From positions 21,853 through 85,852 of the forward strand of contig JADKIZ010000017.1 in the NCBI GenBank assembly GCA_016722445.1: a stretch of DNA of 64,000 nt. The letters are read 5' to 3'. The position numbers were made by a program, and so were the translations under genes. The stretch is from Flavobacteriales bacterium. GTDB taxonomy: Bacteria; Bacteroidota; Bacteroidia; Flavobacteriales_D; Sanyastnellaceae. The notes under the pieces are model-generated. The model saw only the letters and a list, made by a program, of their open reading frames with translations. It was not told the DNA's origin and ran no database searches. Shown piece by piece: positions 1 through 64,000 of this stretch (positions within the stretch are counted from its first letter, which is position 1; each line of letters opens with the position of its first letter).

Positions 1-27
1 GGTGCGCGGTCCTTTCGATGTGCTGCT

Positions 28-534
28 ATGAAAAGTATTTTTCTGATGCCTGCGAAAATAACCTGCGATTACTTTCGTAACATGAGAACCCATGAATATC
101 AGCTACAAATAGTCTGGACTGGCAATAACGGCACTGGTACCAGCGACTATACACAATATCGCCGCGATCATGAAATCTCCGCCAAAGGGAAAACCACTTT
201 GTACGGTTCTGCAGATCCCGCATTCCGCGGCGATCCAGGGAAGTATAATCCGGAAGAGTTGTTTCTTTCATCCATATCAACCTGTCATATGCTGTGGTTT
301 CTTCACCTTTGTTCAGATGCAGGTATTGTCGTTATGTCTTATGAAGACAATCCAATAGGCTACATGATAGAAGGCGGAACTGAAGCTGGGAGATTTATCA
401 AAGTGGAATTACATCCTGTCATCTCGATCACCGATCAAGCAAGACTGCAGGAAGCCCATCAACTACACTTTGCTGCAAGTGAAAAGTGTTTTATCAGAAA
501 CTCCTGCAATTTTCCGATAGAATGCGTGCTATGA
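28..534 (+). CDS. OsmC/Ohr-family peroxiredoxin-like protein
   Basis: 168-aa ORF. The core 'NPEELFLSSISTCHMLWFLH' resembles the conserved Cys region of OsmC/Ohr proteins. A hairpin terminator follows. Confidence 0.6.
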   Translation: MKSIFLMPAKITCDYFRNMRTHEYQLQIVWTGNNGTGTSDYTQYRRDHEISAKGKTTLYGSADPAFRGDPGKYNPEELFLSSISTCHMLWFLHLCSDAGIVVMSYEDNPIGYMIEGGTEAGRFIKVELHPVISITDQARLQEAHQLHFAASEKCFIRNSCNFPIECVL

Positions 535-564
535 AGTAATTTTCATCCAAACAACCGCATAAAA

Positions 565-592
565 AAAGGGCAGTGTTTTCACACTGCCCTTT
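565..592. terminator. bidirectional rho-independent terminator between convergent genes
   Basis: perfect inverted repeat aaagggcagtgt / acactgcccttt with a tttc loop, preceded by an A-run and lying between two gene ends. Confidence 0.6.
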
Positions 593-611
593 GCCAAACA
601 CTTTGAATCAA

Positions 612-3600
612 TTAGTTTGTAACGATGACCTTTTGATTTACAAGGCCATCAGCATTTTCACCACGGATAAAATAGAATCCGGTACTCAAACCTGTTATTT
701 CTGTTCTGAATAAATTGTATTCATTCAGTTCAAAAGTGCTTACCATTTGACCAACCTGATTGATTAAATAGAATTGACCTTTTGAAGGTGACTCAACCAT
801 GAAAGTACCAGTATTCGGATTAGGATAAATTTTCAAATTAACATCCACATCCATATTCTTGAGAATGGCTTCATCACCGCCCTCCGCAGCCATACATGTA
901 GTAACAGTCACCGACTTAGATCGGTTTGCAGAAGTACCGCATGCGTTCGTTGCTTTCACATACAACGTACCATTTACGCCACCCCAGTTCACCGTCAAAG
1001 AATCAGTTCCTTGTCCTGAAGCTATCGTAACGCTTGCAGGAACAGTCCATGTATAAGTTAAACCACTGATTTCAGTAGTAGAATATACCAATCCGGTCTG
1101 ACCACTGCACACAGGTGTAGGACCGACAATGGTTGCCGGCGTAGCTGGCTTACCATACAAGGTGAGGCATTTGTTTGTTCCATTACCACAAGCATTAGAT
1201 GCATAAACACATAGAGATCCGGAAATGAAGTTCGCAGGAACGTTGATCACAACGCTGTTACCATTATTGGTTACCATCGTGCAACCAGCAGGCAATGTCC
1301 ATGTATATCCTGTAGCTCCTGATACTGCACTCACGCTATAAGTGAAGTTACCACCAGCACAAAGGTTGGTAGACGTACCAGAGATCACGCCCGAAATATT
1401 CGGCACAGAATAAACATTGGTACTTCTGATGGCACCTGTTCCGCAATTGCTCACGCCTCGCACACTCACAACTCCACTTGTAAAGTTGGATGGGAAAGTC
1501 ACGTTGATGCTGTTCGTTCCTTGACCTGAATTGATCACTGCTCCTGATGGAACAGTCCACAAATAACTTGTAGCAGCAGTCATCGCTGCGATGCTATAAG
1601 TCTGGGTTGAACCCGAACAAACTCCAACCGTAGTTCCGGAGATGGTTCCAGGCGTGCCAGGAATACCATAAACAGACATATTGCGATTAGAACTTTGACC
1701 AAAACAATTCACAGATCTCACTGAAACTGTTCCTGATGTTGTGAAAGCAGCACCGAAAGCAATGGTGCAAGATGTTGTTCCCTGTCCACTCACAATGGAT
1801 GCATTCACTGGTGCAGTCCATGTGTATGACGCAGCATTAGTAACAGGAGAGATCGTGTAGGTCTGGGTTGTATTTGCACAAACATTAAAGCTTGGTCCTG
1901 AAATCATGCCCGGCATGGAAGGATTAGCCGTGAGTGCAATGACAGAGCGACAGAAAGAAACACTTTGACCGCAAGCATTCACTGCTTTGATGCAAAGATT
2001 ACCAGTCGCATAAGTAGCGCCAAAGCTTAAAGTAATCGAGTTTGTGGTTGAACTTCCAGTTGCTCCAGTTGGCAATGTCCACACATATGAAGTTGCACCA
2101 GCCACTGGATCAACATAGAAAACATTTCCTGTTGAATTTCTACAAACACCATTCGGTCCATAGATAAATGTTGGAGCTGCAGGGGCACTGCCACCATCAT
2201 TGCCAACAACCGCGTTTGCGTTTGCTGTGCAACCACCTGCTCCCGTTATGGTCACCGAATAATTACCAGCTTGCACATTGCTTAAATCCTCACTGGTGGC
2301 ACCATTGCTCCACAAATAAGTGAATGGGCCAGGATTATCTGATACAGTAAGATCAACACTTCCATTGCTTCCTCCAACACATGTTGCGTTAGTTGCTACT
2401 GCAGAGGCAGTCATGGTGCAACATCCTTCATCGACCGAAGTATCGCAGTCATCATCTATACCATTGCCACAAACTTCTGTAGCACCCGGATAAATGTTCT
2501 CATTGCCATCATTACAATCGGTGCTGTTGCCTACATAACCAATAGGCTGCGTGCAGCCAGTGCTGGTCGAGGCCAAATCACCAAATCCATCACCGTCTGT
2601 ATCTGCATACCAAGTAGATGTCGCAGAAACTGTGATGGATATTTGATTCGAATTAGCTGTTGAAGGACTTGCACAAGCGTCATTCGATGTCAATACACAA
2701 CTCACCACCTGACCATTGGTCAATGATGAAGTTGAATATGTATCGCTGTTGGTACCTACGTTAGAACCATCCACTTTCCATTGATAAGAAGGAGATGCGC
2801 CACCATTGGTTGGTGTTGCAGTGAAGGTCAATGATGAGCCAGCACAAGTTGGATTGCTTCCACTAGTCAATGCAATTGCAACAGATGGTGTTACTGATGT
2901 AGTAACGTTCATCGTGATATTGTTTGAGTTCGCAGTTGTCGGACTTGCACAAGATGCATTCGATGTCATTGTACAACTTACCACCTGACCATTGGTCAAT
3001 GATGAAGTTGAATATGTAGCGCTATTGGTACCAACGTTTGAACCATCCACTTTCCATTGATAAGAAGGAGATGCGCCACCATTGGTTGGTGTTGCAGTGA
3101 AGGTCAATGATGAACCTGTACAAGATGGATTGCTTCCACTAGTCAATGCAATTGCAACAGATGGTGTTACTGATGTAGTAACGTTCATCGTGATATTGTT
3201 TGAGTTCGCAGTTGTCGGACTTGCACAAGATGCATTCGATGTCATTGTACAACTTACCACCTGACCATTGGTCAATGATGAAGTTGAATATGTAGCGCTA
3301 TTGGTACCAACGTTTGAACCATCCACTTTCCATTGATAAGAAGGAGATGCGCCACCATTGGTTGGTGTTGCAGTGAAGGTCAATGAAGCCCCTGCACAAG
3401 TTGGATTACTTCCGCTTGTCAATGCAATTGCAACAGATGGTGTTACTGATGAAGTAACCGTCATCGTGATATTGTTTGAGTTCGCAGTTGTCGGACTCGC
3501 ACAAGATGCATTCGATGTCATTGTACAACTTACCACCTGTCCATTGATCAATGATGAAGTTGAATATGTAGCGCTATTGGTACCAACGTTTGAACCATCC

Positions 3601-6600
3601 ACTTTCCATTGATAAGAAGGAGATGCGCCACCATTGGTTGGTGTTGCAGTGAAGGTCAATGAAGCCCCTGCACAAGTTGGATTTGTTCCGCTTGTCAATG
3701 CAATTGACACAGATGGTGTTACTGAAGAAGTAACCGTCATCGTGATATTGTTCGAGTTCGCAGTTGTCGGACTTGCACAAGATGCATTCGATGTCATTGT
3801 ACAACTTACCACCTGACCATTGGTCAATGATGAAGTTGAATATGTAGCACTATTAGTACCAACGTTTGAACCATCCACTTTCCATTGATAAGAAGGAGAT
3901 GCGCCACCATTGGTTGGTGTTGCAGTGAAGGTCAATGAAGCTCCCGCACAAGTAGGATTGGTTCCGCTTGTCAATGCGATTGACACAGATGGTGTTACTG
4001 TTGAAGTAACAGTCATTGTGATATTGTTCGAGTTCGCAGTTATCGGACTTGCACAAGATGCATTCGATGTCATTGTACAACTTACCACCTGACCATTGGT
4101 CAACGATGAAGTAGTATATGTTGCACTGTTGGTGCCTACGTTCGAGCCATTCACTTTCCACTGATAAGATGGAGATGCACCACCATTGGTTGGTGTTGCC
4201 GTGAAGGTCAATGATGAACCTGTACAAGTTGGATTGGTTCCGCTTGTCAATGCGATTGACACAGATGGTGTTACTGAAGAAGTAACCGTCATCGTGATAT
4301 TGTTTGAGTTAGCAGTTGTTGGACTCGCACAAGCGGCATTCGATGTCATCGTACAACTCACCACCTGACCATTGGTCAATGATGAAGTAGTATATGTTGC
4401 ACTGTTGGTGCCTACGTTCGAGCCGTTCACTTTCCATTGATAAGATGGAGATGCGCCACCATTGGTTGGTGTTGCAGTGAAGGTCAATGAAGCTCCTGCA
4501 CAAGTTGGATTTGTTCCGCTTGTCAATGCAATTGACACTGATGGTGTTACTGTTGAAGTAACGTTCATCGTGATGTTGTTTGAGTTAGCAGTTGTTGGAC
4601 TTGCACAAGATGCATTCGATGTCATCGTACAACTCACCACCTGACCATTGGTCAATGATGAAGTAGTATATGTTGCACTGTTGGTGCCTACGTTCGAGCC
4701 GTTCACTTTCCATTGATAAGATGGAGATGCGCCACCATTGGTTGGAGTAGCAGTGAAAGTCAATGATGATCCCGCACAAGAAGGATTGTTTCCAGATGTG
4801 AGTGCTATGGATACTGCTGGAGTAACCGCATTATTGACTGTCATCGTAATACTGTTCGATGAAATCGTTGCTGTTCCTCCACCAATCGTAAAGGTGATGT
4901 TTGGTCTGTAAGAAACAGTTGTACCTGTCGCAACAGAACAAGCACCTGCACCAGCTACATCGTCTGCCTGATAATAAGTGCAAGCTACAAAAGAGCTTGC
5001 CGTTCTGTAAGTTTGATATGCTGCCGTACCGACAACTTGGTTAGAAAAACAAATATCAATGACGATATTGCTTGTTCCATCCCAGTTGAAAGGGGTTGTA
5101 AATACATGTGTATTCAATGTATTGAGCGCTGGTGTGTAGTTTGTTGGTCCATACACTGTTGTAAATGTTGGGGTTTGGAAGGTGGTTGTAGCGACAGTTG
5201 CGGTAGTATGCGCCATTTTCATGGTATAACCATTCAAAGTAGCTGGATCACCCGTTGTTCCTGCTACATCAAATCCCAAAGAAGAAATACTACCAGCAGC
5301 GAGACCGAGTGCTGTCAATTCCGATGCACGGATAATCCATTGTTGACGGCCATTACCGTAATATGTTGGATAAGCAGCTCCCTGAGCACTTGTTGTCGCA
5401 TTTGTGGTAGTACCTGTTCCGAGTTTGGCAATCGAAGGACAAGAACCCGCAGAGGTCAATTGACATAATACAACATCATTATTGGCCAATGCTGAAGTTG
5501 TGTAGGTGGTACTATTTGTTCCCACATTGCTACCATTCAATTTCCACTGATAAATCGGGGAAACGGCATTGGTCGTCGTAGCAGTGAATGTCGCGCTAAC
5601 TCCATTGCACATAGGATTCGTACCTGCTGTCTGTGCTACGCTAATGGTTGCTGAACCAGCAGAATTTACCGACATCGTGATGGCATTTGAGGTAGCAGTT
5701 GATGAAGTCACACATGCCACTGAAGAGGTCATGACACAAGTAACTATCTGTCCGTCGGTTAAAGTAGCAGAACTATAAGTCGGACTGTTGGTGCCAACAT
5801 TGGTTCCGTTCACTTTCCATTGATATGAAGGTGTTGCTCCACCATTAGTTGGTGTTGCAGTAAATACCACACCAATATTCGGACATGTTGGATTCGAACC
5901 TCCAGTAATGGCAATGGATACTGCTGGAGTAACCAAAGTTGTAGTTGACATGGTGATGGCATTTGACGTTGCTGGATTGTTGGTAACACCTGCCAGATTT
6001 GAGGTCATCACACAAGTCACAACTTGACCAGCAGTCAATGTTGAAGTTGAATATGTTGGACTGTTGGTTCCCACATTGGCTCCGTCAACTTTCCATTGAT
6101 AAGATGGAGATGAACCACCATTGACAGGAGTTGCGGTAAACACAGATGTTTCACCAGGACATTTTGGATTATTACCACTTGTTAGAGAAATAACGACACT
6201 GGCATCCGTGGTGCAGCTTTGGATTTGATACGAAAAGATATGCGTTCGGGCAGCACTGCCTCCACTTGTACCCCCCATGTATTCACTGGTACTCCAGAAA
6301 GTAATACCATCAGGATCGAGACAAGTGTGCGAGTAATCTCCAACCCTGTTTGTTCCTGTCTGATAACCAGTACCAGCCACCACCTGTACTTCCGTCAAAG
6401 GAAGTGTACCAAGTGGGTCACAAGTTCTTCTACCAGTATAATAGAGACCAGGATAAATAGAGGTTGCATCAGACTTGATATAACTCAAACCAATAGAACC
6501 GTTGTTATCCATTGCAATTGCACCCATCCAGCGTGTAGCTGCATCAGGTGTATAGATACCTTGCTGATAGACAGACCATGTTCCTGTTGATTGATTCTGG

Positions 6601-7808
6601 CGCATTTCGCACCACATAATGCTGCGTTGATTTGCATTGATCCTTACACCCCAATTCAATACAACAGTATTGTATCCACCCCAAATTTTATACTGGGCGC
6701 GGTACATCAAAACGCCGCCAATACCATCCAGCTTTTGGGTTGTTCCTGGTTGTGAACAGTCATTCCAACTTGCATTATATGATGCATCAAAAGAATCAGT
6801 TGGAATTGCACCAACAGAAGTAATTGTCGCAGTTGGTGTTGTTGGCACCCAGTTCACACTCATGTTATAAATATTGATGGCATCAGTGAAACCAGCTCCC
6901 CAACCATTGTCCGAATAAGAAAAGATTGGGCAAGGTGTACCTACTGCAGGCAGAGAGCCATCTGCGGCATCTCCAGGCAATGGACAAAAGAATCCACCAC
7001 CATCTGGTGGAGAGTAGTTGACATAATCAGATCTGGCAGAAGCAGATCCAGCAAGCATGGCATCACGTTCAAAACAAAACACCTTCTGGGTGGATTGATT
7101 TGATGTCATGTAATAACCATCCGACCATACTGAGAACTTCAAATAGTCTGGGAATTGTGGTGAGGTGAATGTATATGTATAGTATGAACCTGTAGGATCA
7201 GCTGATGTAGAAACGGCGATATAAATATTGTTGTTTCCTGAACCGAATTGCGCCAAAAACCAACGATTGGCCGCTTTGTCGTACATCACAATCGGGTCAC
7301 CTGCGTTTGCAGTTGCAGGACTCCAAAGGTTACCCAAAGTGGCCGTAAGCTGCACTGCTCCAGTTGTTTTATTGTAGACTTTAAATGTTGTGCTGTTGAT
7401 CATTTGCACATAGTGATTCGGACCAACGGCACCAGATGGGTCCATCGGACGAAATCCAGTGGCTGTTTGACCTGACCAACTCGCTTTCATTTCGCCAGAA
7501 GGCAATACCCCTTTGATTTTTTGCAGAAGCTTTTCGGAGTTTCCGTATTTCTCACCATGTTCTTCCACGGTGTAAGGAAACTTCTGAGGTGTGCGGTGAA
7601 GCCTATCACCACTTTCTTCACGCCCCTGACGTTTGATTTTGCGTTTCAAGAAAACTTCGTCCTCATTTACTGGATTTTCTTTGAAAATTTCTGAGATTGG
7701 ACGTGTTACATGAAATTCAGATGCAACAATAAAGTTGCTTTCATTGTTTTGTGAAAACGACACGATGGACAACATGACCATTGTGCACAACAGGTAAATT
7801 TTCCTCAT
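612..7808 (-). CDS. giant T9SS-secreted adhesin-like surface protein (type A CTD). From N to C: unknown ~600-aa domain, about 13 Ig-like ~92-aa repeats, a Cys/Asp-rich metal-binding-like motif, SprB-type repeats, then the Por sorting domain.
   Basis: Uninterrupted 2398-aa ORF with an N-terminal signal peptide ([20 protein letters not shown]). About 13 repeats contain '[33 protein letters not shown]'. 'DTDGDGFGD...[25 protein letters not shown]' is a metal-binding-like motif. '[51 protein letters not shown]' is SprB-repeat-like. The C-terminus '[17 protein letters not shown]...[19 protein letters not shown]' matches a T9SS type A sorting domain. Confidence 0.85.
2640..4860 (-). repeat. about 8 near-identical 276-bp tandem repeats inside the adhesin gene, each encoding one 92-aa Ig-like domain
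   Basis: Antisense 60-aa ORFs recur at an exact 276-nt period (2806, 3082, 3358, 3634, 3910, 4186, 4462) and differ by only 1-3 residues. The sense protein shows near-identical 92-aa units. Confidence 0.9.
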
Positions 7809-8178
7809 TGCGGTTTAATTCGAAGATTTGATTGGTAATAAAAAAAGTCAGGTAGCGGGACTGAAAGCCACAAAGTTAATTCAGTATTAACAAAGTTGTA
7901 CGGAAGTTTTGACAATTCGTTATTCATTTTTAAAAAGTCAATACAAAATTGAGTTATTCGGATTTATAGCCGAAATCCATGGATGTTCTTCGGTTCTAAA
8001 TCCATTCAGCATCATGTCGATTGGCCAAAAACCAAATGCCAATATAAAATTGTCACATTATCAGTTTGATTTTCTGGCATTTACCCAACACGCAGTACAC
8101 CAATTCCATTCAGTTGATACGCCTTCAATCAATTTTTAATCGAAGAATATTTTAATTTCGTCGAAACTATTACGCAAT

Positions 8179-9747
8179 TTGTACTATCTTTGTTTCACTG
8201 AAAAACCAAAATTGAAGTCTTTCCTCAACACCATACTCATGGCGCTGTTTTTTTATAGCGTTTCATTCGGTCAGGCAAATTCGCCGCATACCGATGAGGA
8301 AATCAGTTTTCGCAATTTTATGGGAGGTGTTCGTTATGCCCACATTGTTGATTCTGAATACCGTAAGTATTACCGATCCGTAAAAGATGATGACCATGCA
8401 TTGGTCATTAAAGGAGTAGAAAATTTCCTCAAAAAGTATGGTTTTGAAGCTGTCACCGTCGGAGGAAAAGAAGACGCGCCTGATACATATCCTTCACTCT
8501 GCGAGTTGACCATTGTAACACCACAATGGGACAAGGAAAATGGTTTGATTGTGAATCTCCATTTATCATTTAGTTCATGTCAGGGCGATATCATTCAGGT
8601 GCCATGCCGGAAAAAAATTCCCATGTCAAAAACCATGGAAATTTCTGGCGACGTTGAACGAAGTCTTTTTCGCACTTTAGGTTATAGTAAGACTGAGTTT
8701 CATAACAGCAATAGTTTGAAGATCACACAACCTTCAACCGGTTTTAGCGAATCAAATCTGCGTGAAAAATTTCTTCAGGAAGGCACCGAAAACATTGAAG
8801 GTATTTATGAGTGTATGAAACCATCATCCACTGACCATAAATATCAGATTGGTATTGTCAGCACTGAAATAGGATATCAAATTATCTATTTGAATGGTGC
8901 AAAAAACCACCGCGATTGGAATCATGGAGAAATCAAAGGACAATTAACGCCAACCGCCAGCAACACAATCTATAAGTCCAGTTGGAAAACCGATTCAAAA
9001 GAAGAAGATATCTCCGACTATGTCAATTTCAAAGATGGACTGATGTCATTTGTGAATACCCCAGAACAACCGTGGATCAAGATTTTTCCGACATCCCACG
9101 ACATGAAATCTGAACCGCATTCGGGCATGCTAACTGGAACAGGCTTTGCCGTTTCATCGGATGGATTGATAGCGACAGCTTATCACGTCATCGAGAACCG
9201 CAAACAAATCATCGTGCGTGGTATCGATGGCGATTTAAACAAACGATACAATGCTACAGTGATCGCCACTGATAAAAAAAATGATCTGGCCATTTTACAA
9301 ATTGAGAACATCCACTTCGAAGAATTATCGGAGAATCCTTTGCAAATTAGTCATTCGACCACGGATTTAGGTTCAGACGTATTCGTGCTCAGCTATCCGC
9401 TCACGGGGAGCATGGGAGAAGACATCAAACTCACCACCGGCATTATCAATGCAAAATCAGGATTTCAAGGAGATCAGACGAATTATCAGATATCAGCTGC
9501 TGTACACCCAGGTAGCAGTGGTGGTCCGGTGTTCAGCGCCAATGGTGCATTGGTCGGAATCGTCAATTCAAGATATCAAGGAGCAGAAAGCGTAACATAT
9601 GCTTTGAAAAGCCAATACCTGGCTACACTTTTACAGAATTCAGGCTATTCAAGTTCAAACACAGAAAGCAAACTCAACACGAATCTCACTTTATCTGCTC
9701 AAGCCCGGAAAATGTTGCCTTTCGTTTTTATCATCGAAAGTCATTGA
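8179..9747 (+). CDS. secreted trypsin-like (S1, chymotrypsin-fold) serine protease with an uncharacterised ~300-aa N-terminal domain
   Basis: Catalytic triad context: 'TAYHVIEN' (His), 'KKNDLAILQIE' (Asp), 'HPGSSGGPVF' (Ser). The signal peptide starts at the internal Met (MALFFYSVSFGQ, about position 8239). No PDZ domain is evident. Confidence 0.8.
   Translation: MYYLCFTEKPKLKSFLNTILMALFFYSVSFGQANSPHTDEEISFRNFMGGVRYAHIVDSEYRKYYRSVKDDDHALVIKGVENFLKKYGFEAVTVGGKEDAPDTYPSLCELTIVTPQWDKENGLIVNLHLSFSSCQGDIIQVPCRKKIPMSKTMEISGDVERSLFRTLGYSKTEFHNSNSLKITQPSTGFSESNLREKFLQEGTENIEGIYECMKPSSTDHKYQIGIVSTEIGYQIIYLNGAKNHRDWNHGEIKGQLTPTASNTIYKSSWKTDSKEEDISDYVNFKDGLMSFVNTPEQPWIKIFPTSHDMKSEPHSGMLTGTGFAVSSDGLIATAYHVIENRKQIIVRGIDGDLNKRYNATVIATDKKNDLAILQIENIHFEELSENPLQISHSTTDLGSDVFVLSYPLTGSMGEDIKLTTGIINAKSGFQGDQTNYQISAAVHPGSSGGPVFSANGALVGIVNSRYQGAESVTYALKSQYLATLLQNSGYSSSNTESKLNTNLTLSAQARKMLPFVFIIESH
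8185..8192 (+). promoter_or_regulatory. candidate Bacteroidota -7 promoter element (TAnnTTTG) upstream of the protease gene
   Basis: tatctttg fits the TAnnTTTG consensus and lies about 50 nt upstream of the likely true start (MALFFYS...). No clean -33 TTG was found, so this is weak. Confidence 0.2.
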
Positions 9748-9879
9748 GGTTAAAACGCTTTCAGAATTCGTCGAAAAGATTCCGGCCCTTCATCTCACAA
9801 TTTACACTTATCAACAGGTATGAGTAGTTATCCCCAAAACATCAACATTCCTTGTCGTGTCGTTCGGTGAAAAATAGAT

Positions 9880-10068
9880 TTGTCGATTCCGGCAAAACCG
9901 GATTTTTCCTGTTTAACCTTATACACCCGAACGAAAGCAATGAACGCAGAATACTCAGCGGAAAAAATAATGGCAGACCTGAGCCAGAAAATGAAATCAG
10001 GAAGCGATGTTGAAGAAGTAAAACTCAAATACACGCTGATAGAAGAAGAAATTGCAGAAGAAGCCTAA
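9880..10068 (+). CDS. small acidic hypothetical protein (possibly starting at 9940, MNAEYSAEK...)
   Basis: The only support is a 62-aa ORF just upstream of the three-gene cluster. An overlapping minus-strand ORF also exists. Confidence 0.2.
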   Translation: MSIPAKPDFSCLTLYTRTKAMNAEYSAEKIMADLSQKMKSGSDVEEVKLKYTLIEEEIAEEA

Positions 10069-10105
10069 TGGTTTCCTTTGAATTTCAAAAGCAAAGAAGA
10101 AACAA

Positions 10106-10528
10106 ATGATCATAAAAGCAGAACCACGGACGATACTCAACTTCCTCCACACCTATTTTGATGTGATGCGGGATTTGTTTCAGTATCAGACCACAGACGG
10201 ATTGATCACCAAAGAAGTGTATGACATGCTCATACAGAAACACGGACATGTGATGAACATCCGTCTGCGCGAATTCAGGGTAATCAGAAGCATGGGAAGC
10301 GACTACGAAATGCGTGATGTCTATTACAGACTCATGGAATTCCTGTTGTTTGAGTTTAAACCTCTTCTGCCCGAAACCATTGAAAAGTATAAGTCGAGTA
10401 TTGGCGATCTTTATTTGAAGATCCGCAAATACGAGAATCAGAGATCGCGATATTCTTCAGGAAAGGATCAAGAACCTTTCGCATCAGGTGAGGGAATTTG
10501 TGGATTTGGTAGAGAGAAACACTTTTAG
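10106..10528 (+). CDS. hypothetical alpha-helical protein, probably the N-terminal part of the next ORF (frameshift)
   Basis: 140-aa ORF. The +1 frame is open from 10419, so a single indel between 10419 and 10528 would fuse it to the 272-aa ORF. The C-terminal 25 aa are low-complexity, as expected for an out-of-frame tail. Confidence 0.45.
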   Translation: MIIKAEPRTILNFLHTYFDVMRDLFQYQTTDGLITKEVYDMLIQKHGHVMNIRLREFRVIRSMGSDYEMRDVYYRLMEFLLFEFKPLLPETIEKYKSSIGDLYLKIRKYENQRSRYSSGKDQEPFASGEGICGFGREKHF

Positions 10529-11306
10529 GTTATTGGCAGAAACGCGTGATCTCAAGTCGAATCTCGAAAGAATTGACTATCGCGAAAAAGTTCACAAAGC
10601 GTCATTCTGGATCGAATATTATATTCTTCCTTTGAATCGCATTCTGGACGTAAAACACTCTGAATCGGTTACGAGCACCATCATCGATGTGAGTGAATAT
10701 GCCAACAGACGAAGGTTGGATTTTGAAGATGAAACCATCCGTGTTGAATTCGAAAAACTCTATACACAACTCATTCAGACCAATACCGATTTGTTGAGAC
10801 AGTCGAAAGTATTGGTGAATGAATTGCTTCCTCTTCTTGAGCGTATCCGCACTGAATCATTGATCCTGACCGGCTGGATCGAATTCCTGAGGAATCCATA
10901 TAAAATGGATACTCCTCCCCTGCTCAAGGGTTCACGCACCATGGTTTACGCCAAAGACATGCTGTTCAAAGTGCGCGAGTTCTTTGAGCAGTTTTCTACC
11001 AATGAAGTCATTACTTTGGAAGACAATGTGGTTGAATTCGACAAATGGATCTTCGACCGCAATCACTTCAAAGGCAAGCTGGAACAGAACATGCCGGTGA
11101 ACGACTTTTTTGGATGGTGCTACAAAGAGCTACAAAAGGATTTTACGGAAATCGATACCGATAAATTTTTCGCCTTGTGCGGACTTTTATTCGACAGTGA
11201 TTTGCTGATCGAATTCCCAAAAAAAGGTGAGCGTATCAACCTCACAACTACCACTTCCAAAATTTCATTGCCTAAACTCAAAGTTGAACCAGCGGTGAAA
11301 CTTTAA
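10488..11306 (+). CDS. hypothetical alpha-helical protein. The A+B fusion would be about 410 aa, a candidate kleisin-like (MukF/MksB/JetA-like) partner of the downstream MukE-like protein.
   Basis: 272-aa ORF with a GTG start that overlaps the previous ORF by 41 nt in the +1 frame. It is rich in E, K, L and F with predicted helices. No catalytic motifs were recognised. The kleisin assignment is inference only. Confidence 0.45.
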   Translation: MREFVDLVERNTFRLLAETRDLKSNLERIDYREKVHKASFWIEYYILPLNRILDVKHSESVTSTIIDVSEYANRRRLDFEDETIRVEFEKLYTQLIQTNTDLLRQSKVLVNELLPLLERIRTESLILTGWIEFLRNPYKMDTPPLLKGSRTMVYAKDMLFKVREFFEQFSTNEVITLEDNVVEFDKWIFDRNHFKGKLEQNMPVNDFFGWCYKELQKDFTEIDTDKFFALCGLLFDSDLLIEFPKKGERINLTTTTSKISLPKLKVEPAVKL

Positions 11307-11341
11307 TTCAGACATTATCAAACGATCAAAATCAGACAACG

Positions 11342-11878
11342 ATGGTATATCCTCCAAAACATAGAACAATTGTAGAAGAACTCATGAATGGAAAATTCAT
11401 TCTCAGCAATGAAGAAACATTCACCATTCTGAAAGAGAATGACAAATTCTATCAGGAATTTTTCAAGCTGTCGTTCGATTTGGAATTGTATCTCAAAGCA
11501 GACTACGCTTTTCTATTGAGCAAGGATACACAGGAGAATTTCTCCCGCGACGTGAGCATTTTCATTGCAGTGTTGAGTTATGAATTGGATAAAGATGGTC
11601 GCAATTTCATGGAAGCCCTTGAGTTCAATGAATTCACTTTCGAGGAAATCGATCGCTATTTCGATAACTCATCATTCATTGATTTGATCGAAAGCAATAA
11701 ATCTCTCCGCGAGCCAGATGCACGCCGCACACTCATCAATGGTATGCACAGAAGAAATATCGTCAATAAAAATTTCGACGATCGTTTTTCATTCACACAA
11801 GCACACCGGGTATTCGTTGATTTCGCCAAAGAACTCGCATTGAAGCGGATGGCGCACGACGGAGTACACGCGAATTGA
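11342..11878 (+). CDS. hypothetical protein with MukE/MksE/JetB-like (KITE, DUF4194-like) features
   Basis: 178-aa ORF. The segment 'FYQEFFKLSFDLELYLKADYAFLLSKDTQ' parallels the E. coli MukE N-terminal winged-helix region '...[27 protein letters not shown]' as I remember it. The size fits a KITE protein. Confidence 0.4.
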   Translation: MVYPPKHRTIVEELMNGKFILSNEETFTILKENDKFYQEFFKLSFDLELYLKADYAFLLSKDTQENFSRDVSIFIAVLSYELDKDGRNFMEALEFNEFTFEEIDRYFDNSSFIDLIESNKSLREPDARRTLINGMHRRNIVNKNFDDRFSFTQAHRVFVDFAKELALKRMAHDGVHAN

Positions 11879-11910
11879 ATTATGAATTATGAAGTATGAA
11901 TTATGAATTT
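11877..11910. repeat. short arm of 5 heptamer repeats (GAATTAT/GAAGTAT), inverted relative to the long array downstream; it overlaps the stop codon of the MukE-like gene
   Basis: gaattatgaattatgaagtatgaattatgaatt is the reverse complement of the unit in the 12056-12236 array. Confidence 0.8.
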
Positions 11911-12055
11911 TGGCGGAGGCTTGGTTGAGATCGAATGTGAATTTGTGAAACCTTAAAAATCTTGGGAACATCTAATATTTATAATTTAAAATTTAAAATT
12001 TAAGATTATACGCGAAATGAAGTCTATAAGCCATCTTAGTGCTTTGTTCTGCATA

Positions 12056-12236
12056 GTTCATAATTCATAATTCATAATTCATAATTCATAATTCATAATT
12101 CATAATTCATAATTCATAATTCATAATTCATACTTCATAATTCATAATTCATAATTCATAATTCATACTTCATAATTCATAATTCATAATTCATAATTCA
12201 TAATTCATACTTCATAATTCATAATTCAAAAAGCTG
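12056..12236. repeat. tandem array of about 26 copies of the heptamer TTCATAA (with the variant TTCATAC every 5-6 units), sitting between convergent genes
   Basis: Directly visible as cataattcataattc repeated. Every reading frame hits a stop within 21 nt, so it is non-coding. A 150-nt spacer containing (aatttaa)x3 separates it from the inverted short arm. Confidence 0.9.
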
Positions 12237-12255
12237 TTTTATAACGAAGTACAAA

Positions 12256-13010
12256 TCAAAGCGCACTAAGGCGTTCATTGACCTCCTGCTTTTTCCTTCT
12301 TGAAATCTCGAATTCTTGTCCACCCTTGAGGGTTAAGGTGAAGGGTTCCTTTTTGCTGTAGTGCGTGACACAGTTGACGTTGACAACACAACTTTTGTTG
12401 ATTCTCAAAAAGAGCTTAAAATCTTCCAGCACCTCTTCCAATTCTTTCAATATCCTTGATGTGATGATTTTTCGCCATTCTGTAAATGAATGATAGCGTA
12501 GTTCACGTCTGATTCCATGAAAGCGATTTCTCCGATTCGAATAAACCTCACCTTGCCTTTGTCGTGTATAGCCAACGATTTTTCCAACTCCACTTCTTTT
12601 GCATTGTTGAGTAAATGCACCACCTGCGATGTCTGGTTTTCCGATTTGATCATCGTTGATTTTGCCCGGTGCACCGCAGAGACAAGCTCTTCCACTTCAA
12701 CCGGTTTCAACAAATAATCCAACGCACTGAATTTGATCGCGCGAATGGCATACTGATCAAAACTGGTGACGAAGATGATTTTGAAATCAATGGTGCTAAA
12801 TTTATTCAGCATACCAAACGCATTACCTTGTGGCATCTGAATATCCAGAAAAACCAAATCAGGTTTAAGTTGATGAATCAATTCGTAACCATCGTGAGCA
12901 TTTCCGGCTTCGCCGACAATTTCCACTTCAGGACAAAACCTGGTGAGCAATTTTCGAAGAACATCCCTATTGGAAGGTTCGTCATCGATGAGCATGGTCC
13001 TGATCAACAT
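12256..13010 (-). CDS. LytTR-family response regulator (REC + LytTR), split by an apparent frameshift at about 12447-12450
   Basis: N-terminal REC motifs 'MLIDDEP...LVFLDIQMP...'. LytTR is split across two ORFs: '...VRFIRIGEIAFMESDVNYAIIHLQNGEKSSHQGY*' then '(L)KELEEVLEDFKLFLRINKSCVVNVNCV'. Confidence 0.75.
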
Positions 13011-13011
13011 A

Positions 13012-16000
13012 TTACAATTCTATGGTTATTCTCACATTGGTACCAGCAGCGCTTTCCTGATCGAACAAATCAGTAATGACCACATTAAAAGTTGTCTGAT
13101 TCATTTTTTTCAATGCATCAATTTTTTCGCTTACCAGCGACATCCCCATGGATATTTTGATATCACCCTCATGTAGTTCAGCAGATTTCTTGCGTCCTAC
13201 GCCATTGTCCGTGATATCGATGCACAAGGTATCGTCCATCATCACACAAGAGATTTTTAGGATTCCCCTTCTTTGATCCAACAGCGGCATCAAACCATGC
13301 CAAATCGCATTCTCCACATAAGGTTGCAAAATCATTGTGGGTATGCGGAGATCGAGGTTTTCCGAAACTGATTCATCCATTTCAAGCACAAATTCAAAAG
13401 AATTCCTGAAACGCAGTTGTTCCAATGAGATATAAAGTTTCAGCCAATCAATTTCCTTCTCCAGGCTAATTTCATTTTCCCGTGAATTATTCAACACCAT
13501 TCTGATCAGCTTCGCAAACTTCGAGAGATAATCATATGCCTGCTGTGTTTCATTGTTCAACACAAAATCCTGAATAGAGTTGATCGAGTTGAAAATAAAA
13601 TGCGGATTCATTTGCGCGCGAAGTGCAGTAATACGACTTTCTGCAATAAGCATTTCAATTTCACTCTTCTCTTTCAGTTTCCTGTTGTAGTGCGCTACAC
13701 GGGCACGGATGATGAGATAAATAAACAACAACAATAACAATGACATGAGAAGAATAAACCACCATTTCACCCAAAATGGTGCTTTAATATCAAAACTGAA
13801 ATACAGTTTAGACGAATGTACTTTTCCAGTTTGATCGACATCAGCAAGATACAAATCATAATGTCCATGCGGTAATCTTTTGAATTCAACCACATCATTG
13901 GAAGTCAATTGCATGGTGGAATCATATCCGACAAGCTGATAAGCATATCTTTCAGAGAACAATTCATGAAATGAAATCGCCGCGACTTGAAACACGATGT
14001 TGTTGTCAGTATAAGAAAGTGATTGACCCGTCTGGTAAGGATTACCATTCACCAAGATGTTTTCCAGAATAATTTTTCTATTCATTTGATTTCCGTCAAA
14101 CTTCATCAAATCGACCAATTCCAAGCCATCTCTGGTTACAACATAAAGCGTATTTCCTCTTTTGCAACAACCATTTGTTTCGTTACTATTCAGTCCATTT
14201 GAGCGGTTCAAAACACCAATGACCGATAAATCACCTTCGGTAAAGTAATTGATACCTTGTTTGGTTGAGATCCACACACGACGTTGATCATCAACATGGA
14301 CATCCGAACAGAAATCTGAACTCAGGCCATTTTCAGAGGAAAGTCTCGTGAATTCATTGTTTCGATAAATGAAAACACCAGCACTTTTTGTGGTGATGTA
14401 AATAGATCCCGATTCACTTTCAAGCATAGAAGTAATAACTTGTCCACCCAAAACCTCTGGAAATATTTCTTTGATTTCATTGTTTCGAAATGCATACAAA
14501 CCATTTCGGGTACCAACCCATACCTCGTCCCTGCGTTGAATATACAGTAGGCAAGTGCCACGAACCTGCATGTTCACGATTTCTATCCACTTCAAATTTT
14601 CTATCCGATATAATTTGTTATAGGATAAACCGACAAGTCCAAATTTTGGATCATACGCCATATCATTGGTAGATACAGGTACATTTTTCCAATTGTCGCC
14701 GATGTATGTTGTCAAACGCAGTGAAACAGGATCCAATTCACCACCCGTAGAACCACAGTAATAAATGCGGTTGTTGCAACTTCTGATCCTTAAGTCACCA
14801 ACGTTATTGATACTTGCCAACGGCAGACTTTTTCTGACGTTATTGAATTGATCCAAAACATACACATGATGATCATTGGTTGCGATGTAGACCATGGAAT
14901 CAATCACTGTAATATCCTGCACGGCCTCATCCAGACCAGGGTAATTTTGATAACTGACATTGTGGAGATAAGGAATATAATAAACTCCATTTTGAAGACT
15001 GCTCATCCAAATTCCGCCTTCAAAATCTTCTGTGATTGAACCGATCGTTTCACCTAAGAATAACATTTGAGGAATTGCGCTCAGTCTGCCATTTTGAAGC
15101 AAGGCAACACCATTTCCATTTGAAAGGCTCACCAGCAGATTACCTTCCCTATCTTCAAAAACCGTCAGGATGGTGGCCGCGAATTCCCTTACAAAACTGA
15201 ATTTTCCATTATTGAATTCATACAATGAATTGAGAAAAGAAAACAGGACTCGACCATCGCGGAGTTTTACCGAAGACATCCTCGAGTTGACGCCCTCAAC
15301 CAAAGAAAACTGATCCGATCATTGAATACACGATCACCTTCTATGACGCCAACGTCCATCATTCCTCGTTTATCCTGCGTCTGAATTTTAAACGGAGTAG
15401 CATCGGTAATGGAAGCAACTGATTTTCCATTGTTCAGTGAATAAATAGCTGCATAGATGTTGGTGTTAAAATTTCGAATGGAAAACTGTGTATATCCGGA
15501 TTCAGCAAAAACCACATAAGGATTGTAAGAAGTCCCTATGTGAATGTCGCCGTTGGTATCTATTTTGAACGAGACAATAGATGCGGCATCCTGTCTGATC
15601 TGAGCCGCCAGTGCATTGGATACCGGAAGTTTTTCCACCTGATCATTCGTGATTCTGCCAACCATACCATCTGAAGCCACGAAGAATACGTTGTTCTGCG
15701 CATCGATATCAATACAAATGATGCTGTTTGCAGTGACATTTTTCGCTGTGAAAAAATTGCGGAAATTCCGCCCATCAAACCGGCTGATACCTTGGTCACC
15801 AGCCATCCATACATATCCGTTTTGATCATTGATCACAAAATAACTGGCAGAACCGGGAAGACCGTCATTCACTCCAAGGTTTCTATACACCGGATGTTGC
15901 CCCCAACAGCATACACCGAAGAGGATTGTAATTAAAACGATCAACAGCCTGGTCCACATACTTTGCAATAATAAAACAGCATAGAGGCTCAGAAACGACC

Positions 16001-16034
16001 GATAACGAGCATTTCGGATCAAAAAAATCAGCAT
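13012..16034 (-). CDS. sensor histidine kinase, LytS-like (His_kinase + HATPase), with a large periplasmic two-component-regulator-propeller-like sensor; split into two ORFs at about 15267-15303
   Basis: N-terminal ORF (15267-16034): signal peptide MWTRLLIVLITILFGVCCWGQ plus propeller-like repeats. C-terminal ORF: a TM segment (FWVKWWFILLMSLLLLLFIYLII) followed by 'NPHFIFNSINSIQ' and the HATPase motifs 'ILQPYVENAIWHG', 'DNGVG'. The two ORFs overlap by 37 nt in different frames. Confidence 0.75.
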
Positions 16035-16086
16035 GCCTGTAGAAGTGAATGATATAATTTATACATTTGGTCAAATCACATCAGCA

Positions 16087-16912
16087 ATGAGAAAAAACCT
16101 TAACACCTTCCTTTGCACTTTGCTAATCGTCATTCCAGTATTCGTATCCGCTCAGAAATCAACCCAGGCCTCGAAAAAGCGGAACGAAGACAACTACATC
16201 TGTGATTAAGCCTGCTACCGTTAAACCTGCTGCGGTCAAACCAACTGTAAATACTTCAGTCAGAAATACAGAGATCAGGAAAACATCGCCTGTTACCACT
16301 GTACACAGTCATCCGGCATCTAGCGCGGTTTCCAAACCCATTGAGTCAAGGAAATCAAACCGGCGGACATCAAACCAATTACACCAATAGCCGAGCAGCC
16401 CCATGCCGAGCCAGCGATGCAAGGTCCTGTTTTTTCACCGGAGAAACCGACTTCCGGCACGATTTCGGGTCCACCATGTACCATCAATAAAGAGGCCCTG
16501 ATTTGGCAATCCTATATTCAATATCGTTATCAAAATTGTAGAAGAGCCCGTTCAGAAAATCGTCATTGTGGTTGTGGCGCCGACATCCAGTTGGTGAATC
16601 CAACCGACGAGTCTCTAGACATATACATCAAATATGTTTCTTCAGTGCATTGCCAACGTTGAGAATACTGCAATGCCAGAAAGGAAGTGGATTCAATATC
16701 CGACATTCGTGATAGCTCCCGGAGAAACCATAACGATTAGAGGAACTTGCAATGGCGGAATCCTCTATGAAGTGACTTCACATTATGATAAATCCATGGG
16801 CAAGAAGAACAGTTCTGTGGCGTATACGAATCCTGCTTTCATTGATCATGGTTTTATTCGCAACAATTGTATCAATAAGACCGTGGTATTCGAGAATGAG
16901 AACAATGAATGA
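16087..16912 (+). pseudogene. fragments of a secreted protein gene spread over alternating frames (frameshifts or decay)
   Basis: A signal peptide MRKNLNTFLCTLLIVIPVFVSAQ (frame 1) is followed by a Pro/Thr/Lys-rich linker KPATVKPAAVKPTV (frame 2), then frame 1 (16417-16662), then frame 2 (16634-16912) carrying globular-looking sequence. All pieces are on the same strand and contiguous. Confidence 0.35.
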
Positions 16913-17420
16913 TGTTTCTCATTCTAACTCTTGCCTTTCGACCACTGCGGGGTCGGATTCAGAATGAGAATGAAAATCAGAATGAGAATGAATATTTAGG
17001 CGAATGAGACTATGCATAGTTAAGTTTTTTCTGCGATCTCCGCTGCTCTGAGATCTCTGCGTTCAGAAACTTCGGGACGCCGAGAACGCCGAGGAGCGGA
17101 GTACGCGGAGTTTTTCTGCGATCTCAGCTCCTCTGTGCACTCCGCGTCCGGTTTTAGAATGAGAATGAACATACAGACAAATGTGACTATGCATAGTTAA
17201 GTATTTTCTGCGATCACTGCTGCTCTGATATCACTGCCTTCAGAAACTTCGGGACGTTGAGGACGCTGAGGAGCGGAGTACGCGGAGTTTTTCTGCGATC
17301 TCCGCTGCTCTGCAAACTCCGCGTCCTGTTTTCCAATAAGTTTGCAAGACAGTTCAGACCAGTCTTATATTCATTCGCATTCTGATTCAATTACTGATTC
17401 TCATTCTAACTCTTTCCATT
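16912..17420. repeat. composite palindromic repeat element of about 500 bp: a tandem duplication of a ~180-bp unit (4 copies of a ~24-nt core TTTTCTGCGATCTCCGCTGCTCTG), bounded by imperfect inverted GAATGAGAATGA-rich termini and flanked by copies of ttctcattctaactctt
   Basis: Core copies at about 17029, 17112, 17206 and 17290. The inter-core segments are themselves duplicated (for example cttcagaaacttcgggacg...gaggagcggagtacgcggag occurs twice). 'ttctcattctaactctt' is present at both 16912-16930 and 17399-17417. Confidence 0.8.
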
Positions 17421-17814
17421 TTTTATTCCGAAAAAATTTCTTGAATGTCAAAAAATATTTTCCCATTTTTTCTATGGGTCATTTTAATGTGAGTCATTTT
17501 AAAATTTGTTTTCATCGTCATTTTGTATCAAAAAAATAAGACGATGCCAGAGAATATCTTAAAACAGCCTGAAGAATACCGGCTTTTGTAAAACTTGCCC
17601 GCAAAACTATCTGGAATGACTTCCAAATTGTCATTTCAGAAACCGATATGGAATATCTCAGTGTACCGTTAAGGGAGCTAGCGGCGGGTTCGAGCGATCA
17701 AATACTATGGCCGGAGCTTCTGATGAGGTAGTACGATCACTTGATTTTGCTCAAGAACAGTTGTGGCGTTCAAATTTCTAACATTAGACCAACATTTTAG
17801 CAACTTCTAAGGAA

Positions 17815-18696
17815 GTGCAGATAACTTCGCGGCGATTCAAAACTGAATACATGCAATCGACCGAAGAACTCAAAAAAATTGCGTCACAGGTAAGACGCGA
17901 CATTGTGCGGATGGTACATGCCGTGAATAGCGGTCATCCTGGTGGATCATTGGGGTGCACTGATTATTTTGTGGCACTTTACTTCCGTGTAATGAATGTG
18001 AATTTGTCCTCCTGGAATATGGATGGAAAAGGTGAAGACCTGTTCTTTCTGAGCAATGGCCACATCTCTCCGGTGTGGTACAGTGTATTGTCGAGAAAAG
18101 GATATTTCCCCGTGAGTGAATTATCTACATTCCGCAAAATCAACACCAGATTACAAGGGCATCCAACCACACACGAAGGACTTCCGGGAATTCGCGTGGC
18201 GAGTGGGTCACTTGGGCAAGGTTTATCCGTTGCGATAGGAGCTGCATTGGCTAAAAAGCTGAACAACGATAAATCGACTGTTTTCACATTGCACGGAGAT
18301 GGTGAAATTCAAGAAGGACAGATTTGGGAAGCTGCGATGTATGCGGCACACAATAAAGTCGACAACCTCATTTCCGCCATTGATGTGAATGGACAACAAA
18401 TCGATGGTCCTACCAGCAAAGTATTGAGTCTTGGAAACCTTCGCGCAAAATGGGAAGCTTTTGGTTGGCTCGTTTTGGAGATGAATGGAAATGACATGGA
18501 CGAAGTCGTAAAAACTTTAGAACATGCAAAAACACTCACAGGCAAAGGTCAACCCATCATGATTTTGATGAAAACCGAGATGGGAAAAGGCGTAGATTTT
18601 ATGGAGGGTACCCACAAATGGCATGGCGTTGCGCCGAATGATGCCGAGCTTGAAAAGGCACTCTCACAATTGGAAATGACCTTAGGAGACTATTAA
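17815..18696 (+). CDS. tkt: transketolase, N-terminal (TPP-binding) subunit
   Basis: 'NSGHPGGSLGCTDYFVALYF' and 'HGDGEIQEGQIWEAAMYAAHNK' match the transketolase N-terminal domain. The likely true start is at MQSTEEL (about 17851). This is a split-gene arrangement with the next ORF. Confidence 0.85.
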   Translation: MQITSRRFKTEYMQSTEELKKIASQVRRDIVRMVHAVNSGHPGGSLGCTDYFVALYFRVMNVNLSSWNMDGKGEDLFFLSNGHISPVWYSVLSRKGYFPVSELSTFRKINTRLQGHPTTHEGLPGIRVASGSLGQGLSVAIGAALAKKLNNDKSTVFTLHGDGEIQEGQIWEAAMYAAHNKVDNLISAIDVNGQQIDGPTSKVLSLGNLRAKWEAFGWLVLEMNGNDMDEVVKTLEHAKTLTGKGQPIMILMKTEMGKGVDFMEGTHKWHGVAPNDAELEKALSQLEMTLGDY

Positions 18697-18711
18697 GACA
18701 AACAGAAGATT

Positions 18712-19674
18712 ATGCTCAATTTCGAAATCAAATCATCCAACGATACCCGTTCCGGTTTCGGTGACGGCCTTTCAGAACTCGGAAGAACCAATCCACGTGT
18801 GGTGGCTTTATGCGCAGACCTTGTAGGTTCTTTGAAAATGGATACATTCATCAAAGAAAACCCTGATCGCTTCTTTCAGATCGGAATAGCTGAAGCGAAT
18901 ATGATGGGCATCGCTGCCGGCCTCACCATTGGCGGATATATTCCCTTCACTGGAACATTTGCGAATTTTTCTACAGGAAGGGTTTATGATCAAATTCGTC
19001 AGAGTATCGCATACAGTGACAAGAATGTCAAGATATGTGCTTCACACGCCGGTCTCACGCTTGGAGAAGATGGTGCGACACACCAGATTTTAGAAGATGT
19101 TGGTATGATGGCCATGTTGCCCAATATGACCGTGATCAATCCATGCGATTACAATCAAACGAAAGCCGCAACCATTGCAATTGCAGCGCATCATGGACCT
19201 GTTTATCTCCGTTTTGGTAGGCCGAAGGTACCGGTTTTCACTGCACCAGACCACAAATTCGAAATCGGCAAAGCTTGGCATATACATCAAGGAAGTGATG
19301 TCACCATCATAGCCACTGGGCATCTTGTATGGAAATCCATAGAAGCTGCTCTGATTCTTGAATCTGAAGGTATCACGGTAGACCTCATCAACATACACAC
19401 CATCAAACCGCTCGATGTCAAAGCGATTGTAGATTCTGTCGCAAAAACTGGAGCAGTGGTCACCGCAGAAGAACATCAGATTACAGGAGGATTGGGAAGT
19501 ATGGTTGCACAAGTGATTGCAACGCATCAACCTGCACCTATCGAATTTGTTGGCGTTCAGGATTCATTCGGCGAAAGCGGAACACCTGATCAGTTGATGA
19601 AAAAATACGGTCTTGAGAAGGAGAACATCGTAGCTGCTGCCAAAAAAGTGGTTGCCCGGAAAGTCATGGCTTGA
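18712..19674 (+). CDS. tkt: transketolase, C-terminal (pyrimidine-binding + C-terminal domain) subunit
   Basis: '[14 protein letters not shown]' and 'RFGRP' motifs. It lies directly downstream of the N-terminal subunit on the same strand. Confidence 0.85.
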
Positions 19675-19771
19675 TTTTTTTCGTCTTGAAATAAAGTTCA
19701 ATAAGGTCATAGATCCGGATGATGTAGGCGTACTCTATTCCTAAGTAGATCACCATACTTTATGCAACACC

Positions 19772-19800
19772 AAAAGCCCCTGAAAATATCTCAGGGGCAA
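19772..19800. terminator. bidirectional hairpin terminator between tkt (+) and the SRPBCC gene (-)
   Basis: gcccctga-aaatatc-tcaggggc is a perfect 8-bp stem flanked by A/T runs. Confidence 0.55.
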
Positions 19801-19831
19801 AGAGCTTGTTTAATACGCTCGAGAAATATGA

Positions 19832-20242
19832 TTAATTGAGGACTTTATCTCCGAGATGCTCGGAAAGGGGAATCCAAAAATCTTTCTTCCAGGTTTCAGT
19901 GAGCCATCCTGCGCAGTCTTCAGGTACGCCAATGTGATTAAAACTTACACGACTACCTGATTCCGTTTTCTCCATGTCCATGATCACGATGCTGTACATT
20001 CCGTCAGGGAATTCATCATGACGCCAGCTTTGAACGATTCTTTGGTTCGGAATCAAACGCATGATGTAACCGTGAGATTTGTTATTCCATGCATGAAATA
20101 ATCCGCCTTCATGAGAATCCATTTGCGCAGACATTCCAGTGAGACGACTGAGCAAATTCGCATCAGTCAATGCTTTATAAATTTCTTCAACACTATTTTC
20201 AAGTTCAATGACTTGAAAAATATTTTCAGTCTTAATTTTCAT
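19832..20242 (-). CDS. SRPBCC-superfamily protein (AHSA1/Aha1-like domain)
   Basis: 136-aa ORF whose composition and length are typical of the Aha1/polyketide-cyclase-like fold. This is recognition by overall pattern only. Confidence 0.4.
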   Translation of the reverse strand: MKIKTENIFQVIELENSVEEIYKALTDANLLSRLTGMSAQMDSHEGGLFHAWNNKSHGYIMRLIPNQRIVQSWRHDEFPDGMYSIVIMDMEKTESGSRVSFNHIGVPEDCAGWLTETWKKDFWIPLSEHLGDKVLN

Positions 20243-20451
20243 TGCTTTTCGTGGTTAATACCAATTTAAAATAGCCGGTTTCGGGGTCAAAATTATGCCT
20301 TACCCATATACCCATGACATTTCTAAATTAAAATTTAGAACAAAACGTGGCTTCATACCCTCTTATTGACTCATAAACAATAAGTTATCAACAAAAAAAA
20401 GACCCGCCACAAGAAGTGACAGGTCGATTTATATCGTTGATTTTCTGAGGA

Positions 20452-21383
20452 TTACTTCGTTTTCCTATCCATCAGATTATTCATCCCCATCATCTGTTTC
20501 ATGGTTTTTTCCATTCCTTCCGGAGAACCGTCGAGGAAAATGATATTTCCCTTGCCGTATTCAGCGAAATTTTTCACGGCTTCTGTCCACATACTGAACA
20601 TGATTACACGGATGTATCCAGATTGGCTTGTTGCATTTCTTTGGCAGCGTTTTGCATACCCCGGGCCACTTCTTCACGGAATAAAGCCACACCCTGACCA
20701 CGCATTTGAGCAGCTTCCCTTTCGGCTTGAGCAGCAATTTTGATGGCATTACCTTCAGCTTCGGCGGCTTTGGTTTTGGTGATCAATAGAGCTTGACCTT
20801 CGTTCTCAGCAGCAGCTTTCAGGTTATTGGAAGCGACAACCTGCGCCATGGATTTGATGATGGCTTCATCAAACGTGATATCATTGATTTGAAGATCCTG
20901 AAGGTGATATCCCCACTCTTCCAAACGATTATCGATTTCAGCTTTCACGTGTTCTACGATTTCATTGCGCAGACCGAGCACTTCTGCTTGTTTTTTGGTT
21001 GCAACAAAAGCACGGATAGTACCTTCAATGGTTCTGACAAGCGCCTGCATCAAACTTGTTTCATCGATAAATTTGAAGGCCACACGTTTGATCATTTCTT
21101 CCTCTCCATTCATCACAGAATAGAGCAACATCGACTTGAAATAGACATTGGCCTGGTCAAAAGTGACAGCCTGAAATTCCATTTCAACTGACCTGTTTTG
21201 AGTACTGATCTTTTTGAAAATTCTTTCGATAAAAGGAATCCTCAGATTCAATCCCGGGCTCATTACCCTGCGATATTTTCCAAATACTGTGACAACGCCC
21301 ATCAAAGTATTCGCGCGCTCCCCGAATAAATTTGGGACAAAAGAGCAAAGCCTGTCCCAATAATTCGGGATGCGCGAATTCAC
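20452..21383 (-). CDS. SPFH/band-7 (stomatin/prohibitin-like) protein, with the C-terminal ~50 aa in another frame (frameshift near 20604)
   Basis: SPFH core 'PGLNLRIPFIERIFKKISTQNRSVEMEFQAVTFDQANV' plus an Ala/Glu-rich coiled coil. After the stop at 20604 the +1 frame continues 'MFSMWTEAVKNFAEYGKGNIIFLDGSPEG...' as a plausible tail. The likely true start is MGVVTVF (about 21302). Confidence 0.7.
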
Positions 21384-21465
21384 AGGGATTTTGAATCAGA
21401 ATAGAAAGGCACCGCATAATTTTATCTGAATAGTTAAGTGTATTTTTTTTTGAGTGTATCAGAAA

Positions 21466-21507
21466 CATCTTCATTGAGTTATTCTATCTTGTCGCAATTG
21501 TTGGAAC
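21466..21507. repeat. copy 1 of a ~40-bp imperfect direct repeat (tattctatc...tcgcaatt.ttggaa..tgggtttaa)
   Basis: About 85% identical to the 21902-21943 copy. The two flank a ~390-bp segment with no convincing ORF. Confidence 0.6.
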
Positions 21508-21901
21508 TTGGGTTTAAAGTTGATTGTTGTCGAATGTGATTTTGAGGCTCCAATATTTTTCTCCGTACTTTTTTTCTTGATAAAAAAAGAAGCAAAAAAA
21601 TCAAGGCTGTTGAGTAAATCCTTGAAATCCACAACATCTTCGGGCAGACCAATCGGAACTCCTCCTTCATTCAAAAATGAATCAACCCATTTCCTCTAGG
21701 CGGAAATAATGTAGACATTTTTGAATTCAGTCGTCAAACACCCGATTGCTCTATTGCCCTGCGATGTTGGGATTTCTAAGGATTTTCTCAAAGGCCGGTC
21801 CGCGAGCCAAAGGATAAATCGGGCGTTCTATTTGTTCTACTAACTTCTAGCTTACTTCTTATTCCTATTCAATTTCAATCAATCAGAAGCATGTTAACAT
21901 G

Positions 21902-21943
21902 GCTATTCTATCGCATCGCAATTCTTGGAATCTGGGTTTAACC
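21902..21943. repeat. copy 2 of the ~40-bp imperfect direct repeat
   Basis: see copy 1. Confidence 0.6.
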
Positions 21944-21957
21944 TAAAGCAATGACAC

Positions 21958-22644
21958 CTATTTGACGGCAACGCCAAAAAGAACATAATTCAGATCTGCA
22001 GGAAGAATGTGGTTGAAGAGAGCTTCGTCACCAAGAGCCAGTGTGTTTCGCTGAAATTCGCTTCTACCAAATGCCGAGAGAAAGCCGGTTGTGGTGAAGT
22101 CAAAAGAATGGAATCCCGAAGTAAAAGTTTTCAATTCATCAATTCGCACATAACGCCATGAATTACCCCATCTCACAAATTTCTTCCTCATGTAACGATG
22201 CATACCAGAAGCTTGTAGGTTTTCAGCGAATAGCAGGACGCCACCGGGTTTTAGCGCTTTTTTGATTTCATCAAAAGTTCTTTGTTGAGCTTCCGGATGA
22301 TTATCACGACCGATACCACCAAGAATGGATTTGAACACAATGACGTCGAAGTGATTCTCATAAGGAATATTCATCGCGTCGATGTCCTTGTACTGAACCC
22401 TGCTTTCTAACCCATGTTTTACGTGCAAAGGTTTGGCAGTGCCTTCGGTGTTTTCCAGATCAGAGCATATCACCTCATAACCTTTCGATGCAAGCCAGAG
22501 AGAAAGACCACCTTCCCTCCCACCGAGTTCCAGTGCTTTGCCACTTTTGATTACAGGCAAATGCCTTTCCCACCATGGAAGAGCTTTTGACCATGTCCGT
22601 ACGTCCCATTGGATGATGTCTTTAACCTGATCTGAATTCATCAT
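21958..22644 (-). CDS. class I SAM-dependent methyltransferase
   Basis: Glycine-rich SAM motif context 'ALELGGREGGLSLWLASKGYEVICSDL' and motif II-like 'FDVIVFKS', 'LKPGGVLLF'. Confidence 0.7.
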   Translation of the reverse strand: MMNSDQVKDIIQWDVRTWSKALPWWERHLPVIKSGKALELGGREGGLSLWLASKGYEVICSDLENTEGTAKPLHVKHGLESRVQYKDIDAMNIPYENHFDVIVFKSILGGIGRDNHPEAQQRTFDEIKKALKPGGVLLFAENLQASGMHRYMRKKFVRWGNSWRYVRIDELKTFTSGFHSFDFTTTGFLSAFGRSEFQRNTLALGDEALFNHILPADLNYVLFGVAVK

Positions 22645-22712
22645 TGGATAATCATTCCTGTTGCAAAGAACAATATTCTCATCACAGTTTGAACATCCTT
22701 GGTCATGATTAT

Positions 22713-25700
22713 TTACCTCAAAATTTCAACGCGATGAATGGAAGTGCCATTTTGCCCATGAATGGAAATGAGGTAAATTCCTGCGGGTAAATTCCTGATA
22801 TCAATACGCCTGTTAGGACCGCACCACAATTCCTGACCGAGTTGATCAAAGATTTTGATGGATTCAATGGATTCTTTGCCTTCAATGATTAGAAAATCCT
22901 GTGCAGGATTTGGGTAAATATGAAATGCACTGTCCTGGTATTCTTTCACCCCGGAACAATCATCTATCAGCACTTCCAATTCTGCAGGATCGGTACTTCC
23001 GCAAGAGTTTGACAATACAACACTTATCGTTGCATTGCCTGCGAAGCCATCTGTAAAATCCAGTGTCATCTGATTCAAATCTGAGTTGATGATAGTTCCA
23101 GCTTGTGGAGGATCAAGGTACCAATAGTATGAAGCTTCGGTGAGCACAGTTGAGAATACTTCCAGACCTTCATTATCACAAAACACCAACTCACCATTCA
23201 ATTCGCCGGATTGAATCAGAGTGTCTTCAAATATGACTTCAAAAAGAATGGGTTGAGTGTTGTAGCATTCATTACTGAACTGTCCTGAATAAAGCCCCGG
23301 CGCAGTTATGTTGTAGGTCGGTGTGTATTGTGCTTCGTTGGTTGAAATGTCGGTCCAAATGCAATCAATATATGCGTCATTCGATGCCCCCGGAAAAGGA
23401 TCCAATAACAATTCATCGCAGGTAAACATTTCTTCAGCAAGACCGGGGTTCAATTCATTGAGGTAAATGATGTGAATACTATCAGCAGAAGTACCACAAA
23501 TATTCGTTTGACTCGCAATGATATCAGTTTCACCATATCCGATATATGGTCCTGCTGTTGCTGAAAGATTATCAGATGCAATGTCAAGTCCATCCCCTTG
23601 CCAATTGATGTCGTATTGCGGATCTGCGATCGGCACAATAACAACGGACTCACTTCCGCAAAGCAACATGGTATCTGATACTTGCAACACTAGACTAGGT
23701 TCATTTTCAATTTGGATTTCATAACAATAACTGTTCTCGCATACGTCTGGAGTAAAACACAAGGTGTAATTGCCGTATGTGTTTGACTGAAATTGGGAAT
23801 TGTAGGTGGTTATGTCGGAGAGTATCCAACCATCTGGACCATCTACCGTCCATTGACCTGTCAGAGGTAATCCATCGCAAGTCGACATACCAGACCATAT
23901 GATTCCGCTTGTCAATGGAGCATTAAAAGTTGTTGGCACTGTTTCACCACAATTGATAAACCACAGTGAATTTCCGGCGAAATCATTGCCATTTGCAAAG
24001 TATTCTATGGATATGCTGTCTCCTGTGATAGTTTCCAAGTTGGTTAGTTGAGTCAACGTACTAAAAGTTGTAAAATAAACAGAGTCCACAGATCCATCTA
24101 GATGGAATACCTTAATTTGCAAATATGATCCTTGCCAACCGTTTTGATTTGTGCTTAAGCCATAGAAAATGAGGTTATCAGTCTCTTGAGAAAAGCCTCC
24201 CGTAACAATTAAAGGATCTTCAATTCCACAGGTTTCTTGCAATGTAGTTTCAGGAATAACAATATTCGGGGCAACTACCAATTTAATATTAAAACCTTCA
24301 CATCCATTTTCATCAGTAACTATAACACCGTAATTACCAGTTACTCCTTGAACAAAAGCACAAGGTCCATTCAGAGGTGTCCCTTCAACAAATTCGCCTG
24401 AATAACCAGGATAGACAAACCACTCATAACTCGTGTATTCACCAATAACACAAATTGAAGTATCTTGATGCGGACATATAGTTAAAACAATGTTTCCGCT
24501 ATCGACCTCCGGAATGAACAAAGGTGTAACATCCAGCCATTGGAATGTGCTAAGAATACAGTCGTTTTTGGTGGCGATGAGATGGTGTAATCCCATGTTA
24601 TGAATAACAATGCTTGAGGTAGTATCACCATTCTCCCAAAAGTAATGATCCATTCCAGGTGTAGCTGACCAAACCGCATCTACTCCAGCACAAATTTCTG
24701 TGTCTCCCGAAATTTGAAGATCATAACTCTCAGATGAAATGTTAAACTCAAATTGGTAAGTTGAAGATTCTGAAGGTGTGCCATTATCGGTAGCAACCAA
24801 TTCAATTTGATAATTACCTGGAGCAATGATATCAAAATCAATTATGAAATTAATGCCCAAAGCTGAAGTATAATCCACAGTCGAATAAGTCATCCCAAGC
24901 GGTAACCCACTAACACTGATACCGATGTTTTGTGAACTCTCAGATGAGATTATATGCATATCCATTGGAATATAGTCACCACATAATTTCAGGCTTGGGC
25001 AAAAGTTTGCTGCAATGGCAGGTGGCATATTGGAACTGGAAGTAGCTGTGTTGAATTCAATCTTACGCCCTTCTAACCATTTGACACCGTCTTGTTGGTT
25101 ATCGGCTATTCCGTAAGGGCCGTTGTATTGATCAGATGAAAAATTAAATCTTCCAAAAGCAAAATGCTCAGGACCACTTTCCTTATCCGCGCCGACAATG
25201 GCAAGATTAGCATCGGCTGCAAGTCCTCCAGATGCTCCACTTATCAAGCTATTTACCCAATTCATTTCTTTATAATAGAATTGGACGTTATTCCCATTAC
25301 CAATAATGTCATTCCCGTTGGCAGCAATAATCATTTGAAACGAATTCTTTTTCGAAGAATCCAATGACCATGTTCCAACATCGATGTAGTTCACATATAG
25401 CGCCTCGTTAGTTACCTTGTAATATAAATCGCCACCAAAATTAAAATCAAAATCCGACCAGAAACCACAAATATGATTATACTGTTGAGTGGTTTCACTT
25501 GAAAGTGGATTCGGGAAAGCAGATGGCAGGAAATCGATGTAACCAGTATTCCCCATGACAATTGTTCCCTCCGTGGTGAGGATGACCTGATTATAAGTTT
25601 GACCAAAAAAATAGAAATCAAAAGGTAAATCGATCGGTGCAGAATAATTATTAGCTGCGCTTCCAAAAGATCCAGGCCATTCTGCAACATCCGGATGTAT

Positions 25701-25799
25701 ATAAGAATCATCTGGCTCTATCCAGAAGCAATTGTCAAATTGAGCGTGTGAATAAGCAACGATTCCTAACAATATGGAAATAACGGTGAGTGTTCTCAT
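22713..25799 (-). CDS. large T9SS-secreted protein (type A CTD) of unknown function
   Basis: 1028-aa ORF with signal peptide MRTLTVISILLGIVAYSHAQ. The C-terminus 'FHIYPNPAQDFLIIEG...IKIFDQLGQELW...LPAGIYLISIHGQNGTSIHRVEI' matches a Por sorting domain. Confidence 0.8.
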   Translation of the reverse strand: MRTLTVISILLGIVAYSHAQFDNCFWIEPDDSYIHPDVAEWPGSFGSAANNYSAPIDLPFDFYFFGQTYNQVILTTEGTIVMGNTGYIDFLPSAFPNPLSSETTQQYNHICGFWSDFDFNFGGDLYYKVTNEALYVNYIDVGTWSLDSSKKNSFQMIIAANGNDIIGNGNNVQFYYKEMNWVNSLISGASGGLAADANLAIVGADKESGPEHFAFGRFNFSSDQYNGPYGIADNQQDGVKWLEGRKIEFNTATSSSNMPPAIAANFCPSLKLCGDYIPMDMHIISSESSQNIGISVSGLPLGMTYSTVDYTSALGINFIIDFDIIAPGNYQIELVATDNGTPSESSTYQFEFNISSESYDLQISGDTEICAGVDAVWSATPGMDHYFWENGDTTSSIVIHNMGLHHLIATKNDCILSTFQWLDVTPLFIPEVDSGNIVLTICPHQDTSICVIGEYTSYEWFVYPGYSGEFVEGTPLNGPCAFVQGVTGNYGVIVTDENGCEGFNIKLVVAPNIVIPETTLQETCGIEDPLIVTGGFSQETDNLIFYGLSTNQNGWQGSYLQIKVFHLDGSVDSVYFTTFSTLTQLTNLETITGDSISIEYFANGNDFAGNSLWFINCGETVPTTFNAPLTSGIIWSGMSTCDGLPLTGQWTVDGPDGWILSDITTYNSQFQSNTYGNYTLCFTPDVCENSYCYEIQIENEPSLVLQVSDTMLLCGSESVVIVPIADPQYDINWQGDGLDIASDNLSATAGPYIGYGETDIIASQTNICGTSADSIHIIYLNELNPGLAEEMFTCDELLLDPFPGASNDAYIDCIWTDISTNEAQYTPTYNITAPGLYSGQFSNECYNTQPILFEVIFEDTLIQSGELNGELVFCDNEGLEVFSTVLTEASYYWYLDPPQAGTIINSDLNQMTLDFTDGFAGNATISVVLSNSCGSTDPAELEVLIDDCSGVKEYQDSAFHIYPNPAQDFLIIEGKESIESIKIFDQLGQELWCGPNRRIDIRNLPAGIYLISIHGQNGTSIHRVEILR

Positions 25800-25902
25800 G
25801 AAGTTTTAGTTAACTGGTTACCAAAATTAGGCGGATTTCATGTCTTCTCTGCAATTGCGATTTCAAATTCAACTTATAGGATTCAATTTTCAGAAAACAA
25901 AA

Positions 25903-25926
25903 AAGCCATCCCTTTCGGAATGGCTT
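25903..25926 (-). terminator. rho-independent terminator downstream of rpsA
   Basis: gccatcc / ggaatggc stem, followed on the minus strand by a T-run. Confidence 0.5.
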
Positions 25927-25946
25927 TTTATTATATTCAAAGATGA

Positions 25947-27947
25947 TTATTGGTTTTCACCTTCTTTGTTGTCACCTTCCATTTTCTCTTTCAGGTTAGC
26001 AAGAACATCGAGGTCACCGAGGGTTGATTTTTCAACCTGAGCATTCACAGCTTTAACAGCTTGAGAATCCTGCTCGCCACCACCTTGTTTCTTACCACCT
26101 CCACCGCTGCGAGGCGCTTTTTTCGGAGCTTCTGCACTACCTGGCTCTTCTTCTTTCCAAGTGCCTGTGTGGCTCACGCTGATTTTGCGTTGGTTTTTAT
26201 TGAATTCCTGAATGATGAATTCGAGTGCTTCTTCCACTTTCGCGGTAGAGCCATCAGCTTTCTTCAGGTTTTTATTCATACAGAAACCTTCGAGACCGTA
26301 TGGAAGAGCAACGATAGCGTGGCTTCCTTCTTTACGAACGATGGTACCTTGATGTTTAGAACCTTCAACGAATACTGTTTCGAATACATCCCATGGATTT
26401 TCTTCCACTTGTTTATGGCCGAGGCTGATGCGGCGGTTATCCTTATCGAGTTCGAGAACAACCACTTCGAGTTCATCGCCGATGTGGCAGAATTCGCTCG
26501 GGTGCTTGATTTTCTTGCTCCAAGAAAGATCGCTGATGTGAATCAGACCATCGATACCTTCAGACAATTCGCAGAACACACCGAAGTTGGTGAATGCACG
26601 AACTTTTGCTTTGTGTTTGCTTCCAACAGGGAAACGTGTTTCGATATTTTCCCATGGATCTTGGGTAAGTTGTTTCATACCCAAAGAGAGTTTGCGCTCG
26701 TCTTTATCCACGCTGAGGATCACACACTCTACTTCTTCGCCCACTTTCAGGAAGTCCTGAGCAGAGCGAAGGTGAGTACTCCATGACATTTCAGAAACGT
26801 GGATGAGACCTTCAACACCAGGAGCAATTTCAACGAATGCACCATAGTCTGCAAGAACAACCACTTTACCTTTCACTTTCTGACCCACTTCAAGCTGTCC
26901 TTCGATAGCATCCCATGGGTGAGCAGTGAGTTGTTTCATACCGAGAGCGATACGCTTCTTATCATCATCGAAGTCAAGGATAACAACGTTGATTTTAGAA
27001 TCAAGCTGCACGAGCTCTTCCGGATGAGTAACACGTCCCCATGAAAGGTCTGTGATGTGGATGAGACCATCAACACCACCGAGGTCTACGAATACACCAT
27101 AAGTAGTGATGTTTTTCACGATACCTTCGAGAACCTGACCTTTTTCGAGGCCGCTCATGATGAGTTTTTTCTGTTCTTCGAGTTCTGCTTCGATCAGGGC
27201 TTTGTGAGAAACTACAACGTTTTTGAATTCGTTGTTGATTTTCACCACTTTCAATTCCATGATCTTACCAACGTACTGATCGTAGTCGCGGATAGGCTTC
27301 ACATCGATTTGTGAGCCTGGAAGGAATGCTTCGATACCGAATACATCCACAATAAGACCACCTTTGGTGCGGCTTTTCACTTCACCTTTGATGATTTCGC
27401 CACTTTCCAGTGCGCGGTTCACATTACCCCAAGCGCTAAATACGCGTGCTGTTTTGTGAGAAACATTGAGCTGACCGTTTTTGTCTTCTGTCTGCTCAAT
27501 GAAAACCGGAACTTTATCACCGATTTTGAGGTCGGGATTGTAACGGAATTCGCCCGCAGGAATAACACCTTCAGACTTATAGCCGATATTGACAACTACT
27601 TCTTTTTTGTTTGTAGTAACTACGGTACCTTCAACGACTTCGTGTTCACGAATCACTGAAAGCGTACTTTCATACAATTTGTCGAGTTTTTTACGCTCGT
27701 CACTGTTGTATCCACCAGCCGCTTCGTAAGCATCCCAGTTGAATTCACCCGTTTCAGTCAGAAACATTTTGTCATCTGCAGTACTGAAAATTTCGAGGGG
27801 TTCTTCAGCGACAACTTCATCTTCAACCTCTGCTGGATTTTCGGTTGCAACTTCTTCAGCGGCAACTTTTTCAGTTTCACCAGCGAGATTAGCGGTGATG
27901 TCTTTTTCTTCGGCTTCTTCAGCCTTAACACGTTTTGATTCTGCCAT
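25947..27947 (-). CDS. rpsA: 30S ribosomal protein S1
   Basis: Six consecutive S1 domains (for example 'GEVKSRTKGGLIVDVFGIEAFLPGSQID', 'GKVVVLADYGAFVEIAPGVEGLIHVSEMSW') and a Gly/Lys-rich C-terminal tail. The N-terminus has an acidic ~60-aa extension, and the true start may be the internal Met (MFLTETGE). Confidence 0.9.
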   Translation of the reverse strand: MAESKRVKAEEAEEKDITANLAGETEKVAAEEVATENPAEVEDEVVAEEPLEIFSTADDKMFLTETGEFNWDAYEAAGGYNSDERKKLDKLYESTLSVIREHEVVEGTVVTTNKKEVVVNIGYKSEGVIPAGEFRYNPDLKIGDKVPVFIEQTEDKNGQLNVSHKTARVFSAWGNVNRALESGEIIKGEVKSRTKGGLIVDVFGIEAFLPGSQIDVKPIRDYDQYVGKIMELKVVKINNEFKNVVVSHKALIEAELEEQKKLIMSGLEKGQVLEGIVKNITTYGVFVDLGGVDGLIHITDLSWGRVTHPEELVQLDSKINVVILDFDDDKKRIALGMKQLTAHPWDAIEGQLEVGQKVKGKVVVLADYGAFVEIAPGVEGLIHVSEMSWSTHLRSAQDFLKVGEEVECVILSVDKDERKLSLGMKQLTQDPWENIETRFPVGSKHKAKVRAFTNFGVFCELSEGIDGLIHISDLSWSKKIKHPSEFCHIGDELEVVVLELDKDNRRISLGHKQVEENPWDVFETVFVEGSKHQGTIVRKEGSHAIVALPYGLEGFCMNKNLKKADGSTAKVEEALEFIIQEFNKNQRKISVSHTGTWKEEEPGSAEAPKKAPRSGGGGKKQGGGEQDSQAVKAVNAQVEKSTLGDLDVLANLKEKMEGDNKEGENQ

Positions 27948-28165
27948 GATGGCTTTTACACTTGTATTCTGCTTCTTGTAACAAGACCCCGTAAGCAGAA
28001 GAGGTTTTACTTTTTATGGTTCAATTCCCGGAGGTTTCGGAATTGTTTCCCCTTGATTTTCATGCCCTAAAAGGAATGGAAATCGGGGGCGCGAATATAG
28101 GTTAGGATGAGCCAATACCAATCAGTCTGCAACAAAAATTCCGTCATAAACGAACCTTCAATAAA

Positions 28166-28190
28166 AAAGCCGGGAATTGACCCGGCTTTT
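28166..28190 (-). terminator. hairpin terminator downstream of the small membrane protein gene
   Basis: agccggg-aattga-cccggct, with a T-run on the minus strand. Confidence 0.5.
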
Positions 28191-28212
28191 CAAATTCAAA
28201 AGGAAGATGGAT

Positions 28213-28584
28213 TTACATTTTCGCGTTAGGATCGTCTAGTGTTCCAATACTTTGGGAACCGTCATATTGTGCATCCCCAAACCCTAAAATAGGCCAGAAA
28301 ACAAATGGCAAAAATATGAGTCCGATGGTGAACCCTTCAGTCTTTCCAAAGTTTTTCGCGATCAGATTGGTAACCCATATTTGCCATATCAGGCCGATAT
28401 AAGGAATGAGCATTAAAACTGTCCACCAACCAGGTTTCTTGGCGATTACCGTCATGATATACACATTATAAATCGGGATAAGCGCCGCCCAACCAGGCTG
28501 GCCGGCCTTTTCAAATGTTTTCCAAATGGCAGCGATCATGAAGATCAAAAAAGCCAGCAAAAGAATAATACCAATAAAATTCAT
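28213..28584 (-). CDS. small multi-pass membrane protein (DUF5684-like)
   Basis: 123-aa hydrophobic ORF. 'WAALIPIYNVYIMTVIAKKPGWW' resembles a widespread small membrane protein family. Confidence 0.5.
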   Translation of the reverse strand: MNFIGIILLLAFLIFMIAAIWKTFEKAGQPGWAALIPIYNVYIMTVIAKKPGWWTVLMLIPYIGLIWQIWVTNLIAKNFGKTEGFTIGLIFLPFVFWPILGFGDAQYDGSQSIGTLDDPNAKM

Positions 28585-28697
28585 TGCATAAATTTTAATA
28601 TTTCCTACTCTGTTCTAGGCCTTTCGGAATTCGCCTCATTGCAATTTAACCTTGGACAAATTGAGTATTGGTTTGTTTCAACATGTCCATCCTGCTA

Positions 28698-29405
28698 TTA
28701 AATGTTTTGATCGAGGGATGTTTGACTCTCAGTTTCATTCAATGAGAATGGAGGATATTGGTCGGTGAGGTTGTACCAATAAAGATTTACGCGCAACTGC
28801 CAGCGATTTACGCCAACAACGAAATCGTGCATCCCTTTAGGGTATTTGCCGGTGATCAATACAGCCCACCATGCGATAATTCTTACGAATACAGCTGCGA
28901 TCATCAGGAAAATCAAGCAGAAAGCGTGAGGGATCAGGACATAAATGAACCCGAAAAACATTCTGGCCAACAAAAGACCACGGCTCACGGTTGCAGGATA
29001 CTCCAATATGATATCGGTGTTTTCATCTTTTGCAGTCAATCCGAAAGCCGGATAACCATCGCTGAGGTTTTGCATACGTGCATTTACGCGGAGGTTCCAA
29101 CGGAAATAATTCAGCACAAATTCCCACATACCTTTAGGGTATTTGCCTGTGAACAAAATTGCCCAGAAAGCAATGAAATTCACGAAAAGCACGCCAATAC
29201 CGATGAATAACAATACAAACATGTGAGGAATCATGATGTAAATGAATCCGAACAGAGTTCTTAGTACGAGTTCACCACGCGAATACGTGTCTTGGTGTTT
29301 GATAAAAATTTTCATAGTGATGATGATTTTGGTTTTTAGGAAAACATGGTTTTTAGAACCAATCGTGGCAAATATATCAGAACCTTCCAAAGTGTTGTCA
29401 TCCAA
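28698..29405 (-). CDS. DUF4389-like membrane protein with an internal tandem duplication
   Basis: Two copies of '...LFTGKYPKGMWEFVLNYFRWNLRVNARMQNLSDGYPAFGL' / '...LITGKYPKGMHDFVVGVNRWQLRVNLYWYNLTDQYPPFSL'. The probable start is the internal MKIFIKHQD (about 29315). Confidence 0.55.
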   Translation of the reverse strand: MDDNTLEGSDIFATIGSKNHVFLKTKIIITMKIFIKHQDTYSRGELVLRTLFGFIYIMIPHMFVLLFIGIGVLFVNFIAFWAILFTGKYPKGMWEFVLNYFRWNLRVNARMQNLSDGYPAFGLTAKDENTDIILEYPATVSRGLLLARMFFGFIYVLIPHAFCLIFLMIAAVFVRIIAWWAVLITGKYPKGMHDFVVGVNRWQLRVNLYWYNLTDQYPPFSLNETESQTSLDQNI

Positions 29406-29570
29406 TGACTAAGAGTTTGACCAACAAAAAGCACCAAAACACATCTCGCTGATTATCAGTCAAGAGCGTTGAAATTTGTTCATAAATGAAGAGATTGGAC
29501 AAGCATTTAAGACATGAATGACCAAATCGGCTTTTCCAAATATGACCAAAAACATAAAAATTAGTCATAA

Positions 29571-29600
29571 AAAAACCTCCCTTGTGAGGAGGTTTTCATG
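29571..29600 (-). terminator. rho-independent terminator downstream of rpoD
   Basis: cctcc-cttgtga-ggagg stem-loop with flanking A/T runs. Confidence 0.5.
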
Positions 29601-29648
29601 TTTAATCCATAACGCAATGAACGGATGCGTTGTGGTTCTTCAGTATGA

Positions 29649-30517
29649 TTAACCGAGGTAAGATTTCAAAATCTTACTTCTGCTGGTATGTTTCAATCGA
29701 CGGATAGCTTTTTCTTTGATCTGACGAACGCGTTCGCGAGTCAGGTCGAAACTCTCCCGATTTCTTCGAGGGTGAGTGGATGTTCGCCATTCAAACCAAA
29801 ATAAAGTCTCACAACATCAGCTTCGCGGCTGGTGAGTGTGCGCAACGAACGTTCGATTTCTTTGCGCAAAGACTCATGCAAAAGATCGGTATCCGGTGAA
29901 GGAGTATCGTTGGTTTGCAATACATCATACATGGTAGAACTGCTGTCGTCACCATCTTTCAATGGAGCATCCATGGATACGTGGCGACCGCTGTTTCTCA
30001 TAGACTGCTTCACTTCATCGAGAGTCATCTCGAGAACTTCAGCGAGTTCTGCAGGCGTTGGCGGACGTTCGAATTCTTGTTCAAGTTTAGCGAATGCCTT
30101 ATTGATTTTGTTGATCGAACCAATTTTATTCAACGGAAGTCGAACAATACGAGATTGCTCAGCAAGAGCCTGAAGGATCGACTGACGAATCCACCAAACA
30201 GCGTAGGAGATGAATTTGAAACCACGCGTTTCATCGAAACGCTGAGCTGCTTTGATCAAACCGAGGTTACCCTCATTGATCAAGTCAGGAAGGCTCAAAC
30301 CTTGATTCTGATACTGTTTGGAAACAGACACCACGAAACGGAGGTTGGCTTTGGTGAGCTTTTCCAAAGCGGCTTGATCGCCGGCTTTGATACGCTTCGC
30401 CAGTTCAACTTCCTCCTCAGCGGTGATCAGATCCACACGGCCGATTTCCTGCAGGTACTTATCCAGCGATGCCGTTTCGCGGTTGGTAACCTGTTTGGTG
30501 ATTTTTAACTGCCTCAT
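29649..30517 (-). CDS. rpoD: primary RNA polymerase sigma-70 factor (sigma A, ~288 aa), with region 4.2 in a different frame (apparent 1-nt deletion in a ggg run near 29745)
   Basis: Regions 2-4 are recognisable ('[24 protein letters not shown]', '[12 protein letters not shown]'). The ORF stops at '...EEIGRVST*', but the adjacent frame continues '[33 protein letters not shown]'. One extra g in the ggg run would restore 'EEIGE(S)[19 protein letters not shown]'. Confidence 0.85.
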
Positions 30518-30657
30518 TTATTTGAATCTTTTGATTTCCCCGGGATGGGATTTTACAACCCTGTCCCTGCTACTTTATTTTCTTCATCACATTCTTTAAG
30601 ACCCAAAAGCCTTGTGAATGTTACGGAATTGTCCGTTAAAAGTTCGAAACTATCGGT

Positions 30658-32802
30658 TTAATTCGATGCTGTTTCTGGTCTAGGAATCAAAACTTTACGT
30701 GAAAGTTTGTATTTTCCGTTTTTCGGATCTTTACCAATCACTTTCACTTGAATTCTGTCACCTTCTTTCAACACATCGCGAACATTTTCAATACGTGTCC
30801 AATCGATTTCAGAGACGTGCAGGAGCGCATCCTGTTTCGGAAGAATCTCAACGAAAGCACCAAACGCCTGGATGTTTTTCACCACACCTTCGTAAACCTC
30901 ACCCACTTCAATTTGTGGAGGGAATACGATGCTTTTCACACGACGAAGAGCTGCTTCAAGATTTTCCTTATTGGAAGAAGCGATTTCTACGATGCCTTTA
31001 TTATCGACTTCAGAGATGGTAATCACCGTGCTTGTTGTCTTCTGGATTTCCTGAATCACTTTACCACCTGGGCCGATTACAGCGCCGATGGTGTCGTTTG
31101 GAATCTCCAGACTCACGATTCTTGGAGCGTGAGGTTTATAGTCTTCACGTGGTTTATCGAGGGTCTTGAGCATTTCGCCCAAAATATGAAGACGGCCTTG
31201 ACGCGCTTGTTCGAGCGCATTTTTCACCATGTCCATGCTGAGACCTTTGATTTTGATGTCCATCTGGCAAGCGGTAATACCTTTCGCAGTACCGGTTACT
31301 TTGAAGTCCATATCTCCGAGGTGGTCTTCATCACCAAGGATATCGGAGAGGATTTGATACTTTGAATTGTCTTCATTGGTGATCAATCCCATTGCAATAC
31401 CAGAAACGGGTGCAGAAATCTGAACACCACCATCCATGAGAGCAAGCGTACCTGCGCAAACCGTTGCCATAGAAGACGAACCATTTGATTCGAGGATATC
31501 AGAAACAACGCGAATTGCGTAAGGACATTCAGCACGTGGTGGAATGACAGGTTTCAAAGCTCTGAGAGCGAGGTTACCGTGACCAATTTCGCGACGACTT
31601 GTAGCGCGAATTGGACGAGCTTCACCCGTGCTGTATGGTGGGAAGTTGTAATGCAACAAGAAACGATCTTCGCGAGGCATTACCGCGCTATCGATCATCT
31701 GTTCGTCCAACTTGGTACCCAAAGTGAGGGTAGTAAGCGATTGAGTTTCACCACGCGTTAATACGCTTGATCCGTGAGTACCTGGAAGGTAATCCACTTC
31801 ACTCCAGATCGGACGGATCTGAGTTGTAGAGCGGCCATCAAGGCGAATGCCTTCATTGAGGATCATGTTTCGCATGGCATCCTTGAGGCAGTCGTGGTGG
31901 TATTTATTGAGCAGGAAACGAATGGCTTCCTTTTCTTCGTCGGTATAACGCTTTTCGAACTCTTCCTGAATTTCATGGAAAGAGTTGGAGCGAGAATTTT
32001 TGTCAGTAGGGATCTTGGCTGTATCGTAATATTTCTGATAACATTCGTCCCAAACGAGTTTTTTCAGATCAAGATCTTTTGGTTCGTGATCGTAAGTACG
32101 TTTGGTTCTAGCCTTTTCAACTTGTTCAGCGAGTTCCTTTTGAGCCTGAACCTGAACTTTGATGGCAGCGTGTGCCACTTCGAGTGCAGCGATCATTTCA
32201 TCTTCAGAAACCTCTTTCATTTCACCTTCAACCATGACGATGCTATCATCAGAACCGGCAACCATCAACTCGAGGTCGGCGGTGGCCAGTTGCGCCCAGG
32301 TAGGATTCAAAACAAACTGACCGTTGATCCGTGCAACGCGTACTTCTGAGATCGGGCCATTGAAAGGCAGATCAGAAACAGCGATCGCAGCAGAAGCAGC
32401 GAGACCAGCAAGGCTATCCGACATATTTTCTTTATCGGCAGAAATGAGGTTCACCACCACCTGGATATCGGCATGGAAATCATCTGGAAACATCGGGCGC
32501 AGGGCGCGGTCGATGAGACGAGCGACGAGGATTTCGTCGTCATAAGGGCGAGCTTCACGTTTGAAATAGCCACCCGGAAAACGTCCGGCAGCAGCATATT
32601 TTTCGCGATATTCTACAGTTAAAGGGAGGAAGTCAACACCAGCTTTTGCTTCATCAGCTGCAACAACTGCAGCGAGGAGCATGGTATCACCTTGTCTTAC
32701 CACGACAGAACCGTGGGCTTGTTTGGCCAACTTACCTGTTTCGATGGTAATCGGGCGATTGTCACCGAGGTCGATGGTTTTCTTAAACAATTGGTAACTC
32801 AT
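30658..32802 (-). CDS. pnp: polynucleotide phosphorylase / polyribonucleotide nucleotidyltransferase
   Basis: 714 aa with two RNase PH domains, then KH and S1 domains ('[34 protein letters not shown]'). It sits in the conserved rpsO-pnp arrangement. Confidence 0.95.
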
Positions 32803-32847
32803 TTTCTTTTTTGCGGATAAAAAACGTCAAGTATGTAAACGCAAAAA

Positions 32848-32867
32848 GGCAATTGTGGTCAATTGCC
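32848..32867 (-). promoter_or_regulatory. rpsO-pnp intergenic stem-loop (rpsO terminator / pnp leader processing-type hairpin)
   Basis: ggcaattg-tggt-caattgcc is a perfect 8-bp palindrome. A second hairpin gtccc-gat-gggac lies at about 32875-32890. A T-run is present on the minus strand. Confidence 0.5.
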
Positions 32868-32895
32868 CTTTTGCCCGTCCCGATGGGACAATGTG

Positions 32896-33165
32896 TTATT
32901 TGCGGAGATCAAGTTCTTTAACAATAGCCCTGTAACGCGTAATGTCTGTTTTCTGCAAATAGTCGAGGAGACTTCTGCGCTTACCTACCAAGCGAATCAG
33001 ACTGCGTTGAGTACCGAAGTCTTTTTTGTTCACTTTGAGGTGTTCTGTCAGGTGGTTGATGCGGAAAGAAAATAGTGCAATCTGTCCTTCGGCTGTTCCG
33101 GTGTCTTTTTCAGACTTACCGTGTTTTTTGAAAATCTCTTGTTTTTTTTCTGATGTGAGGTACAT
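32896..33165 (-). CDS. rpsO: 30S ribosomal protein S15
   Basis: 89 aa from MYLTSEKKQEIFKKHGKSEKDTGTAEGQIALFSFRINHLTEHLK...; canonical S15 immediately upstream of pnp. Confidence 0.95.
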   Translation of the reverse strand: MYLTSEKKQEIFKKHGKSEKDTGTAEGQIALFSFRINHLTEHLKVNKKDFGTQRSLIRLVGKRRSLLDYLQKTDITRYRAIVKELDLRK

Positions 33166-33358
33166 GCTAATACTTGTATAAGTGATTGTTATGTGGTCCG
33201 TCAAAGACAGATTTCTTCAAATCTGCTTTAATTGAGGGGTGCAAATGTATGCATTCCACACTGGTTTTTCCAAAATTAATACAACAGAACTGGGGAATTT
33301 ATAAGTCCGATATGATTTACCCTATACATTCGCGGCCCAATTTAACAAACACAAATTC

Positions 33359-33947
33359 ATGAAGAAAAGTATTTTGAGTGTTGTGGCCCTCGGAATTCTG
33401 ATGGCCAGCTGCGGAGATAAGAAAGATGCGGTGAGCGATGTAAAAATGACCAACGAGAACGATAGCTTGAGCTATGCCATCGGTCTGAATCTGGGAGAAA
33501 GTTTTTCTCAGGGAGACTTGAAGGAATTGAACTACGATCTCCTTGTTCAAGGTATGAAAGATCAAATGGACAGTACAGGCGCCATGGAATTGGCAGATGC
33601 TGAAAAGTACATTCAGGAAGTGATGATGGGCCGTGAAGAGCGGAGCGAAACCAACATCAGCAGATGACATGGTTACCGTACATTATCATGGCACTTTGCC
33701 AGACGGAACTGTGTTTGACAGCTCAGTTGATCGCGGCGAACCTGCGTCATTCCGATTGAATCAGGTGATTCCAGGCTGGACAGAAGGACTTCAATTGATG
33801 AGCGAAGGAAGTAAATATCAATTCTTCGTTCCACAAGAACTTGGTTACGGTGCCAGAGGAATGGGAAAAATCAAACCTTATTCTGCATTGGTTTTTGAAA
33901 TTGAGTTGATTAAAGTTGGCGCTCCAGCGGAAGCTCCGGCACATTAA
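33359..33947 (+). pseudogene. FKBP-type peptidyl-prolyl isomerase lipoprotein (FkpA/FklB-like) with a frameshift and a ~35-codon internal deletion
   Basis: Lipoprotein signal LMASC. The N-terminal domain ends '[14 protein letters not shown]', then frame +1 resumes '[30 protein letters not shown]...GWTEGLQLM...'. The linker and first beta-strand ('...GVKTTPSGLQYKVI...') that are present in the downstream paralog are missing. Confidence 0.6.
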
Positions 33948-33990
33948 TCCCATGTATTGCTCTTGAAAGTGGAGAAAAGAGGTATAGGTT

Positions 33991-34707
33991 TTGCTTGATG
34001 CCGACGAATTTCATTTTCAAAACAAATCCATTTCTATGAAAAAATTATTTTTCGCGATTTCGATGCTGGTTCTGCAATTGAGTGTTTGTGGCCAAACTAA
34101 AAATGCACAACCACTTCAAACAGAAAACGACAGTTTGAGTTATTGCATCGGATTGAGTATTGGTAAAAGCCTCGCGGATGGAGACCTTCAGGACGTTGAA
34201 GTGTCAAAGCTAGCGCAAGGAATTGCCGATCAATTCAAACAAAACCCATTGATGACTGTTGAACAGGCAGAGATGTATATCAATCGGTTTTGATGGCGTC
34301 AAGAAGCCAAAAACCTGGAATACAAAATCAAACAGGAAGAATTTATCACAACCAACAAAAAAGCCGAAGGAGTTAAAACGACTCCAAGCGGTTTGCAATA
34401 CAAAGTGATTTCTGAAGGTACCGGTCCAAAACCAACAGCTGCAGATGTTGTTACGGTGCATTATACCGGCACCTTGACAGATGGTACTGTTTTCGACAGT
34501 TCTGTGCAGCGCGGTGAACCGGCGACATTCGGATTGAGTCAGGTGATACCCGGTTGGACTGAGGGTCTGCAAATGATGAGCACAGGAAGCAAGTATCAGT
34601 TCTTTATTCCTCAGGAATTGGGATATGGTTCAAGTGGAATGGGTGAAATCAAACCGTATTCGGTTTTGATCTTTGAAGTAGAGTTGATCGCCATCGGCAA
34701 TCAATAA
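33991..34707 (+). CDS. FKBP-type peptidyl-prolyl isomerase (FkpA/FklB-like) interrupted by an in-frame TGA at 34291-34293
   Basis: The N-terminal domain '...MTVEQAEMYINRF', then a stop, then the same frame continues '[79 protein letters not shown]...FEVELIAI'. Confidence 0.75.
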
Positions 34708-34728
34708 GCTTGATCATAAAAAAAACAT

Positions 34729-34762
34729 GAAGGCTGTCCTGAATTCAGGGCAGCCTTTTTTA
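34729..34762 (+). terminator. rho-independent terminator after the FKBP gene
   Basis: aggctgtcctgaa / ttcagggcagcct stem followed by tttttt. Confidence 0.65.
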
Positions 34763-34824
34763 TTCATCCCGATTGGATGCATCCGTTTTTGAAGCGGTAG
34801 AATAACTTTACTCCGCAATAAAAC

Positions 34825-35421
34825 ATGGAAGACATCACATCCATTCAGGAGAACACTTTTCGCAAATTCGTTGACGGCACTTATGTTCTCGACGAAGTAA
34901 CCTGGGGTGCCTTTGTAAAAGATTGGTCATATTTTGAAGCCAAACGAAAGAACATACTGACAACGGCAGGTGAAGTTGAGAAGTACGTATATTTTGTATT
35001 GGAAGGAGTTCAGCGGGCTTATTATGTTGGGGAAAATGATAAAGAGGCCACCATTGTTTTTACCTATGCCCCATCATTCAGTGGTGTTGCAGACTCGGCT
35101 TTGACGGGGCTTCCTTCCAAATATTATTTTGAAACCATTACGTCGAGTCAATTTCTGAGGATTCGAATTGAAACATTGAATAAGTTGATGGAAGAACACC
35201 GACCCATTCAAAATCTCATCATGCGTCTCGCCAGTTTAAGTCTATACGGTGTTTTGGCTCGACAAGCAGAAATACAGTCCTTTTCTTCGGAAGAAAAATT
35301 CAGGACTTTGTTACACCGCAGTCCTCACCTACTCCAATTGGTGCCGCACAAATACATTGCATCCTACCTTGGGATTGATGCGACGAACTTCAGTAAGCTT
35401 TTGGGAAGTGTAAAACTCTGA
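34825..35421 (+). CDS. Crp/Fnr-family transcriptional regulator (cNMP-binding + HTH)
   Basis: 198 aa. The beta-roll region is 'VYFVLEGVQRAYYVGENDKEATIVFTY' and the C-terminal HTH is 'YIASYLGIDATNFSKLL'. Confidence 0.65.
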   Translation: MEDITSIQENTFRKFVDGTYVLDEVTWGAFVKDWSYFEAKRKNILTTAGEVEKYVYFVLEGVQRAYYVGENDKEATIVFTYAPSFSGVADSALTGLPSKYYFETITSSQFLRIRIETLNKLMEEHRPIQNLIMRLASLSLYGVLARQAEIQSFSSEEKFRTLLHRSPHLLQLVPHKYIASYLGIDATNFSKLLGSVKL

Positions 35422-35513
35422 TTCTGTTACTTGATGGCGTGATGATGAATCTTGGTAATTGCCAACTTTTCAATCCATGAGTTTCAACAAACTTTGCCCG
35501 TCAATCGAAACAC

Positions 35514-36080
35514 ATGAAAGATCAAAAAGAATTTTTACAACAATATGCTTCTGAGGTGAGAAACATCATCAGAGAAATGGAAAGTTGGTCGCATCAAGAA
35601 GAAAACAATTTACAGCGATATCCAGCACCCGGAAAATGGAGCGCGATACAATGTGTGCAGCACCTCAACGTATACAGTCGCTATTATTTAAAAGCTATAG
35701 AAAAGGAATTGAAAACAGCTCCAACAGTTTCCGGCCATGAAGTGAAGTCAGGTCCATTGGGCAGGTATTTTATAAAATTGATGAAAACCAACGACAACGG
35801 AATTGTAACCAAGCCCATGAATTCACCTAAAAATGCTGTACCTGAATTGTTGCCCAATGTCAAGTCAGAAATCAGCGAGTTCATTCAGCACCAACAAAAG
35901 CTATTGATACTATTGCAACAATCTGAGAAGATCGATATCAATCAAATCAGAATTCCAACTTCCATCATGAAAATGATTCGCATGAAGTTGGGAGATACGT
36001 TTGCCTTTTTTATAGAACATGAAAAGAGGCATATGATACAAGGTCGAAAAGCTTTGGAAGCTGGGGAATCTAGATTATAG
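35514..36080 (+). CDS. DinB/YfiT-like (DUF1569-type) four-helix-bundle protein
   Basis: 'PAPGKWSAIQCVQHLNVYSRYYL' and the C-terminal 'FFIEHEKRHMIQ' have His spacing typical of DinB_2-like metal-binding proteins. Confidence 0.4.
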   Translation: MKDQKEFLQQYASEVRNIIREMESWSHQEENNLQRYPAPGKWSAIQCVQHLNVYSRYYLKAIEKELKTAPTVSGHEVKSGPLGRYFIKLMKTNDNGIVTKPMNSPKNAVPELLPNVKSEISEFIQHQQKLLILLQQSEKIDINQIRIPTSIMKMIRMKLGDTFAFFIEHEKRHMIQGRKALEAGESRL

Positions 36081-36179
36081 TATCAACGAGATTTCTGAGC
36101 ACAACGGATTCATCTTAAATCCACACATAACCATCCTATCTTCGTCAGATTATGGCACCATATTTTCCATAGGCCGACG

Positions 36180-36869
36180 ATGACGAAATCATACATTCCA
36201 TGGATTTTCCTGTGCAGTTTAGTGATCTGCCTGTCGGGCTGTATGGATACAAATCATCAAGACAATTTAAAAGAAGTTGCAAAAGATTTGCAAGAATTGA
36301 AGTCTCAGATGCCAGAAGAACCGGATACTGCAAGCTCAATTTTACCCGACAGTATTTCAAATCACGAAACGAAGTTTGCGGCCAATGAAGTCATTGAAGT
36401 AAAGAAGAAGCCCGAGATAACTTCTGACAAAAAAATAGGTGCGCCGGAACCAGTCAAGGAAGAATTGCCGCTGCCTGTTTCTTCAGAGAAAGATGAATTG
36501 TTTCATTACCAAAACTCCAAACTCATTTCATTGCGTATTACACCTTGGAAGAGTGATAGACGACAACTCATTTTTTATGACAAGAAGGGAAACATCACCT
36601 ATACGCAGGACGATGTGAGGCTGAGTTATCAGGAAGTATCCGAGGTCAAAGAATTTCATTCGAATGGAGCCGTGGCCAAAATACAAATCCACAATAATCC
36701 GGGAGCCAGTCGTCATTGGTCAGAAATTTTGATCACATTCGATCAAAACAACGAACCAGAATGGAAGACCATCATGACCTATCCACTCGAAAGCATTTCG
36801 CAAACCATGAACAATACCTATAGATTTGACCGCATCCAGAAAAATTGGGTACTGGAGCAGAAACAATAG
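36180..36869 (+). CDS. hypothetical lipoprotein
   Basis: Lipobox 'LVICLSGC' after a signal peptide. No recognisable domain. Confidence 0.5.
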   Translation: MTKSYIPWIFLCSLVICLSGCMDTNHQDNLKEVAKDLQELKSQMPEEPDTASSILPDSISNHETKFAANEVIEVKKKPEITSDKKIGAPEPVKEELPLPVSSEKDELFHYQNSKLISLRITPWKSDRRQLIFYDKKGNITYTQDDVRLSYQEVSEVKEFHSNGAVAKIQIHNNPGASRHWSEILITFDQNNEPEWKTIMTYPLESISQTMNNTYRFDRIQKNWVLEQKQ

Positions 36870-36902
36870 GAAGAGAGAGAACATTCATTCCGGAAACTTC
36901 AC

Positions 36903-37475
36903 ATGGCCAAACATTATATAGAAGACGAAAAATTCGAACGGAAGCAGTTTAATTCAGAGCCATTACCGGCACTTGAATTCGAAAACTGCTCATTTCATTA
37001 TTGTGATTTCACAGATTGCGACCTATCTGGTTACAAATTCATGGATTGTGAATTTCACGGTTGCAATATGAGTCTTGTAAAATGTGACAAAACTGCATTG
37101 CGCAATGTCAAATTCAACCAATGCAAAATGTTGGGATGGCGTTTTGATTTGTGCAATGACTTCGGTTTGTCATTCCGTTTTGAAGGTTGTCAACTCAATC
37201 ATTCCTCCTTTCATCAGCTCAAAATCAAAAAGACTGTTTTTATTGATACACAATTACGCGAAGTGGATTTTTCCTCTTGTGATCTCAGCGGATCAATATT
37301 CGATAGTTGCGATCTCAGCGATGCGTTGTTTGAGAATACAGTGTTGATTCAGGCGGATTTTCGCACGGCGATCCATTATCATATCGATCCGGAGATGAAT
37401 CAAATCAAGAAAGCACGATTTTCATTGAGTGGAGTTGAAGGACTATTGCGAAAGTATCAAATCGAAATTGTGTGA
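36903..37475 (+). CDS. pentapeptide-repeat protein
   Basis: Tandem A(D/N)LXX-type quintets such as 'CDFTDCDLSGYKFMDCEFHGCNMSLVKCDKTALRNVKFNQCKM'. Confidence 0.7.
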   Translation: MAKHYIEDEKFERKQFNSEPLPALEFENCSFHYCDFTDCDLSGYKFMDCEFHGCNMSLVKCDKTALRNVKFNQCKMLGWRFDLCNDFGLSFRFEGCQLNHSSFHQLKIKKTVFIDTQLREVDFSSCDLSGSIFDSCDLSDALFENTVLIQADFRTAIHYHIDPEMNQIKKARFSLSGVEGLLRKYQIEIV

Positions 37476-37487
37476 TACTGGCAGTGA

Positions 37488-39584
37488 TCACATCACAAAT
37501 TCAAGTTTACCGACATCAACTTTCGTTTTGAAAACGCCGATGGCCACAACGGCTTGACCTTTATCCATTTCTAGTACAGTTCCTGTTTGTTTGGTGTTTT
37601 CAAGACGAACGAGCGATCCTACTTTGATGGATTCTGTTCGTTTGATGCGGGTTTCATTTTCCTCCTGCGTCTTTTTGACCTTTTTGGTAAGAGAGCGTTT
37701 CTTTCTTTCCTCGTCAATTTTTGTCTTCTCCATCGCGATGTATTTTTTTACTTCATCCAGGAGTTCCTTGTTTTTGCTTCGCAGATTATAAGACTTAATA
37801 AACTGAACCATTTTTCTACCATGGTTCAGGTATTTGTTGTTGCGTTCAATGGTCTCTTGTTGTTTGAGCAATCTTTCCTCCATCTTTTCGCGTTTCTTTT
37901 CATACTCTGTAATGGCGTTGCTTGCCAGTTCACCAGCGGCGCGGGCATTTTGGGTGAAATGCTCAAACTTTGTTTTTTCATCTTGCAAAGAAGCCAGCAT
38001 CTCGTCCATTTGAACCTTTTGGATGCTCAGTTTCTTTTTGGCATTTTCAATCATCGCCGGTGGAATGCCGTTGATCTGTGCCACTTCGAAAGTAAAAGAG
38101 CTCCCCGGTTGTCCGATAGACAATTGATAAGTTGGCTCGAGTGTTTCCGTATTGAACAACATACATCCATTCATGGCATACTTCATCTGGGCAGCCTTGA
38201 GTTTGATGTTGCCATAATGCGTTGTGATCACCCCAAATGTTTTCCTTCCATAGAGTTCTTCAAAAAACACTTCAGCAAGTGCACCACCCAAATCGGGATC
38301 GGAGCCTGTTCCAAATTCATCGAGCAATACAAGACTGCGACGGTTTGCTGAATCGAGGAATAGCTTCATGCGTTTTAACCGATAGCTGTAGGTTGAAAGC
38401 TGATTTTCGATGCTTTGGTTGTCGCCAATATCTGTGAGTACAGAATGAAAAAACGCCATCTTGCTGCCGTGAGCAACTGGCACGAGCAATCCACATTGCA
38501 ACATCACTTGAAGCAAACCAACAGTTTTCATGGTGATGCTTTTTCCTCCAGCATTAGGACCACTGATCACGAGCATACGTTGATCCCGATCCATCATGAG
38601 TGATTGGGGAAATGTCTTCTTGTTATTTCTGCGATTGCTCAATAACAACAAAGGATGATAAGCTTTTCGCAAATCGATGATTGGATCATCGCATAATTCA
38701 GGAAGGATGGCATCGATTTCCATGGCAAATCGCGCTTTCGCCTGAATAAAATCAAATTCGGTGAGTATCCGTTGGTAGTTTCTGATCAAAGGCAATTGAT
38801 GCCTGATTTGCTGCGTAAGTTGTCGAAGAATTTTTCTGATTTCAGTTCTCTCATCATCCATGAGAGCTTCCAGTTCGAAGTTCAACTGAATATTCACTTC
38901 AGGTTCGATGTAAGTGAGCGCACCTGTTTTACTGCTGCTGATCACAATACCCGGAATTTTTCTTTTATGAGTGCTGTAAACTGCCAACACCCTTCTTTCA
39001 TTCAGGAAAGACTCGCCAGTGTCACCCAAAAATCCTTTGCCGGCATACTCTTTCATGATGCGTGAAAAATTCTTGGAAATCGTACGCCGCACTTCAATGA
39101 TGGAAGAACGAATCTGCTTCAATTCCGGAGATGCATCATCCTTTACTTTCCATTTGTTGTCGAAGACAGTGATGATGGCAGACATCATCTCTTCGTTATG
39201 TTCAATTCCATCGAGCACTTCAAACAGATGGGGAAAAACATCCTCCATCCCCTTAAAAGCCAAAAGCATTTCGTTCACGAGTGCATTTGCGCGATAGATT
39301 CTGAAAAAGCTCTCTTCATTCAGCACACTGTCGCGGGCTTGAAGGAATCGAATTTCATCTTCTACTTCATGAAAATCTATGGCCGGAAAAGCGATGGCAT
39401 CACGTCGAATGGTTGTAAACTCATTGACCTGATTCAACGCCTTTTTCAATTTTTGATGATCATTCCACGGCACAAGATCCAGGGTTCGCAGACGTGCAGT
39501 CGGCTGTGAGCAATAGTCATGCAACATCACCCTCACCAGATCGAACTCCAGATCCCGTATTACCTGATCATCAAACTGCCTCAT
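37488..39584 (-). CDS. mutS2: endonuclease MutS2 (MutS domain V ATPase + C-terminal Smr)
   Basis: Walker A 'SGPNAGGKSITMKTVGL' and the C-terminal Smr-like 'LDLRGMRVDEA' context 'GQAVVAIGVFKTKVDVGKLEFV'. A length near 700 aa is typical. Confidence 0.8.
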   Translation of the reverse strand: MRQFDDQVIRDLEFDLVRVMLHDYCSQPTARLRTLDLVPWNDHQKLKKALNQVNEFTTIRRDAIAFPAIDFHEVEDEIRFLQARDSVLNEESFFRIYRANALVNEMLLAFKGMEDVFPHLFEVLDGIEHNEEMMSAIITVFDNKWKVKDDASPELKQIRSSIIEVRRTISKNFSRIMKEYAGKGFLGDTGESFLNERRVLAVYSTHKRKIPGIVISSSKTGALTYIEPEVNIQLNFELEALMDDERTEIRKILRQLTQQIRHQLPLIRNYQRILTEFDFIQAKARFAMEIDAILPELCDDPIIDLRKAYHPLLLLSNRRNNKKTFPQSLMMDRDQRMLVISGPNAGGKSITMKTVGLLQVMLQCGLLVPVAHGSKMAFFHSVLTDIGDNQSIENQLSTYSYRLKRMKLFLDSANRRSLVLLDEFGTGSDPDLGGALAEVFFEELYGRKTFGVITTHYGNIKLKAAQMKYAMNGCMLFNTETLEPTYQLSIGQPGSSFTFEVAQINGIPPAMIENAKKKLSIQKVQMDEMLASLQDEKTKFEHFTQNARAAGELASNAITEYEKKREKMEERLLKQQETIERNNKYLNHGRKMVQFIKSYNLRSKNKELLDEVKKYIAMEKTKIDEERKKRSLTKKVKKTQEENETRIKRTESIKVGSLVRLENTKQTGTVLEMDKGQAVVAIGVFKTKVDVGKLEFVM

Positions 39585-40948
39585 TCCTTTTCGAGAAAAC
39601 CGGTAAGCGAATTGTCTTTTGCCGACGCGGTCATTTTTTCGTTTCGATTCTGATATTTATTCACGCCAACGACGATCCTCTCACCATCCGCAATGGCCTG
39701 TTGTTGTTTTTGCAGAGCTTCGAATACAAGTCCATTGAACCATGCACCGCATTTGAAGATTCCTTCCTTCTTTTCGATTTCGAGGAAAAGATCCCAAGCC
39801 TTGTTGACGATCCATGCAGTGAGTTCCTCTATATAATAAGAACCTTTAGCGACATCACCTGCCTGATGAAAATAGCTTTCCTCCATCAGCAGATGTTGAA
39901 TGTTGCGTGACAACCGCAAGGATATTTCGCTACTACTGCCATTCGCTTCATAGGAAGGAATCACATGTACATCATCGGCACCACCAATGATGGCACTCAT
40001 ACACTGTGTTGTGGCTCGTAACAGATTATTATAATGGTCTTTGGTTGTTTGCTGAAAGCGCGAAGTTTCAGCATGGATATAACAATCAGCCCTTTCCGAT
40101 TGATCCAATTTGTAGGCTTTCAATACGGTCTTCCATAAAAGTCTAAAAGCCCTGTATTTGGCGATTTCATTGAAGTAGGAAGAACCCGTAGAGAAATTGA
40201 ATTGTAGCTTTTGAACCACGAGAGCAGGATCAACACCCACATGATCCAACTGATGAATCAATTCCTGGCCCATTGCCAGTGCAAAAGACAATTCGTGGAT
40301 GGCCTGTCCGCCACACTCATGAATGAGGATCGCATTTACCGGTAAGATTCTTAAACCGGGAAAACGCGAAGTCACTTTGATCCAATATGGTAAATTGGCA
40401 AATTGAGAGCCGCTATGAGAAGCAGTGACGATACTTCCATTGATTTGAGCAGCATCCAATTTTCTTTCATCACAAAAAGTGAGGAACCAATCAATGGTTC
40501 TATCATCGTTATCAGGATGCACAAAATGCACTGAAATGTATTCTACAAAAATGCCGTGCAGCAGCGCCCTCAAGTCATCTTCCTGAGCAATTTTAAAAGC
40601 AAAACCGATAGCATTCGCACCCCCCTTCAAACATTGCAAAGCCTTCTGATTCACTTCAGAGGCATTTTTCCCTTCTACTTCCTGGTAGATTGCCCATGTT
40701 TCCGGCTTATCAATATCCGATCGCACCTCGGTACCTGAGAAGTAAGGTTCCACCGCAAATCCATTGGGATTGTTCCATTGGATACTTTCTAAACCCTTTT
40801 CTCCGAGTTCCTTCATCACCGCCTTTTTCCACTGATCATAGGAAGTCGCCGGAAATTCTTCGAATTGCAGATTGTTCATCGGCTCAAAAATAAAGCGGAA
40901 AGCGCGCTGTTTGGCGATTGTTCGTATCCGGAAATTGCTTCCATGCAC
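39581..40948 (-). CDS. methylmalonyl-CoA mutase family protein (small/beta-subunit-like, no B12-binding domain visible), orphan
   Basis: 'DVAKGSYYIEELTAWIVNKAWDLFLEIE' matches the MCM 'DP(L)GGSYY(I/V)E' region. The likely start is MNNLQFEEF (about 40879). No large-subunit gene is adjacent. Confidence 0.55.
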   Translation of the reverse strand: MHGSNFRIRTIAKQRAFRFIFEPMNNLQFEEFPATSYDQWKKAVMKELGEKGLESIQWNNPNGFAVEPYFSGTEVRSDIDKPETWAIYQEVEGKNASEVNQKALQCLKGGANAIGFAFKIAQEDDLRALLHGIFVEYISVHFVHPDNDDRTIDWFLTFCDERKLDAAQINGSIVTASHSGSQFANLPYWIKVTSRFPGLRILPVNAILIHECGGQAIHELSFALAMGQELIHQLDHVGVDPALVVQKLQFNFSTGSSYFNEIAKYRAFRLLWKTVLKAYKLDQSERADCYIHAETSRFQQTTKDHYNNLLRATTQCMSAIIGGADDVHVIPSYEANGSSSEISLRLSRNIQHLLMEESYFHQAGDVAKGSYYIEELTAWIVNKAWDLFLEIEKKEGIFKCGAWFNGLVFEALQKQQQAIADGERIVVGVNKYQNRNEKMTASAKDNSLTGFLEKE

Positions 40949-41025
40949 AAATGAGTTCCCATCAAGACAAGGCTACACTTGTGATGATTCACAACACACA
41001 TCCTTTAATATGCTATTTTTGAATC

Positions 41026-41376
41026 ATGTCATCACACAATCCCCCTTTGACTTGGAGTGAATTTGAGCGAGTTGAGATGCGCGTCGGCACAATCGTGTCT
41101 GCGCAGGTATTTGAAGAAGCGCGACATCCTGCATACAAACTTCAGATTGATTTTGGTGCTGAAATCGGCACACGAAAGAGCAGTGCACAAATCACTGATC
41201 ACTATCGACCAGAGGATTTGATTGGTAAACAAGTGATTGCTGTGGTGAATTTTCCACCCAAACAAATTGGACCATTCATGAGCGAGTGTCTTGTTTTGGG
41301 GGCGGTACAGTCAGACAAATCGGTGATCCTTTTATCACCTGAGAAATTGGTCGAAAATGGCCTTCACATAGGATGA
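41026..41376 (+). CDS. tRNA-binding domain protein (CsaA/YgjH-like, EMAP fold)
   Basis: 'FERVEMRVGTIVSAQVFEEARHPAYKLQIDFG...VIAVVNFPPKQIGPFMSECLVLG' is typical of the tRNA-binding OB-fold. Confidence 0.75.
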   Translation: MSSHNPPLTWSEFERVEMRVGTIVSAQVFEEARHPAYKLQIDFGAEIGTRKSSAQITDHYRPEDLIGKQVIAVVNFPPKQIGPFMSECLVLGAVQSDKSVILLSPEKLVENGLHIG

Positions 41377-41408
41377 CCGATAATAACGATTGAAAGACAT
41401 TGCTCCTT

Positions 41409-43441
41409 TTATTGCTTCATCATGCGGCAGACGTATTTTCGGTTTTCCCCATTCATAACAAAGAAATACATGCCGGTCGACCAATTCGTTGTATCAATCA
41501 GATGTCGGCCTTTCATGAAGAAATAACGATCAATGATTTTTCCGTCCGGTATAGATTATCACAAAGGTAGTTGCAAGGCATATCCATTTGATATTATCCT
41601 GAAAAGGATTCGGATAGGCTTCGAATATTTTGTGATCATAACTCAAATATGAATCAAGCATCACAAGCTCACAATCAGTGGTATCAATACATCCATTGAG
41701 CGAAATTTCAAGAGCATAAGATCCATTCTCAGTTACCACAAAATCATGATCAACCGCATCAGTAATCATTTCATAGTTGTTATTACAATCCAACCATTGG
41801 TATAAAGCACCAGAAGTAATGCTACTTAATGTCACCATTGGTTTCAATTTCAGCAATGATTTGAGTATAAGCCAAAATGGTTACAACAATACTGTCACAA
41901 CCATTGATAGCAATGAATTTATCTTCGTACACGCCATCATGGGTATAAGTAGAATTTCCGACCATGATGGAATCACCCGGACATAAATTGAAGGATTGAG
42001 AAGTGCCGATGTCTGGGCATATTGTTTCCAATTTGAAAAGGGCAATATCATGTCCACCCACGAGATCATAGAGGATCAAATCATCCCCTTGATCAAAATC
42101 AAGCGAACCGCCTACCCATCCACCAACATATACTTCCCCACTTTCAGAAACACAAGTTGTGTAGGCATAGTCATTTTGAGGGCTTCCAGTTCCATATGTC
42201 CAAACGAAATCACCATTCATTGTATACTTACTTACGAACATATCTTGCAATCCATTGGAGGTGATGATGGCAGAAGCATTACCAGGATCCATGTCAGGTG
42301 ATCCCTCAAATAGACCTGAAACATAAACATTTCCATTGCCATCCACATTTACACCTTGTCCATAATCAGGATTCACTCCTCCATAATTTTTAGCCCAAAT
42401 AAGATTTGCATCTAGATCATACTTGCAAATGATACCATCTGCCTGTCCATTAGAGGTCAATAAGAATTGATTTTCGCTCGGGTCAAAATCACAAGTACCT
42501 TTAAACCATCCACCAGCACATAGATAGCCTGAAGGGTCCTCATTAAAAAAAACATAGTCTTCCAAAGGACCACCGATTGTTTTTACCCATTCGAATTGTC
42601 CTGCGCTTTGAAATTTAGCGATGAAAGAATCAACATTACCGGCAGATTGAACAAGTTCGGAAGAATTGGGATTGAAATTCACTTGATTCCTGAATGCCCC
42701 AGAAACATAAACGGCGGATTCGGTGAGTATGATAGAACCACCATAATCCCACCCAGTTCCTCCGGCGGCATAAACCCATATAAAATTTCCGAGTTGATTT
42801 AATTTCAATAAATAGATATCTCGTTCTGAAGCAGACCTCAATTCAATTCCTTGCCCGCTATCAAAATCAACTTCATTCATAAAAGCACCAGTAACATAAA
42901 CGTTACCATCTGCATCTGGCATGACCGCGTAACCCATATCAGTGCTATCACCTCCAAAAGAATAAACCCAAATAAGGTCGCCTTGTCCATTCATTTTTAG
43001 TACAAAAACATCTTGTAGTCCGTTAGAAGTCAACACATAGGAATTCACCCCGCTATCGAAATCAACACTTCCTGAGAAGTAACCAGTCACGAAAATATTT
43101 CCTTGTTCATCGCACTGCACATATCTGGCAAAATCCTCAAGTTCACTTCCAATTTGTTTCACCCATTGCAGGTTAGACTCACTATCATATTTAGCGATAT
43201 ACAAATCCATATCGCCATTCGCAGTCATTTCATTAACCCCCGGTCCTGGATCAAAATCAATGGTGGCATAAAAACCACCGACGATGATGATGTGCCCATT
43301 TTGATCGACTGTCACACTATGAATGTCCTCATTTGAACTACTTCCCAGGCCAAAGGCCCAAGTCATTTCCGGAGTTTGAGCGGTGAGACCCACTGTAAAA
43401 CAAACCGCGGACATGCTAAAAAACAAACAAAGAAATTTCAT
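41409..43441 (-). CDS. T9SS-secreted SBBP (beta-propeller) repeat protein, with the type A CTD spread over three frames (two apparent frameshifts near 41530-41560 and 41822-41856)
   Basis: Repeats such as 'GNIFVTGYFSGSVDFDSG' and 'GNVYVTGAFMNEVDFDSG'. The CTD begins 'FEAYPNPFQDNIKW' and continues in another frame as '...RYFFMKGRHLIDTTNWSTGMYFFVMNGENRKYVCRMMKQ*'. Confidence 0.7.
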
Positions 43442-43772
43442 TGTATACCATAATTTGTGATACTACAAAGATGCTCTCTTATCATCAATTCCATATTTGA
43501 AAATGTTTTTTGTTGAATCCAATTATCCTATGAGATCATCATTCAATGAGTAAATTCAATTCGGAATTGTGTTTGACCATGCGATATGACAATGCAACAG
43601 CTCCGATACCCTTTACATGAAGGCATTCATTAGCGACTTGAAAATATAGGTCGAGGCATATCCCAAAAGGAAAGATTCAAGAAAATGATAGGTATCAACG
43701 GTTTCTATCGCACAAAAAATATTTTGACAGTCTGAACTGAGTTGAAGGAATTATCTTGCACACCTTTTATAT

Positions 43773-44990
43773 ATGTCTAGCAAGCTAAAGCCCAGTGTTT
43801 ATTTCATTTTGGTGACGATGATGATTGATTCTATCAGTCTGGGTATCATCATTCCTGTCTTTCCAAAATTGATCATGGGCATGGAGCAATGCGATGAAAG
43901 TCGTGCTGCCATCATTGGATCATGGATGATGTTTTGGTTTGCGCTCATGCAATTTTTGATTTCACCCATTCTTGGCAATTTGAGCGATCGATACGGCAGA
44001 AGACCTATTCTTTTGCTTTCACTGTTTGGTTTTGGAATTGATTATCTCATACTTGCATTTGCGCCGACGGTTGGCTGGCTATATGTGGGGCGCATTCTGG
44101 CGGGCATCATGGGAGCGAGCTATACCACGGCAACGGCATATATCGCTGACATCAGTACAGAAGAAACCAGAAGCAAGTATTACGGCATGTTGGGCGCTGC
44201 TTTCGGACTCGGTTTTATCATCGGACCGGGCGTTGGAGGTTTACTTCAAATGTTTGGCGAACGTGTACCCTTTATCGCTGGAGCTGTTCTTTCCTTTTTA
44301 AACTGGATTTACGGTTATTTCATTCTGCCGGAAAGTTTATCCATGAAAGAGCGCCGCAGATTTGACATTAAAAGAGCCAATCCCATTGGGGCATTCAGAC
44401 ATCTATCGCAGTATAGAAAACTATTCGGTTTGCTCGCAGCATTCTTCTTGCTCTACCTCGCTGCACAGGCGGTGATGAGCAACTGGCAGTATTATACCAT
44501 CCTGAAATTCCAATGGGATGAAACCAAAATCGGTTTGTCCATTACTTTGATCGGTATCATGGTAGCTCTTGTTCAGGGTTTGTTGGTGAGATTCATCAAT
44601 CCAAAAATCGGCAATAAGAACGCAGTGCTTCTCGGATTGGGATTGTACACCATAGGACTTCTTTCATTTGGATTGGCACCAACTGGCACATGGATGCTAA
44701 TTGCATCTATTCCTTATTGCTTGGGCGGAATCAATGGACCGGCGATGCAAACCATCATGAGTTCGTCTGTTGCGAAAAATGCGCAGGGAGAATTGCAGGG
44801 AATGATTACGAGTGTGATGAGTATTACCTATATCATTGGACCGGTGATGATGGCTGGAATTTTCGAATACTTCACGAGCAAATCAACTTATTACTTTCCG
44901 GGTGCAGCCTTTGTGGCGGCGGCGATTCTGGTGTTTTTAGCATTGATCGTGAGTTATTTTTCACTGGAGAAAAAAATGACCGATGGCTAA
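43773..44990 (+). CDS. MFS transporter (TCR/Tet-like drug:H+ antiporter family)
   Basis: 12-TM topology and motif A 'GNLSDRYGRRPILL'. Confidence 0.8.
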   Translation: MSSKLKPSVYFILVTMMIDSISLGIIIPVFPKLIMGMEQCDESRAAIIGSWMMFWFALMQFLISPILGNLSDRYGRRPILLLSLFGFGIDYLILAFAPTVGWLYVGRILAGIMGASYTTATAYIADISTEETRSKYYGMLGAAFGLGFIIGPGVGGLLQMFGERVPFIAGAVLSFLNWIYGYFILPESLSMKERRRFDIKRANPIGAFRHLSQYRKLFGLLAAFFLLYLAAQAVMSNWQYYTILKFQWDETKIGLSITLIGIMVALVQGLLVRFINPKIGNKNAVLLGLGLYTIGLLSFGLAPTGTWMLIASIPYCLGGINGPAMQTIMSSSVAKNAQGELQGMITSVMSITYIIGPVMMAGIFEYFTSKSTYYFPGAAFVAAAILVFLALIVSYFSLEKKMTDG

Positions 44991-45127
44991 ACCCGGATCA
45001 TGAATTCGGATTTTACCCGACATCGAAAATCTATCTTTCAATATTCACAACACATTTTATCCAAAATATTTTGCGGGAAGTACACATGATACGTACTTCG
45101 CGTGACTTCTAAAAACCAAACAATTCT

Positions 45128-47044
45128 ATGTCTATTTCACTTCTCATTCATTATTGGTGGGTCATTGCTATCATACTTTGTTTAGTGATGTACAAACCCA
45201 TCCTCAGGATTTTCTTCGGAATGGTCATTGTTCCGGAAGACAAACTGGGACTGGTCACCAAAAAATTTGTCTTATTCGGATCGAATCGTGAGTTGCCAGA
45301 CGGGCGCATTATCGCCACAAAAGGTGAAGCCGGATATCAAGCGAGAACCCTTGCTCCAGGACTTTATTGGGGAATGTGGCCATGGCAATACGGCGTAGAC
45401 TTCCACCCTTTCACGGTCATTCCAGAAGGTAAAATTGGTTTGGTGCTTGCCAACGACGGTGTTGAAATACCTACGGGAAATATCCTTGCACGTAAAGTGG
45501 ATTGCGATAATTTTCAGGATGCACAACATTTTCTTGAAACGGGTGGACAAAAAGGTCGTCAGACTCACGTCATCACTGCTGGTACATATAGGATCAATTC
45601 CTACGCCTTCACCGTGACTATAGCGAATATGACCATCATACATGAGAACATGGTGGGAATCGTTACAGCGTTGGATGGTAAACCAATTCCAAGCGGACAA
45701 ATCGCAGGTCCTGATCTAACCGGACACAATAATTTCCAGGATTTCGATGGCTTCCTGTTGAATGGAGGTTCACGAGGTTTGCAACCACAAATTATCCTTG
45801 CCGGTTCCTACAACATCAATCCATGGGCAGTACAAATTGAAGAAGTACCCATGACAGATGTGCCTATCGGTCACGTTGGTGTTGTGATCTCTTATATTGG
45901 TGAAGACGGTAAAGACCTTACCGGTGACACATTCAAACACGGTAATATCGTAGCCAAAGGTCAGCGCGGTGTTTGGTTGGAACCACTTGGTCCGGGTAAA
46001 TATCCGATCAATTATTATACAATGAAAGTCGAATTGGTACCCACAACAAACCTTGTGCTGAATTGGGCCAATGCACGCAGTGAAGCACATTCACTGGATA
46101 AAAATCTTTCTACCATCACTGTGAGGTCGAAAGATGGTTTCCCTTTCAATCTCGATGTGGCGCAGATCATTCACATCCCGGCCAATGAAGCGCCGAAGGT
46201 GATTGCACGATTTGGTAGCATGAACAATCTGGTATCACAGGTACTTGAACCAACAATTGGTAACTACTTCAGAAACTCGGCGCAGGACAGTGATGTCATT
46301 TCATTCTTGAGTACACGTAAAGAAAGACAGGATTCTGCGAAGAATCACATCCGTGCGGTGTTGGAAGAATACAACGTGAACGCTGTGGATACATTGATCG
46401 GTGACATTGTACCACCAGAATCCTTGATGAAAACACTTACTGACAGAAAAATCGCACAGGAAGAAGAAAAAACATACGAAACACAACGTATGGCCCAGGA
46501 GAAACGCCAGGGTATGGAAAAAGAAACTGCGATTGCCGATATGCAAAAAGAAATTGTGAAGGCGCAACAGAGTGTGGAAATTGCACAACGCACTGCAGAT
46601 GCAGCAGTAAAGAAAGCCGAAGGGGATGCCAGCAGTCTGAAACTCCAGGTGAATGCAGAAGCAGAAGCGACGAAGATGCGCGCCAATGCCGAAGCCGAAG
46701 CGACAAGGGCCAGAGCGGGAGCACAAGCGGAAGCGACCAAACTCAATGCATCTGCCGAAGCAGAAAGAATTTCCAAAACAGGTTTGGCTGAAGCCGAAAA
46801 AATCATGGCCATTGGTAAATCCACTGCAGAAGCATACGAATTGCAGGTCAGCGCAATGGGAGGCGACAATTTCACGAAGTATAAAATCACAGAAGAAATT
46901 GGCAAAGGCAAGATTAAAATTATTCCTGAAGTACTTATCACTGGCGGAAATGGCAGTGATTCGCCAATCAGCGGATTACTCGGTATGCAATTGCTTGAGT
47001 ATATTCAAGAGAAGAAAGATGAGAAGAAGGAAGACAAGGAATAA
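45128..47044 (+). CDS. flotillin-family SPFH protein (YqiK-like) with a long Ala/Glu-rich coiled-coil tail
   Basis: N-terminal TM, SPFH core, then 'EATKMRANAEAEATRARAGAQAEATKLNASAEAER...' repeats. Confidence 0.8.
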   Translation: MSISLLIHYWWVIAIILCLVMYKPILRIFFGMVIVPEDKLGLVTKKFVLFGSNRELPDGRIIATKGEAGYQARTLAPGLYWGMWPWQYGVDFHPFTVIPEGKIGLVLANDGVEIPTGNILARKVDCDNFQDAQHFLETGGQKGRQTHVITAGTYRINSYAFTVTIANMTIIHENMVGIVTALDGKPIPSGQIAGPDLTGHNNFQDFDGFLLNGGSRGLQPQIILAGSYNINPWAVQIEEVPMTDVPIGHVGVVISYIGEDGKDLTGDTFKHGNIVAKGQRGVWLEPLGPGKYPINYYTMKVELVPTTNLVLNWANARSEAHSLDKNLSTITVRSKDGFPFNLDVAQIIHIPANEAPKVIARFGSMNNLVSQVLEPTIGNYFRNSAQDSDVISFLSTRKERQDSAKNHIRAVLEEYNVNAVDTLIGDIVPPESLMKTLTDRKIAQEEEKTYETQRMAQEKRQGMEKETAIADMQKEIVKAQQSVEIAQRTADAAVKKAEGDASSLKLQVNAEAEATKMRANAEAEATRARAGAQAEATKLNASAEAERISKTGLAEAEKIMAIGKSTAEAYELQVSAMGGDNFTKYKITEEIGKGKIKIIPEVLITGGNGSDSPISGLLGMQLLEYIQEKKDEKKEDKE

Positions 47045-47072
47045 CAAAACATATTTTATTGACATCAAAATG

Positions 47073-47096
47073 AAAAGCCACCTCCGGGTGGCTTTT
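47073..47096. terminator. bidirectional hairpin terminator between the flotillin (+) and aminotransferase (-) genes
   Basis: aagccacc-tccg-ggtggctt with flanking A/T. Confidence 0.6.
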
Positions 47097-47108
47097 CATT
47101 TTCTCTCC

Positions 47109-47912
47109 TCACGAAAATTGTTTGTAATAACGTTTGGTGCGATAAGCCACCACCCATTCGATTCCTTTCGCGGCATTGGTGAGGAACATCTCGTCAGCAG
47201 CGAGAAGATTTTGAGGATTCAATGTGCACTCGTACACTTTGATTTTATTCTCAAGTGCGAGATTAATGATGTTCATACGCATGGTACCCGCAATACAACC
47301 ATCCTCCAACGTCGGTGTGTATAGAACACCATTTGAAACAATGAAAACATTGCTGGATGTCGACTCGATAATCGACAACTTATTGTTCTGGATGAGTGAC
47401 TCATCCAAACCTTTATCTCGCGCGTGAATGGCAGCCATCACATAAAGCTGACAATTCAACGTTTTATAGACAGATAGTTTATTGACATCCTTTTTAAATT
47501 CCATGTAGATGTCGACCATTTTACCCGTTGTATTCAAAACGAATTCATTGTCTAAAATGGCTTCAGCTTCGATATAATATCCGAGATCATCCTGTTTTGG
47601 CAAATAAAATCCGGTAGACTTTCTGTAGAAGGTAATTCTAACACGTCCACCTTTATCGATTCTATTTCGGTGAAGTAAACCCTGTATTTGATTGGATAAA
47701 AGTTCCAGAGAAAAATTTTCTGCGGGTTGTAGCTTCAGTGCCCGGATGGTATCTGTGATACGCGCAAAATGCGTTTCCAGAAACAATGCCCTACCATTCA
47801 CAACGCGCATACTTTCGAAGAAACCATCGGCAAAACGAAAAGCACGATTGTCTTTAGCAATCGTTGCCTGGTTTTCGTTTACGTATTCTCCGCGGTGAAA
47901 GACGTAGTTCAT
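47109..47912 (-). CDS. class IV aminotransferase (branched-chain aminotransferase / aminodeoxychorismate lyase family)
   Basis: 'AFRFADGFFESMRVVNGRALFLETHFARI' and 'GCIAGTMR' are fold-type IV PLP enzyme motifs. Confidence 0.7.
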   Translation of the reverse strand: MNYVFHRGEYVNENQATIAKDNRAFRFADGFFESMRVVNGRALFLETHFARITDTIRALKLQPAENFSLELLSNQIQGLLHRNRIDKGGRVRITFYRKSTGFYLPKQDDLGYYIEAEAILDNEFVLNTTGKMVDIYMEFKKDVNKLSVYKTLNCQLYVMAAIHARDKGLDESLIQNNKLSIIESTSSNVFIVSNGVLYTPTLEDGCIAGTMRMNIINLALENKIKVYECTLNPQNLLAADEMFLTNAAKGIEWVVAYRTKRYYKQFS

Positions 47913-47921
47913 GCCATCCTT

Positions 47922-48402
47922 TTACGCTAAATTACGAATGACCTGAAGTAGGTCACCGTTGGTTTCCATTAAAATTCCCTTTACGCCTGCATCATTTGCA
48001 CATTTGATGTCTCGCTCTTTGTCGCCAATCATCCAACTTTGCGATGCATCCAACTTAAATCTTGCCAATCCCCGTTCCACCATGAGACGTTCGGGTTTTC
48101 TTGTGAGTGAATTTCCGAAATCCGGGTGATGTGGTGAATAATAAATGTGGGTTATTTCAACACCAGACTTTTGACAAACCTCGCAGAAGTACCGATGTAT
48201 CCTTTTACCTCATCTTCACTGTAAAGTCCCTTTGCAATTCCCCTTGATTTGTGATCAATATAATCTTGTATCCCTTGTCACGGGCAAGCTGCAGACCTTC
48301 GATCACATTTGGAAGAATCACGAACTCTTCGAGAGAATAAGTATAATCACCGGGATCATGATTGATCACTCCATCCCGATCCAGAAATAATCCTTTTGCC
48401 AT
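47922..48402 (-). CDS. HAD-IIIA phosphatase (GmhB / histidinol-phosphatase-like), split by a frameshift near 48205
   Basis: N-terminus 'LFLDRDGVINHD...' (DxDx motif). The C-terminus lies in another frame: '...MIGDKERDIKCANDAGVKGILMETNGDLL'. Confidence 0.65.
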
Positions 48403-48436
48403 TCGAGGTGCAAGCTAATTAAGAACTGAGTACATC

Positions 48437-49753
48437 TCATGATGAAACGCGCACACGTGGATCGATCCAGCCATAAATGATGTCAACAAAGAGATTGATG
48501 AGGACAAAAACAGCGGCGATCACAATCACACCCCCCATCACTACTGGCATATCCTGATTTTCTATTGCCGTGAACATTTGTTGCCCCAAACCTTTCCATC
48601 CAAAAACAAATTCTACAAAGATGGCACCTGCGAGCAAAGAAGCCAGCCAGCCGCTCACTGCGGTGATCACAGGATTGAGGGCGTTGCGCAAGGCATGTTT
48701 ATAGATAATCCTGAATTCACTCAGTCCTTTTGCACGTGCCGTGCGAATGAAATCTTGCTGCATCACATCGAGCAGAGAGCTTCTTGTCAATTGAACTATG
48801 ACCGACAATGGGCGAATCATCAAAGTAATCACCGGCAAAATCATGTTTTTCAAATCGAGGTATTCGCCCTTCCAAACATCCACGCTGTAAAGGCTACCAG
48901 TCATATTCAATCCTGTACCAGGTAAGTGTAGCGTAGCACGCAACCATGATTCTTTCGGGAAAAACAGCCAAGACAAAACAGCCATGCAGGTGAAGGCAAT
49001 GAATGCTGTCAAAGCCATTTTGCGGCGAGCCCAAGGCATTTTTTTCATGACACGCTCAGGAACAAAAGACACCACGATGGGCAGGATCAAAGCAGGAATG
49101 AGCCAAAAAGAAAAAGCAATTTGTTCCCTCCAGAGAATGGCGCCTATCCATGCCACGATGATGGCGACAAAAAAAGAAGGTCCGGCCATGCCCAATGCCG
49201 AAAGGAATAACATCAAACGATCATAAAATGCATCTTTGTTTAAAGCAGCGATGATACCCATGATCAAACCGATGAACATGGCGAAAGCAATTGAAATAAG
49301 TGCAAGCACAGCGGTACCTGGAAGTACTTCCCCAAGCGTTTCAGAAACACTTTTATCTGTCACGAATGATCTCTTCAAATATGGAAGTTTCAGATAGAAC
49401 GATCTCTGGTCACTCCAACCTATAAGTTTAAATCCATCATATTTTTTATCGTCGTAAAAAATCCTGCTCTCAGCAGTTACCGGATTATGCACGGAAATGG
49501 GCGAAATGTCATTGACGTAGAGCGCAAACCTCTTCGCCACCGGTAGATCTAAATCCATTTTGCGACGAAGGTTCTGGATCACTTCTTCTGAAGCATTTTC
49601 ACCTGCGAGGTTTCGCGCAGGATCACCCGGTGCCAGATTGAATAGAAAGAACACCACCGCTACCACACCAAGTAGTACGAGCAATCCATATCCTGTTTTT
49701 TTGAGAAAAAATCTGATCATGGCAGCAATCTGTGCAGCCGCAAATCTCAACAT
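48437..49753 (-). CDS. ABC transporter permease (Opp/Dpp/Nik type, BPD_transp_1)
   Basis: Multiple TM segments and the EAA-like region '...IRTARAKGLSEFRIIYKHALRNAL'. It has a long periplasmic insert between TM1 and TM2, typical of OppB-like permeases. Confidence 0.75.
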   Translation of the reverse strand: MLRFAAAQIAAMIRFFLKKTGYGLLVLLGVVAVVFFLFNLAPGDPARNLAGENASEEVIQNLRRKMDLDLPVAKRFALYVNDISPISVHNPVTAESRIFYDDKKYDGFKLIGWSDQRSFYLKLPYLKRSFVTDKSVSETLGEVLPGTAVLALISIAFAMFIGLIMGIIAALNKDAFYDRLMLFLSALGMAGPSFFVAIIVAWIGAILWREQIAFSFWLIPALILPIVVSFVPERVMKKMPWARRKMALTAFIAFTCMAVLSWLFFPKESWLRATLHLPGTGLNMTGSLYSVDVWKGEYLDLKNMILPVITLMIRPLSVIVQLTRSSLLDVMQQDFIRTARAKGLSEFRIIYKHALRNALNPVITAVSGWLASLLAGAIFVEFVFGWKGLGQQMFTAIENQDMPVVMGGVIVIAAVFVLINLFVDIIYGWIDPRVRVSS

Positions 49754-49823
49754 CAGGAAGGAGATTCAGCCGCTAAACCCCATCAGTTATGAACCACACC
49801 AAGCGGGAAAAATGCAAAAGTCC

Positions 49824-50734
49824 CTATTGGTTTGACTTCACAAAGTCGGCTACGCGTTTACTTACATCGGCAACTGATTGTCTGCCGATGTGATTGCCAT
49901 CTGTGAAGGCGACCTGATCATTTTCTGAAGAAATATCCAGGTAAGGCAGATTCATTTCACGGGCAAATTCGCGGATGATCACATCAAAAGATTTGTTCTG
50001 TTCCATTTCAATGCTGAGCATTTCGTCGGAAACAGGAAGTCTTACAAGATAAACCTTACCGTACTGACGGAGGTATTCAGCGGTTTTTCCGAGCCACGAT
50101 AAACGCGTTGAAGAAAATGTGTACCGTTGAAGTGTTTCTTCACGATAGAGTTTCATACGTTCCCTGGTTCGTTTAGAAACACTTGCGCTATCCGTAGGAA
50201 CGATTACTTCAAGCCATCCATTCTCATGTAAGTGCAATTGACTGTCTTGTTTTTTCGTCAGAATATTGAAATACGAACCATCATAATATTTGAGGAGATA
50301 CAGAAAATTCGGTTTGGAATTCACACTCCACATACCACTTAACATCAATTCATTTTCCCGAAATAATTTTTCATCATCCGGATTGTTTTTATCTGAACCA
50401 ATATTCCAGGGATCTACGGTCAAAATAAAAATTCCATCCTTCTTTTCTGCCGCGTGTTTCTGTTGAATGCTTTTCAGATAGACAGGTCCATATGGACTAT
50501 GCTCATTGGTAAATGAGTAATTGAAGAATCATTGCGATGAAGTTCCTGATTCAAAACCTCTGGATTCAATCCCTGAGCCGCCCTCGAAGTCCCGAGAATG
50601 AAAGCATGTTGTTTGGGAGTTGTAAACCTGCCATAGAACTCATCCACTTCAAATCCAGCTCTGAACAACATGGCCATGAATACTCCCGCAACGAGGAGTA
50701 TAAACAGCGAAGTGTATGTCAGAAATTTTTTCAT
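49824..50734 (-). CDS. DltD/AlgJ-like SGNH-fold acyltransferase partner, N-terminal signal-anchor part in another frame (frameshift near 50423-50474)
   Basis: N-terminus MKKFLTYTSLFILLVAGVFMA + 'ILGTSRAAQGLNP' (Ser block). C-terminus '...VAFTDGNHIGRQ' (Asp/His block). Its start overlaps the stop of the upstream MBOAT gene. Confidence 0.6.
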
Positions 50735-50735
50735 C

Positions 50736-52200
50736 TTAAAACTGGAAGTAAATAAACTGTTGTTCTTTTCCCGCAAATAACAAAATGATCAAAGCCAATC
50801 CGAGGTAAAAAGACCATCTGACAGGTTTGGACCACGACAAACCAAAATGCGAGATGGCATACTGATACCTTCTTCCACTCCATTCCATTACAAAAAAGAA
50901 GAGGATGAATACCGGAAGATAAAATCCCACCTGAACAATCATATAATTGATGGCCTGTTGAATCAAGGATGAATTGAACAAACCGGTGATCATGCTTAAG
51001 ATGTAGTCCATTGCATCAGTAACTGAAGCGGCGCGGAAAAAAATCCATGCGATGACAGTCAAACCGAAAGTGAAGAGCATTTGAAACAACTCGCGGACGG
51101 AAGGCAACACGCTGTTTTGTGCGACGATCTCCATATTGTTTCTATTTCGGTTCAGAAGCAATAGAGGTAAAAAGTAAATGGCATTCAAAGCTCCCCAAAC
51201 AATAAAAGTCCAATTGGCGCCATGCCAAAAACCGCTCACCAGAAAGATGATGAAAGTGTTTCTTACCCTCATCCATGTACCACCTTTACTTCCGCCAAGC
51301 GGAACATAGAGATAATCCCGAAACCAGGAAGAAAGTGAGAGATGTGCCAGCGGCGCCAGAATTCGGCGATATCACGTGAGAAATATGGAAATGCAAAATT
51401 CCGCAGCAATTCAATACCGAACAAACGTGCAGTGCCAAGAGCGATATCAGAGTATCCCGAAAAATCGCCATAGATCTGTAAGGTGAAAAACAAAGCGCCA
51501 AGCAAGAGCGTCAGTCCGCCGTAACTATCCGAGTGATTAAATATGGCGTTGGCGTGTTCTGCACACAAATCCGCGATGACCATCTTTTTGAAAAGTCCCC
51601 AGAGAATTTGGCGAAGGCCGTCAACCGCTTTGTGATAATCGAAGGATCTTTCCTTTTTGATTTGGGGTAACAAGTGAGTGGCCCTTTCAATCGGACCAGC
51701 CACGAGCAATGGGAAGAAGCTCACAAAAACGGCGTAATCCACGAAATTTCTTTCGGCGGGAATACGATCATAGTAGATATCAATCACATATGATAGTCCA
51801 TGAAAAGTATAGAATGAAATACCAACCGGAAGGATGACCTGAATGGTCAGGGATCAATATTCATCCCGAATTGGCTCATCATCTCCGCAAATGAATCGGC
51901 GAAAAAATTATAATATTTGAATACTCCGAGGAACCCGAGATTGACGATGACGCTTAACCAAAACCAAAAACGCTTTCCCTTTCGATCGCTGGCATCTTGC
52001 ATTTTTAGCCCGGTGAAGTAATCCAACAAAGTAGAAAACATCAACAAGAAAAGGAAACGATAATCCCAGCAAGCGTAGAAGTAATAACTTGAAACCAATA
52101 AAAGAATATTCTGCCAGCGCAAATTTTTCTTGGTCAAAAACCAATACAATACAAACACCACCGGTAGAAAGATGGCAAATTGTATTGAGTTAAAAAGCAT
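50736..52200 (-). CDS. MBOAT-family membrane-bound O-acyltransferase (AlgI/DltB-like), in three pieces (two apparent frameshifts)
   Basis: 'FVDYAVFVSFFPLLVAGPIERA', 'EFWRRWHIS' and 'FLVSGFWHGANW' (the conserved His) are distributed over ORFs 51847-52278, 51269-51787 and 50736-51272. Confidence 0.75.
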
Positions 52201-52217
52201 ACAGGCAGCAGGTATTA

Positions 52218-53131
52218 TTATGGTTTGAAAGACTTGGCTTTCTCCTGATCGTAGTTTGGAATATCCGCATTGGCCCACATATTCACCACTACACCATTTT
52301 CAATGCAAACCAATCCTGGATTTGAACGAACAATAATTTTCAGTTCAGTACCATCATTGGTCAGAAAATCAAAAGCGTTTGATGATCAAACCTGAATTGT
52401 TTGAGTTGTTCGCCACTGCTCGATGAAACACCAAAAAACTTAGCACCATCTTTTTGAGCCTTAGCAGCAAAATCATTGATTTCAGCAATATGATCGGTAT
52501 TGAATTTATCAAGATTCCATGACACCAAAAGAAATACGCGGTCGTAATTCAAAATGCTGTCCTTCATCTCTTCGCCTTCCTCAGTCATCGGTGAAAAGTC
52601 CATGATGGCAGGTTCGTATCCATCTGAAATCTGTTTTGAATATGTCTTATCCTTTTGCAATTCCCACGGCGCTTTTTGAAGCGATTTTTCCTTGAGATAA
52701 GTATCGCTATCTACTTCTTTCGATTCACCTGTTTCTTTATTCTTCAACGTATAGACATTCACTGATTTTGGCGGTTGCAGATCGCGGATTTCCTGATTCC
52801 ACACCTCAAAGTTTTTATTCAGTTCCGCCAACACCGGGGTTATTGCCGGATTCGAAGACTGATTCGCCATGAGGTATTCGCGAAGGTTTACGATATTGCT
52901 GGTATCAGACAATTCTCCCTCAAAATCAATGGTATCAGCGGCAATAGGAACAATTTTTTCGCGGATAAAATCTGCAAGTGGAGTCATGGCAATCCTTTCT
53001 TCAGAAGAAGCCATTTGTAGTTTGAGGTCTTTACCAATCGCATAAGCGCGATAGTCTTTCAGTGGCAAATGAACCAAGGTCCAATATTGCAGAAACAACA
53101 TACCACCAATACACCGATGGCCATCAACCAT
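52218..53131 (-). CDS. thioredoxin-fold (TlpA/redoxin-like) protein lacking an obvious CxxC, with its C-terminal part in another frame
   Basis: 'YDRVFLLVSWNLDKFNTDHIAEINDFAAKAQKDGAKFFGVSSSS' has a TlpA-like layout with WNLDK where WCxxC is expected. The +1 frame continues '...FDFLTNDGTELKIIVRS...'. The start is uncertain. Confidence 0.4.
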
Positions 53132-53144
53132 TCTTTCGAATGGG

Positions 53145-53783
53145 TCATTTTTTGATCAACACTCCTACACCGAAACTGATGAGGGTAAAGAGAACCGGGA
53201 ACATCCAATCAAGCATGGTATAAGAAAAACCAGCAACAGTGATCAATGAAGCGATACCGATAATCATATCTTCTTTCAAGGTATTGAGCTTGATTTTTCC
53301 AGCCCATGCATAGAAGAAAATCGGAATGATAAAAATGAGCAATACAACATCTTTATAAAACGATTCGATGGGTTTCAATTTGATTGCATCACCGAAGCAC
53401 CCGCAGGTAAGCACACAATCAGGAGATTCGATGTAGTATTTGCCTTCAGCACTTTCGAAAATGGCCAAAGAAGTTGGTTCACAATGTGAGGTATAGAAAG
53501 TAAGCCACGTGAAAAACACTGTCATGGCCAGAATAAGTGTCGTGGTCAGTTTCGGCCAGGCACCAAGCAGTACGGCAACTCCAAGCAAAACTTCACCGAT
53601 CACAATAAAAACAGAAATCGGAAGCGCATACTCGATTAAGCCGGGAAAACCAAGCGCTCTTTCACCGAAGTATTCTTCCAGTTTATAACTGAAACCAATG
53701 GCATCATTCACTTTGATGAGGCCGGAAACAATAAACAATGAACCTACAATGATTCTGCAAAACGTCATGATAATTTTCACCAT
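53145..53783 (-). CDS. DoxX-family membrane protein with an extended C-terminal membrane region
   Basis: 'FCRIIVGSLFIVSGLIKVND' DoxX-like N-terminus followed by further TM segments. Confidence 0.5.
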   Translation of the reverse strand: MVKIIMTFCRIIVGSLFIVSGLIKVNDAIGFSYKLEEYFGERALGFPGLIEYALPISVFIVIGEVLLGVAVLLGAWPKLTTTLILAMTVFFTWLTFYTSHCEPTSLAIFESAEGKYYIESPDCVLTCGCFGDAIKLKPIESFYKDVVLLIFIIPIFFYAWAGKIKLNTLKEDMIIGIASLITVAGFSYTMLDWMFPVLFTLISFGVGVLIKK

Positions 53784-53881
53784 ACAGCTTTAATTTTTAT
53801 ATGTGCATAAATGCTCAATTTCCTTTTCTGGTTGCATCCGTTAACGGCGAATTAACGACACTAACATCTTGTTGACACTTC

Positions 53882-54487
53882 CTACTTTGATTCATTCATC
53901 TGGATCAATGCAAACACCGCATAATTGATGATATCGCGATAACCACTGTCGATTCCTTCACTCACAATCGTCTGTCCTTGATTGTCTTCAATTTGTTTGA
54001 TGCGAAGTAATTTCATCAAAATCAAATCGGTGAAAGAAGAAACGCGCATATCCCGCCATGCTTCGCCATAGTCATGATTTTTTTTCATCATGAGATCTTT
54101 GGTGATGGCTACCTGATGATCATAAAGTGAAAGTGCTTTATCAGTCCCTAATTCTATTTCATCATTTTTCAATTCCAACTGAATCAAAGCCATGATAGCA
54201 TAATTGAGAATACCGACAAATTCGTCTTCGATGCCCTCACCCACTTTACTATAACCGTTTTCTTCCAAGGTTCGGATGCGTTGGGCTTTGATAAAGATCT
54301 GATCGGTGAGACTGCTGGTGCGCAAAATGCGCCACGCAGTTCCGTAGTCTTTTGTCTTCTTCAGAAAAAGATCGCGGCATTTATTCACGACAGTATCAAA
54401 TTGCGAATTGGTCTTCTCCAAGGTCACTGAATTTTGCGCGCAAATTTGGTTCGTGTTTACCTTGCTCCGGTCATTTTTTTCATCCAT
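53882..54487 (-). CDS. DUF1599 (tandem-repeat) protein, conserved neighbour of folP in Bacteroidota
   Basis: Two ~90-aa repeats: 'KDYGTAWRILRTSSLTDQIFIKAQRIRTLEE' / 'HDYGEAWRDMRVSSFTDLILMKLLRIKQIED'. Confidence 0.7.
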   Translation of the reverse strand: MDEKNDRSKVNTNQICAQNSVTLEKTNSQFDTVVNKCRDLFLKKTKDYGTAWRILRTSSLTDQIFIKAQRIRTLEENGYSKVGEGIEDEFVGILNYAIMALIQLELKNDEIELGTDKALSLYDHQVAITKDLMMKKNHDYGEAWRDMRVSSFTDLILMKLLRIKQIEDNQGQTIVSEGIDSGYRDIINYAVFALIQMNESK

Positions 54488-55345
54488 ATGGTAAAACCTG
54501 CTTACTCGCTCAATATCAGAGGAAAACTACTTTCATTGGAAAGGCCTTTGGTGATGGGTATTCTCAATATCACCCCGGATTCATTCCATGAGGCCAGCAG
54601 AATGCAGGAATCTCAGGCCATTTTGTACAAAGCTTCAAAGATGTTAGCCGAAGGTGCGGATATCCTGGATATCGGCGCTCAAAGCACGCGTCCGGGTGCA
54701 GAAATCATCTCTGAAGAAGAAGAAAAGAGCCGTATTCGAGGTGTTATTTCTGGTATTCTTCAAGCTCATCCTGATGCGATCATCTCCATCGACACCTTTC
54801 GATCGGGAGTGGCAAAAGCCGCAGTAGAGGAAGGAGCGTGTATGGTGAATGACGTATCGGGTGGTGATATGGATCCTCAGATGTTTCCATTCATCGCAGA
54901 ACATGGCATTCCTTACATCATCATGCACCATGAAGGTATACCTGCAAGTAGCAATCCATCAGATGAAGCCGATAAAACCGGAGAAGTGATCCATTATTTC
55001 TCTGAAAAAATCAATAGGCTCTGGGCTATGGGTGTCAAAGACCTCATCCTTGATCCAGGTTTTGGATTTGGAAAAAACACCTCGCAGAATTTGAAGCTGC
55101 TTCGCCATCTGGATCGTTTGGAAGTATTCGGTCTACCCATTTTGGCCGGACTTTCACGTAAAAAAACCATTCAACAAATTCTTGATACCAATGCGGCCGG
55201 TACACTCAATGGTACTACAGTGATGAATACAATCGCTTTGACAAAAGGCGCATCCATATTGAGGGTGCATGATGTTGCAGAAGCCAAAGAAGCCGTGCGA
55301 TTGTATTGTGCAGTGGAAGGAATGGTATCAGGAAAAAATTCGTGA
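54488..55345 (+). CDS. folP: dihydropteroate synthase
   Basis: 'LVMGILNITPDSFHEAS', 'DIGAQSTRPGAE', 'ILDPGFGFGKN' are classic DHPS motifs. The ORF-track start at 54434 is an over-extension, and the likely start is MVKPAYS. Confidence 0.9.
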   Translation: MVKPAYSLNIRGKLLSLERPLVMGILNITPDSFHEASRMQESQAILYKASKMLAEGADILDIGAQSTRPGAEIISEEEEKSRIRGVISGILQAHPDAIISIDTFRSGVAKAAVEEGACMVNDVSGGDMDPQMFPFIAEHGIPYIIMHHEGIPASSNPSDEADKTGEVIHYFSEKINRLWAMGVKDLILDPGFGFGKNTSQNLKLLRHLDRLEVFGLPILAGLSRKKTIQQILDTNAAGTLNGTTVMNTIALTKGASILRVHDVAEAKEAVRLYCAVEGMVSGKNS

Positions 55346-55918
55346 GATCGTTTTGCCAATGATCTTCAGGTCATTCGCAAAAGTGTGGTCTTTCACATAT
55401 TCCAGATTGAGTTTTAGTTTAGCCGGCATCACTTCATCGACATAAGTTCTTTCCGGATCGGCAGATTGAGCCAGCAATTCACTTTCGCTGAAATACAACA
55501 ATGACGCATAATCGGTGATCCCTGGTTTGATGGAAAGCACCTTTTTCTGTTCTGCAGAATACATTTCCACATACCTTGGGACTTCCGGTCTGGGGCCAAC
55601 CATGCTCATTTCACCTACGAAAACATTCCACAATTGTGGTAATTCATCCATTTTATACTTCCGCAATACGTAGCCTGTTTTGGTAATTCTGTTGTCTCGG
55701 GCACCAACGGTAAGCTGTCCCTTTTTCTCAGAACCGGGACGCATGGTGCGAAACTTCCAAAGTTTGAATGCCCTTTCATTTTTGCCCACCCTGATTTGTC
55801 CGAAAAAAACACCTCCTCTGCTGTCTAAAACAATCGATAAAGCAATCACCAAAAAAAGAGGTAAGAGCACAAGTAACATACAAGCAGAGAAGAATATGTC
55901 GAACATCCTTTTCATCAT
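55328..55918 (-). CDS. small bacterial sugar transferase (PglC/WbaP C-terminal-domain type, undecaprenyl-phosphate glycosyl-1-phosphate transferase)
   Basis: 'FDIFFSACMLLVLLPLFLVIALSI', 'LWKFRTM', 'DELPQLWNV', 'MSMVGPRP'. Confidence 0.8.
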   Translation of the reverse strand: MMKRMFDIFFSACMLLVLLPLFLVIALSIVLDSRGGVFFGQIRVGKNERAFKLWKFRTMRPGSEKKGQLTVGARDNRITKTGYVLRKYKMDELPQLWNVFVGEMSMVGPRPEVPRYVEMYSAEQKKVLSIKPGITDYASLLYFSESELLAQSADPERTYVDEVMPAKLKLNLEYVKDHTFANDLKIIGKTISRIFS

Positions 55919-57135
55919 GACAATACCGATTCAATAGCTACGACAAGGGTTTCGCATACATATTTCACATCGTCATCGGTGAGATCATAATAAACAGGTA
56001 AAGAAATTTCATTGGAATATTGAGCCATGGCATTTGGATAATCAGACGCGAGATAGCCCAAGTTTTTATAGAAAGAGAGCAATGGCAGCGGTTGAAAATG
56101 GACGTTTAAAGAAACACCCTTTTCTGCACAAATCCTGATTACTTCATCCCGGCCAGCTTCGTTCAATCCCTTGATCCGTAAGGCATACAGATGATAACAA
56201 CTTTCCGATTTATCTTCCATGAAACACGGTTCAACAAACCACTTTCTGCCACCCAAAATACTGGAATACAATTCGCAAATGGCCTTTCTTCTTGGCAACG
56301 TTTCACTATCGTAACGATCCATTTCAACCAAACCAATCACGGCATGAATGTCGGTGAGATTACATTTATAGCCAGCTTCAACGATATCATATCTCCACTG
56401 ACCCGCTTGCGTTTTAGCCAGTGCGTCTTTCGATTGACCATGCAAAGCAGAAACATTTAGTGAAGCACGAACAGCCGCGTTGTCGAAAGGTTCAGGAAGA
56501 TTAAAGGTCAAAGCTCCACCTTCTGCGGTGGTTAGATTTTTTACAGCGTGAAATGAAAAACCCATCACGTCGGTTTGAGCGCCCACTTTTTTACCTTGAT
56601 AAATAGCGCCGAAACTGTGGGCCGCATCGGACATCACCAATATCCTTCCCAATTTACTTTGATGTTCGTTCGCAGGTTGAAACAGTTGACGTATTTCCTC
56701 CTCATGAACAAGCTTCATGAAAGCCTCGTAATCACAGGGCATGCCGCCAATATCAACGGGCATGATGACTTTGGTACGTGGGGTGATTTTTGCACGCACA
56801 GCAGCAATATCGATCGCAAATGAATTTTCCGCAACATCTACCAATATTGGTTTAGCACCAACATGTATCACAATGTTCGCTGTAGCGGCATAGGTATAAG
56901 CCGGCAAAATCACTTCATCGCCAGGACCAACTCCGAACCAACGCAAAACCAATTCAGCAGCGTTGGTCCATGAATTCAAACACAACGTAGCCGCACTGCC
57001 ACAATACGCATTGATTCTGGACTCCAGTTCCCGGGTTTTTGGTCCGGTGGTAATCCATCCGGAAAGCAAAACCTCCGTAACGGCATCAACCGTTTTCTGA
57101 TCGATGCGTGGAGGTGAAAAAGGAATTTGCTTCAT
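55915..57135 (-). CDS. DegT/DnrJ/EryC1/StrS-family PLP-dependent sugar aminotransferase
   Basis: 'VILPAYTYAATANIV', 'DAAHSFGA', 'GFSFHAVKNLTTAEGGAL' (PLP-lysine context). Its 4-nt overlap with the transferase gene indicates an operon. Confidence 0.75.
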   Translation of the reverse strand: MKQIPFSPPRIDQKTVDAVTEVLLSGWITTGPKTRELESRINAYCGSAATLCLNSWTNAAELVLRWFGVGPGDEVILPAYTYAATANIVIHVGAKPILVDVAENSFAIDIAAVRAKITPRTKVIMPVDIGGMPCDYEAFMKLVHEEEIRQLFQPANEHQSKLGRILVMSDAAHSFGAIYQGKKVGAQTDVMGFSFHAVKNLTTAEGGALTFNLPEPFDNAAVRASLNVSALHGQSKDALAKTQAGQWRYDIVEAGYKCNLTDIHAVIGLVEMDRYDSETLPRRKAICELYSSILGGRKWFVEPCFMEDKSESCYHLYALRIKGLNEAGRDEVIRICAEKGVSLNVHFQPLPLLSFYKNLGYLASDYPNAMAQYSNEISLPVYYDLTDDDVKYVCETLVVAIESVLS

Positions 57136-57205
57136 AGTGGTGCGAAGTAAAAGCAGTTTTACAGCTCGTTCAAAACATTCCCAACAGGATGTGAATGATT
57201 AGATG

Positions 57206-57907
57206 TTAAAAGGAGGAATCATTCATTGGATGATCAAAATGCCAGATTCCAAGGTGATCCGGAAACTGCAGTTCCTTTTGGAGCATTTCCAAAAACTCCG
57301 CTCTTGGAACTCCGCGGGCGCCAAGAGAAGTAAGATGTTCGGTGACCACCTGACAATCCAAGATTTTCCAACCCGATTGATGCAGGAATTGGGCTAAGCG
57401 GATAAAAGCCACTTTAGAACTATTGGCAGCACGACTGAACATGCTTTCGCCAAAAAACACATGCCCCATGGAAAGTCCATAAAGCCCACCAACTAGCTGA
57501 TCATTTTCCCAAACTTCTACCGAATGAGCATAACCCATACGGTGCAATTCACAATAAGCATCGGCCATTTCATCGAATAACCATGTCGCATTTTCACGTT
57601 CACCTTCGCGGCAACCCTCAATCACATCCCTGAATGCCAAATCCATGGTCACGCGGTATTTTCCCTGATTAAAAGTATTGCGCATGGAATGTGAAATACG
57701 GACTTCGTCGGTAAAAAGAACACAGCGTGTTTCCGGACACCACCAAATTATTTCTCCTGGAATATTGTACCATGGAAAAATACCCCTTCTGTAGCCCGTC
57801 AGTAATCTTTGCGGATCAAGATCACCGCCAACAGCAACAACATCATCACTGAATTCGTCTTCTGGAGGAAACCAATGTTCATCGTCTGGCAGCAGATAAA
57901 TGGGCAT
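57206..57907 (-). CDS. aat: leucyl/phenylalanyl-tRNA--protein transferase
   Basis: 'GIFPWYN', 'IIWWCPETRCVLF', 'GGLYGLSMGHVFFGESMFS'. Confidence 0.85.
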   Translation of the reverse strand: MPIYLLPDDEHWFPPEDEFSDDVVAVGGDLDPQRLLTGYRRGIFPWYNIPGEIIWWCPETRCVLFTDEVRISHSMRNTFNQGKYRVTMDLAFRDVIEGCREGERENATWLFDEMADAYCELHRMGYAHSVEVWENDQLVGGLYGLSMGHVFFGESMFSRAANSSKVAFIRLAQFLHQSGWKILDCQVVTEHLTSLGARGVPRAEFLEMLQKELQFPDHLGIWHFDHPMNDSSF

Positions 57908-58083
57908 AACAATAGGCGACTTGAAAGGTCGAAAATAAGAGTGGAATTCGAAATTACTACTCGAGGGCTAAATCTTCATTTATAAAAAAAACCAAGGAAA
58001 TCGAATCGGAAAGTGTAAAAAGAAAATAAACATCCATTGATTACTTGCTTGCTGAAAACTCTCCAGAATGACAGGCAACGTTT

Positions 58084-60816
58084 TTGGCAAAAATGGTGTT
58101 ACTTTGTCTAGTAGATCAATTGCTTAACCGTTTAACATACCGCTCACTGGCAGCAGCTCTGATGTTGTTGTTCACCTTCATTGGACATAAGTCCATGAAT
58201 GCCACGCACATCGTGGGAGGTGAAATTACTTATGACTATTTAGGCAATGATTTGTATCTCGTGACCCTCACGATTTATAGGGATTGTGGACCTGCGAACA
58301 CCCAAGGAACCGGTTTTGATGCATCAGTCCAGATTGGTGTATTTCTATCCAATGGCACATCCTATGATGACAACTTCTTCATGTCCCTGAGTGATGCCGA
58401 TGTAGAATATATACCGGTTGAACTGGACAATCCATGCTTCATCCTTCCGCCCGATTTGTGTGTTGAAAGAGCTGTGTATACAGGTACCATCGATCTTCCA
58501 TTCAACGCAGGAGGATACACTCTGGTCCATCAGCGGTGTTGTCGAAACCCTTCCATTGTCAATCTTGATTTTCCGGAGGATCAGGGCGCCACGTTTACCA
58601 CACAGATACCAGGTACAAGTGAAATTTCCACTCAGAATACTTCAGCAGTATTCACCAACTTTCCTCCTATCGCATTGTGTTCAAATGCTGATTTTGTTTT
58701 CGACCACAGTGCGACAGATGCTGATGGAGATTCATTGGTTTACGAATTCTGTTCACCTGTGCTTGGCGGATCAGATTTCGACCCAGCACCTACACCAACC
58801 CCTCCGCCTTTTACCGGCTTGAATTACTCCTCAGGATTTAATTCGGGATATCCCATAGCAAGTGATCCGGCATTCGCCATCGATCCTGTCACAGGAATCA
58901 TTACCGGAACACCAACGGATTTTGGACAATATGTCATTGGTATTTGTGTGAGCGAATACCGCAATGGCATTTTGATCAACAGTTCCACCCGCGACTTTCA
59001 ATTCAATGTCACAGCATGTGATCCGGTGATTATTTCAACCATACCAGAACAAGAAGATTTTTGCAGTGGTGCCACCGTCACCTTTGACAACACGAGCTAC
59101 AACGCAGATTTTTTCCACTGGGATTTCGGTGTTGCAGGAACAGATGCAGATACAAGCAATCTGGAGTTTCCCACTTTTACCTATGATGAACCTGGGGTTT
59201 ATAACGTCACATTAGTTGCCAATCCCGGTTGGACATGCTCAGACTCATCCAACGTACAATTTACTGTAATGCCGGAAATTGTTCCAGTAATAACTGTGCA
59301 GGATTACAACTGCATCGATGGACACGATTACTACGACTTCTTTGTCACTTCAAATGCCACAAATACTGCTACCATAGCATGGGATTTTGGAAGTGATTCA
59401 GATCCTCAGCTTGCATCAGGGAACAATCCGCAATTGATTATGATGAATCCGGAAGCCCTACAAATGAATGTCACGGTAACTGTTACAGATAATGGTTGCG
59501 TAGGTACCGACACCGAAATCATCGACAATCCGGCTGATCCGTTTTCCTCCATTGTCCCGCAGGAAGCATTCTGTGATGGATATACCTATTCATTTGAGAA
59601 CAATGCGCTAAATGCCGAAAACTATTATTGGAATTTCGGAGTTGCTGGCGTTGGAGATGGATCGCAAGAAGCCAATCCGACTTTCACCTTTCCCAATTCT
59701 GGTACCTACCAAATCATGTTGGTGGTAAGTGCAGAATACACTTGCAGCGATACAAGTTATATGTCATTCGAAATCTTCGAACCACTTGATCCATTCTATC
59801 CCGATCATGACATTCAATGTCTTGATGAAAACAGTTTCGACTTTGCCGGACAAGGAGCGGGAACTGCGCTCGCCAGCTACGAATGGGATTTTGGAGCGTT
59901 TGCGACACCCACAACTTCTACTCAGCAGAATCCTCAGAATGTGGTATTCACTGTTCCAGACACACATATTGTCACTTTGACCATCTCCGAGAATGGTTGT
60001 GAAAAAACTTATATCGACTCTGTGCAGGTCGTAGATCACTTCATCGCAGACTTAACGCTGGACAATGCACAAGGTTGTCCTCCTCTACTTGTCGATCTGA
60101 ATGCCTCGGCTCAATCTGATGTCAATGTCTACTTCCTCTGGGAATTTGGAGATGGCACCACCTCCGAGCAAGGACTCACCACACACACCTATGAACATCC
60201 GGGTACCTATGATGTCACCATTACTGCATTTACATTGCAAGGATGTCAGGACAGTGTGATACAGGTATTCGACAATGCTGTTGTCGTTCATCCCAATCCC
60301 ATTCCCGGTTTCACCATCACACCACAACAGGTTGACATCCTCAATCCGGAAACAACCATTGCAGATTCATCCTACGGATCTACAGGATGTCATTATTTTA
60401 TGAGTGATGGCGGTGAATATTACGGCTGCGATTTCGATTATTTGTGGACAGAATCAGGCTTTCAGACCATTACACAACATGTGGTGAATGAATTCGGCTG
60501 CACAGCAGACGTCACCGGAACAGTTATCGTCAACGGATTTATTTTCTTCGCCCCCAACTCATTCACTCCAGATTTCGATGGGTTAAATGATGGATGGAAA
60601 CCTGAATTGACCGGTATTTCCAAATACGATTTGCAGATTTACAACAGATGGGGTGAACTCATTTTCCGAACAGATGATCCTAAAAAACCGTGGTTTGGAA
60701 ACAAGACAGGCAGCGATTATGTGATGGAAAATGAAGTCTACAATTATATTGTAAGAGCCGAAGACCTCATTGGACTTCCTCATGAATTCAAGGGACACAT
60801 CACGATCGTTAGATGA
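58084..60816 (+). CDS. gliding-motility-associated type B CTD (CHU_C-like) T9SS protein with PKD-like domains
   Basis: N-terminus 'NATHIVGGEITYDYLGNDLYLVTLTIYRDCG' (CHU-family start). The C-terminus 'FFAPNSFTPDFDGLNDGWKPELTGISKYDLQIYNRWGELIF...YNYIVRAEDLIG' is a type B sorting domain. The likely start is about 58162. Confidence 0.8.
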   Translation: MAKMVLLCLVDQLLNRLTYRSLAAALMLLFTFIGHKSMNATHIVGGEITYDYLGNDLYLVTLTIYRDCGPANTQGTGFDASVQIGVFLSNGTSYDDNFFMSLSDADVEYIPVELDNPCFILPPDLCVERAVYTGTIDLPFNAGGYTLVHQRCCRNPSIVNLDFPEDQGATFTTQIPGTSEISTQNTSAVFTNFPPIALCSNADFVFDHSATDADGDSLVYEFCSPVLGGSDFDPAPTPTPPPFTGLNYSSGFNSGYPIASDPAFAIDPVTGIITGTPTDFGQYVIGICVSEYRNGILINSSTRDFQFNVTACDPVIISTIPEQEDFCSGATVTFDNTSYNADFFHWDFGVAGTDADTSNLEFPTFTYDEPGVYNVTLVANPGWTCSDSSNVQFTVMPEIVPVITVQDYNCIDGHDYYDFFVTSNATNTATIAWDFGSDSDPQLASGNNPQLIMMNPEALQMNVTVTVTDNGCVGTDTEIIDNPADPFSSIVPQEAFCDGYTYSFENNALNAENYYWNFGVAGVGDGSQEANPTFTFPNSGTYQIMLVVSAEYTCSDTSYMSFEIFEPLDPFYPDHDIQCLDENSFDFAGQGAGTALASYEWDFGAFATPTTSTQQNPQNVVFTVPDTHIVTLTISENGCEKTYIDSVQVVDHFIADLTLDNAQGCPPLLVDLNASAQSDVNVYFLWEFGDGTTSEQGLTTHTYEHPGTYDVTITAFTLQGCQDSVIQVFDNAVVVHPNPIPGFTITPQQVDILNPETTIADSSYGSTGCHYFMSDGGEYYGCDFDYLWTESGFQTITQHVVNEFGCTADVTGTVIVNGFIFFAPNSFTPDFDGLNDGWKPELTGISKYDLQIYNRWGELIFRTDDPKKPWFGNKTGSDYVMENEVYNYIVRAEDLIGLPHEFKGHITIVR

Positions 60817-60901
60817 CCCAGATCAATTTTTTGATACTCCAATAGTAGAATCGTGGCTTCAAACAAGAATCCGCAATTGAATTCTGAGTTAAATTCGCGG
60901 T

Positions 60902-61236
60902 ATGACCAAAAAAATCTTACTTCCCATCTTGGTAGCTGGATTGGCTACACTGGCAGCATGTTCAGCTAAAAAAGCAACCGCAACTGCCGCTGCAATCACA
61001 CAAGCTGATGCTGATAAAGCAGCCATCAACTTCCCGGGCGCTACCCTTGCTTCATTGAATGAAGGAAAAATGCATTATGAAAACAATTGCGGCAAATGTC
61101 ACGCTCTGTTCCAACTACAGAATTCAGTACTGAAAAATGGCATAAAGTTGTTCCTCCCATGGCCGAAAAAGCTGAAGTAGATAAGAATGTAGAAGATCTT
61201 ATTTTGCAGTACGTGGCTACTATGGCAAAACCTTGA
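60902..61236 (+). CDS. small lipoprotein c-type cytochrome (single CxxCH), with its C-terminal third in another frame
   Basis: Lipobox 'LAACS' and heme motif 'NCGKCHAL'. The +1 frame continues '...KWHKVVPPMAEKAEVDKNVEDLILQYVATMAKP*'. Confidence 0.5.
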
Positions 61237-61362
61237 GTATTTAGTAGTTAGTATTGAGTAGTTAGTATTGAGTAGTTAGTATTTAGTATTGAGTAATTAG
61301 TATTGCAGAACGGGGTATGGTACTAGGTACTAGGTGTTAGGTGCTAGGTGTGGGTGCTGGAG
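61237..61362. repeat. short tandem repeats (~14-mer tagttagtattgag x4; 7-mer ctaggtg x5) opening an AT-rich repetitive region
   Basis: visible directly in the sequence. Confidence 0.8.
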
Positions 61363-62071
61363 TGCACTCAAACCTAGTAGCCTTTAGTTATAGTGCATTA
61401 TAGGTAACTAGTGCCAGTGAAAAATGAAGTCAGAATACAAAGAGTCAACTTTTAAGGACAATTCAAATACAGAATGACCTCCTAAATGACTTTGATTTGT
61501 TGGACTCTGAACTTAAAGAGAAGGAATAATTAATTTGGGAATTTATTGGGCTGATAGACTTGAAAACGAACAATTTCTCATTACATAACTATCCATCAAC
61601 AAACTACATTCTAACATTTTGGAAAGAGTCAATCGGAATTGCCACTGAAATGTTTTGGGCAGAATTGGAAAAAAACCATATTGACTATAAACGTAGTGAT
61701 GAATTAAACTTTGTTTTACAAAAGGGACGATTCAGAAGAGTAGATATAGGAATATTTGCAAACAGAGATTGGCAAGTGATAAAAGACTTTGGACTCAATT
61801 AAAGCAAGATTTTCAAAATAACAAAATTGAGAAGATTTCAAACATTATTGACTTAGATGAAAAATCTAGAGTTGAAATATTGAAAAAACTCCTTAAGAGG
61901 AAGGGAAATACCAACAACTCAACCCCGCAATTTTATACAGGCATTTGCATATGTAAGTAACCCTGGGCTTTGGGATAAACACTTTACCAATATAGAAGTA
62001 AATGAACTTTATGCAATTTGGAATAACAAGTGTGCAAGTGATCGTTAGACAATATAAAACTCCTATCGCAC

Positions 62072-62200
62072 CTACCATCAATTGGCGGTTCAGTGGTTTA
62101 ATGAAGATTTGTGCTGGAAGAAAGTTCAGTGATATATTTGAAAAGTAGTGCCAGAAGTCGCCAACTAATGGCAGATGCAAAACATTACTAGGGTACTAGG
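62072..62200. repeat. copy 1 of a ~110-130-bp dispersed repeat (core ggcggttcagtggttt...ctggaagaaagttcagtgatatatttgaaaag...gaagtcgccaac), overlapping a 52-aa ORF (62011-62169)
   Basis: About 85% identical to 62790-62930. A tactag/tagtatt-rich tail follows each copy. Confidence 0.7.
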
Positions 62201-62789
62201 TAACTGGTACTCGTACCTAGCACCTAGTTACTGCAATTTCAATGACGCGAGAATCAGGAATATATTTATTACTGTTGCTATTTTAATCTTTGGATACTTA
62301 GCATTAGAGTTGGGTTCTTCTTGATGGTCGACTAACCTATTCGACGTCCTTTACCCAAGACATCGATAGAAGATTCTAAATTGGCAAATTTGTTTGTCAC
62401 CGACAATTTGGATGTGAAAGTGAAGGAGACTCACTTAAAAATTGGCAGGATTATTTTAATATATGGACTAACAAACGCTATGAGATAAGGTATTTCGGCA
62501 TATTGTTTCACTGGACATTTGAAGATTCAACTTGGAGATATTTGCATATTGAACCCAAAGCATACTGGATACGAGAAAAGTGGTTTTAGACGAAGTTTGA
62601 CAATCAACGACCACACAAGGGATTACAAGAAAGAATTTTCATAAGCGGCCACGAATCTTGCTGCAATTGGGTGCCATGCAATGTCGATGATAAGGTTACT
62701 ATTCAGTTCCACAGAGCTTGGGAACACGATAGTATACTTGGTGACGTTAAAGTCACGATTAAATGACTAAAACTAGAAGCAACAGCTAA

Positions 62790-62930
62790 CTACCAGCAAT
62801 CGGCGGTTCAGTGGTTTCCAGAAGATTTGTACTGGAAGAAAGTTCAGTGATATATTTGAAAAGAAAATAGAAGTCGCCAACCACTGTAAAGCTACAAACA
62901 GAATAGCTACTAAATACTAAATACTAGTTA
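62790..62930. repeat. copy 2 of the dispersed repeat (no intact ORF)
   Basis: see copy 1. Confidence 0.7.
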
Positions 62931-63107
62931 CTTTTTAGCCATTTTAGCCACTCGACCCAAAAAAGCAACGCCCCTGCCACCTCATTTCTCACGGTGGGCT
63001 CTCATTAAGTGTAACTAGGAAAGTAATTCTGAAAATTTTTTACCCCCTCCCGGGGATTGGTCAAAAAATTTTCCGAAACAATTTCGATTAGCTTAACACT
63101 TTAAAAA

Positions 63108-64000
63108 ATGAGCAAAGAAGAATTACTATCAGATGATTTCTTGACAGTTCAGAACGGCGAGGAATTGAATTCATTCCTGCAACAATTAAGAAAACGTGGT
63201 GTAGAGCAGCTCCTTGAAGGTGAGTTGGATGCACATCTTGGTTATGAAAAGCATGAGCGTTCAGGCGCTAAAAATGCTCGAAATGGCCATAGCAAAAAGA
63301 CAATCAAAACAACTGAAGGTGAATTGAGTATTGACGTCCCCAGGGACCGGGAATCTTCATTTTCACCAGCTCTCGTTCCAAAGCGAAAGGGAATAGTTGA
63401 AGGAATTGAAAACGTTATCGTATCGCTGTATGCTAAGGGCATGTCGGTCAGCGATATCGAAGAACAAATCAGAGAAGTGTACAACTTTGATGTCTCTCCA
63501 TCGACTATCTCACGGACACAGATCGCATTTTCAAGACGTTGTTGCTTGGCAGAACAGACCGCCCGAACCTTTGTATCTCGTGGTCTGGATGGATGAATAG
63601 TGTTCAAAGTGAAGGTAAGGATCCAGGATGATCGATAAAACTGTTTTACAGCCATTGGCTTAGGTCTGGATGGAAAGAAGGAAGTGCTTGGGAATGTGGC
63701 TGATAAAATGAATCAGCATCTTTTGGCTTTCTGTACTTACCGATCTCAAGGCCAGAGGTGTGAAGGATATTCTTGTTACCGCCACTGATAACCTGAAAGG
63801 GGATTTCATAGAGACCATCAGATCTTTTCCAGAATCCACAAAACAAATTGATTGTCCATCAAATCAGAAATTCCTGCAAGTATGTTGGTTGGAAGGAAGA
63901 AAGAAGAGTTTTCTCAAGACATGAAACATATTTACAACGCACCTAATCGTGATGCATCCGTCTTGCCTGAACGAACTTGACAGCAAATGGGGAAGCAAAT
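63108..64000 (+). pseudogene. IS256-family (Mutator-type) transposase, frameshifted and decayed after residue ~160; truncated by the window end
   Basis: N-terminus 'LLEGELDAHLGYEKHERSGAKNARNGHSKKTIKTTEGELSIDVPRDRESSFSPALVPKRKG...SLYAKGMSVSDIEEQIREVY' is canonical IS256 TnpA. Downstream, fragments such as 'VLVTATDNLKGDFIETIRSF' appear in other frames. Confidence 0.8.
63108..64000 (+). mobile_element. IS256-family insertion sequence remnant (no inverted-repeat ends identified)
   Basis: Transposase pseudogene only. The left end is not defined. The adjacent AT-rich repetitive DNA (61.2-63.1 kb) suggests a decayed insertion hotspot. Confidence 0.5.

What the first reader, a model, noticed from the sequence alone, without database searches (positions are those of the whole stretch)
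10106..11878. Orphan MukE/JetB-like (KITE) gene with a candidate kleisin-like partner, no SMC ATPase present
Three co-directional uncharacterized alpha-helical ORFs of 140, 272 and 178 aa lie downstream of a secreted protease. The last carries a segment ('FYQEFFKLSFDLELYLKADYAFLLSK') that parallels the MukE/MksE N-terminal winged-helix region ('[25 protein letters not shown]' in E. coli MukE, from memory). The first two ORFs overlap by 41 nt in a +1 relationship, and the second frame is open from 10419. A single indel would therefore give one ~410-aa protein, the size of MukF/MksB/JetA kleisin-like partners. Mks/Wadjet systems always include an SMC-like ATPase (MksF/JetC) and usually JetD. Here the array ends after the KITE-like gene and is replaced by a heptamer repeat tract. 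This could be a degenerate Wadjet/Mks relic, or a new minimal two-component module that uses a host SMC. Either way it is worth a look.
Basis: partly seen in the sequence, partly recalled or inferred. Interest (0 to 1): 0.7.

Follow-up and report, generated by a model that had tools for sequence, protein, structure and literature searches.

The report
Split-off kleisin and KITE condensin genes
These genes encode the two accessory subunits (plus a tiny unannotated protein) of a divergent MukBEF/MksBEF-type DNA-organising SMC complex in a Flavobacteriales genome; the motor ATPase is not lost but sits elsewhere in the same genome, and the apparent gene split is one extra base, most likely an assembly error.

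Summary

- **KITE subunit:** the 178-aa protein is an MksE/MukE-type KITE subunit. It scores 65 bits against Pfam PF21980 (cutoff 27), and its model's top 16 PDB matches are all MukE.
- **"Orphan" is wrong:** in 19 of 27 ATPase-seeded loci, an 885–895-aa SMC-like ATPase lies upstream of these genes. The window's own genome carries an intact copy (IPP69_17545) on another contig.
- **"Relic" is unsupported:** dN/dS is 0.01–0.04, and three neighbouring genes carry similar frameshifts, which points to assembly error.
- **Fourth gene:** a conserved acidic microprotein gene (window 9940–10068) always precedes the kleisin gene.
- **No nuclease:** no JetD/MksG nuclease is linked, no defence HMM hits these proteins, and the neighbours are housekeeping genes. 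A chromosomal condensin role is more likely than Wadjet-type defence.

The system differs from described Mks/Muk systems in four ways: ATPase-first gene order, a short ATPase, the microprotein, and an unannotated kleisin and ATPase. Interest is moderate.

The parts
9875..9882 (+). TAGATTTG, a match to the Bacteroidota-type -7 promoter consensus TAnnTTTG, 58 nt upstream of the microprotein start. It is a candidate promoter for the three-gene unit. Evidence is weak.
   Evidence: One search found 29 matches in the window, which is not enriched over shuffles, so the site is only suggestive. A terminator-like hairpin at 9888-9902 lies next to it. That the consensus marks promoters rests on my own knowledge of Bacteroidetes promoters.
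9940..10068 (+). Unannotated 42-aa acidic microprotein gene (MNAEYSAEKIMADLSQKMKSGSDVEEVKLKYTLIEEEIAEEA). It is the conserved fourth gene of the module.
   Evidence: A 36-48-aa ORF lies directly upstream of the kleisin gene in 23 of the 24 loci examined; L022 has only a weaker match. The motif E-V-[KR]-[LMV]-K-[YF]-x-L matches 21 of 22 loci tested; L012 has T in the first position. Its invariant residues use 2-6 synonymous codons, which indicates constraint at the protein level. dN/dS is 0.12 against the sister genome. The ORF stays with the kleisin gene when the ATPase is unlinked.
10106..11306 (+). MukF/MksF-type kleisin gene. It is 399 aa once one extra base is removed, and reads here as ORF A (10106-10528) plus ORF B (10488-11306).
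10440..10442 (+). Site of the single-base insertion (CAG-A-GAT against CAGGAT) that causes the apparent A/B split.
   Evidence: DNA alignment with five intact orthologues shows one gap column, at window position 10442, and no other indel in 1200 nt.
11342..11878 (+). mksE: a KITE subunit with tandem winged-helix domains, 178 aa.
   Evidence: Pfam PF21980 MksE, E=1.2e-17, 65.2 bits against a cutoff of 27, covering profile positions 2-161 of 163. The AF2 model has pLDDT 89.6 and pTM 0.81. The top 16 Foldseek PDB hits are MukE (E=1e-6 to 1e-4, TM about 0.6), followed by a Wadjet-II chain and the Nse1-Nse3 entries. dN/dS is 0.013-0.018.

Best explanation
Window 9940-11878 encodes three co-transcribed components of a divergent, Bacteroidota-type MukBEF/MksBEF-like SMC complex:
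- a 42-aa acidic microprotein;
- a 399-aa MukF-type kleisin;
- an MksE KITE subunit.

The ancestral and still predominant arrangement is a four-gene operon: SMC-like ATPase (885-895 aa), microprotein, kleisin, MksE. In this sublineage the operon has been split. The ATPase gene now stands alone at another chromosomal locus (IPP69_17545 in this genome) and supplies the motor in trans.

Inferred mechanism, by analogy with MukBEF and MksBEF: the ATPase dimerises through a small hinge. The kleisin bridges the ATPase heads with its N-terminal helical domain and C-terminal winged helix. MksE dimers bind the kleisin's central linker. The ATP-driven ring then entraps and loop-extrudes DNA.

No nuclease is linked and the genes sit among vertically inherited housekeeping genes. 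The likely role is therefore chromosome organisation or segregation, not plasmid destruction.

The A/B split is a one-base insertion. It is most likely an assembly indel error, or at most a very recent mutation.

Shown: subunit identities and folds, operon structure in relatives, presence of the ATPase in the same MAG, purifying selection, and the coding nature of the microprotein gene.

Inferred: physical assembly, loop extrusion, the condensin role, and the function of the microprotein.
For: **MksE identity:**

**Kleisin identity and single-gene status:**

**Operon in relatives:** searches show the four-gene cluster. In one search, 19 of 27 ATPase-seeded species-representative loci have the kleisin gene downstream of the ATPase, and all but the truncated L014 also have MksE.

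**ATPase nature:**
- It has Walker A (GPNNVGKST), a signature-like motif (SDGTD) and Walker B (LFIDE). These are invariant across 26 members.
- The central part gives coiled-coil matches.
- All 26 members hit AAA_29. Five of 26 hit DUF3584 at up to 1.2e-15, and one hits MukB_N.
- Weak hits go to SMC, ASRP, Rad50, MukB and NCBIfam NF040859.

**ATPase in the same genome:** P0364 (MBL0317466.1, IPP69_17545) is 895 aa with intact motifs. The sister MAG shows the same split on two contigs. The ATPase stands alone in three further assemblies.

**Not a pseudogene:**
- dN/dS is 0.009-0.039 at saturated dS.
- The gene is intact in the sister MAG at 95-99% amino-acid identity.
- Four adjacent genes are all frame-split in this window.

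**Housekeeping context:**
- Neighbours include transketolase, ribosomal protein S1 and PNPase.
- There are no plasmid or phage homologues.
- PADLOC gives no hits for the window's three ORFs or the MksE protein, and only weak sub-threshold hits for relatives' ATPase and kleisin.

**Microprotein:**
Against: - No sequence-level link connects the kleisin to MukF, JetA or ScpA, even with a 43-member profile.
- The ATPase reaches no curated family threshold, and its structure was not modelled.
- The same-genome claim rests on MAG binning. It is corroborated by an independent sister MAG.
- The frameshift cannot be proven an artefact without reads.
- The absence of a nuclease was assessed only within about 10 kb of the genes.
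- I could not check whether the genome also has Smc-ScpAB.
Confidence: 0.78

Rival explanations
1. Degenerate relic: after the operon was split, the kleisin gene was inactivated by a real frameshift, and the pair is decaying in this genome.
For: The frameshift is in the sequence, and the ATPase is no longer linked.
Against: - There is only one lesion in 1200 nt.
- Both halves show dN/dS of 0.009-0.046/saturated against relatives.
- The sister MAG has the same split layout with an intact 399-aa gene.
- The window genome's ATPase is full length with all motifs.
- Three neighbouring unrelated genes (response regulator, histidine kinase and a 278-aa protein) carry the same kind of frameshift. That pattern points to consensus indel errors.
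Confidence: 0.1
2. Wadjet/MksBEFG-type anti-plasmid defence, with the nuclease subunit encoded elsewhere or not yet recognised.
For: The KITE and kleisin folds also match chains from Wadjet JetABC structures (9qe0_D, 9qxt_E). Some ATPase family members hit DUF3584, which PADLOC's JetC1 model describes as MukB-like. Operon splitting shows that components can act in trans.
Against: - No JetD/MksG-like gene appears in about 35 loci.
- No PADLOC JetA or JetB model hits, and JetC reaches only E=0.09.
- The neighbours are housekeeping genes.
- The three proteins diverge in parallel across loci, which fits vertical inheritance.
- There are no copies on plasmids or phages.
Confidence: 0.1
3. Autonomous two-component kleisin-KITE module that works with the host's canonical Smc, or without any ATPase.
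For: In this lineage the pair plus microprotein is transcriptionally separate from any ATPase.
Against: A dedicated ATPase that travels with the pair in most genomes is retained intact in the same MAG and in the sister MAG. MukF-type kleisins are not known to pair with canonical Smc; that is established knowledge of SMC-kleisin specificity.
Confidence: 0.02

Closest known systems
MukBEF (E. coli MukB-MukF-MukE)
   Same: It has the same three-part SMC-like ATPase, kleisin and KITE architecture. The closest solved folds are MukE for the 178-aa protein and MukF for the 399-aa protein. The kleisin gene lies directly upstream of the KITE gene.
   Different: - There is no detectable sequence similarity to MukF or MukE in PDB profile searches.
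- The ATPase is 885-895 aa, against 1486 aa for MukB (my knowledge), which implies much shorter arms.
- Gene order is ATPase first, then microprotein, kleisin and KITE, instead of mukF-mukE-mukB.
- A conserved microprotein gene is added.
- The host is Bacteroidota, not a gammaproteobacterium.
MksBEF / MksBEFG / Wadjet JetABCD (P. aeruginosa, C. glutamicum, E. coli JetABCD)
   Same: The KITE subunit belongs to the Pfam family named MksE, and NCBI annotates orthologues as 'condensin complex protein MksE'. The ATPase family shows weak links to DUF3584, AAA_29 and NCBIfam NF040859.
   Different: - Described mks operons have the order mksFEB(G), and C. glutamicum MksB is 1111 aa (PMC10123090). Here the ATPase comes first and is about 20% shorter.
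- No MksG/JetD nuclease is linked.
- PADLOC Jet models do not recognise any subunit at significance.
- The kleisin and ATPase have no Pfam or NCBIfam family.
- There is an extra microprotein.
- In this lineage the operon is split.
Smc-ScpAB
   Same: It has the same general SMC, kleisin and KITE logic. Some ATPase family members hit SMC_prok models weakly.
   Different: ScpB appears only at rank 49 (E=0.32) for the KITE model. The kleisin has the MukF-type N-terminal winged helix plus helical bundle, not the ScpA layout.

Membership tests
MksE/MukE KITE proteins (Pfam PF21980) | Scores above the curated gathering threshold over the full profile | tested here: met
   65.2 bits against a cutoff of 27, E=1.2e-17, profile positions 2-161 of 163. 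All 120 listed homologues carry PF21980.
MksE/MukE KITE proteins (Pfam PF21980) | Tandem winged-helix fold like MukE | tested here: met
   AF2 model with pLDDT 89.6 and pTM 0.81. The top 16 Foldseek PDB hits are MukE chains, TM 0.54-0.63, probability 1.00. A Wadjet-II chain and the Nse1-Nse3 entries follow.
MksE/MukE KITE proteins (Pfam PF21980) | Encoded next to its kleisin, and binds the kleisin linker as a dimer | tested here: inconclusive
   Adjacency is met in the window and in 27 of the 28 loci that hold both genes; L028 has a 3.3-kb gap. Binding and dimerisation cannot be tested with these tools.
MukF/MksF/JetA-type kleisins | Sequence membership in a curated kleisin family (MukF, DUF3375/JetA, ScpA) | tested here: not met
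   No such hit was found for the fused window protein, for P0124, or for any of 43 diverse members. A profile search against PDB sequences found only coiled-coil noise. PADLOC gave no JetA hit.
MukF/MksF/JetA-type kleisins | N-terminal winged helix and helical domain, flexible central linker, C-terminal winged helix | tested here: met
MukF/MksF/JetA-type kleisins | Bridges the neck and cap of the SMC ATPase heads | not testable with these tools
   No multimer prediction or biochemistry was available.
MukB/MksB/JetC SMC-like ATPases (partner subunit) | Present with the kleisin and KITE genes | tested here: not met
   It is absent from the 64-kb window. It is present in the same MAG on another contig (IPP69_17545) and lies upstream in 19 of 27 ATPase-seeded loci.
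MukB/MksB/JetC SMC-like ATPases (partner subunit) | Split ABC-type head (Walker A at the N-terminus; signature and Walker B at the C-terminus) separated by long coiled coils and a hinge | tested here: inconclusive
   The motifs are invariant in 26 members, and the central 440-640 region matches coiled coils. All 26 hit AAA_29, 5 of 26 hit DUF3584 and 1 hits MukB_N. All hits to curated SMC, MukB and Mks models fall far below their cutoffs. No structure was modelled.
Wadjet (JetABCD) / MksBEFG defence systems | Toprim nuclease subunit JetD/MksG in the operon | tested here: not met
   No such gene lies next to the module in any fetched locus. Regions beyond about 10 kb were not examined.
Wadjet (JetABCD) / MksBEFG defence systems | Recognition by the PADLOC JetA, JetB and JetC models | tested here: not met
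   There were no hits for the window's ORFs A, B and C. JetC1 reached only E=0.09 for the relatives' ATPase, and there was no JetA hit for the kleisin.

The most novel reading that the evidence does not exclude
The four-gene module (short SMC-like ATPase of about 890 aa, acidic microprotein, MukF-fold kleisin, MksE) may be a distinct Bacteroidota-restricted lineage of MukBEF-type complexes. In this reading the 36-48-aa microprotein is a true fourth subunit or regulator. The complex would tolerate having its motor encoded in trans, and would act as a compact chromosomal condensin with roughly half-length arms.
Probability: 0.3. Interest if true: 0.6.

Novelty: new variant of a known kind. Interest (0 to 1): 0.38.

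Why it matters
**Annotation.** Three of the four genes of a conserved SMC-type system in Flavobacteriales and other Bacteroidota go unrecognised by Pfam, NCBIfam and PADLOC. These are the ATPase, the kleisin and the microprotein. Only MksE is named, so genomes appear to carry an orphan KITE gene. Linking the parts corrects that.

**SMC biology.** The system offers a naturally compact MukBEF-like complex. Its ATPase is about 20% shorter than C. glutamicum MksB and about 40% shorter than MukB. It has ATPase-first gene order, an extra conserved microprotein, and lineages where the motor gene is unlinked. Such a system could be used to ask how arm length and accessory factors affect loop extrusion.

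**This window.** The main lesson is cautionary. The orphan status and the split gene reflect operon rearrangement plus a probable assembly indel, not a new minimal system.

Tried and rejected
**Searches that found nothing**
- PADLOC gave no hits for A, B or C, and only weak P-loop (AriA) and JetC1 (E=0.09) hits for the relatives' ATPase.
- NCBIfam found nothing for the fused kleisin or MksE.
- Searches of PDB sequences found nothing relevant. This covers MksE alone, the ATPase alone, and profiles of the kleisin, MksE and ATPase families.
- Pfam on 43 kleisin family members gave only scattered coiled-coil noise.
- Plasmid and phage collections held no homologues of the kleisin. The plasmid collection also held none of MksE.

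**Look-ups that failed**
- Exact-sequence look-ups of the window's MksE (P0001) and the window genome's ATPase (P0364) were not on record. The ATPase context therefore came from the 97%-identical P0243.
- The founding MksBEF paper (PMC3179180) is not held.
- No paper mentions MksBEF together with Flavobacteria.

**Ideas considered and rejected**
- Programmed frameshifting at 10442: all relatives lack the extra base.
- The trypsin-like protease as part of the system: it is a neighbour only in this sublineage, is 64% identical where the kleisin and MksE are 95-99%, and its PADLOC hits cover only the generic protease domain.
- The heptamer tract as a remnant of a deleted ATPase gene: the ATPase lies upstream in this family, and the sister genome has a 43-bp intergenic region there.
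- The ATPase lying just off the window's end: L011 synteny with window 55.7-61.2 kb stops at 61234. The fmt/TonB/ATPase block has no match in the window.
Full report
**1. Observation**

The three co-directional ORFs exist as described: A is 10106-10528 (140 aa), B is 10488-11306 (272 aa) and C is 11342-11878 (178 aa). A and B overlap by 41 nt in a +1 relationship. Frame B is open from 10419, just after a stop codon.

The upstream gene, 8179-9747, is a trypsin-like serine protease (Trypsin_2, E=1.2e-25). Downstream lie two heptamer arrays. The window is about 40-45% GC. Its gene content shows it is a Bacteroidota chromosome: T9SS cargo proteins, a LytTR two-component system, transketolase, ribosomal protein S1 and PNPase. 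The exact MksE sequence is recorded as IPP69_14075 of a Flavobacteriales MAG, on an 85,852-bp contig.

**2. ORF C is an MksE/MukE-type KITE protein**

ORF C scores 65.2 bits against Pfam PF21980 'MksE' (cutoff 27, E=1.2e-17) over almost the whole profile. The Pfam family might have been built from these same Bacteroidota proteins, so I also tested the fold independently.

An AlphaFold2 model built on 28 homologues has pLDDT 89.6 and pTM 0.81, with two winged-helix modules. Its top 16 Foldseek matches in the PDB are all MukE chains (E=1e-6 to 1e-4, TM about 0.6). A Wadjet-II JetABC chain and the eukaryotic Nse1-Nse3 entries follow, and ScpB ranks far lower.

PADLOC's Jet models and NCBIfam do not recognise the protein. 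A family profile finds no PDB sequence either. The relationship to MukE and JetB is detectable only by fold and through PF21980.

**3. A+B is one kleisin gene broken by one base**

A fused A+B query finds more than 800 homologues. The best are single 398-399-aa proteins at 76-92% identity and 100% coverage. A DNA alignment with five intact orthologues shows exactly one gap column. The window reads CAG-A-GAT at about 10442 where the others read CAGGAT, and there is no other indel in 1200 nt.

The family is narrow, with 98 representatives at 50% clustering among 1.84 billion proteins. It matches no Pfam, NCBIfam, PADLOC or PDB sequence, even as a 43-member profile.

The AF2 model (pLDDT 87.6) has the following layout:
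- an N-terminal winged helix at 6-68;
- long helices at 88-261;
- a low-confidence linker at 262-316;
- a C-terminal winged helix at 317-394.

**4. The pair is not orphan**

Relatives carry a conserved four-gene cluster:
- an 885-886-aa protein;
- a 37-48-aa ORF;
- the 399-aa kleisin;
- MksE.

The large protein has Walker A (GPNNVGKST) at its N-terminus. A signature-like motif (SDGTD) and Walker B (LFIDE) lie near its C-terminus. All are invariant in 26 members. Its central region matches only coiled-coil proteins. All 26 members give sub-threshold AAA_29 and AAA_21 hits. Five hit DUF3584, the domain that PADLOC's JetC1 model describes as MukB-like, at up to 1.2e-15. One hits the MukB N-terminal domain. 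NCBIfam gives weak hits to SMC, ASRP, Rad50, MukB and NF040859. I conclude that it is an SMC-like ATPase outside every curated family.

Linkage among 27 species-representative loci seeded with the ATPase:
- 19 have the kleisin gene downstream of the ATPase, and all but the truncated L014 also have MksE. Three of the 19 have gaps of 0.7-3.3 kb.
- One (L020) clearly lacks the kleisin and MksE within 10 kb.
- In three (L011, L019, L021) the contig ends 0.4-1.3 kb after the ATPase.
- In four (L023, L032, L034, L036) the ATPase itself is cut by the contig end.

One locus (L009) has a 2813-aa adhesin gene inserted between the ATPase and the small ORF.

The window has no ATPase. However, the 90%-identity cluster of the closest ATPases contains MBL0317466.1, IPP69_17545. 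It is 895 aa, comes from the same MAG as the window, and sits on a 47-kb contig. It is full length with all motifs and 97% identical to its cluster representative.

The sister MAG, GCA_019694805.1, shows the same split. The protease, small ORF, intact kleisin and MksE are on contig 61, and the ATPase is on contig 40. In three further assemblies the 895-aa ATPase stands alone between opposite-strand genes. A third MAG (VIK71) also has distant locus tags for the two genes. The operon has therefore truly been split in this sublineage, and all parts are retained.

**5. Not a decaying relic**

Against the sister genome and a more distant relative, dN/dS values are as follows:
- the ORF A part of the kleisin: 0.009 and 0.039;
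- the whole kleisin: 0.012 against the sister genome;
- mksE: 0.013 and 0.018.

Synonymous sites are saturated in these comparisons.

The neighbouring LytTR response regulator, histidine kinase and a 278-aa protein are each also split between two frames, relative to intact sister orthologues. Four frameshifts in four consecutive genes within about 7 kb point to consensus indel errors in the assembly, not targeted decay. Read-level confirmation is still needed.

**6. A fourth gene**

A 36-48-aa ORF immediately precedes the kleisin gene in 23 of the 24 loci examined; L022 has only a weaker match. The window copy is at 9940-10068. The N-terminus varies, but a core motif, E-V-[KR]-[LMV]-K-[YF]-x-L, is conserved. 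Its invariant Val, Lys and Leu residues are encoded by 4, 2 and 6 different codons across loci. That shows selection on the peptide and not on the DNA. The product is strongly acidic.

The ORF stays with the kleisin gene when the ATPase is separated. This suggests a functional tie to the kleisin and KITE side of the complex. Its role is unknown. A regulatory or structural fourth subunit is my inference.

**7. Function**

No JetD/MksG-type nuclease gene accompanies the module in any locus. Defence-system HMMs do not recognise the window's three ORFs or the MksE protein, and the relatives' ATPase and kleisin give only weak sub-threshold hits. Neighbours are housekeeping genes that differ between lineages. 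The three proteins diverge in parallel across loci. No plasmid or phage carries the kleisin, and no plasmid carries MksE.

By analogy with MukBEF and MksBEF, I infer an ATP-driven DNA-entrapping, loop-extruding complex that acts on the chromosome. In those systems the kleisin and KITE subunits stimulate the SMC-like ATPase (PMC10123090). A Wadjet-like defence role with an unlinked nuclease is not excluded; I put it at about 0.1.

**8. Comparison with known systems**

Described mks operons have the order mksF-mksE-mksB(-mksG), and C. glutamicum MksB is 1111 aa (PMC10123090). This module differs in several ways:
- The ATPase comes first.
- The ATPase is about 890 aa, which implies shorter arms. 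This is inferred from length alone.
- It has an added microprotein.
- It lacks a nuclease.
- Two of its three large subunits are unrecognised by current family libraries.

I found no paper describing MksBEF in Flavobacteria. The only two papers that mention both MksBEF and Bacteroidota are a metagenomic survey of divergent protein families, which mentions the two terms in separate contexts, and a review of plasmid mobility that I did not open. I class the module as a new variant of a known kind.

NCBIfam NF040859 is labelled 'MksF' but has a 926-position profile that matched the P-loop N-terminus of an ATPase family member. That may be the source of the confusion.

**9. Verdict**

The orphan, relic and minimal-module readings are not supported. 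The window's peculiarities come from a lineage-specific operon split plus a probable assembly indel. The remaining interest lies in the uncharacterised compact Bacteroidota MukBEF-like module and its microprotein.

Noticed in passing
window 11876-11909 and 12052-12228: There are two heptamer microsatellites in inverted orientation: (TGAATTA)x4.9, overlapping the mksE stop codon, and (CATAATT)x25.3. They can pair into a stem of about 35 bp (MFE -79 kcal/mol, z=-5.3) between the convergent mksE and LytTR regulator genes. The repeat occurs nowhere else in the window. The sister genome has only a 43-bp intergenic region there. Its function is unknown; a terminator role, or slippage-prone contingency DNA, are possibilities.
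   Followed up: partly
window 12259-13010, 13018-15902, 16087-16903: The LytTR response regulator, the histidine kinase and a 278-aa protein are each split between two reading frames, relative to intact orthologues in the sister MAG. With the kleisin gene, that makes four frameshifted genes in a row. This suggests a raised indel error rate in this assembly.
   Followed up: partly
window 612-7808 (- strand): A 2398-aa secreted adhesin-like protein has about a dozen near-identical repeats of roughly 95 aa (motif ...SPSYQWKV[DN]GSNVGTNS...) and a C-terminal T9SS-type sorting region. Such repeat genes seem to sit at rearrangement and insertion points around the mks module. An example is the 2813-aa PKD/CHU_C gene inserted between the ATPase and the small ORF in L009.
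   Followed up: no
window 55724-61234; L011 1-5465: The 5.5 kb upstream of the ATPase locus in the sister MAG is syntenic (73% nt identity) with the far end of the window. Synteny stops at 61234. The fmt / TonB-receptor-like / ATPase block that follows in L011 and L037 is absent from the window. In other relatives, transketolase genes sit directly upstream of the ATPase. In the window they lie downstream of mksE, at 17815-19674. Together these indicate local rearrangement.
   Followed up: partly
NCBIfam NF040859 against P0304 (ATPase family member): This NCBIfam model is labelled 'Mks condensin complex protein MksF' but has a 926-position profile. It matched the Walker-A N-terminus of an ATPase (E=1.8e-12). 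In the published nomenclature MksF is the kleisin and MksB is the ATPase.
   Followed up: no
window 8179-9747: The trypsin-like protease upstream matches PADLOC models (RT-Protease_XI, LmuA, Avs1b) only through its generic protease domain. It is 64% identical to the sister orthologue, against 95-99% for the kleisin and MksE. It neighbours the module only in this sublineage and is probably unrelated to it.
   Followed up: partly
window 9888-9902: A terminator-like hairpin (TCCGGCAAAACCGGA followed by a T-run) lies between the protease gene and the microprotein gene. It sits immediately after a TAnnTTTG promoter-like element at 9875-9882. This fits a transcriptional boundary there.
   Followed up: no
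L028 12862-17844; L026 10427-11623; L030 2253-2994: Some relatives have extra DNA inside the module: 3.3 kb between the kleisin and MksE genes in L028, and 1.2 kb and 0.7 kb between the ATPase and kleisin genes in L026 and L030. The module tolerates interruption, which fits the full split seen in the window's lineage.
   Followed up: no

What the first reader, a model, noticed from the sequence alone, without database searches (positions are those of the whole stretch)
11877..12236. TTCATAA heptamer array of ~26 copies with a short inverted arm, replacing the expected downstream genes
A 181-nt tract of exact 7-bp repeats (cataatt) with a periodic C variant every 5-6 units lies between convergent genes. 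A 5-copy arm in inverted orientation overlaps the stop codon of the MukE-like gene. The two arms are separated by a 150-nt AT-rich spacer that itself contains (aatttaa)x3. Perfect 7-mer microsatellites of this length are rare in bacterial chromosomes. The inverted arrangement could form a long-range stem. Candidate roles are a slipped-strand contingency tract, protein-binding iterons, or a deletion/recombination scar where the ATPase genes of the upstream module once sat.
Basis: seen in the sequence. Interest (0 to 1): 0.55.

Follow-up and report, generated by a model that had tools for sequence, protein, structure and literature searches.

The report
Variable heptamer repeat hairpin between genes
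The tract is real. It is a strain-variable 7-base tandem repeat (12 to 25 copies) with a short inverted partner, sitting just past the stop codons of two converging genes in a Flavobacteriales bacterium, and it belongs to a known but poorly understood class of bacterial heptamer repeats rather than being a gene switch, a protein-binding array or a deletion scar.

Summary
(CATAATT)x25.3 lies at 12052-12228. An inverted (TGAATTA)x5 arm at 11875-11912 starts on the TGA stop of an MksE-family gene. A 139-nt spacer separates the two.

The arm is the reverse complement (37/38) of the last 38 nt of the long array, including a mirrored G/C variant 19 nt from each outer end.

Five other assemblies of the same species (MksE 97-99% identical) carry the same element. 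They have a nearly identical spacer but 12-13 right-arm units, and one has a 19-nt insert. The tract is therefore neither an artefact nor fixed in length: it is a VNTR. A sister species with identical gene order has only 42 nt here and no repeats.

No relative has an ATPase gene downstream of mksE. Where an SMC-like gene is present it lies upstream. The "replaced genes / deletion scar" reading fails.

The same heptamer array occurs in at least 119 stretches of other genomes across several phyla. Period 7 dominates the tandem repeats in those loci. AATTCAT is a published polymorphic VNTR in Flavobacterium psychrophilum.

Best reading: a slippage-driven heptanucleotide repeat in inverted arrangement, able to form a stem of about 35 bp in read-through RNA. 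Any function is unproven. It is a new member of a known kind, of modest interest.

The parts
11342..11878 (+). MksE-family gene (178 aa). Its TGA stop (11876-11878) is the first triplet of the left heptamer arm.
   Evidence: Pfam PF21980 at 1.2e-17. 100% identical to MBL0316821.1 / IPP69_14075 of a Flavobacteriales bacterium MAG.
11875..11912 (.). Left inverted-repeat arm: TGAATTA TGAATTA TGAAGTA TGAATTA TGAATTT, with the G variant at 11894.
   Evidence: TRF 4.9 copies. 97% complementary to 12192-12229. Always 5 units in the strain variants, but the G-variant units differ between them.
11913..12051 (.). 139-nt unique spacer. It is nearly identical in the same-species contigs and is not repeated elsewhere in the window or in the fetched loci.
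   Evidence: A 23-mer from it was not found in metagenome contigs.
11973..12007 (.). Mini-array (TAAAATT)x5 inside the spacer. It also differs between strains. In contig L317 the sequence departs from the shared spacer here, followed by an IS30-like transposase gene.
12052..12231 (.). Right array (CATAATT)x25.3. Unit 1 is CATAGTT. Units 12, 17 and 23 are CATACTT (C at 12133, 12168, 12210).
   Evidence: Same-species contigs have 12-13 units, one with a 19-nt insert.
12192..12229 (.). Terminal 38 nt of the right array, the exact partner of the left arm. Equivalent pairing registers start at 12115 and 12150.
   Evidence: I1-I3. Duplex energies are -45.9, -45.7 and -45.7 kcal/mol.
12256..13010 (-). 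Convergent response-regulator gene (receiver + LytTR). It is read as two ORFs (12256-12450 and 12447-13010) because of a 1-nt shift in an A-run. The sister-species (L120-L124) and same-species (L314) copies are intact at 251 aa.
10106..11306 (+). Gene upstream of mksE, which I call mksF-like from its position only. It is read as two ORFs here and is intact at 399 aa in all relatives.
   Evidence: No Pfam family reaches its cutoff.

Best explanation
This is a species-specific, hypervariable heptanucleotide tandem repeat. It belongs to the class called long simple sequence repeats (LSSR), VNTRs or, in cyanobacteria, STRR. It is laid out as an inverted repeat in the 3' intergenic gap between the convergent mksE and lytTR genes.

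Shown:
- It is real.
- It is present in every assembly of this species that reaches the gap, and absent from the sister species.
- The long arm changes copy number between strains (12, 13, 13 and 25 units, plus one 19-nt indel). The short arm stays at 5 units but shuffles its variant units.

Inferred:
- The arrays grow and shrink by replication slippage. Part of the growth is in blocks of 5-6 units, because the complement of the 35-nt left arm recurs three times in the right array.
- The mirrored G (11894) and C (12210), each 19 nt from its outer end, arose by intra-strand template switching or gene conversion between the arms.

Consequence (inferred, not shown): any transcript that reads out of either gene carries both arms and can close a stem of about 35 bp, rich in A-U. 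The energy is -35 kcal/mol in the other strains and -46 kcal/mol here. The stem would act, if at all, as a 3'-end double-stranded structure: a barrier to exonucleases, a substrate of the RNase III type, or a buffer between converging transcription units. It occupies the position where more distant relatives carry ordinary hairpin + T-run terminators.

It does not switch a gene on or off, because it lies beyond both stop codons.
For: - Sequence and statistics.
- Strain polymorphism with a conserved spacer.
- Absence in the sister species with identical synteny (42-nt gap).
- Ordinary terminators after mksE in more distant relatives.
- Three equivalent pairing registers at about -46 kcal/mol. 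Pairing of -35 kcal/mol retained in the other strains. Fold z-score of -4.6.
- Class context: period 7 accounts for 303 of 632 TRF rows in the 119 loci fetched with this motif, including 144-145 arrays of other heptamer motifs (89 distinct).
- All 121 classifiable TTCATAA arrays are intergenic.
- The window holds further heptamer arrays at 61236-61358 and at 62908. The sister species has a patch of eight heptamer arrays about 4 kb away.
- Literature: heptamers are the over-represented LSSR class, with polymerase slippage proposed as the cause (PMC4692102, PMC4679880). AATTCAT is one of eight intergenic heptamer loci in the polymorphic VNTR typing set of Flavobacterium psychrophilum (PMC4501049). 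Inverted heptamer pairs and between-species length variation are reported in Xanthomonas (PMC4692102).
Against: - No transcript, 3'-end or RNase data exist for this organism, so the RNA-level consequence is pure inference.
- The stem is A-U rich and is not followed by a T-run. The terminator scan finds nothing at the element.
- In the other strains two G-A mismatches interrupt the stem, so perfect pairing is not conserved.
- A loop of 139-279 nt makes cruciform extrusion in duplex DNA unlikely.
- Slippage and template switching are inferred from patterns, not observed.
- The exact count of 25 rests on one assembly, which shows homopolymer frameshifts.
Confidence: 0.72

Rival explanations
1. 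It is a miniature mobile element (MITE-like or palindromic) whose terminal inverted repeats are made of heptamers. It inserted between mksE and lytTR in the ancestor of this species.
For: - 38-nt terminal inverted repeats at 97% complementarity.
- The orthologous site in the sister species is an 'empty' 42 nt.
- The same layout, (TTATGAA)n-spacer-(TTCATAA)n, recurs in 22 places in unrelated genomes, against 4 in the opposite order, and in 90 metagenome stretches.
- Some genomes carry multi-copy composite heptamer modules, for example in Lentisphaerae loci.
Against: - No target-site duplication at the outer ends.
- No second copy of the spacer in the 64-kb window or in about 300 fetched loci.
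- A spacer 23-mer is absent from the metagenome collection.
- Spacers of the look-alike hairpins elsewhere are unrelated to each other.
- The arms vary by whole units, as an SSR does.
- The window and the sister species are only about 72-75% identical in DNA, so 'empty site' is a weak argument.
Confidence: 0.1
2. It is a selected RNA element: a bidirectional 3'-end hairpin that ends, processes or stabilises both convergent mRNAs. The heptamer composition would be merely how the stem was built.
For: - Pairing potential is kept in all strains.
- Distant relatives carry canonical terminators at the same position.
- In 90 metagenome loci the short-loop versions sit a median of 6 nt after stop codons and 18 nt before the first in-frame ATG of the next ORF.
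- There is a strong orientation bias of 22:4, p = 5e-4.
Against: - There is no T-run and no G+C-rich stem.
- The sister species manages with 42 nt and no hairpin.
- The arms are asymmetric, 5 versus 12-25 units.
- The compensatory G/C pair is seen in only one strain.
- No Rfam family matches.
- The metagenome loci were selected by a pattern that demands perfect arms.
Confidence: 0.12
3. It is a phase-variation (contingency) tract that switches mksE or lytTR expression by copy-number change.
For: Copy number does vary between strains. The array gives sigma-70-like hexamer matches.
Against: - The repeat lies downstream of both genes.
- The mksE stop is the first triplet of the array, so unit gain or loss leaves the protein unchanged.
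- The promoter-like hits are an artefact of the repeat. The Bacteroidota promoter consensus differs from the sigma-70 type (my own knowledge).
Confidence: 0.02
4. It is an array of protein-binding sites (iterons, or sites for the adjacent LytTR regulator or the Mks proteins).
For: Many regularly spaced identical units. Three units span 21 bp, about two helical turns.
Against: - No replication gene lies adjacent to the element among the genes identified around it.
- The orthologous LytTR and Mks genes in the sister species lack the array.
- The same heptamer occurs next to unrelated genes in many phyla.
Confidence: 0.03
5. It is an assembly artefact, or a scar of a deletion that removed the ATPase genes of the Mks/Wadjet-like module.
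For: The window comes from an assembly with homopolymer frameshifts. No SMC-like gene is present in the 64 kb.
Against: - The element was assembled independently in at least four other samples.
- The SMC-like gene of relatives lies upstream of mksF, not downstream of mksE.
- The sister species lacks both the ATPase gene at this locus and the repeat.
Confidence: 0.01

Closest known systems
Long simple sequence repeats with heptanucleotide units (LSSR, Mrazek et al. 2007), including cyanobacterial STRR repeats
   Same: Head-to-tail 7-nt units, far longer than chance, strictly intergenic, length-variable between close relatives, and sharing intergenic regions with other heptamer arrays.
   Different: The motif is A+T-rich. 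It is arranged as an inverted pair with a mirrored variant base. The host is a Flavobacteriales bacterium.
Flavobacterium psychrophilum VNTR locus FpVNTR4 (unit AATTCAT; PMC4501049)
   Same: The identical heptamer in a different rotation, in the same bacterial order. The locus is intergenic and belongs to a VNTR set that gave 25 different profiles among the isolates.
   Different: A different locus and species. Nothing is reported about an inverted partner arm or array architecture.
GGGAATC heptamer repeats of Xanthomonas (PMC4692102)
   Same: Intergenic heptamer arrays of 2-26 units. Some occur as convergent inverted pairs able to form stem-loops. Length and sequence vary between related species at conserved loci.
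   Different: Those repeats are G-rich and form quadruplexes, and they are found in Gammaproteobacteria.
TAACTGA heptamer repeats of Beggiatoaceae, Cyanobacteria and Bacteroidetes (PMC4679880)
   Same: One specific heptamer forms arrays in distant phyla, with long arrays mixed with other heptamers in Bacteroidetes. Assemblies often break at them.
   Different: A different motif. In Beggiatoaceae the repeats lie mostly just upstream of start codons, and almost never as inverted pairs.
REP/BIME and Correia-type intergenic palindromic elements
   Same: What it may work like: an intergenic inverted repeat that folds in mRNA at gene ends.
   Different: Those are dispersed multi-copy elements of fixed sequence, some mobilised by dedicated transposases. 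Here the stem is a tandem heptamer of variable length, and no second copy is known.

Membership tests
Heptanucleotide LSSR / VNTR | Head-to-tail tandem copies of a 5-11 nt unit | tested here: met
   TRF period 7, 25.3 copies, 95% matches.
Heptanucleotide LSSR / VNTR | Longer than expected by chance for the sequence composition | tested here: met
   27 matches against 0.09 expected in shuffles.
Heptanucleotide LSSR / VNTR | Copy number differs between closely related strains | tested here: met
   25 units here, against 13 (5 + 19-nt insert + 8), about 13 and about 12 units in L314, L315 and L318, whose MksE is 97-99% identical.
Heptanucleotide LSSR / VNTR | Length heterogeneity within one population (read level) | not testable with these tools
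   No reads are available.
Contingency (phase-variation) locus | Repeat lies inside a reading frame, or between promoter elements or upstream of a start codon, so that unit changes alter expression | tested here: not met
   The array starts on the mksE stop codon and ends 24 nt before the lytTR stop on the other strand.
Iteron / regulator-binding array | Repeats associated with a replication or regulator gene whose orthologues keep the sites | tested here: not met
   The sister species has orthologous LytTR, kinase and Mks genes but no repeat. No rep gene lies adjacent to the element.
Iteron / regulator-binding array | Specific protein binding | not testable with these tools
   Needs EMSA or ChIP.
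MITE | Terminal inverted repeats | tested here: met
   38-nt arms, 97% complementary.
MITE | Target-site duplication flanking the ends | tested here: not met
   The flanks ...GCGAA| and |AAAGC... share no direct repeat of 3 nt or more.
MITE | Multiple copies with the same internal sequence | tested here: inconclusive
   None in the 64-kb window, the fetched loci or the metagenome scan. The rest of the source genome could not be searched.
Intrinsic terminator | Short G+C-rich stem-loop followed by a T-run | tested here: not met
   The scan finds no such site in the element. The stem is A+T-rich, the loop is at least 139 nt, and the flanks are TTCAAAAAGC and TTCGCGTG.
Deletion scar of a Mks/Wadjet-like operon | Relatives carry the missing ATPase genes at this position | tested here: not met
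   Downstream genes in relatives are LytTR, ORF6N, DinB or PSCyt1 genes. The SMC-like gene lies upstream.
Known RNA family (Rfam 15) | Match at or above the gathering score | tested here: not met
   No hit at the locus. The only sub-threshold match is mir-1 at E = 0.79.

The most novel reading that the evidence does not exclude
Inverted heptamer hairpins of the form (TTATGAA)n-loop-(TTCATAA)n may be a distinct class of gene-junction elements found across phyla, under selection or made by a dedicated mechanism. The window's locus would be an expanded member. Three patterns point that way. They strongly prefer one of the two possible orders (22:4). They sit within a few bases of stop codons and of the next start codon in 90 metagenome loci. 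They keep their arms while their loops differ.
Probability: 0.2. Interest if true: 0.6.

Novelty: new member of a known kind. Interest (0 to 1): 0.3.

Why it matters
Heptamer repeats have been known in bacteria since about 1990. They are the most over-represented class of long simple repeats, yet neither their origin nor any function is established.

This locus gives a clean natural series:
- a sister species without the repeat;
- several strains with 12-13 units;
- one strain with 25 units and a compensatory change between the arms.

That series shows how such an element is born and grows at a fixed site beyond two stop codons. In practice, these arrays break short-read assemblies and can serve as strain markers. 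For the neighbouring Mks-like and LytTR genes the repeat has no demonstrable meaning.

Tried and rejected
1. Deletion scar / replaced ATPase genes. Rejected from synteny in 15 related loci and from the upstream position of the SMC-like gene.

2. Assembly artefact. Rejected because the element is present in independent assemblies. The frameshifts in neighbouring genes lie in homopolymer runs and look like long-read errors, not decay.

3. 'Stop pad' idea, that heptamers are chosen because they put stop codons in all frames on both strands. This is true for this motif, but among 89 other heptamer motifs the excess is small: 27 observed against 19.4 expected. Dropped.

4. TTCATAA as a uniquely favoured motif. 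In viral contigs it gives 40 stretches, against 27 and 22 for two composition-matched controls. That is only a mild excess.

5. A conserved flank motif next to the arrays. None is general. Flank families exist only within particular genomes.

6. Bias towards convergent gene pairs. Not seen among 121 arrays: 87 tandem, 19 convergent, 15 divergent.

7. Spacer as a dispersed element. No other copy found.

8. Exact-protein look-up of the window's MksE and of P0001 failed. The strain series was reached only through the cluster members.

9. The viral scan for the two hairpin orders gave 2 versus 0, too few to use.

10. Sigma-70 promoter hits inside the array are a by-product of the repeat.

Full report
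**1. What is in the sequence**

Reading 11500-12700 and running Tandem Repeats Finder gives three period-7 arrays in one intergenic gap:
- TGAATTA x4.9 at 11876-11909;
- TAAAATT x5.0 at 11973-12007;
- CATAATT x25.3 at 12052-12228 (95% matches).

Two-unit 14-mers (up to 1 mismatch) match 27 times in the window, all at this locus. Shuffles give 0.09.

The left arm 11875-11912 is the reverse complement, at 37 of 38 positions, of the last 38 nt of the long array (12192-12229). The single G variant of the left arm (11894) and the last C variant of the right array (12210) each lie 19 nt from their outer end.

The C variant recurs at 12133, 12168 and 12210. The complement of the whole 35-nt left arm is therefore present three times in the right array, and the arm can pair in three registers of equal strength, -45.7 to -45.9 kcal/mol. 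Units 2-11 are perfect and unit 1 is CATAGTT. The spacer between the arms is 139 nt.

**2. Neighbours**

ORF 11342-11878 (+) is an MksE-family protein (PF21980, 1.2e-17). Its TGA stop is the first triplet of the left arm.

On the minus strand the gap ends at the stop of a receiver + LytTR response regulator, followed by a histidine kinase.

The regulator, the kinase and the gene upstream of mksE each appear as two ORFs. I call that upstream gene mksF-like from its position only. Comparison with intact orthologues (251, 981 and 399 aa) places the regulator and kinase shifts in short A- or T-runs. The shift in the upstream gene was not pinned down. I take these as long-read assembly errors, not pseudogenes. 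This is an inference.

The MksE protein is identical to MBL0316821.1 (IPP69_14075) of a Flavobacteriales bacterium MAG.

**3. Comparison with relatives**

*Sister species* (MksE 96% identical; DNA about 72-75% identical over the region). The gene order is the same: giant secreted protein, trypsin-like protease, 399-aa gene, mksE, lytTR, kinase. The mksE-lytTR gap is 42 nt and has no heptamers, in six independent contigs.

*More distant relatives.* They have other genes downstream of mksE (ORF6N, DinB or PSCyt1 families). The two groups with DinB or PSCyt1 downstream (L128-L134) carry an ordinary hairpin + T-run terminator after mksE.

None has an ATPase gene downstream. In the groups of P0004 and P0011, a protein of about 890 aa lies upstream of the 399-aa gene, separated by a small ORF. 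For the P0011 group I translated its C-terminal 534 residues, which are coiled-coil-rich and contain 'LFIDEIG', which I read as a Walker-B-like motif. tblastn finds no homologue of it in the window.

The title's 'replacing the expected downstream genes' and the 'deletion scar' reading are therefore not supported.

*Same species.* The 90% cluster of the MksE protein held four further sequences, 97-99% identical. Their contigs (L314-L319, alignment) carry the same element. The table gives the right and left arms in each.

| Contig | Right array | Left arm (always 5 units): G-variant units |
|---|---|---|
| window | 25 units, three of them CATACTT | unit 3 |
| L314 | 5 units + 19-nt insert (CATCCGAAGGAATAGTTTG) + 8 units | units 1 and 3 |
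| L315 | about 13 units, one CATAACT | units 1 and 3 |
| L318 | about 12 units | units 2 and 4 |

- The unique spacer is nearly identical in all of them, but the TAAAATT mini-array differs.
- Two short-read contigs (L316, L319) end inside the left arm.
- In L317 the shared spacer stops at the mini-array and is followed by an IS30-like transposase gene (HTH_38 + rve).

The tract is length-polymorphic and is not an artefact. Only the window strain has the compensatory G/C pair. The others have two G-A mismatches but still pair at -35 kcal/mol.

**4. The wider class**

They come from Bacteroidota, Cyanobacteria, Chloroflexota, Lentisphaerota, Ruminococcus and others.
- Period 7 accounts for 303 of 632 TRF rows in those loci. 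About 145 of these are other heptamers, with 89 distinct motifs.
- All 121 classifiable TTCATAA arrays are intergenic, with no preference for convergent pairs.
- Their median length is 4.9 units and the maximum 22.7. The window's 25 is at the top of the range, although short-read assemblies cannot span longer arrays.
- In viral contigs the motif is only mildly commoner than two composition-matched controls: 40 against 27 and 22.

The literature fits.
- Heptamers are the over-represented long-SSR class, and polymerase slippage is the proposed cause (Mrazek 2007, as summarised in PMC4692102 and PMC4679880).
- AATTCAT is one of eight intergenic heptamer loci in the polymorphic VNTR typing set of Flavobacterium psychrophilum (PMC4501049).
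- Xanthomonas GGGAATC arrays reach 26 units, occur as convergent inverted pairs and vary between species (PMC4692102).
- TAACTGA arrays are shared by Beggiatoaceae, Cyanobacteria and Bacteroidetes, mixed with other heptamers (PMC4679880).

**5. The inverted layout is not random**

In the genome and viral loci, neighbouring arrays of opposite orientation are in the order (TTATGAA)n...(TTCATAA)n 22 times and in the opposite order 4 times (p = 5e-4; some loci are not independent). The window has the majority order.

A metagenome scan for that order, with loops of 10-40 nt, returned 90 stretches. The loops are unrelated to one another and some are only 3-6 nt long.

The nearest ORF of at least 100 aa whose 3' end faces the hairpin stops a median of 6 nt before it, often at a TGA inside the array, as in the window. 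The nearest ORF whose 5' end faces the hairpin has its first ATG a median of 18 nt beyond it.

These loci were selected by a pattern that demands perfect arms, and the ORF calls are crude. I treat this as a lead, not a result.

**6. Mechanism**

*Shown:*
- a fixed site;
- gain of the element in one species;
- whole-unit variation between strains;
- retained pairing potential.

*Inferred from established knowledge of repeat instability:*
- replication slippage changes unit number, faster in the long arm than in the 5-unit arm;
- part of the growth was in blocks of 5-6 units;
- template switching between the arms (quasi-palindrome correction) copied the G variant into C, which was then amplified.

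*Inferred consequence:* read-through RNA from either gene folds the arms into a stem of about 35 bp (fold z-score -4.6).

The element is not a canonical terminator: there is no T-run and the stem is A+T-rich. It matches no Rfam family. It cannot be a frame or promoter switch, because it lies beyond both stops.

I put about 0.7 on 'a slippage-generated VNTR in inverted arrangement whose hairpin is at most a modest 3'-end structure', about 0.12 on a selected RNA element, about 0.1 on a mobile element, and a few per cent on the remaining readings.

**7. Verdict**

The element is a new member of a known kind. Interest is modest (0.3). Its main value is the clean strain series and the orientation and junction pattern of the look-alike hairpins, which would deserve a systematic survey.

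Noticed in passing
window 61233-61358: A second patch of heptamer arrays: TGAGTAG/TTAGTAT-type x9.9, then GGTGCTA-type x5.9. It begins at a TGA about 50 nt after the end of ORF 60902-61180, and that gene may be frameshifted. The plus-strand RNA folds strongly (z = -4.5) but the minus strand does not (z = -0.5), which suggests G-U pairing on one strand only.
   Followed up: partly
window 16979-17332; L120 11485-11957: Beyond the histidine-kinase gene the window has a 177-nt unit repeated twice (87% matches), with internal 85-nt subrepeats and AGAATG hexamer runs. The sister species has, beyond its kinase gene and a 278-aa gene, a patch of eight heptamer arrays, part of it in repeated modules of about 120 nt (GTTCAAA and CCTAATA arrays around a shared core). 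Whether the two regions correspond was not checked. Both are fast-evolving repeat-filled intergenic regions with unrelated sequence.
   Followed up: partly
window 12447-12450, 15267-15303, 10488-10528: Apparent frameshifts split the LytTR regulator, the histidine kinase and the mksF-like gene. The first two lie in short A- or T-runs, and all three genes are intact in relatives. These are probably long-read assembly errors, and other genes in the window may be affected too.
   Followed up: yes
window 10106-11878 and relatives L128-L131: The 399-aa gene and mksE form a conserved pair that sits in different genomic contexts in different relatives. An SMC-like protein of about 890 aa plus a 46-aa ORF precede the pair in some relatives but not here. 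No homologue of that protein is found within this 64-kb window.
   Followed up: partly
L317 1300-2168: In one same-species contig the shared spacer stops at the TAAAATT mini-array and is followed by an IS30-like transposase gene (HTH_38 + rve). This is either an insertion into the element or a rearrangement there.
   Followed up: partly
loci L224-L313 (metagenomes), L018-L111 (genomes): Short hairpins (TTATGAA)3-6-loop-(TTCATAA)3-6 recur in many unrelated contigs. Many of the contig names recur from a few metagenome projects. The hairpins almost fill very short gaps between a stop codon and the next start codon. The order of the arms is strongly biased, 22:4.
   Followed up: partly
L005, L010, L011, L024, L030, L034, L094 (Lentisphaerae/Lentisphaeria MAGs where the record title was shown): A multi-copy composite module, (CGCCCCT)n TAAC (TTATGAA)n ATGCGCCTC (AGCATTC)n, recurs at many loci of the same genomes. 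This suggests that some heptamer composites are dispersed as units.
   Followed up: no
L001, L033, L057, L062, L092 (Bacteroidales, Prevotella and Prevotellaceae where the record title was shown): Here the same heptamer array sits between inverted copies of TGCAAAGTTA...TAACTTTGCA. These resemble back-to-back Bacteroidota -7 promoter boxes (TAnnTTTG, from my own knowledge). In that context copy number could change promoter geometry.
   Followed up: no
window 2665-4793: A 276-nt unit repeated 7.7 times (93% matches) inside the 2398-aa secreted protein gene (612-7808, minus strand). It encodes 92-aa domain repeats.
   Followed up: no
window 28602-28637 (-): The only Rfam hit above its gathering score in the window: DUF805b RNA (40.1 bits, E = 6.7e-08).
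   Followed up: no
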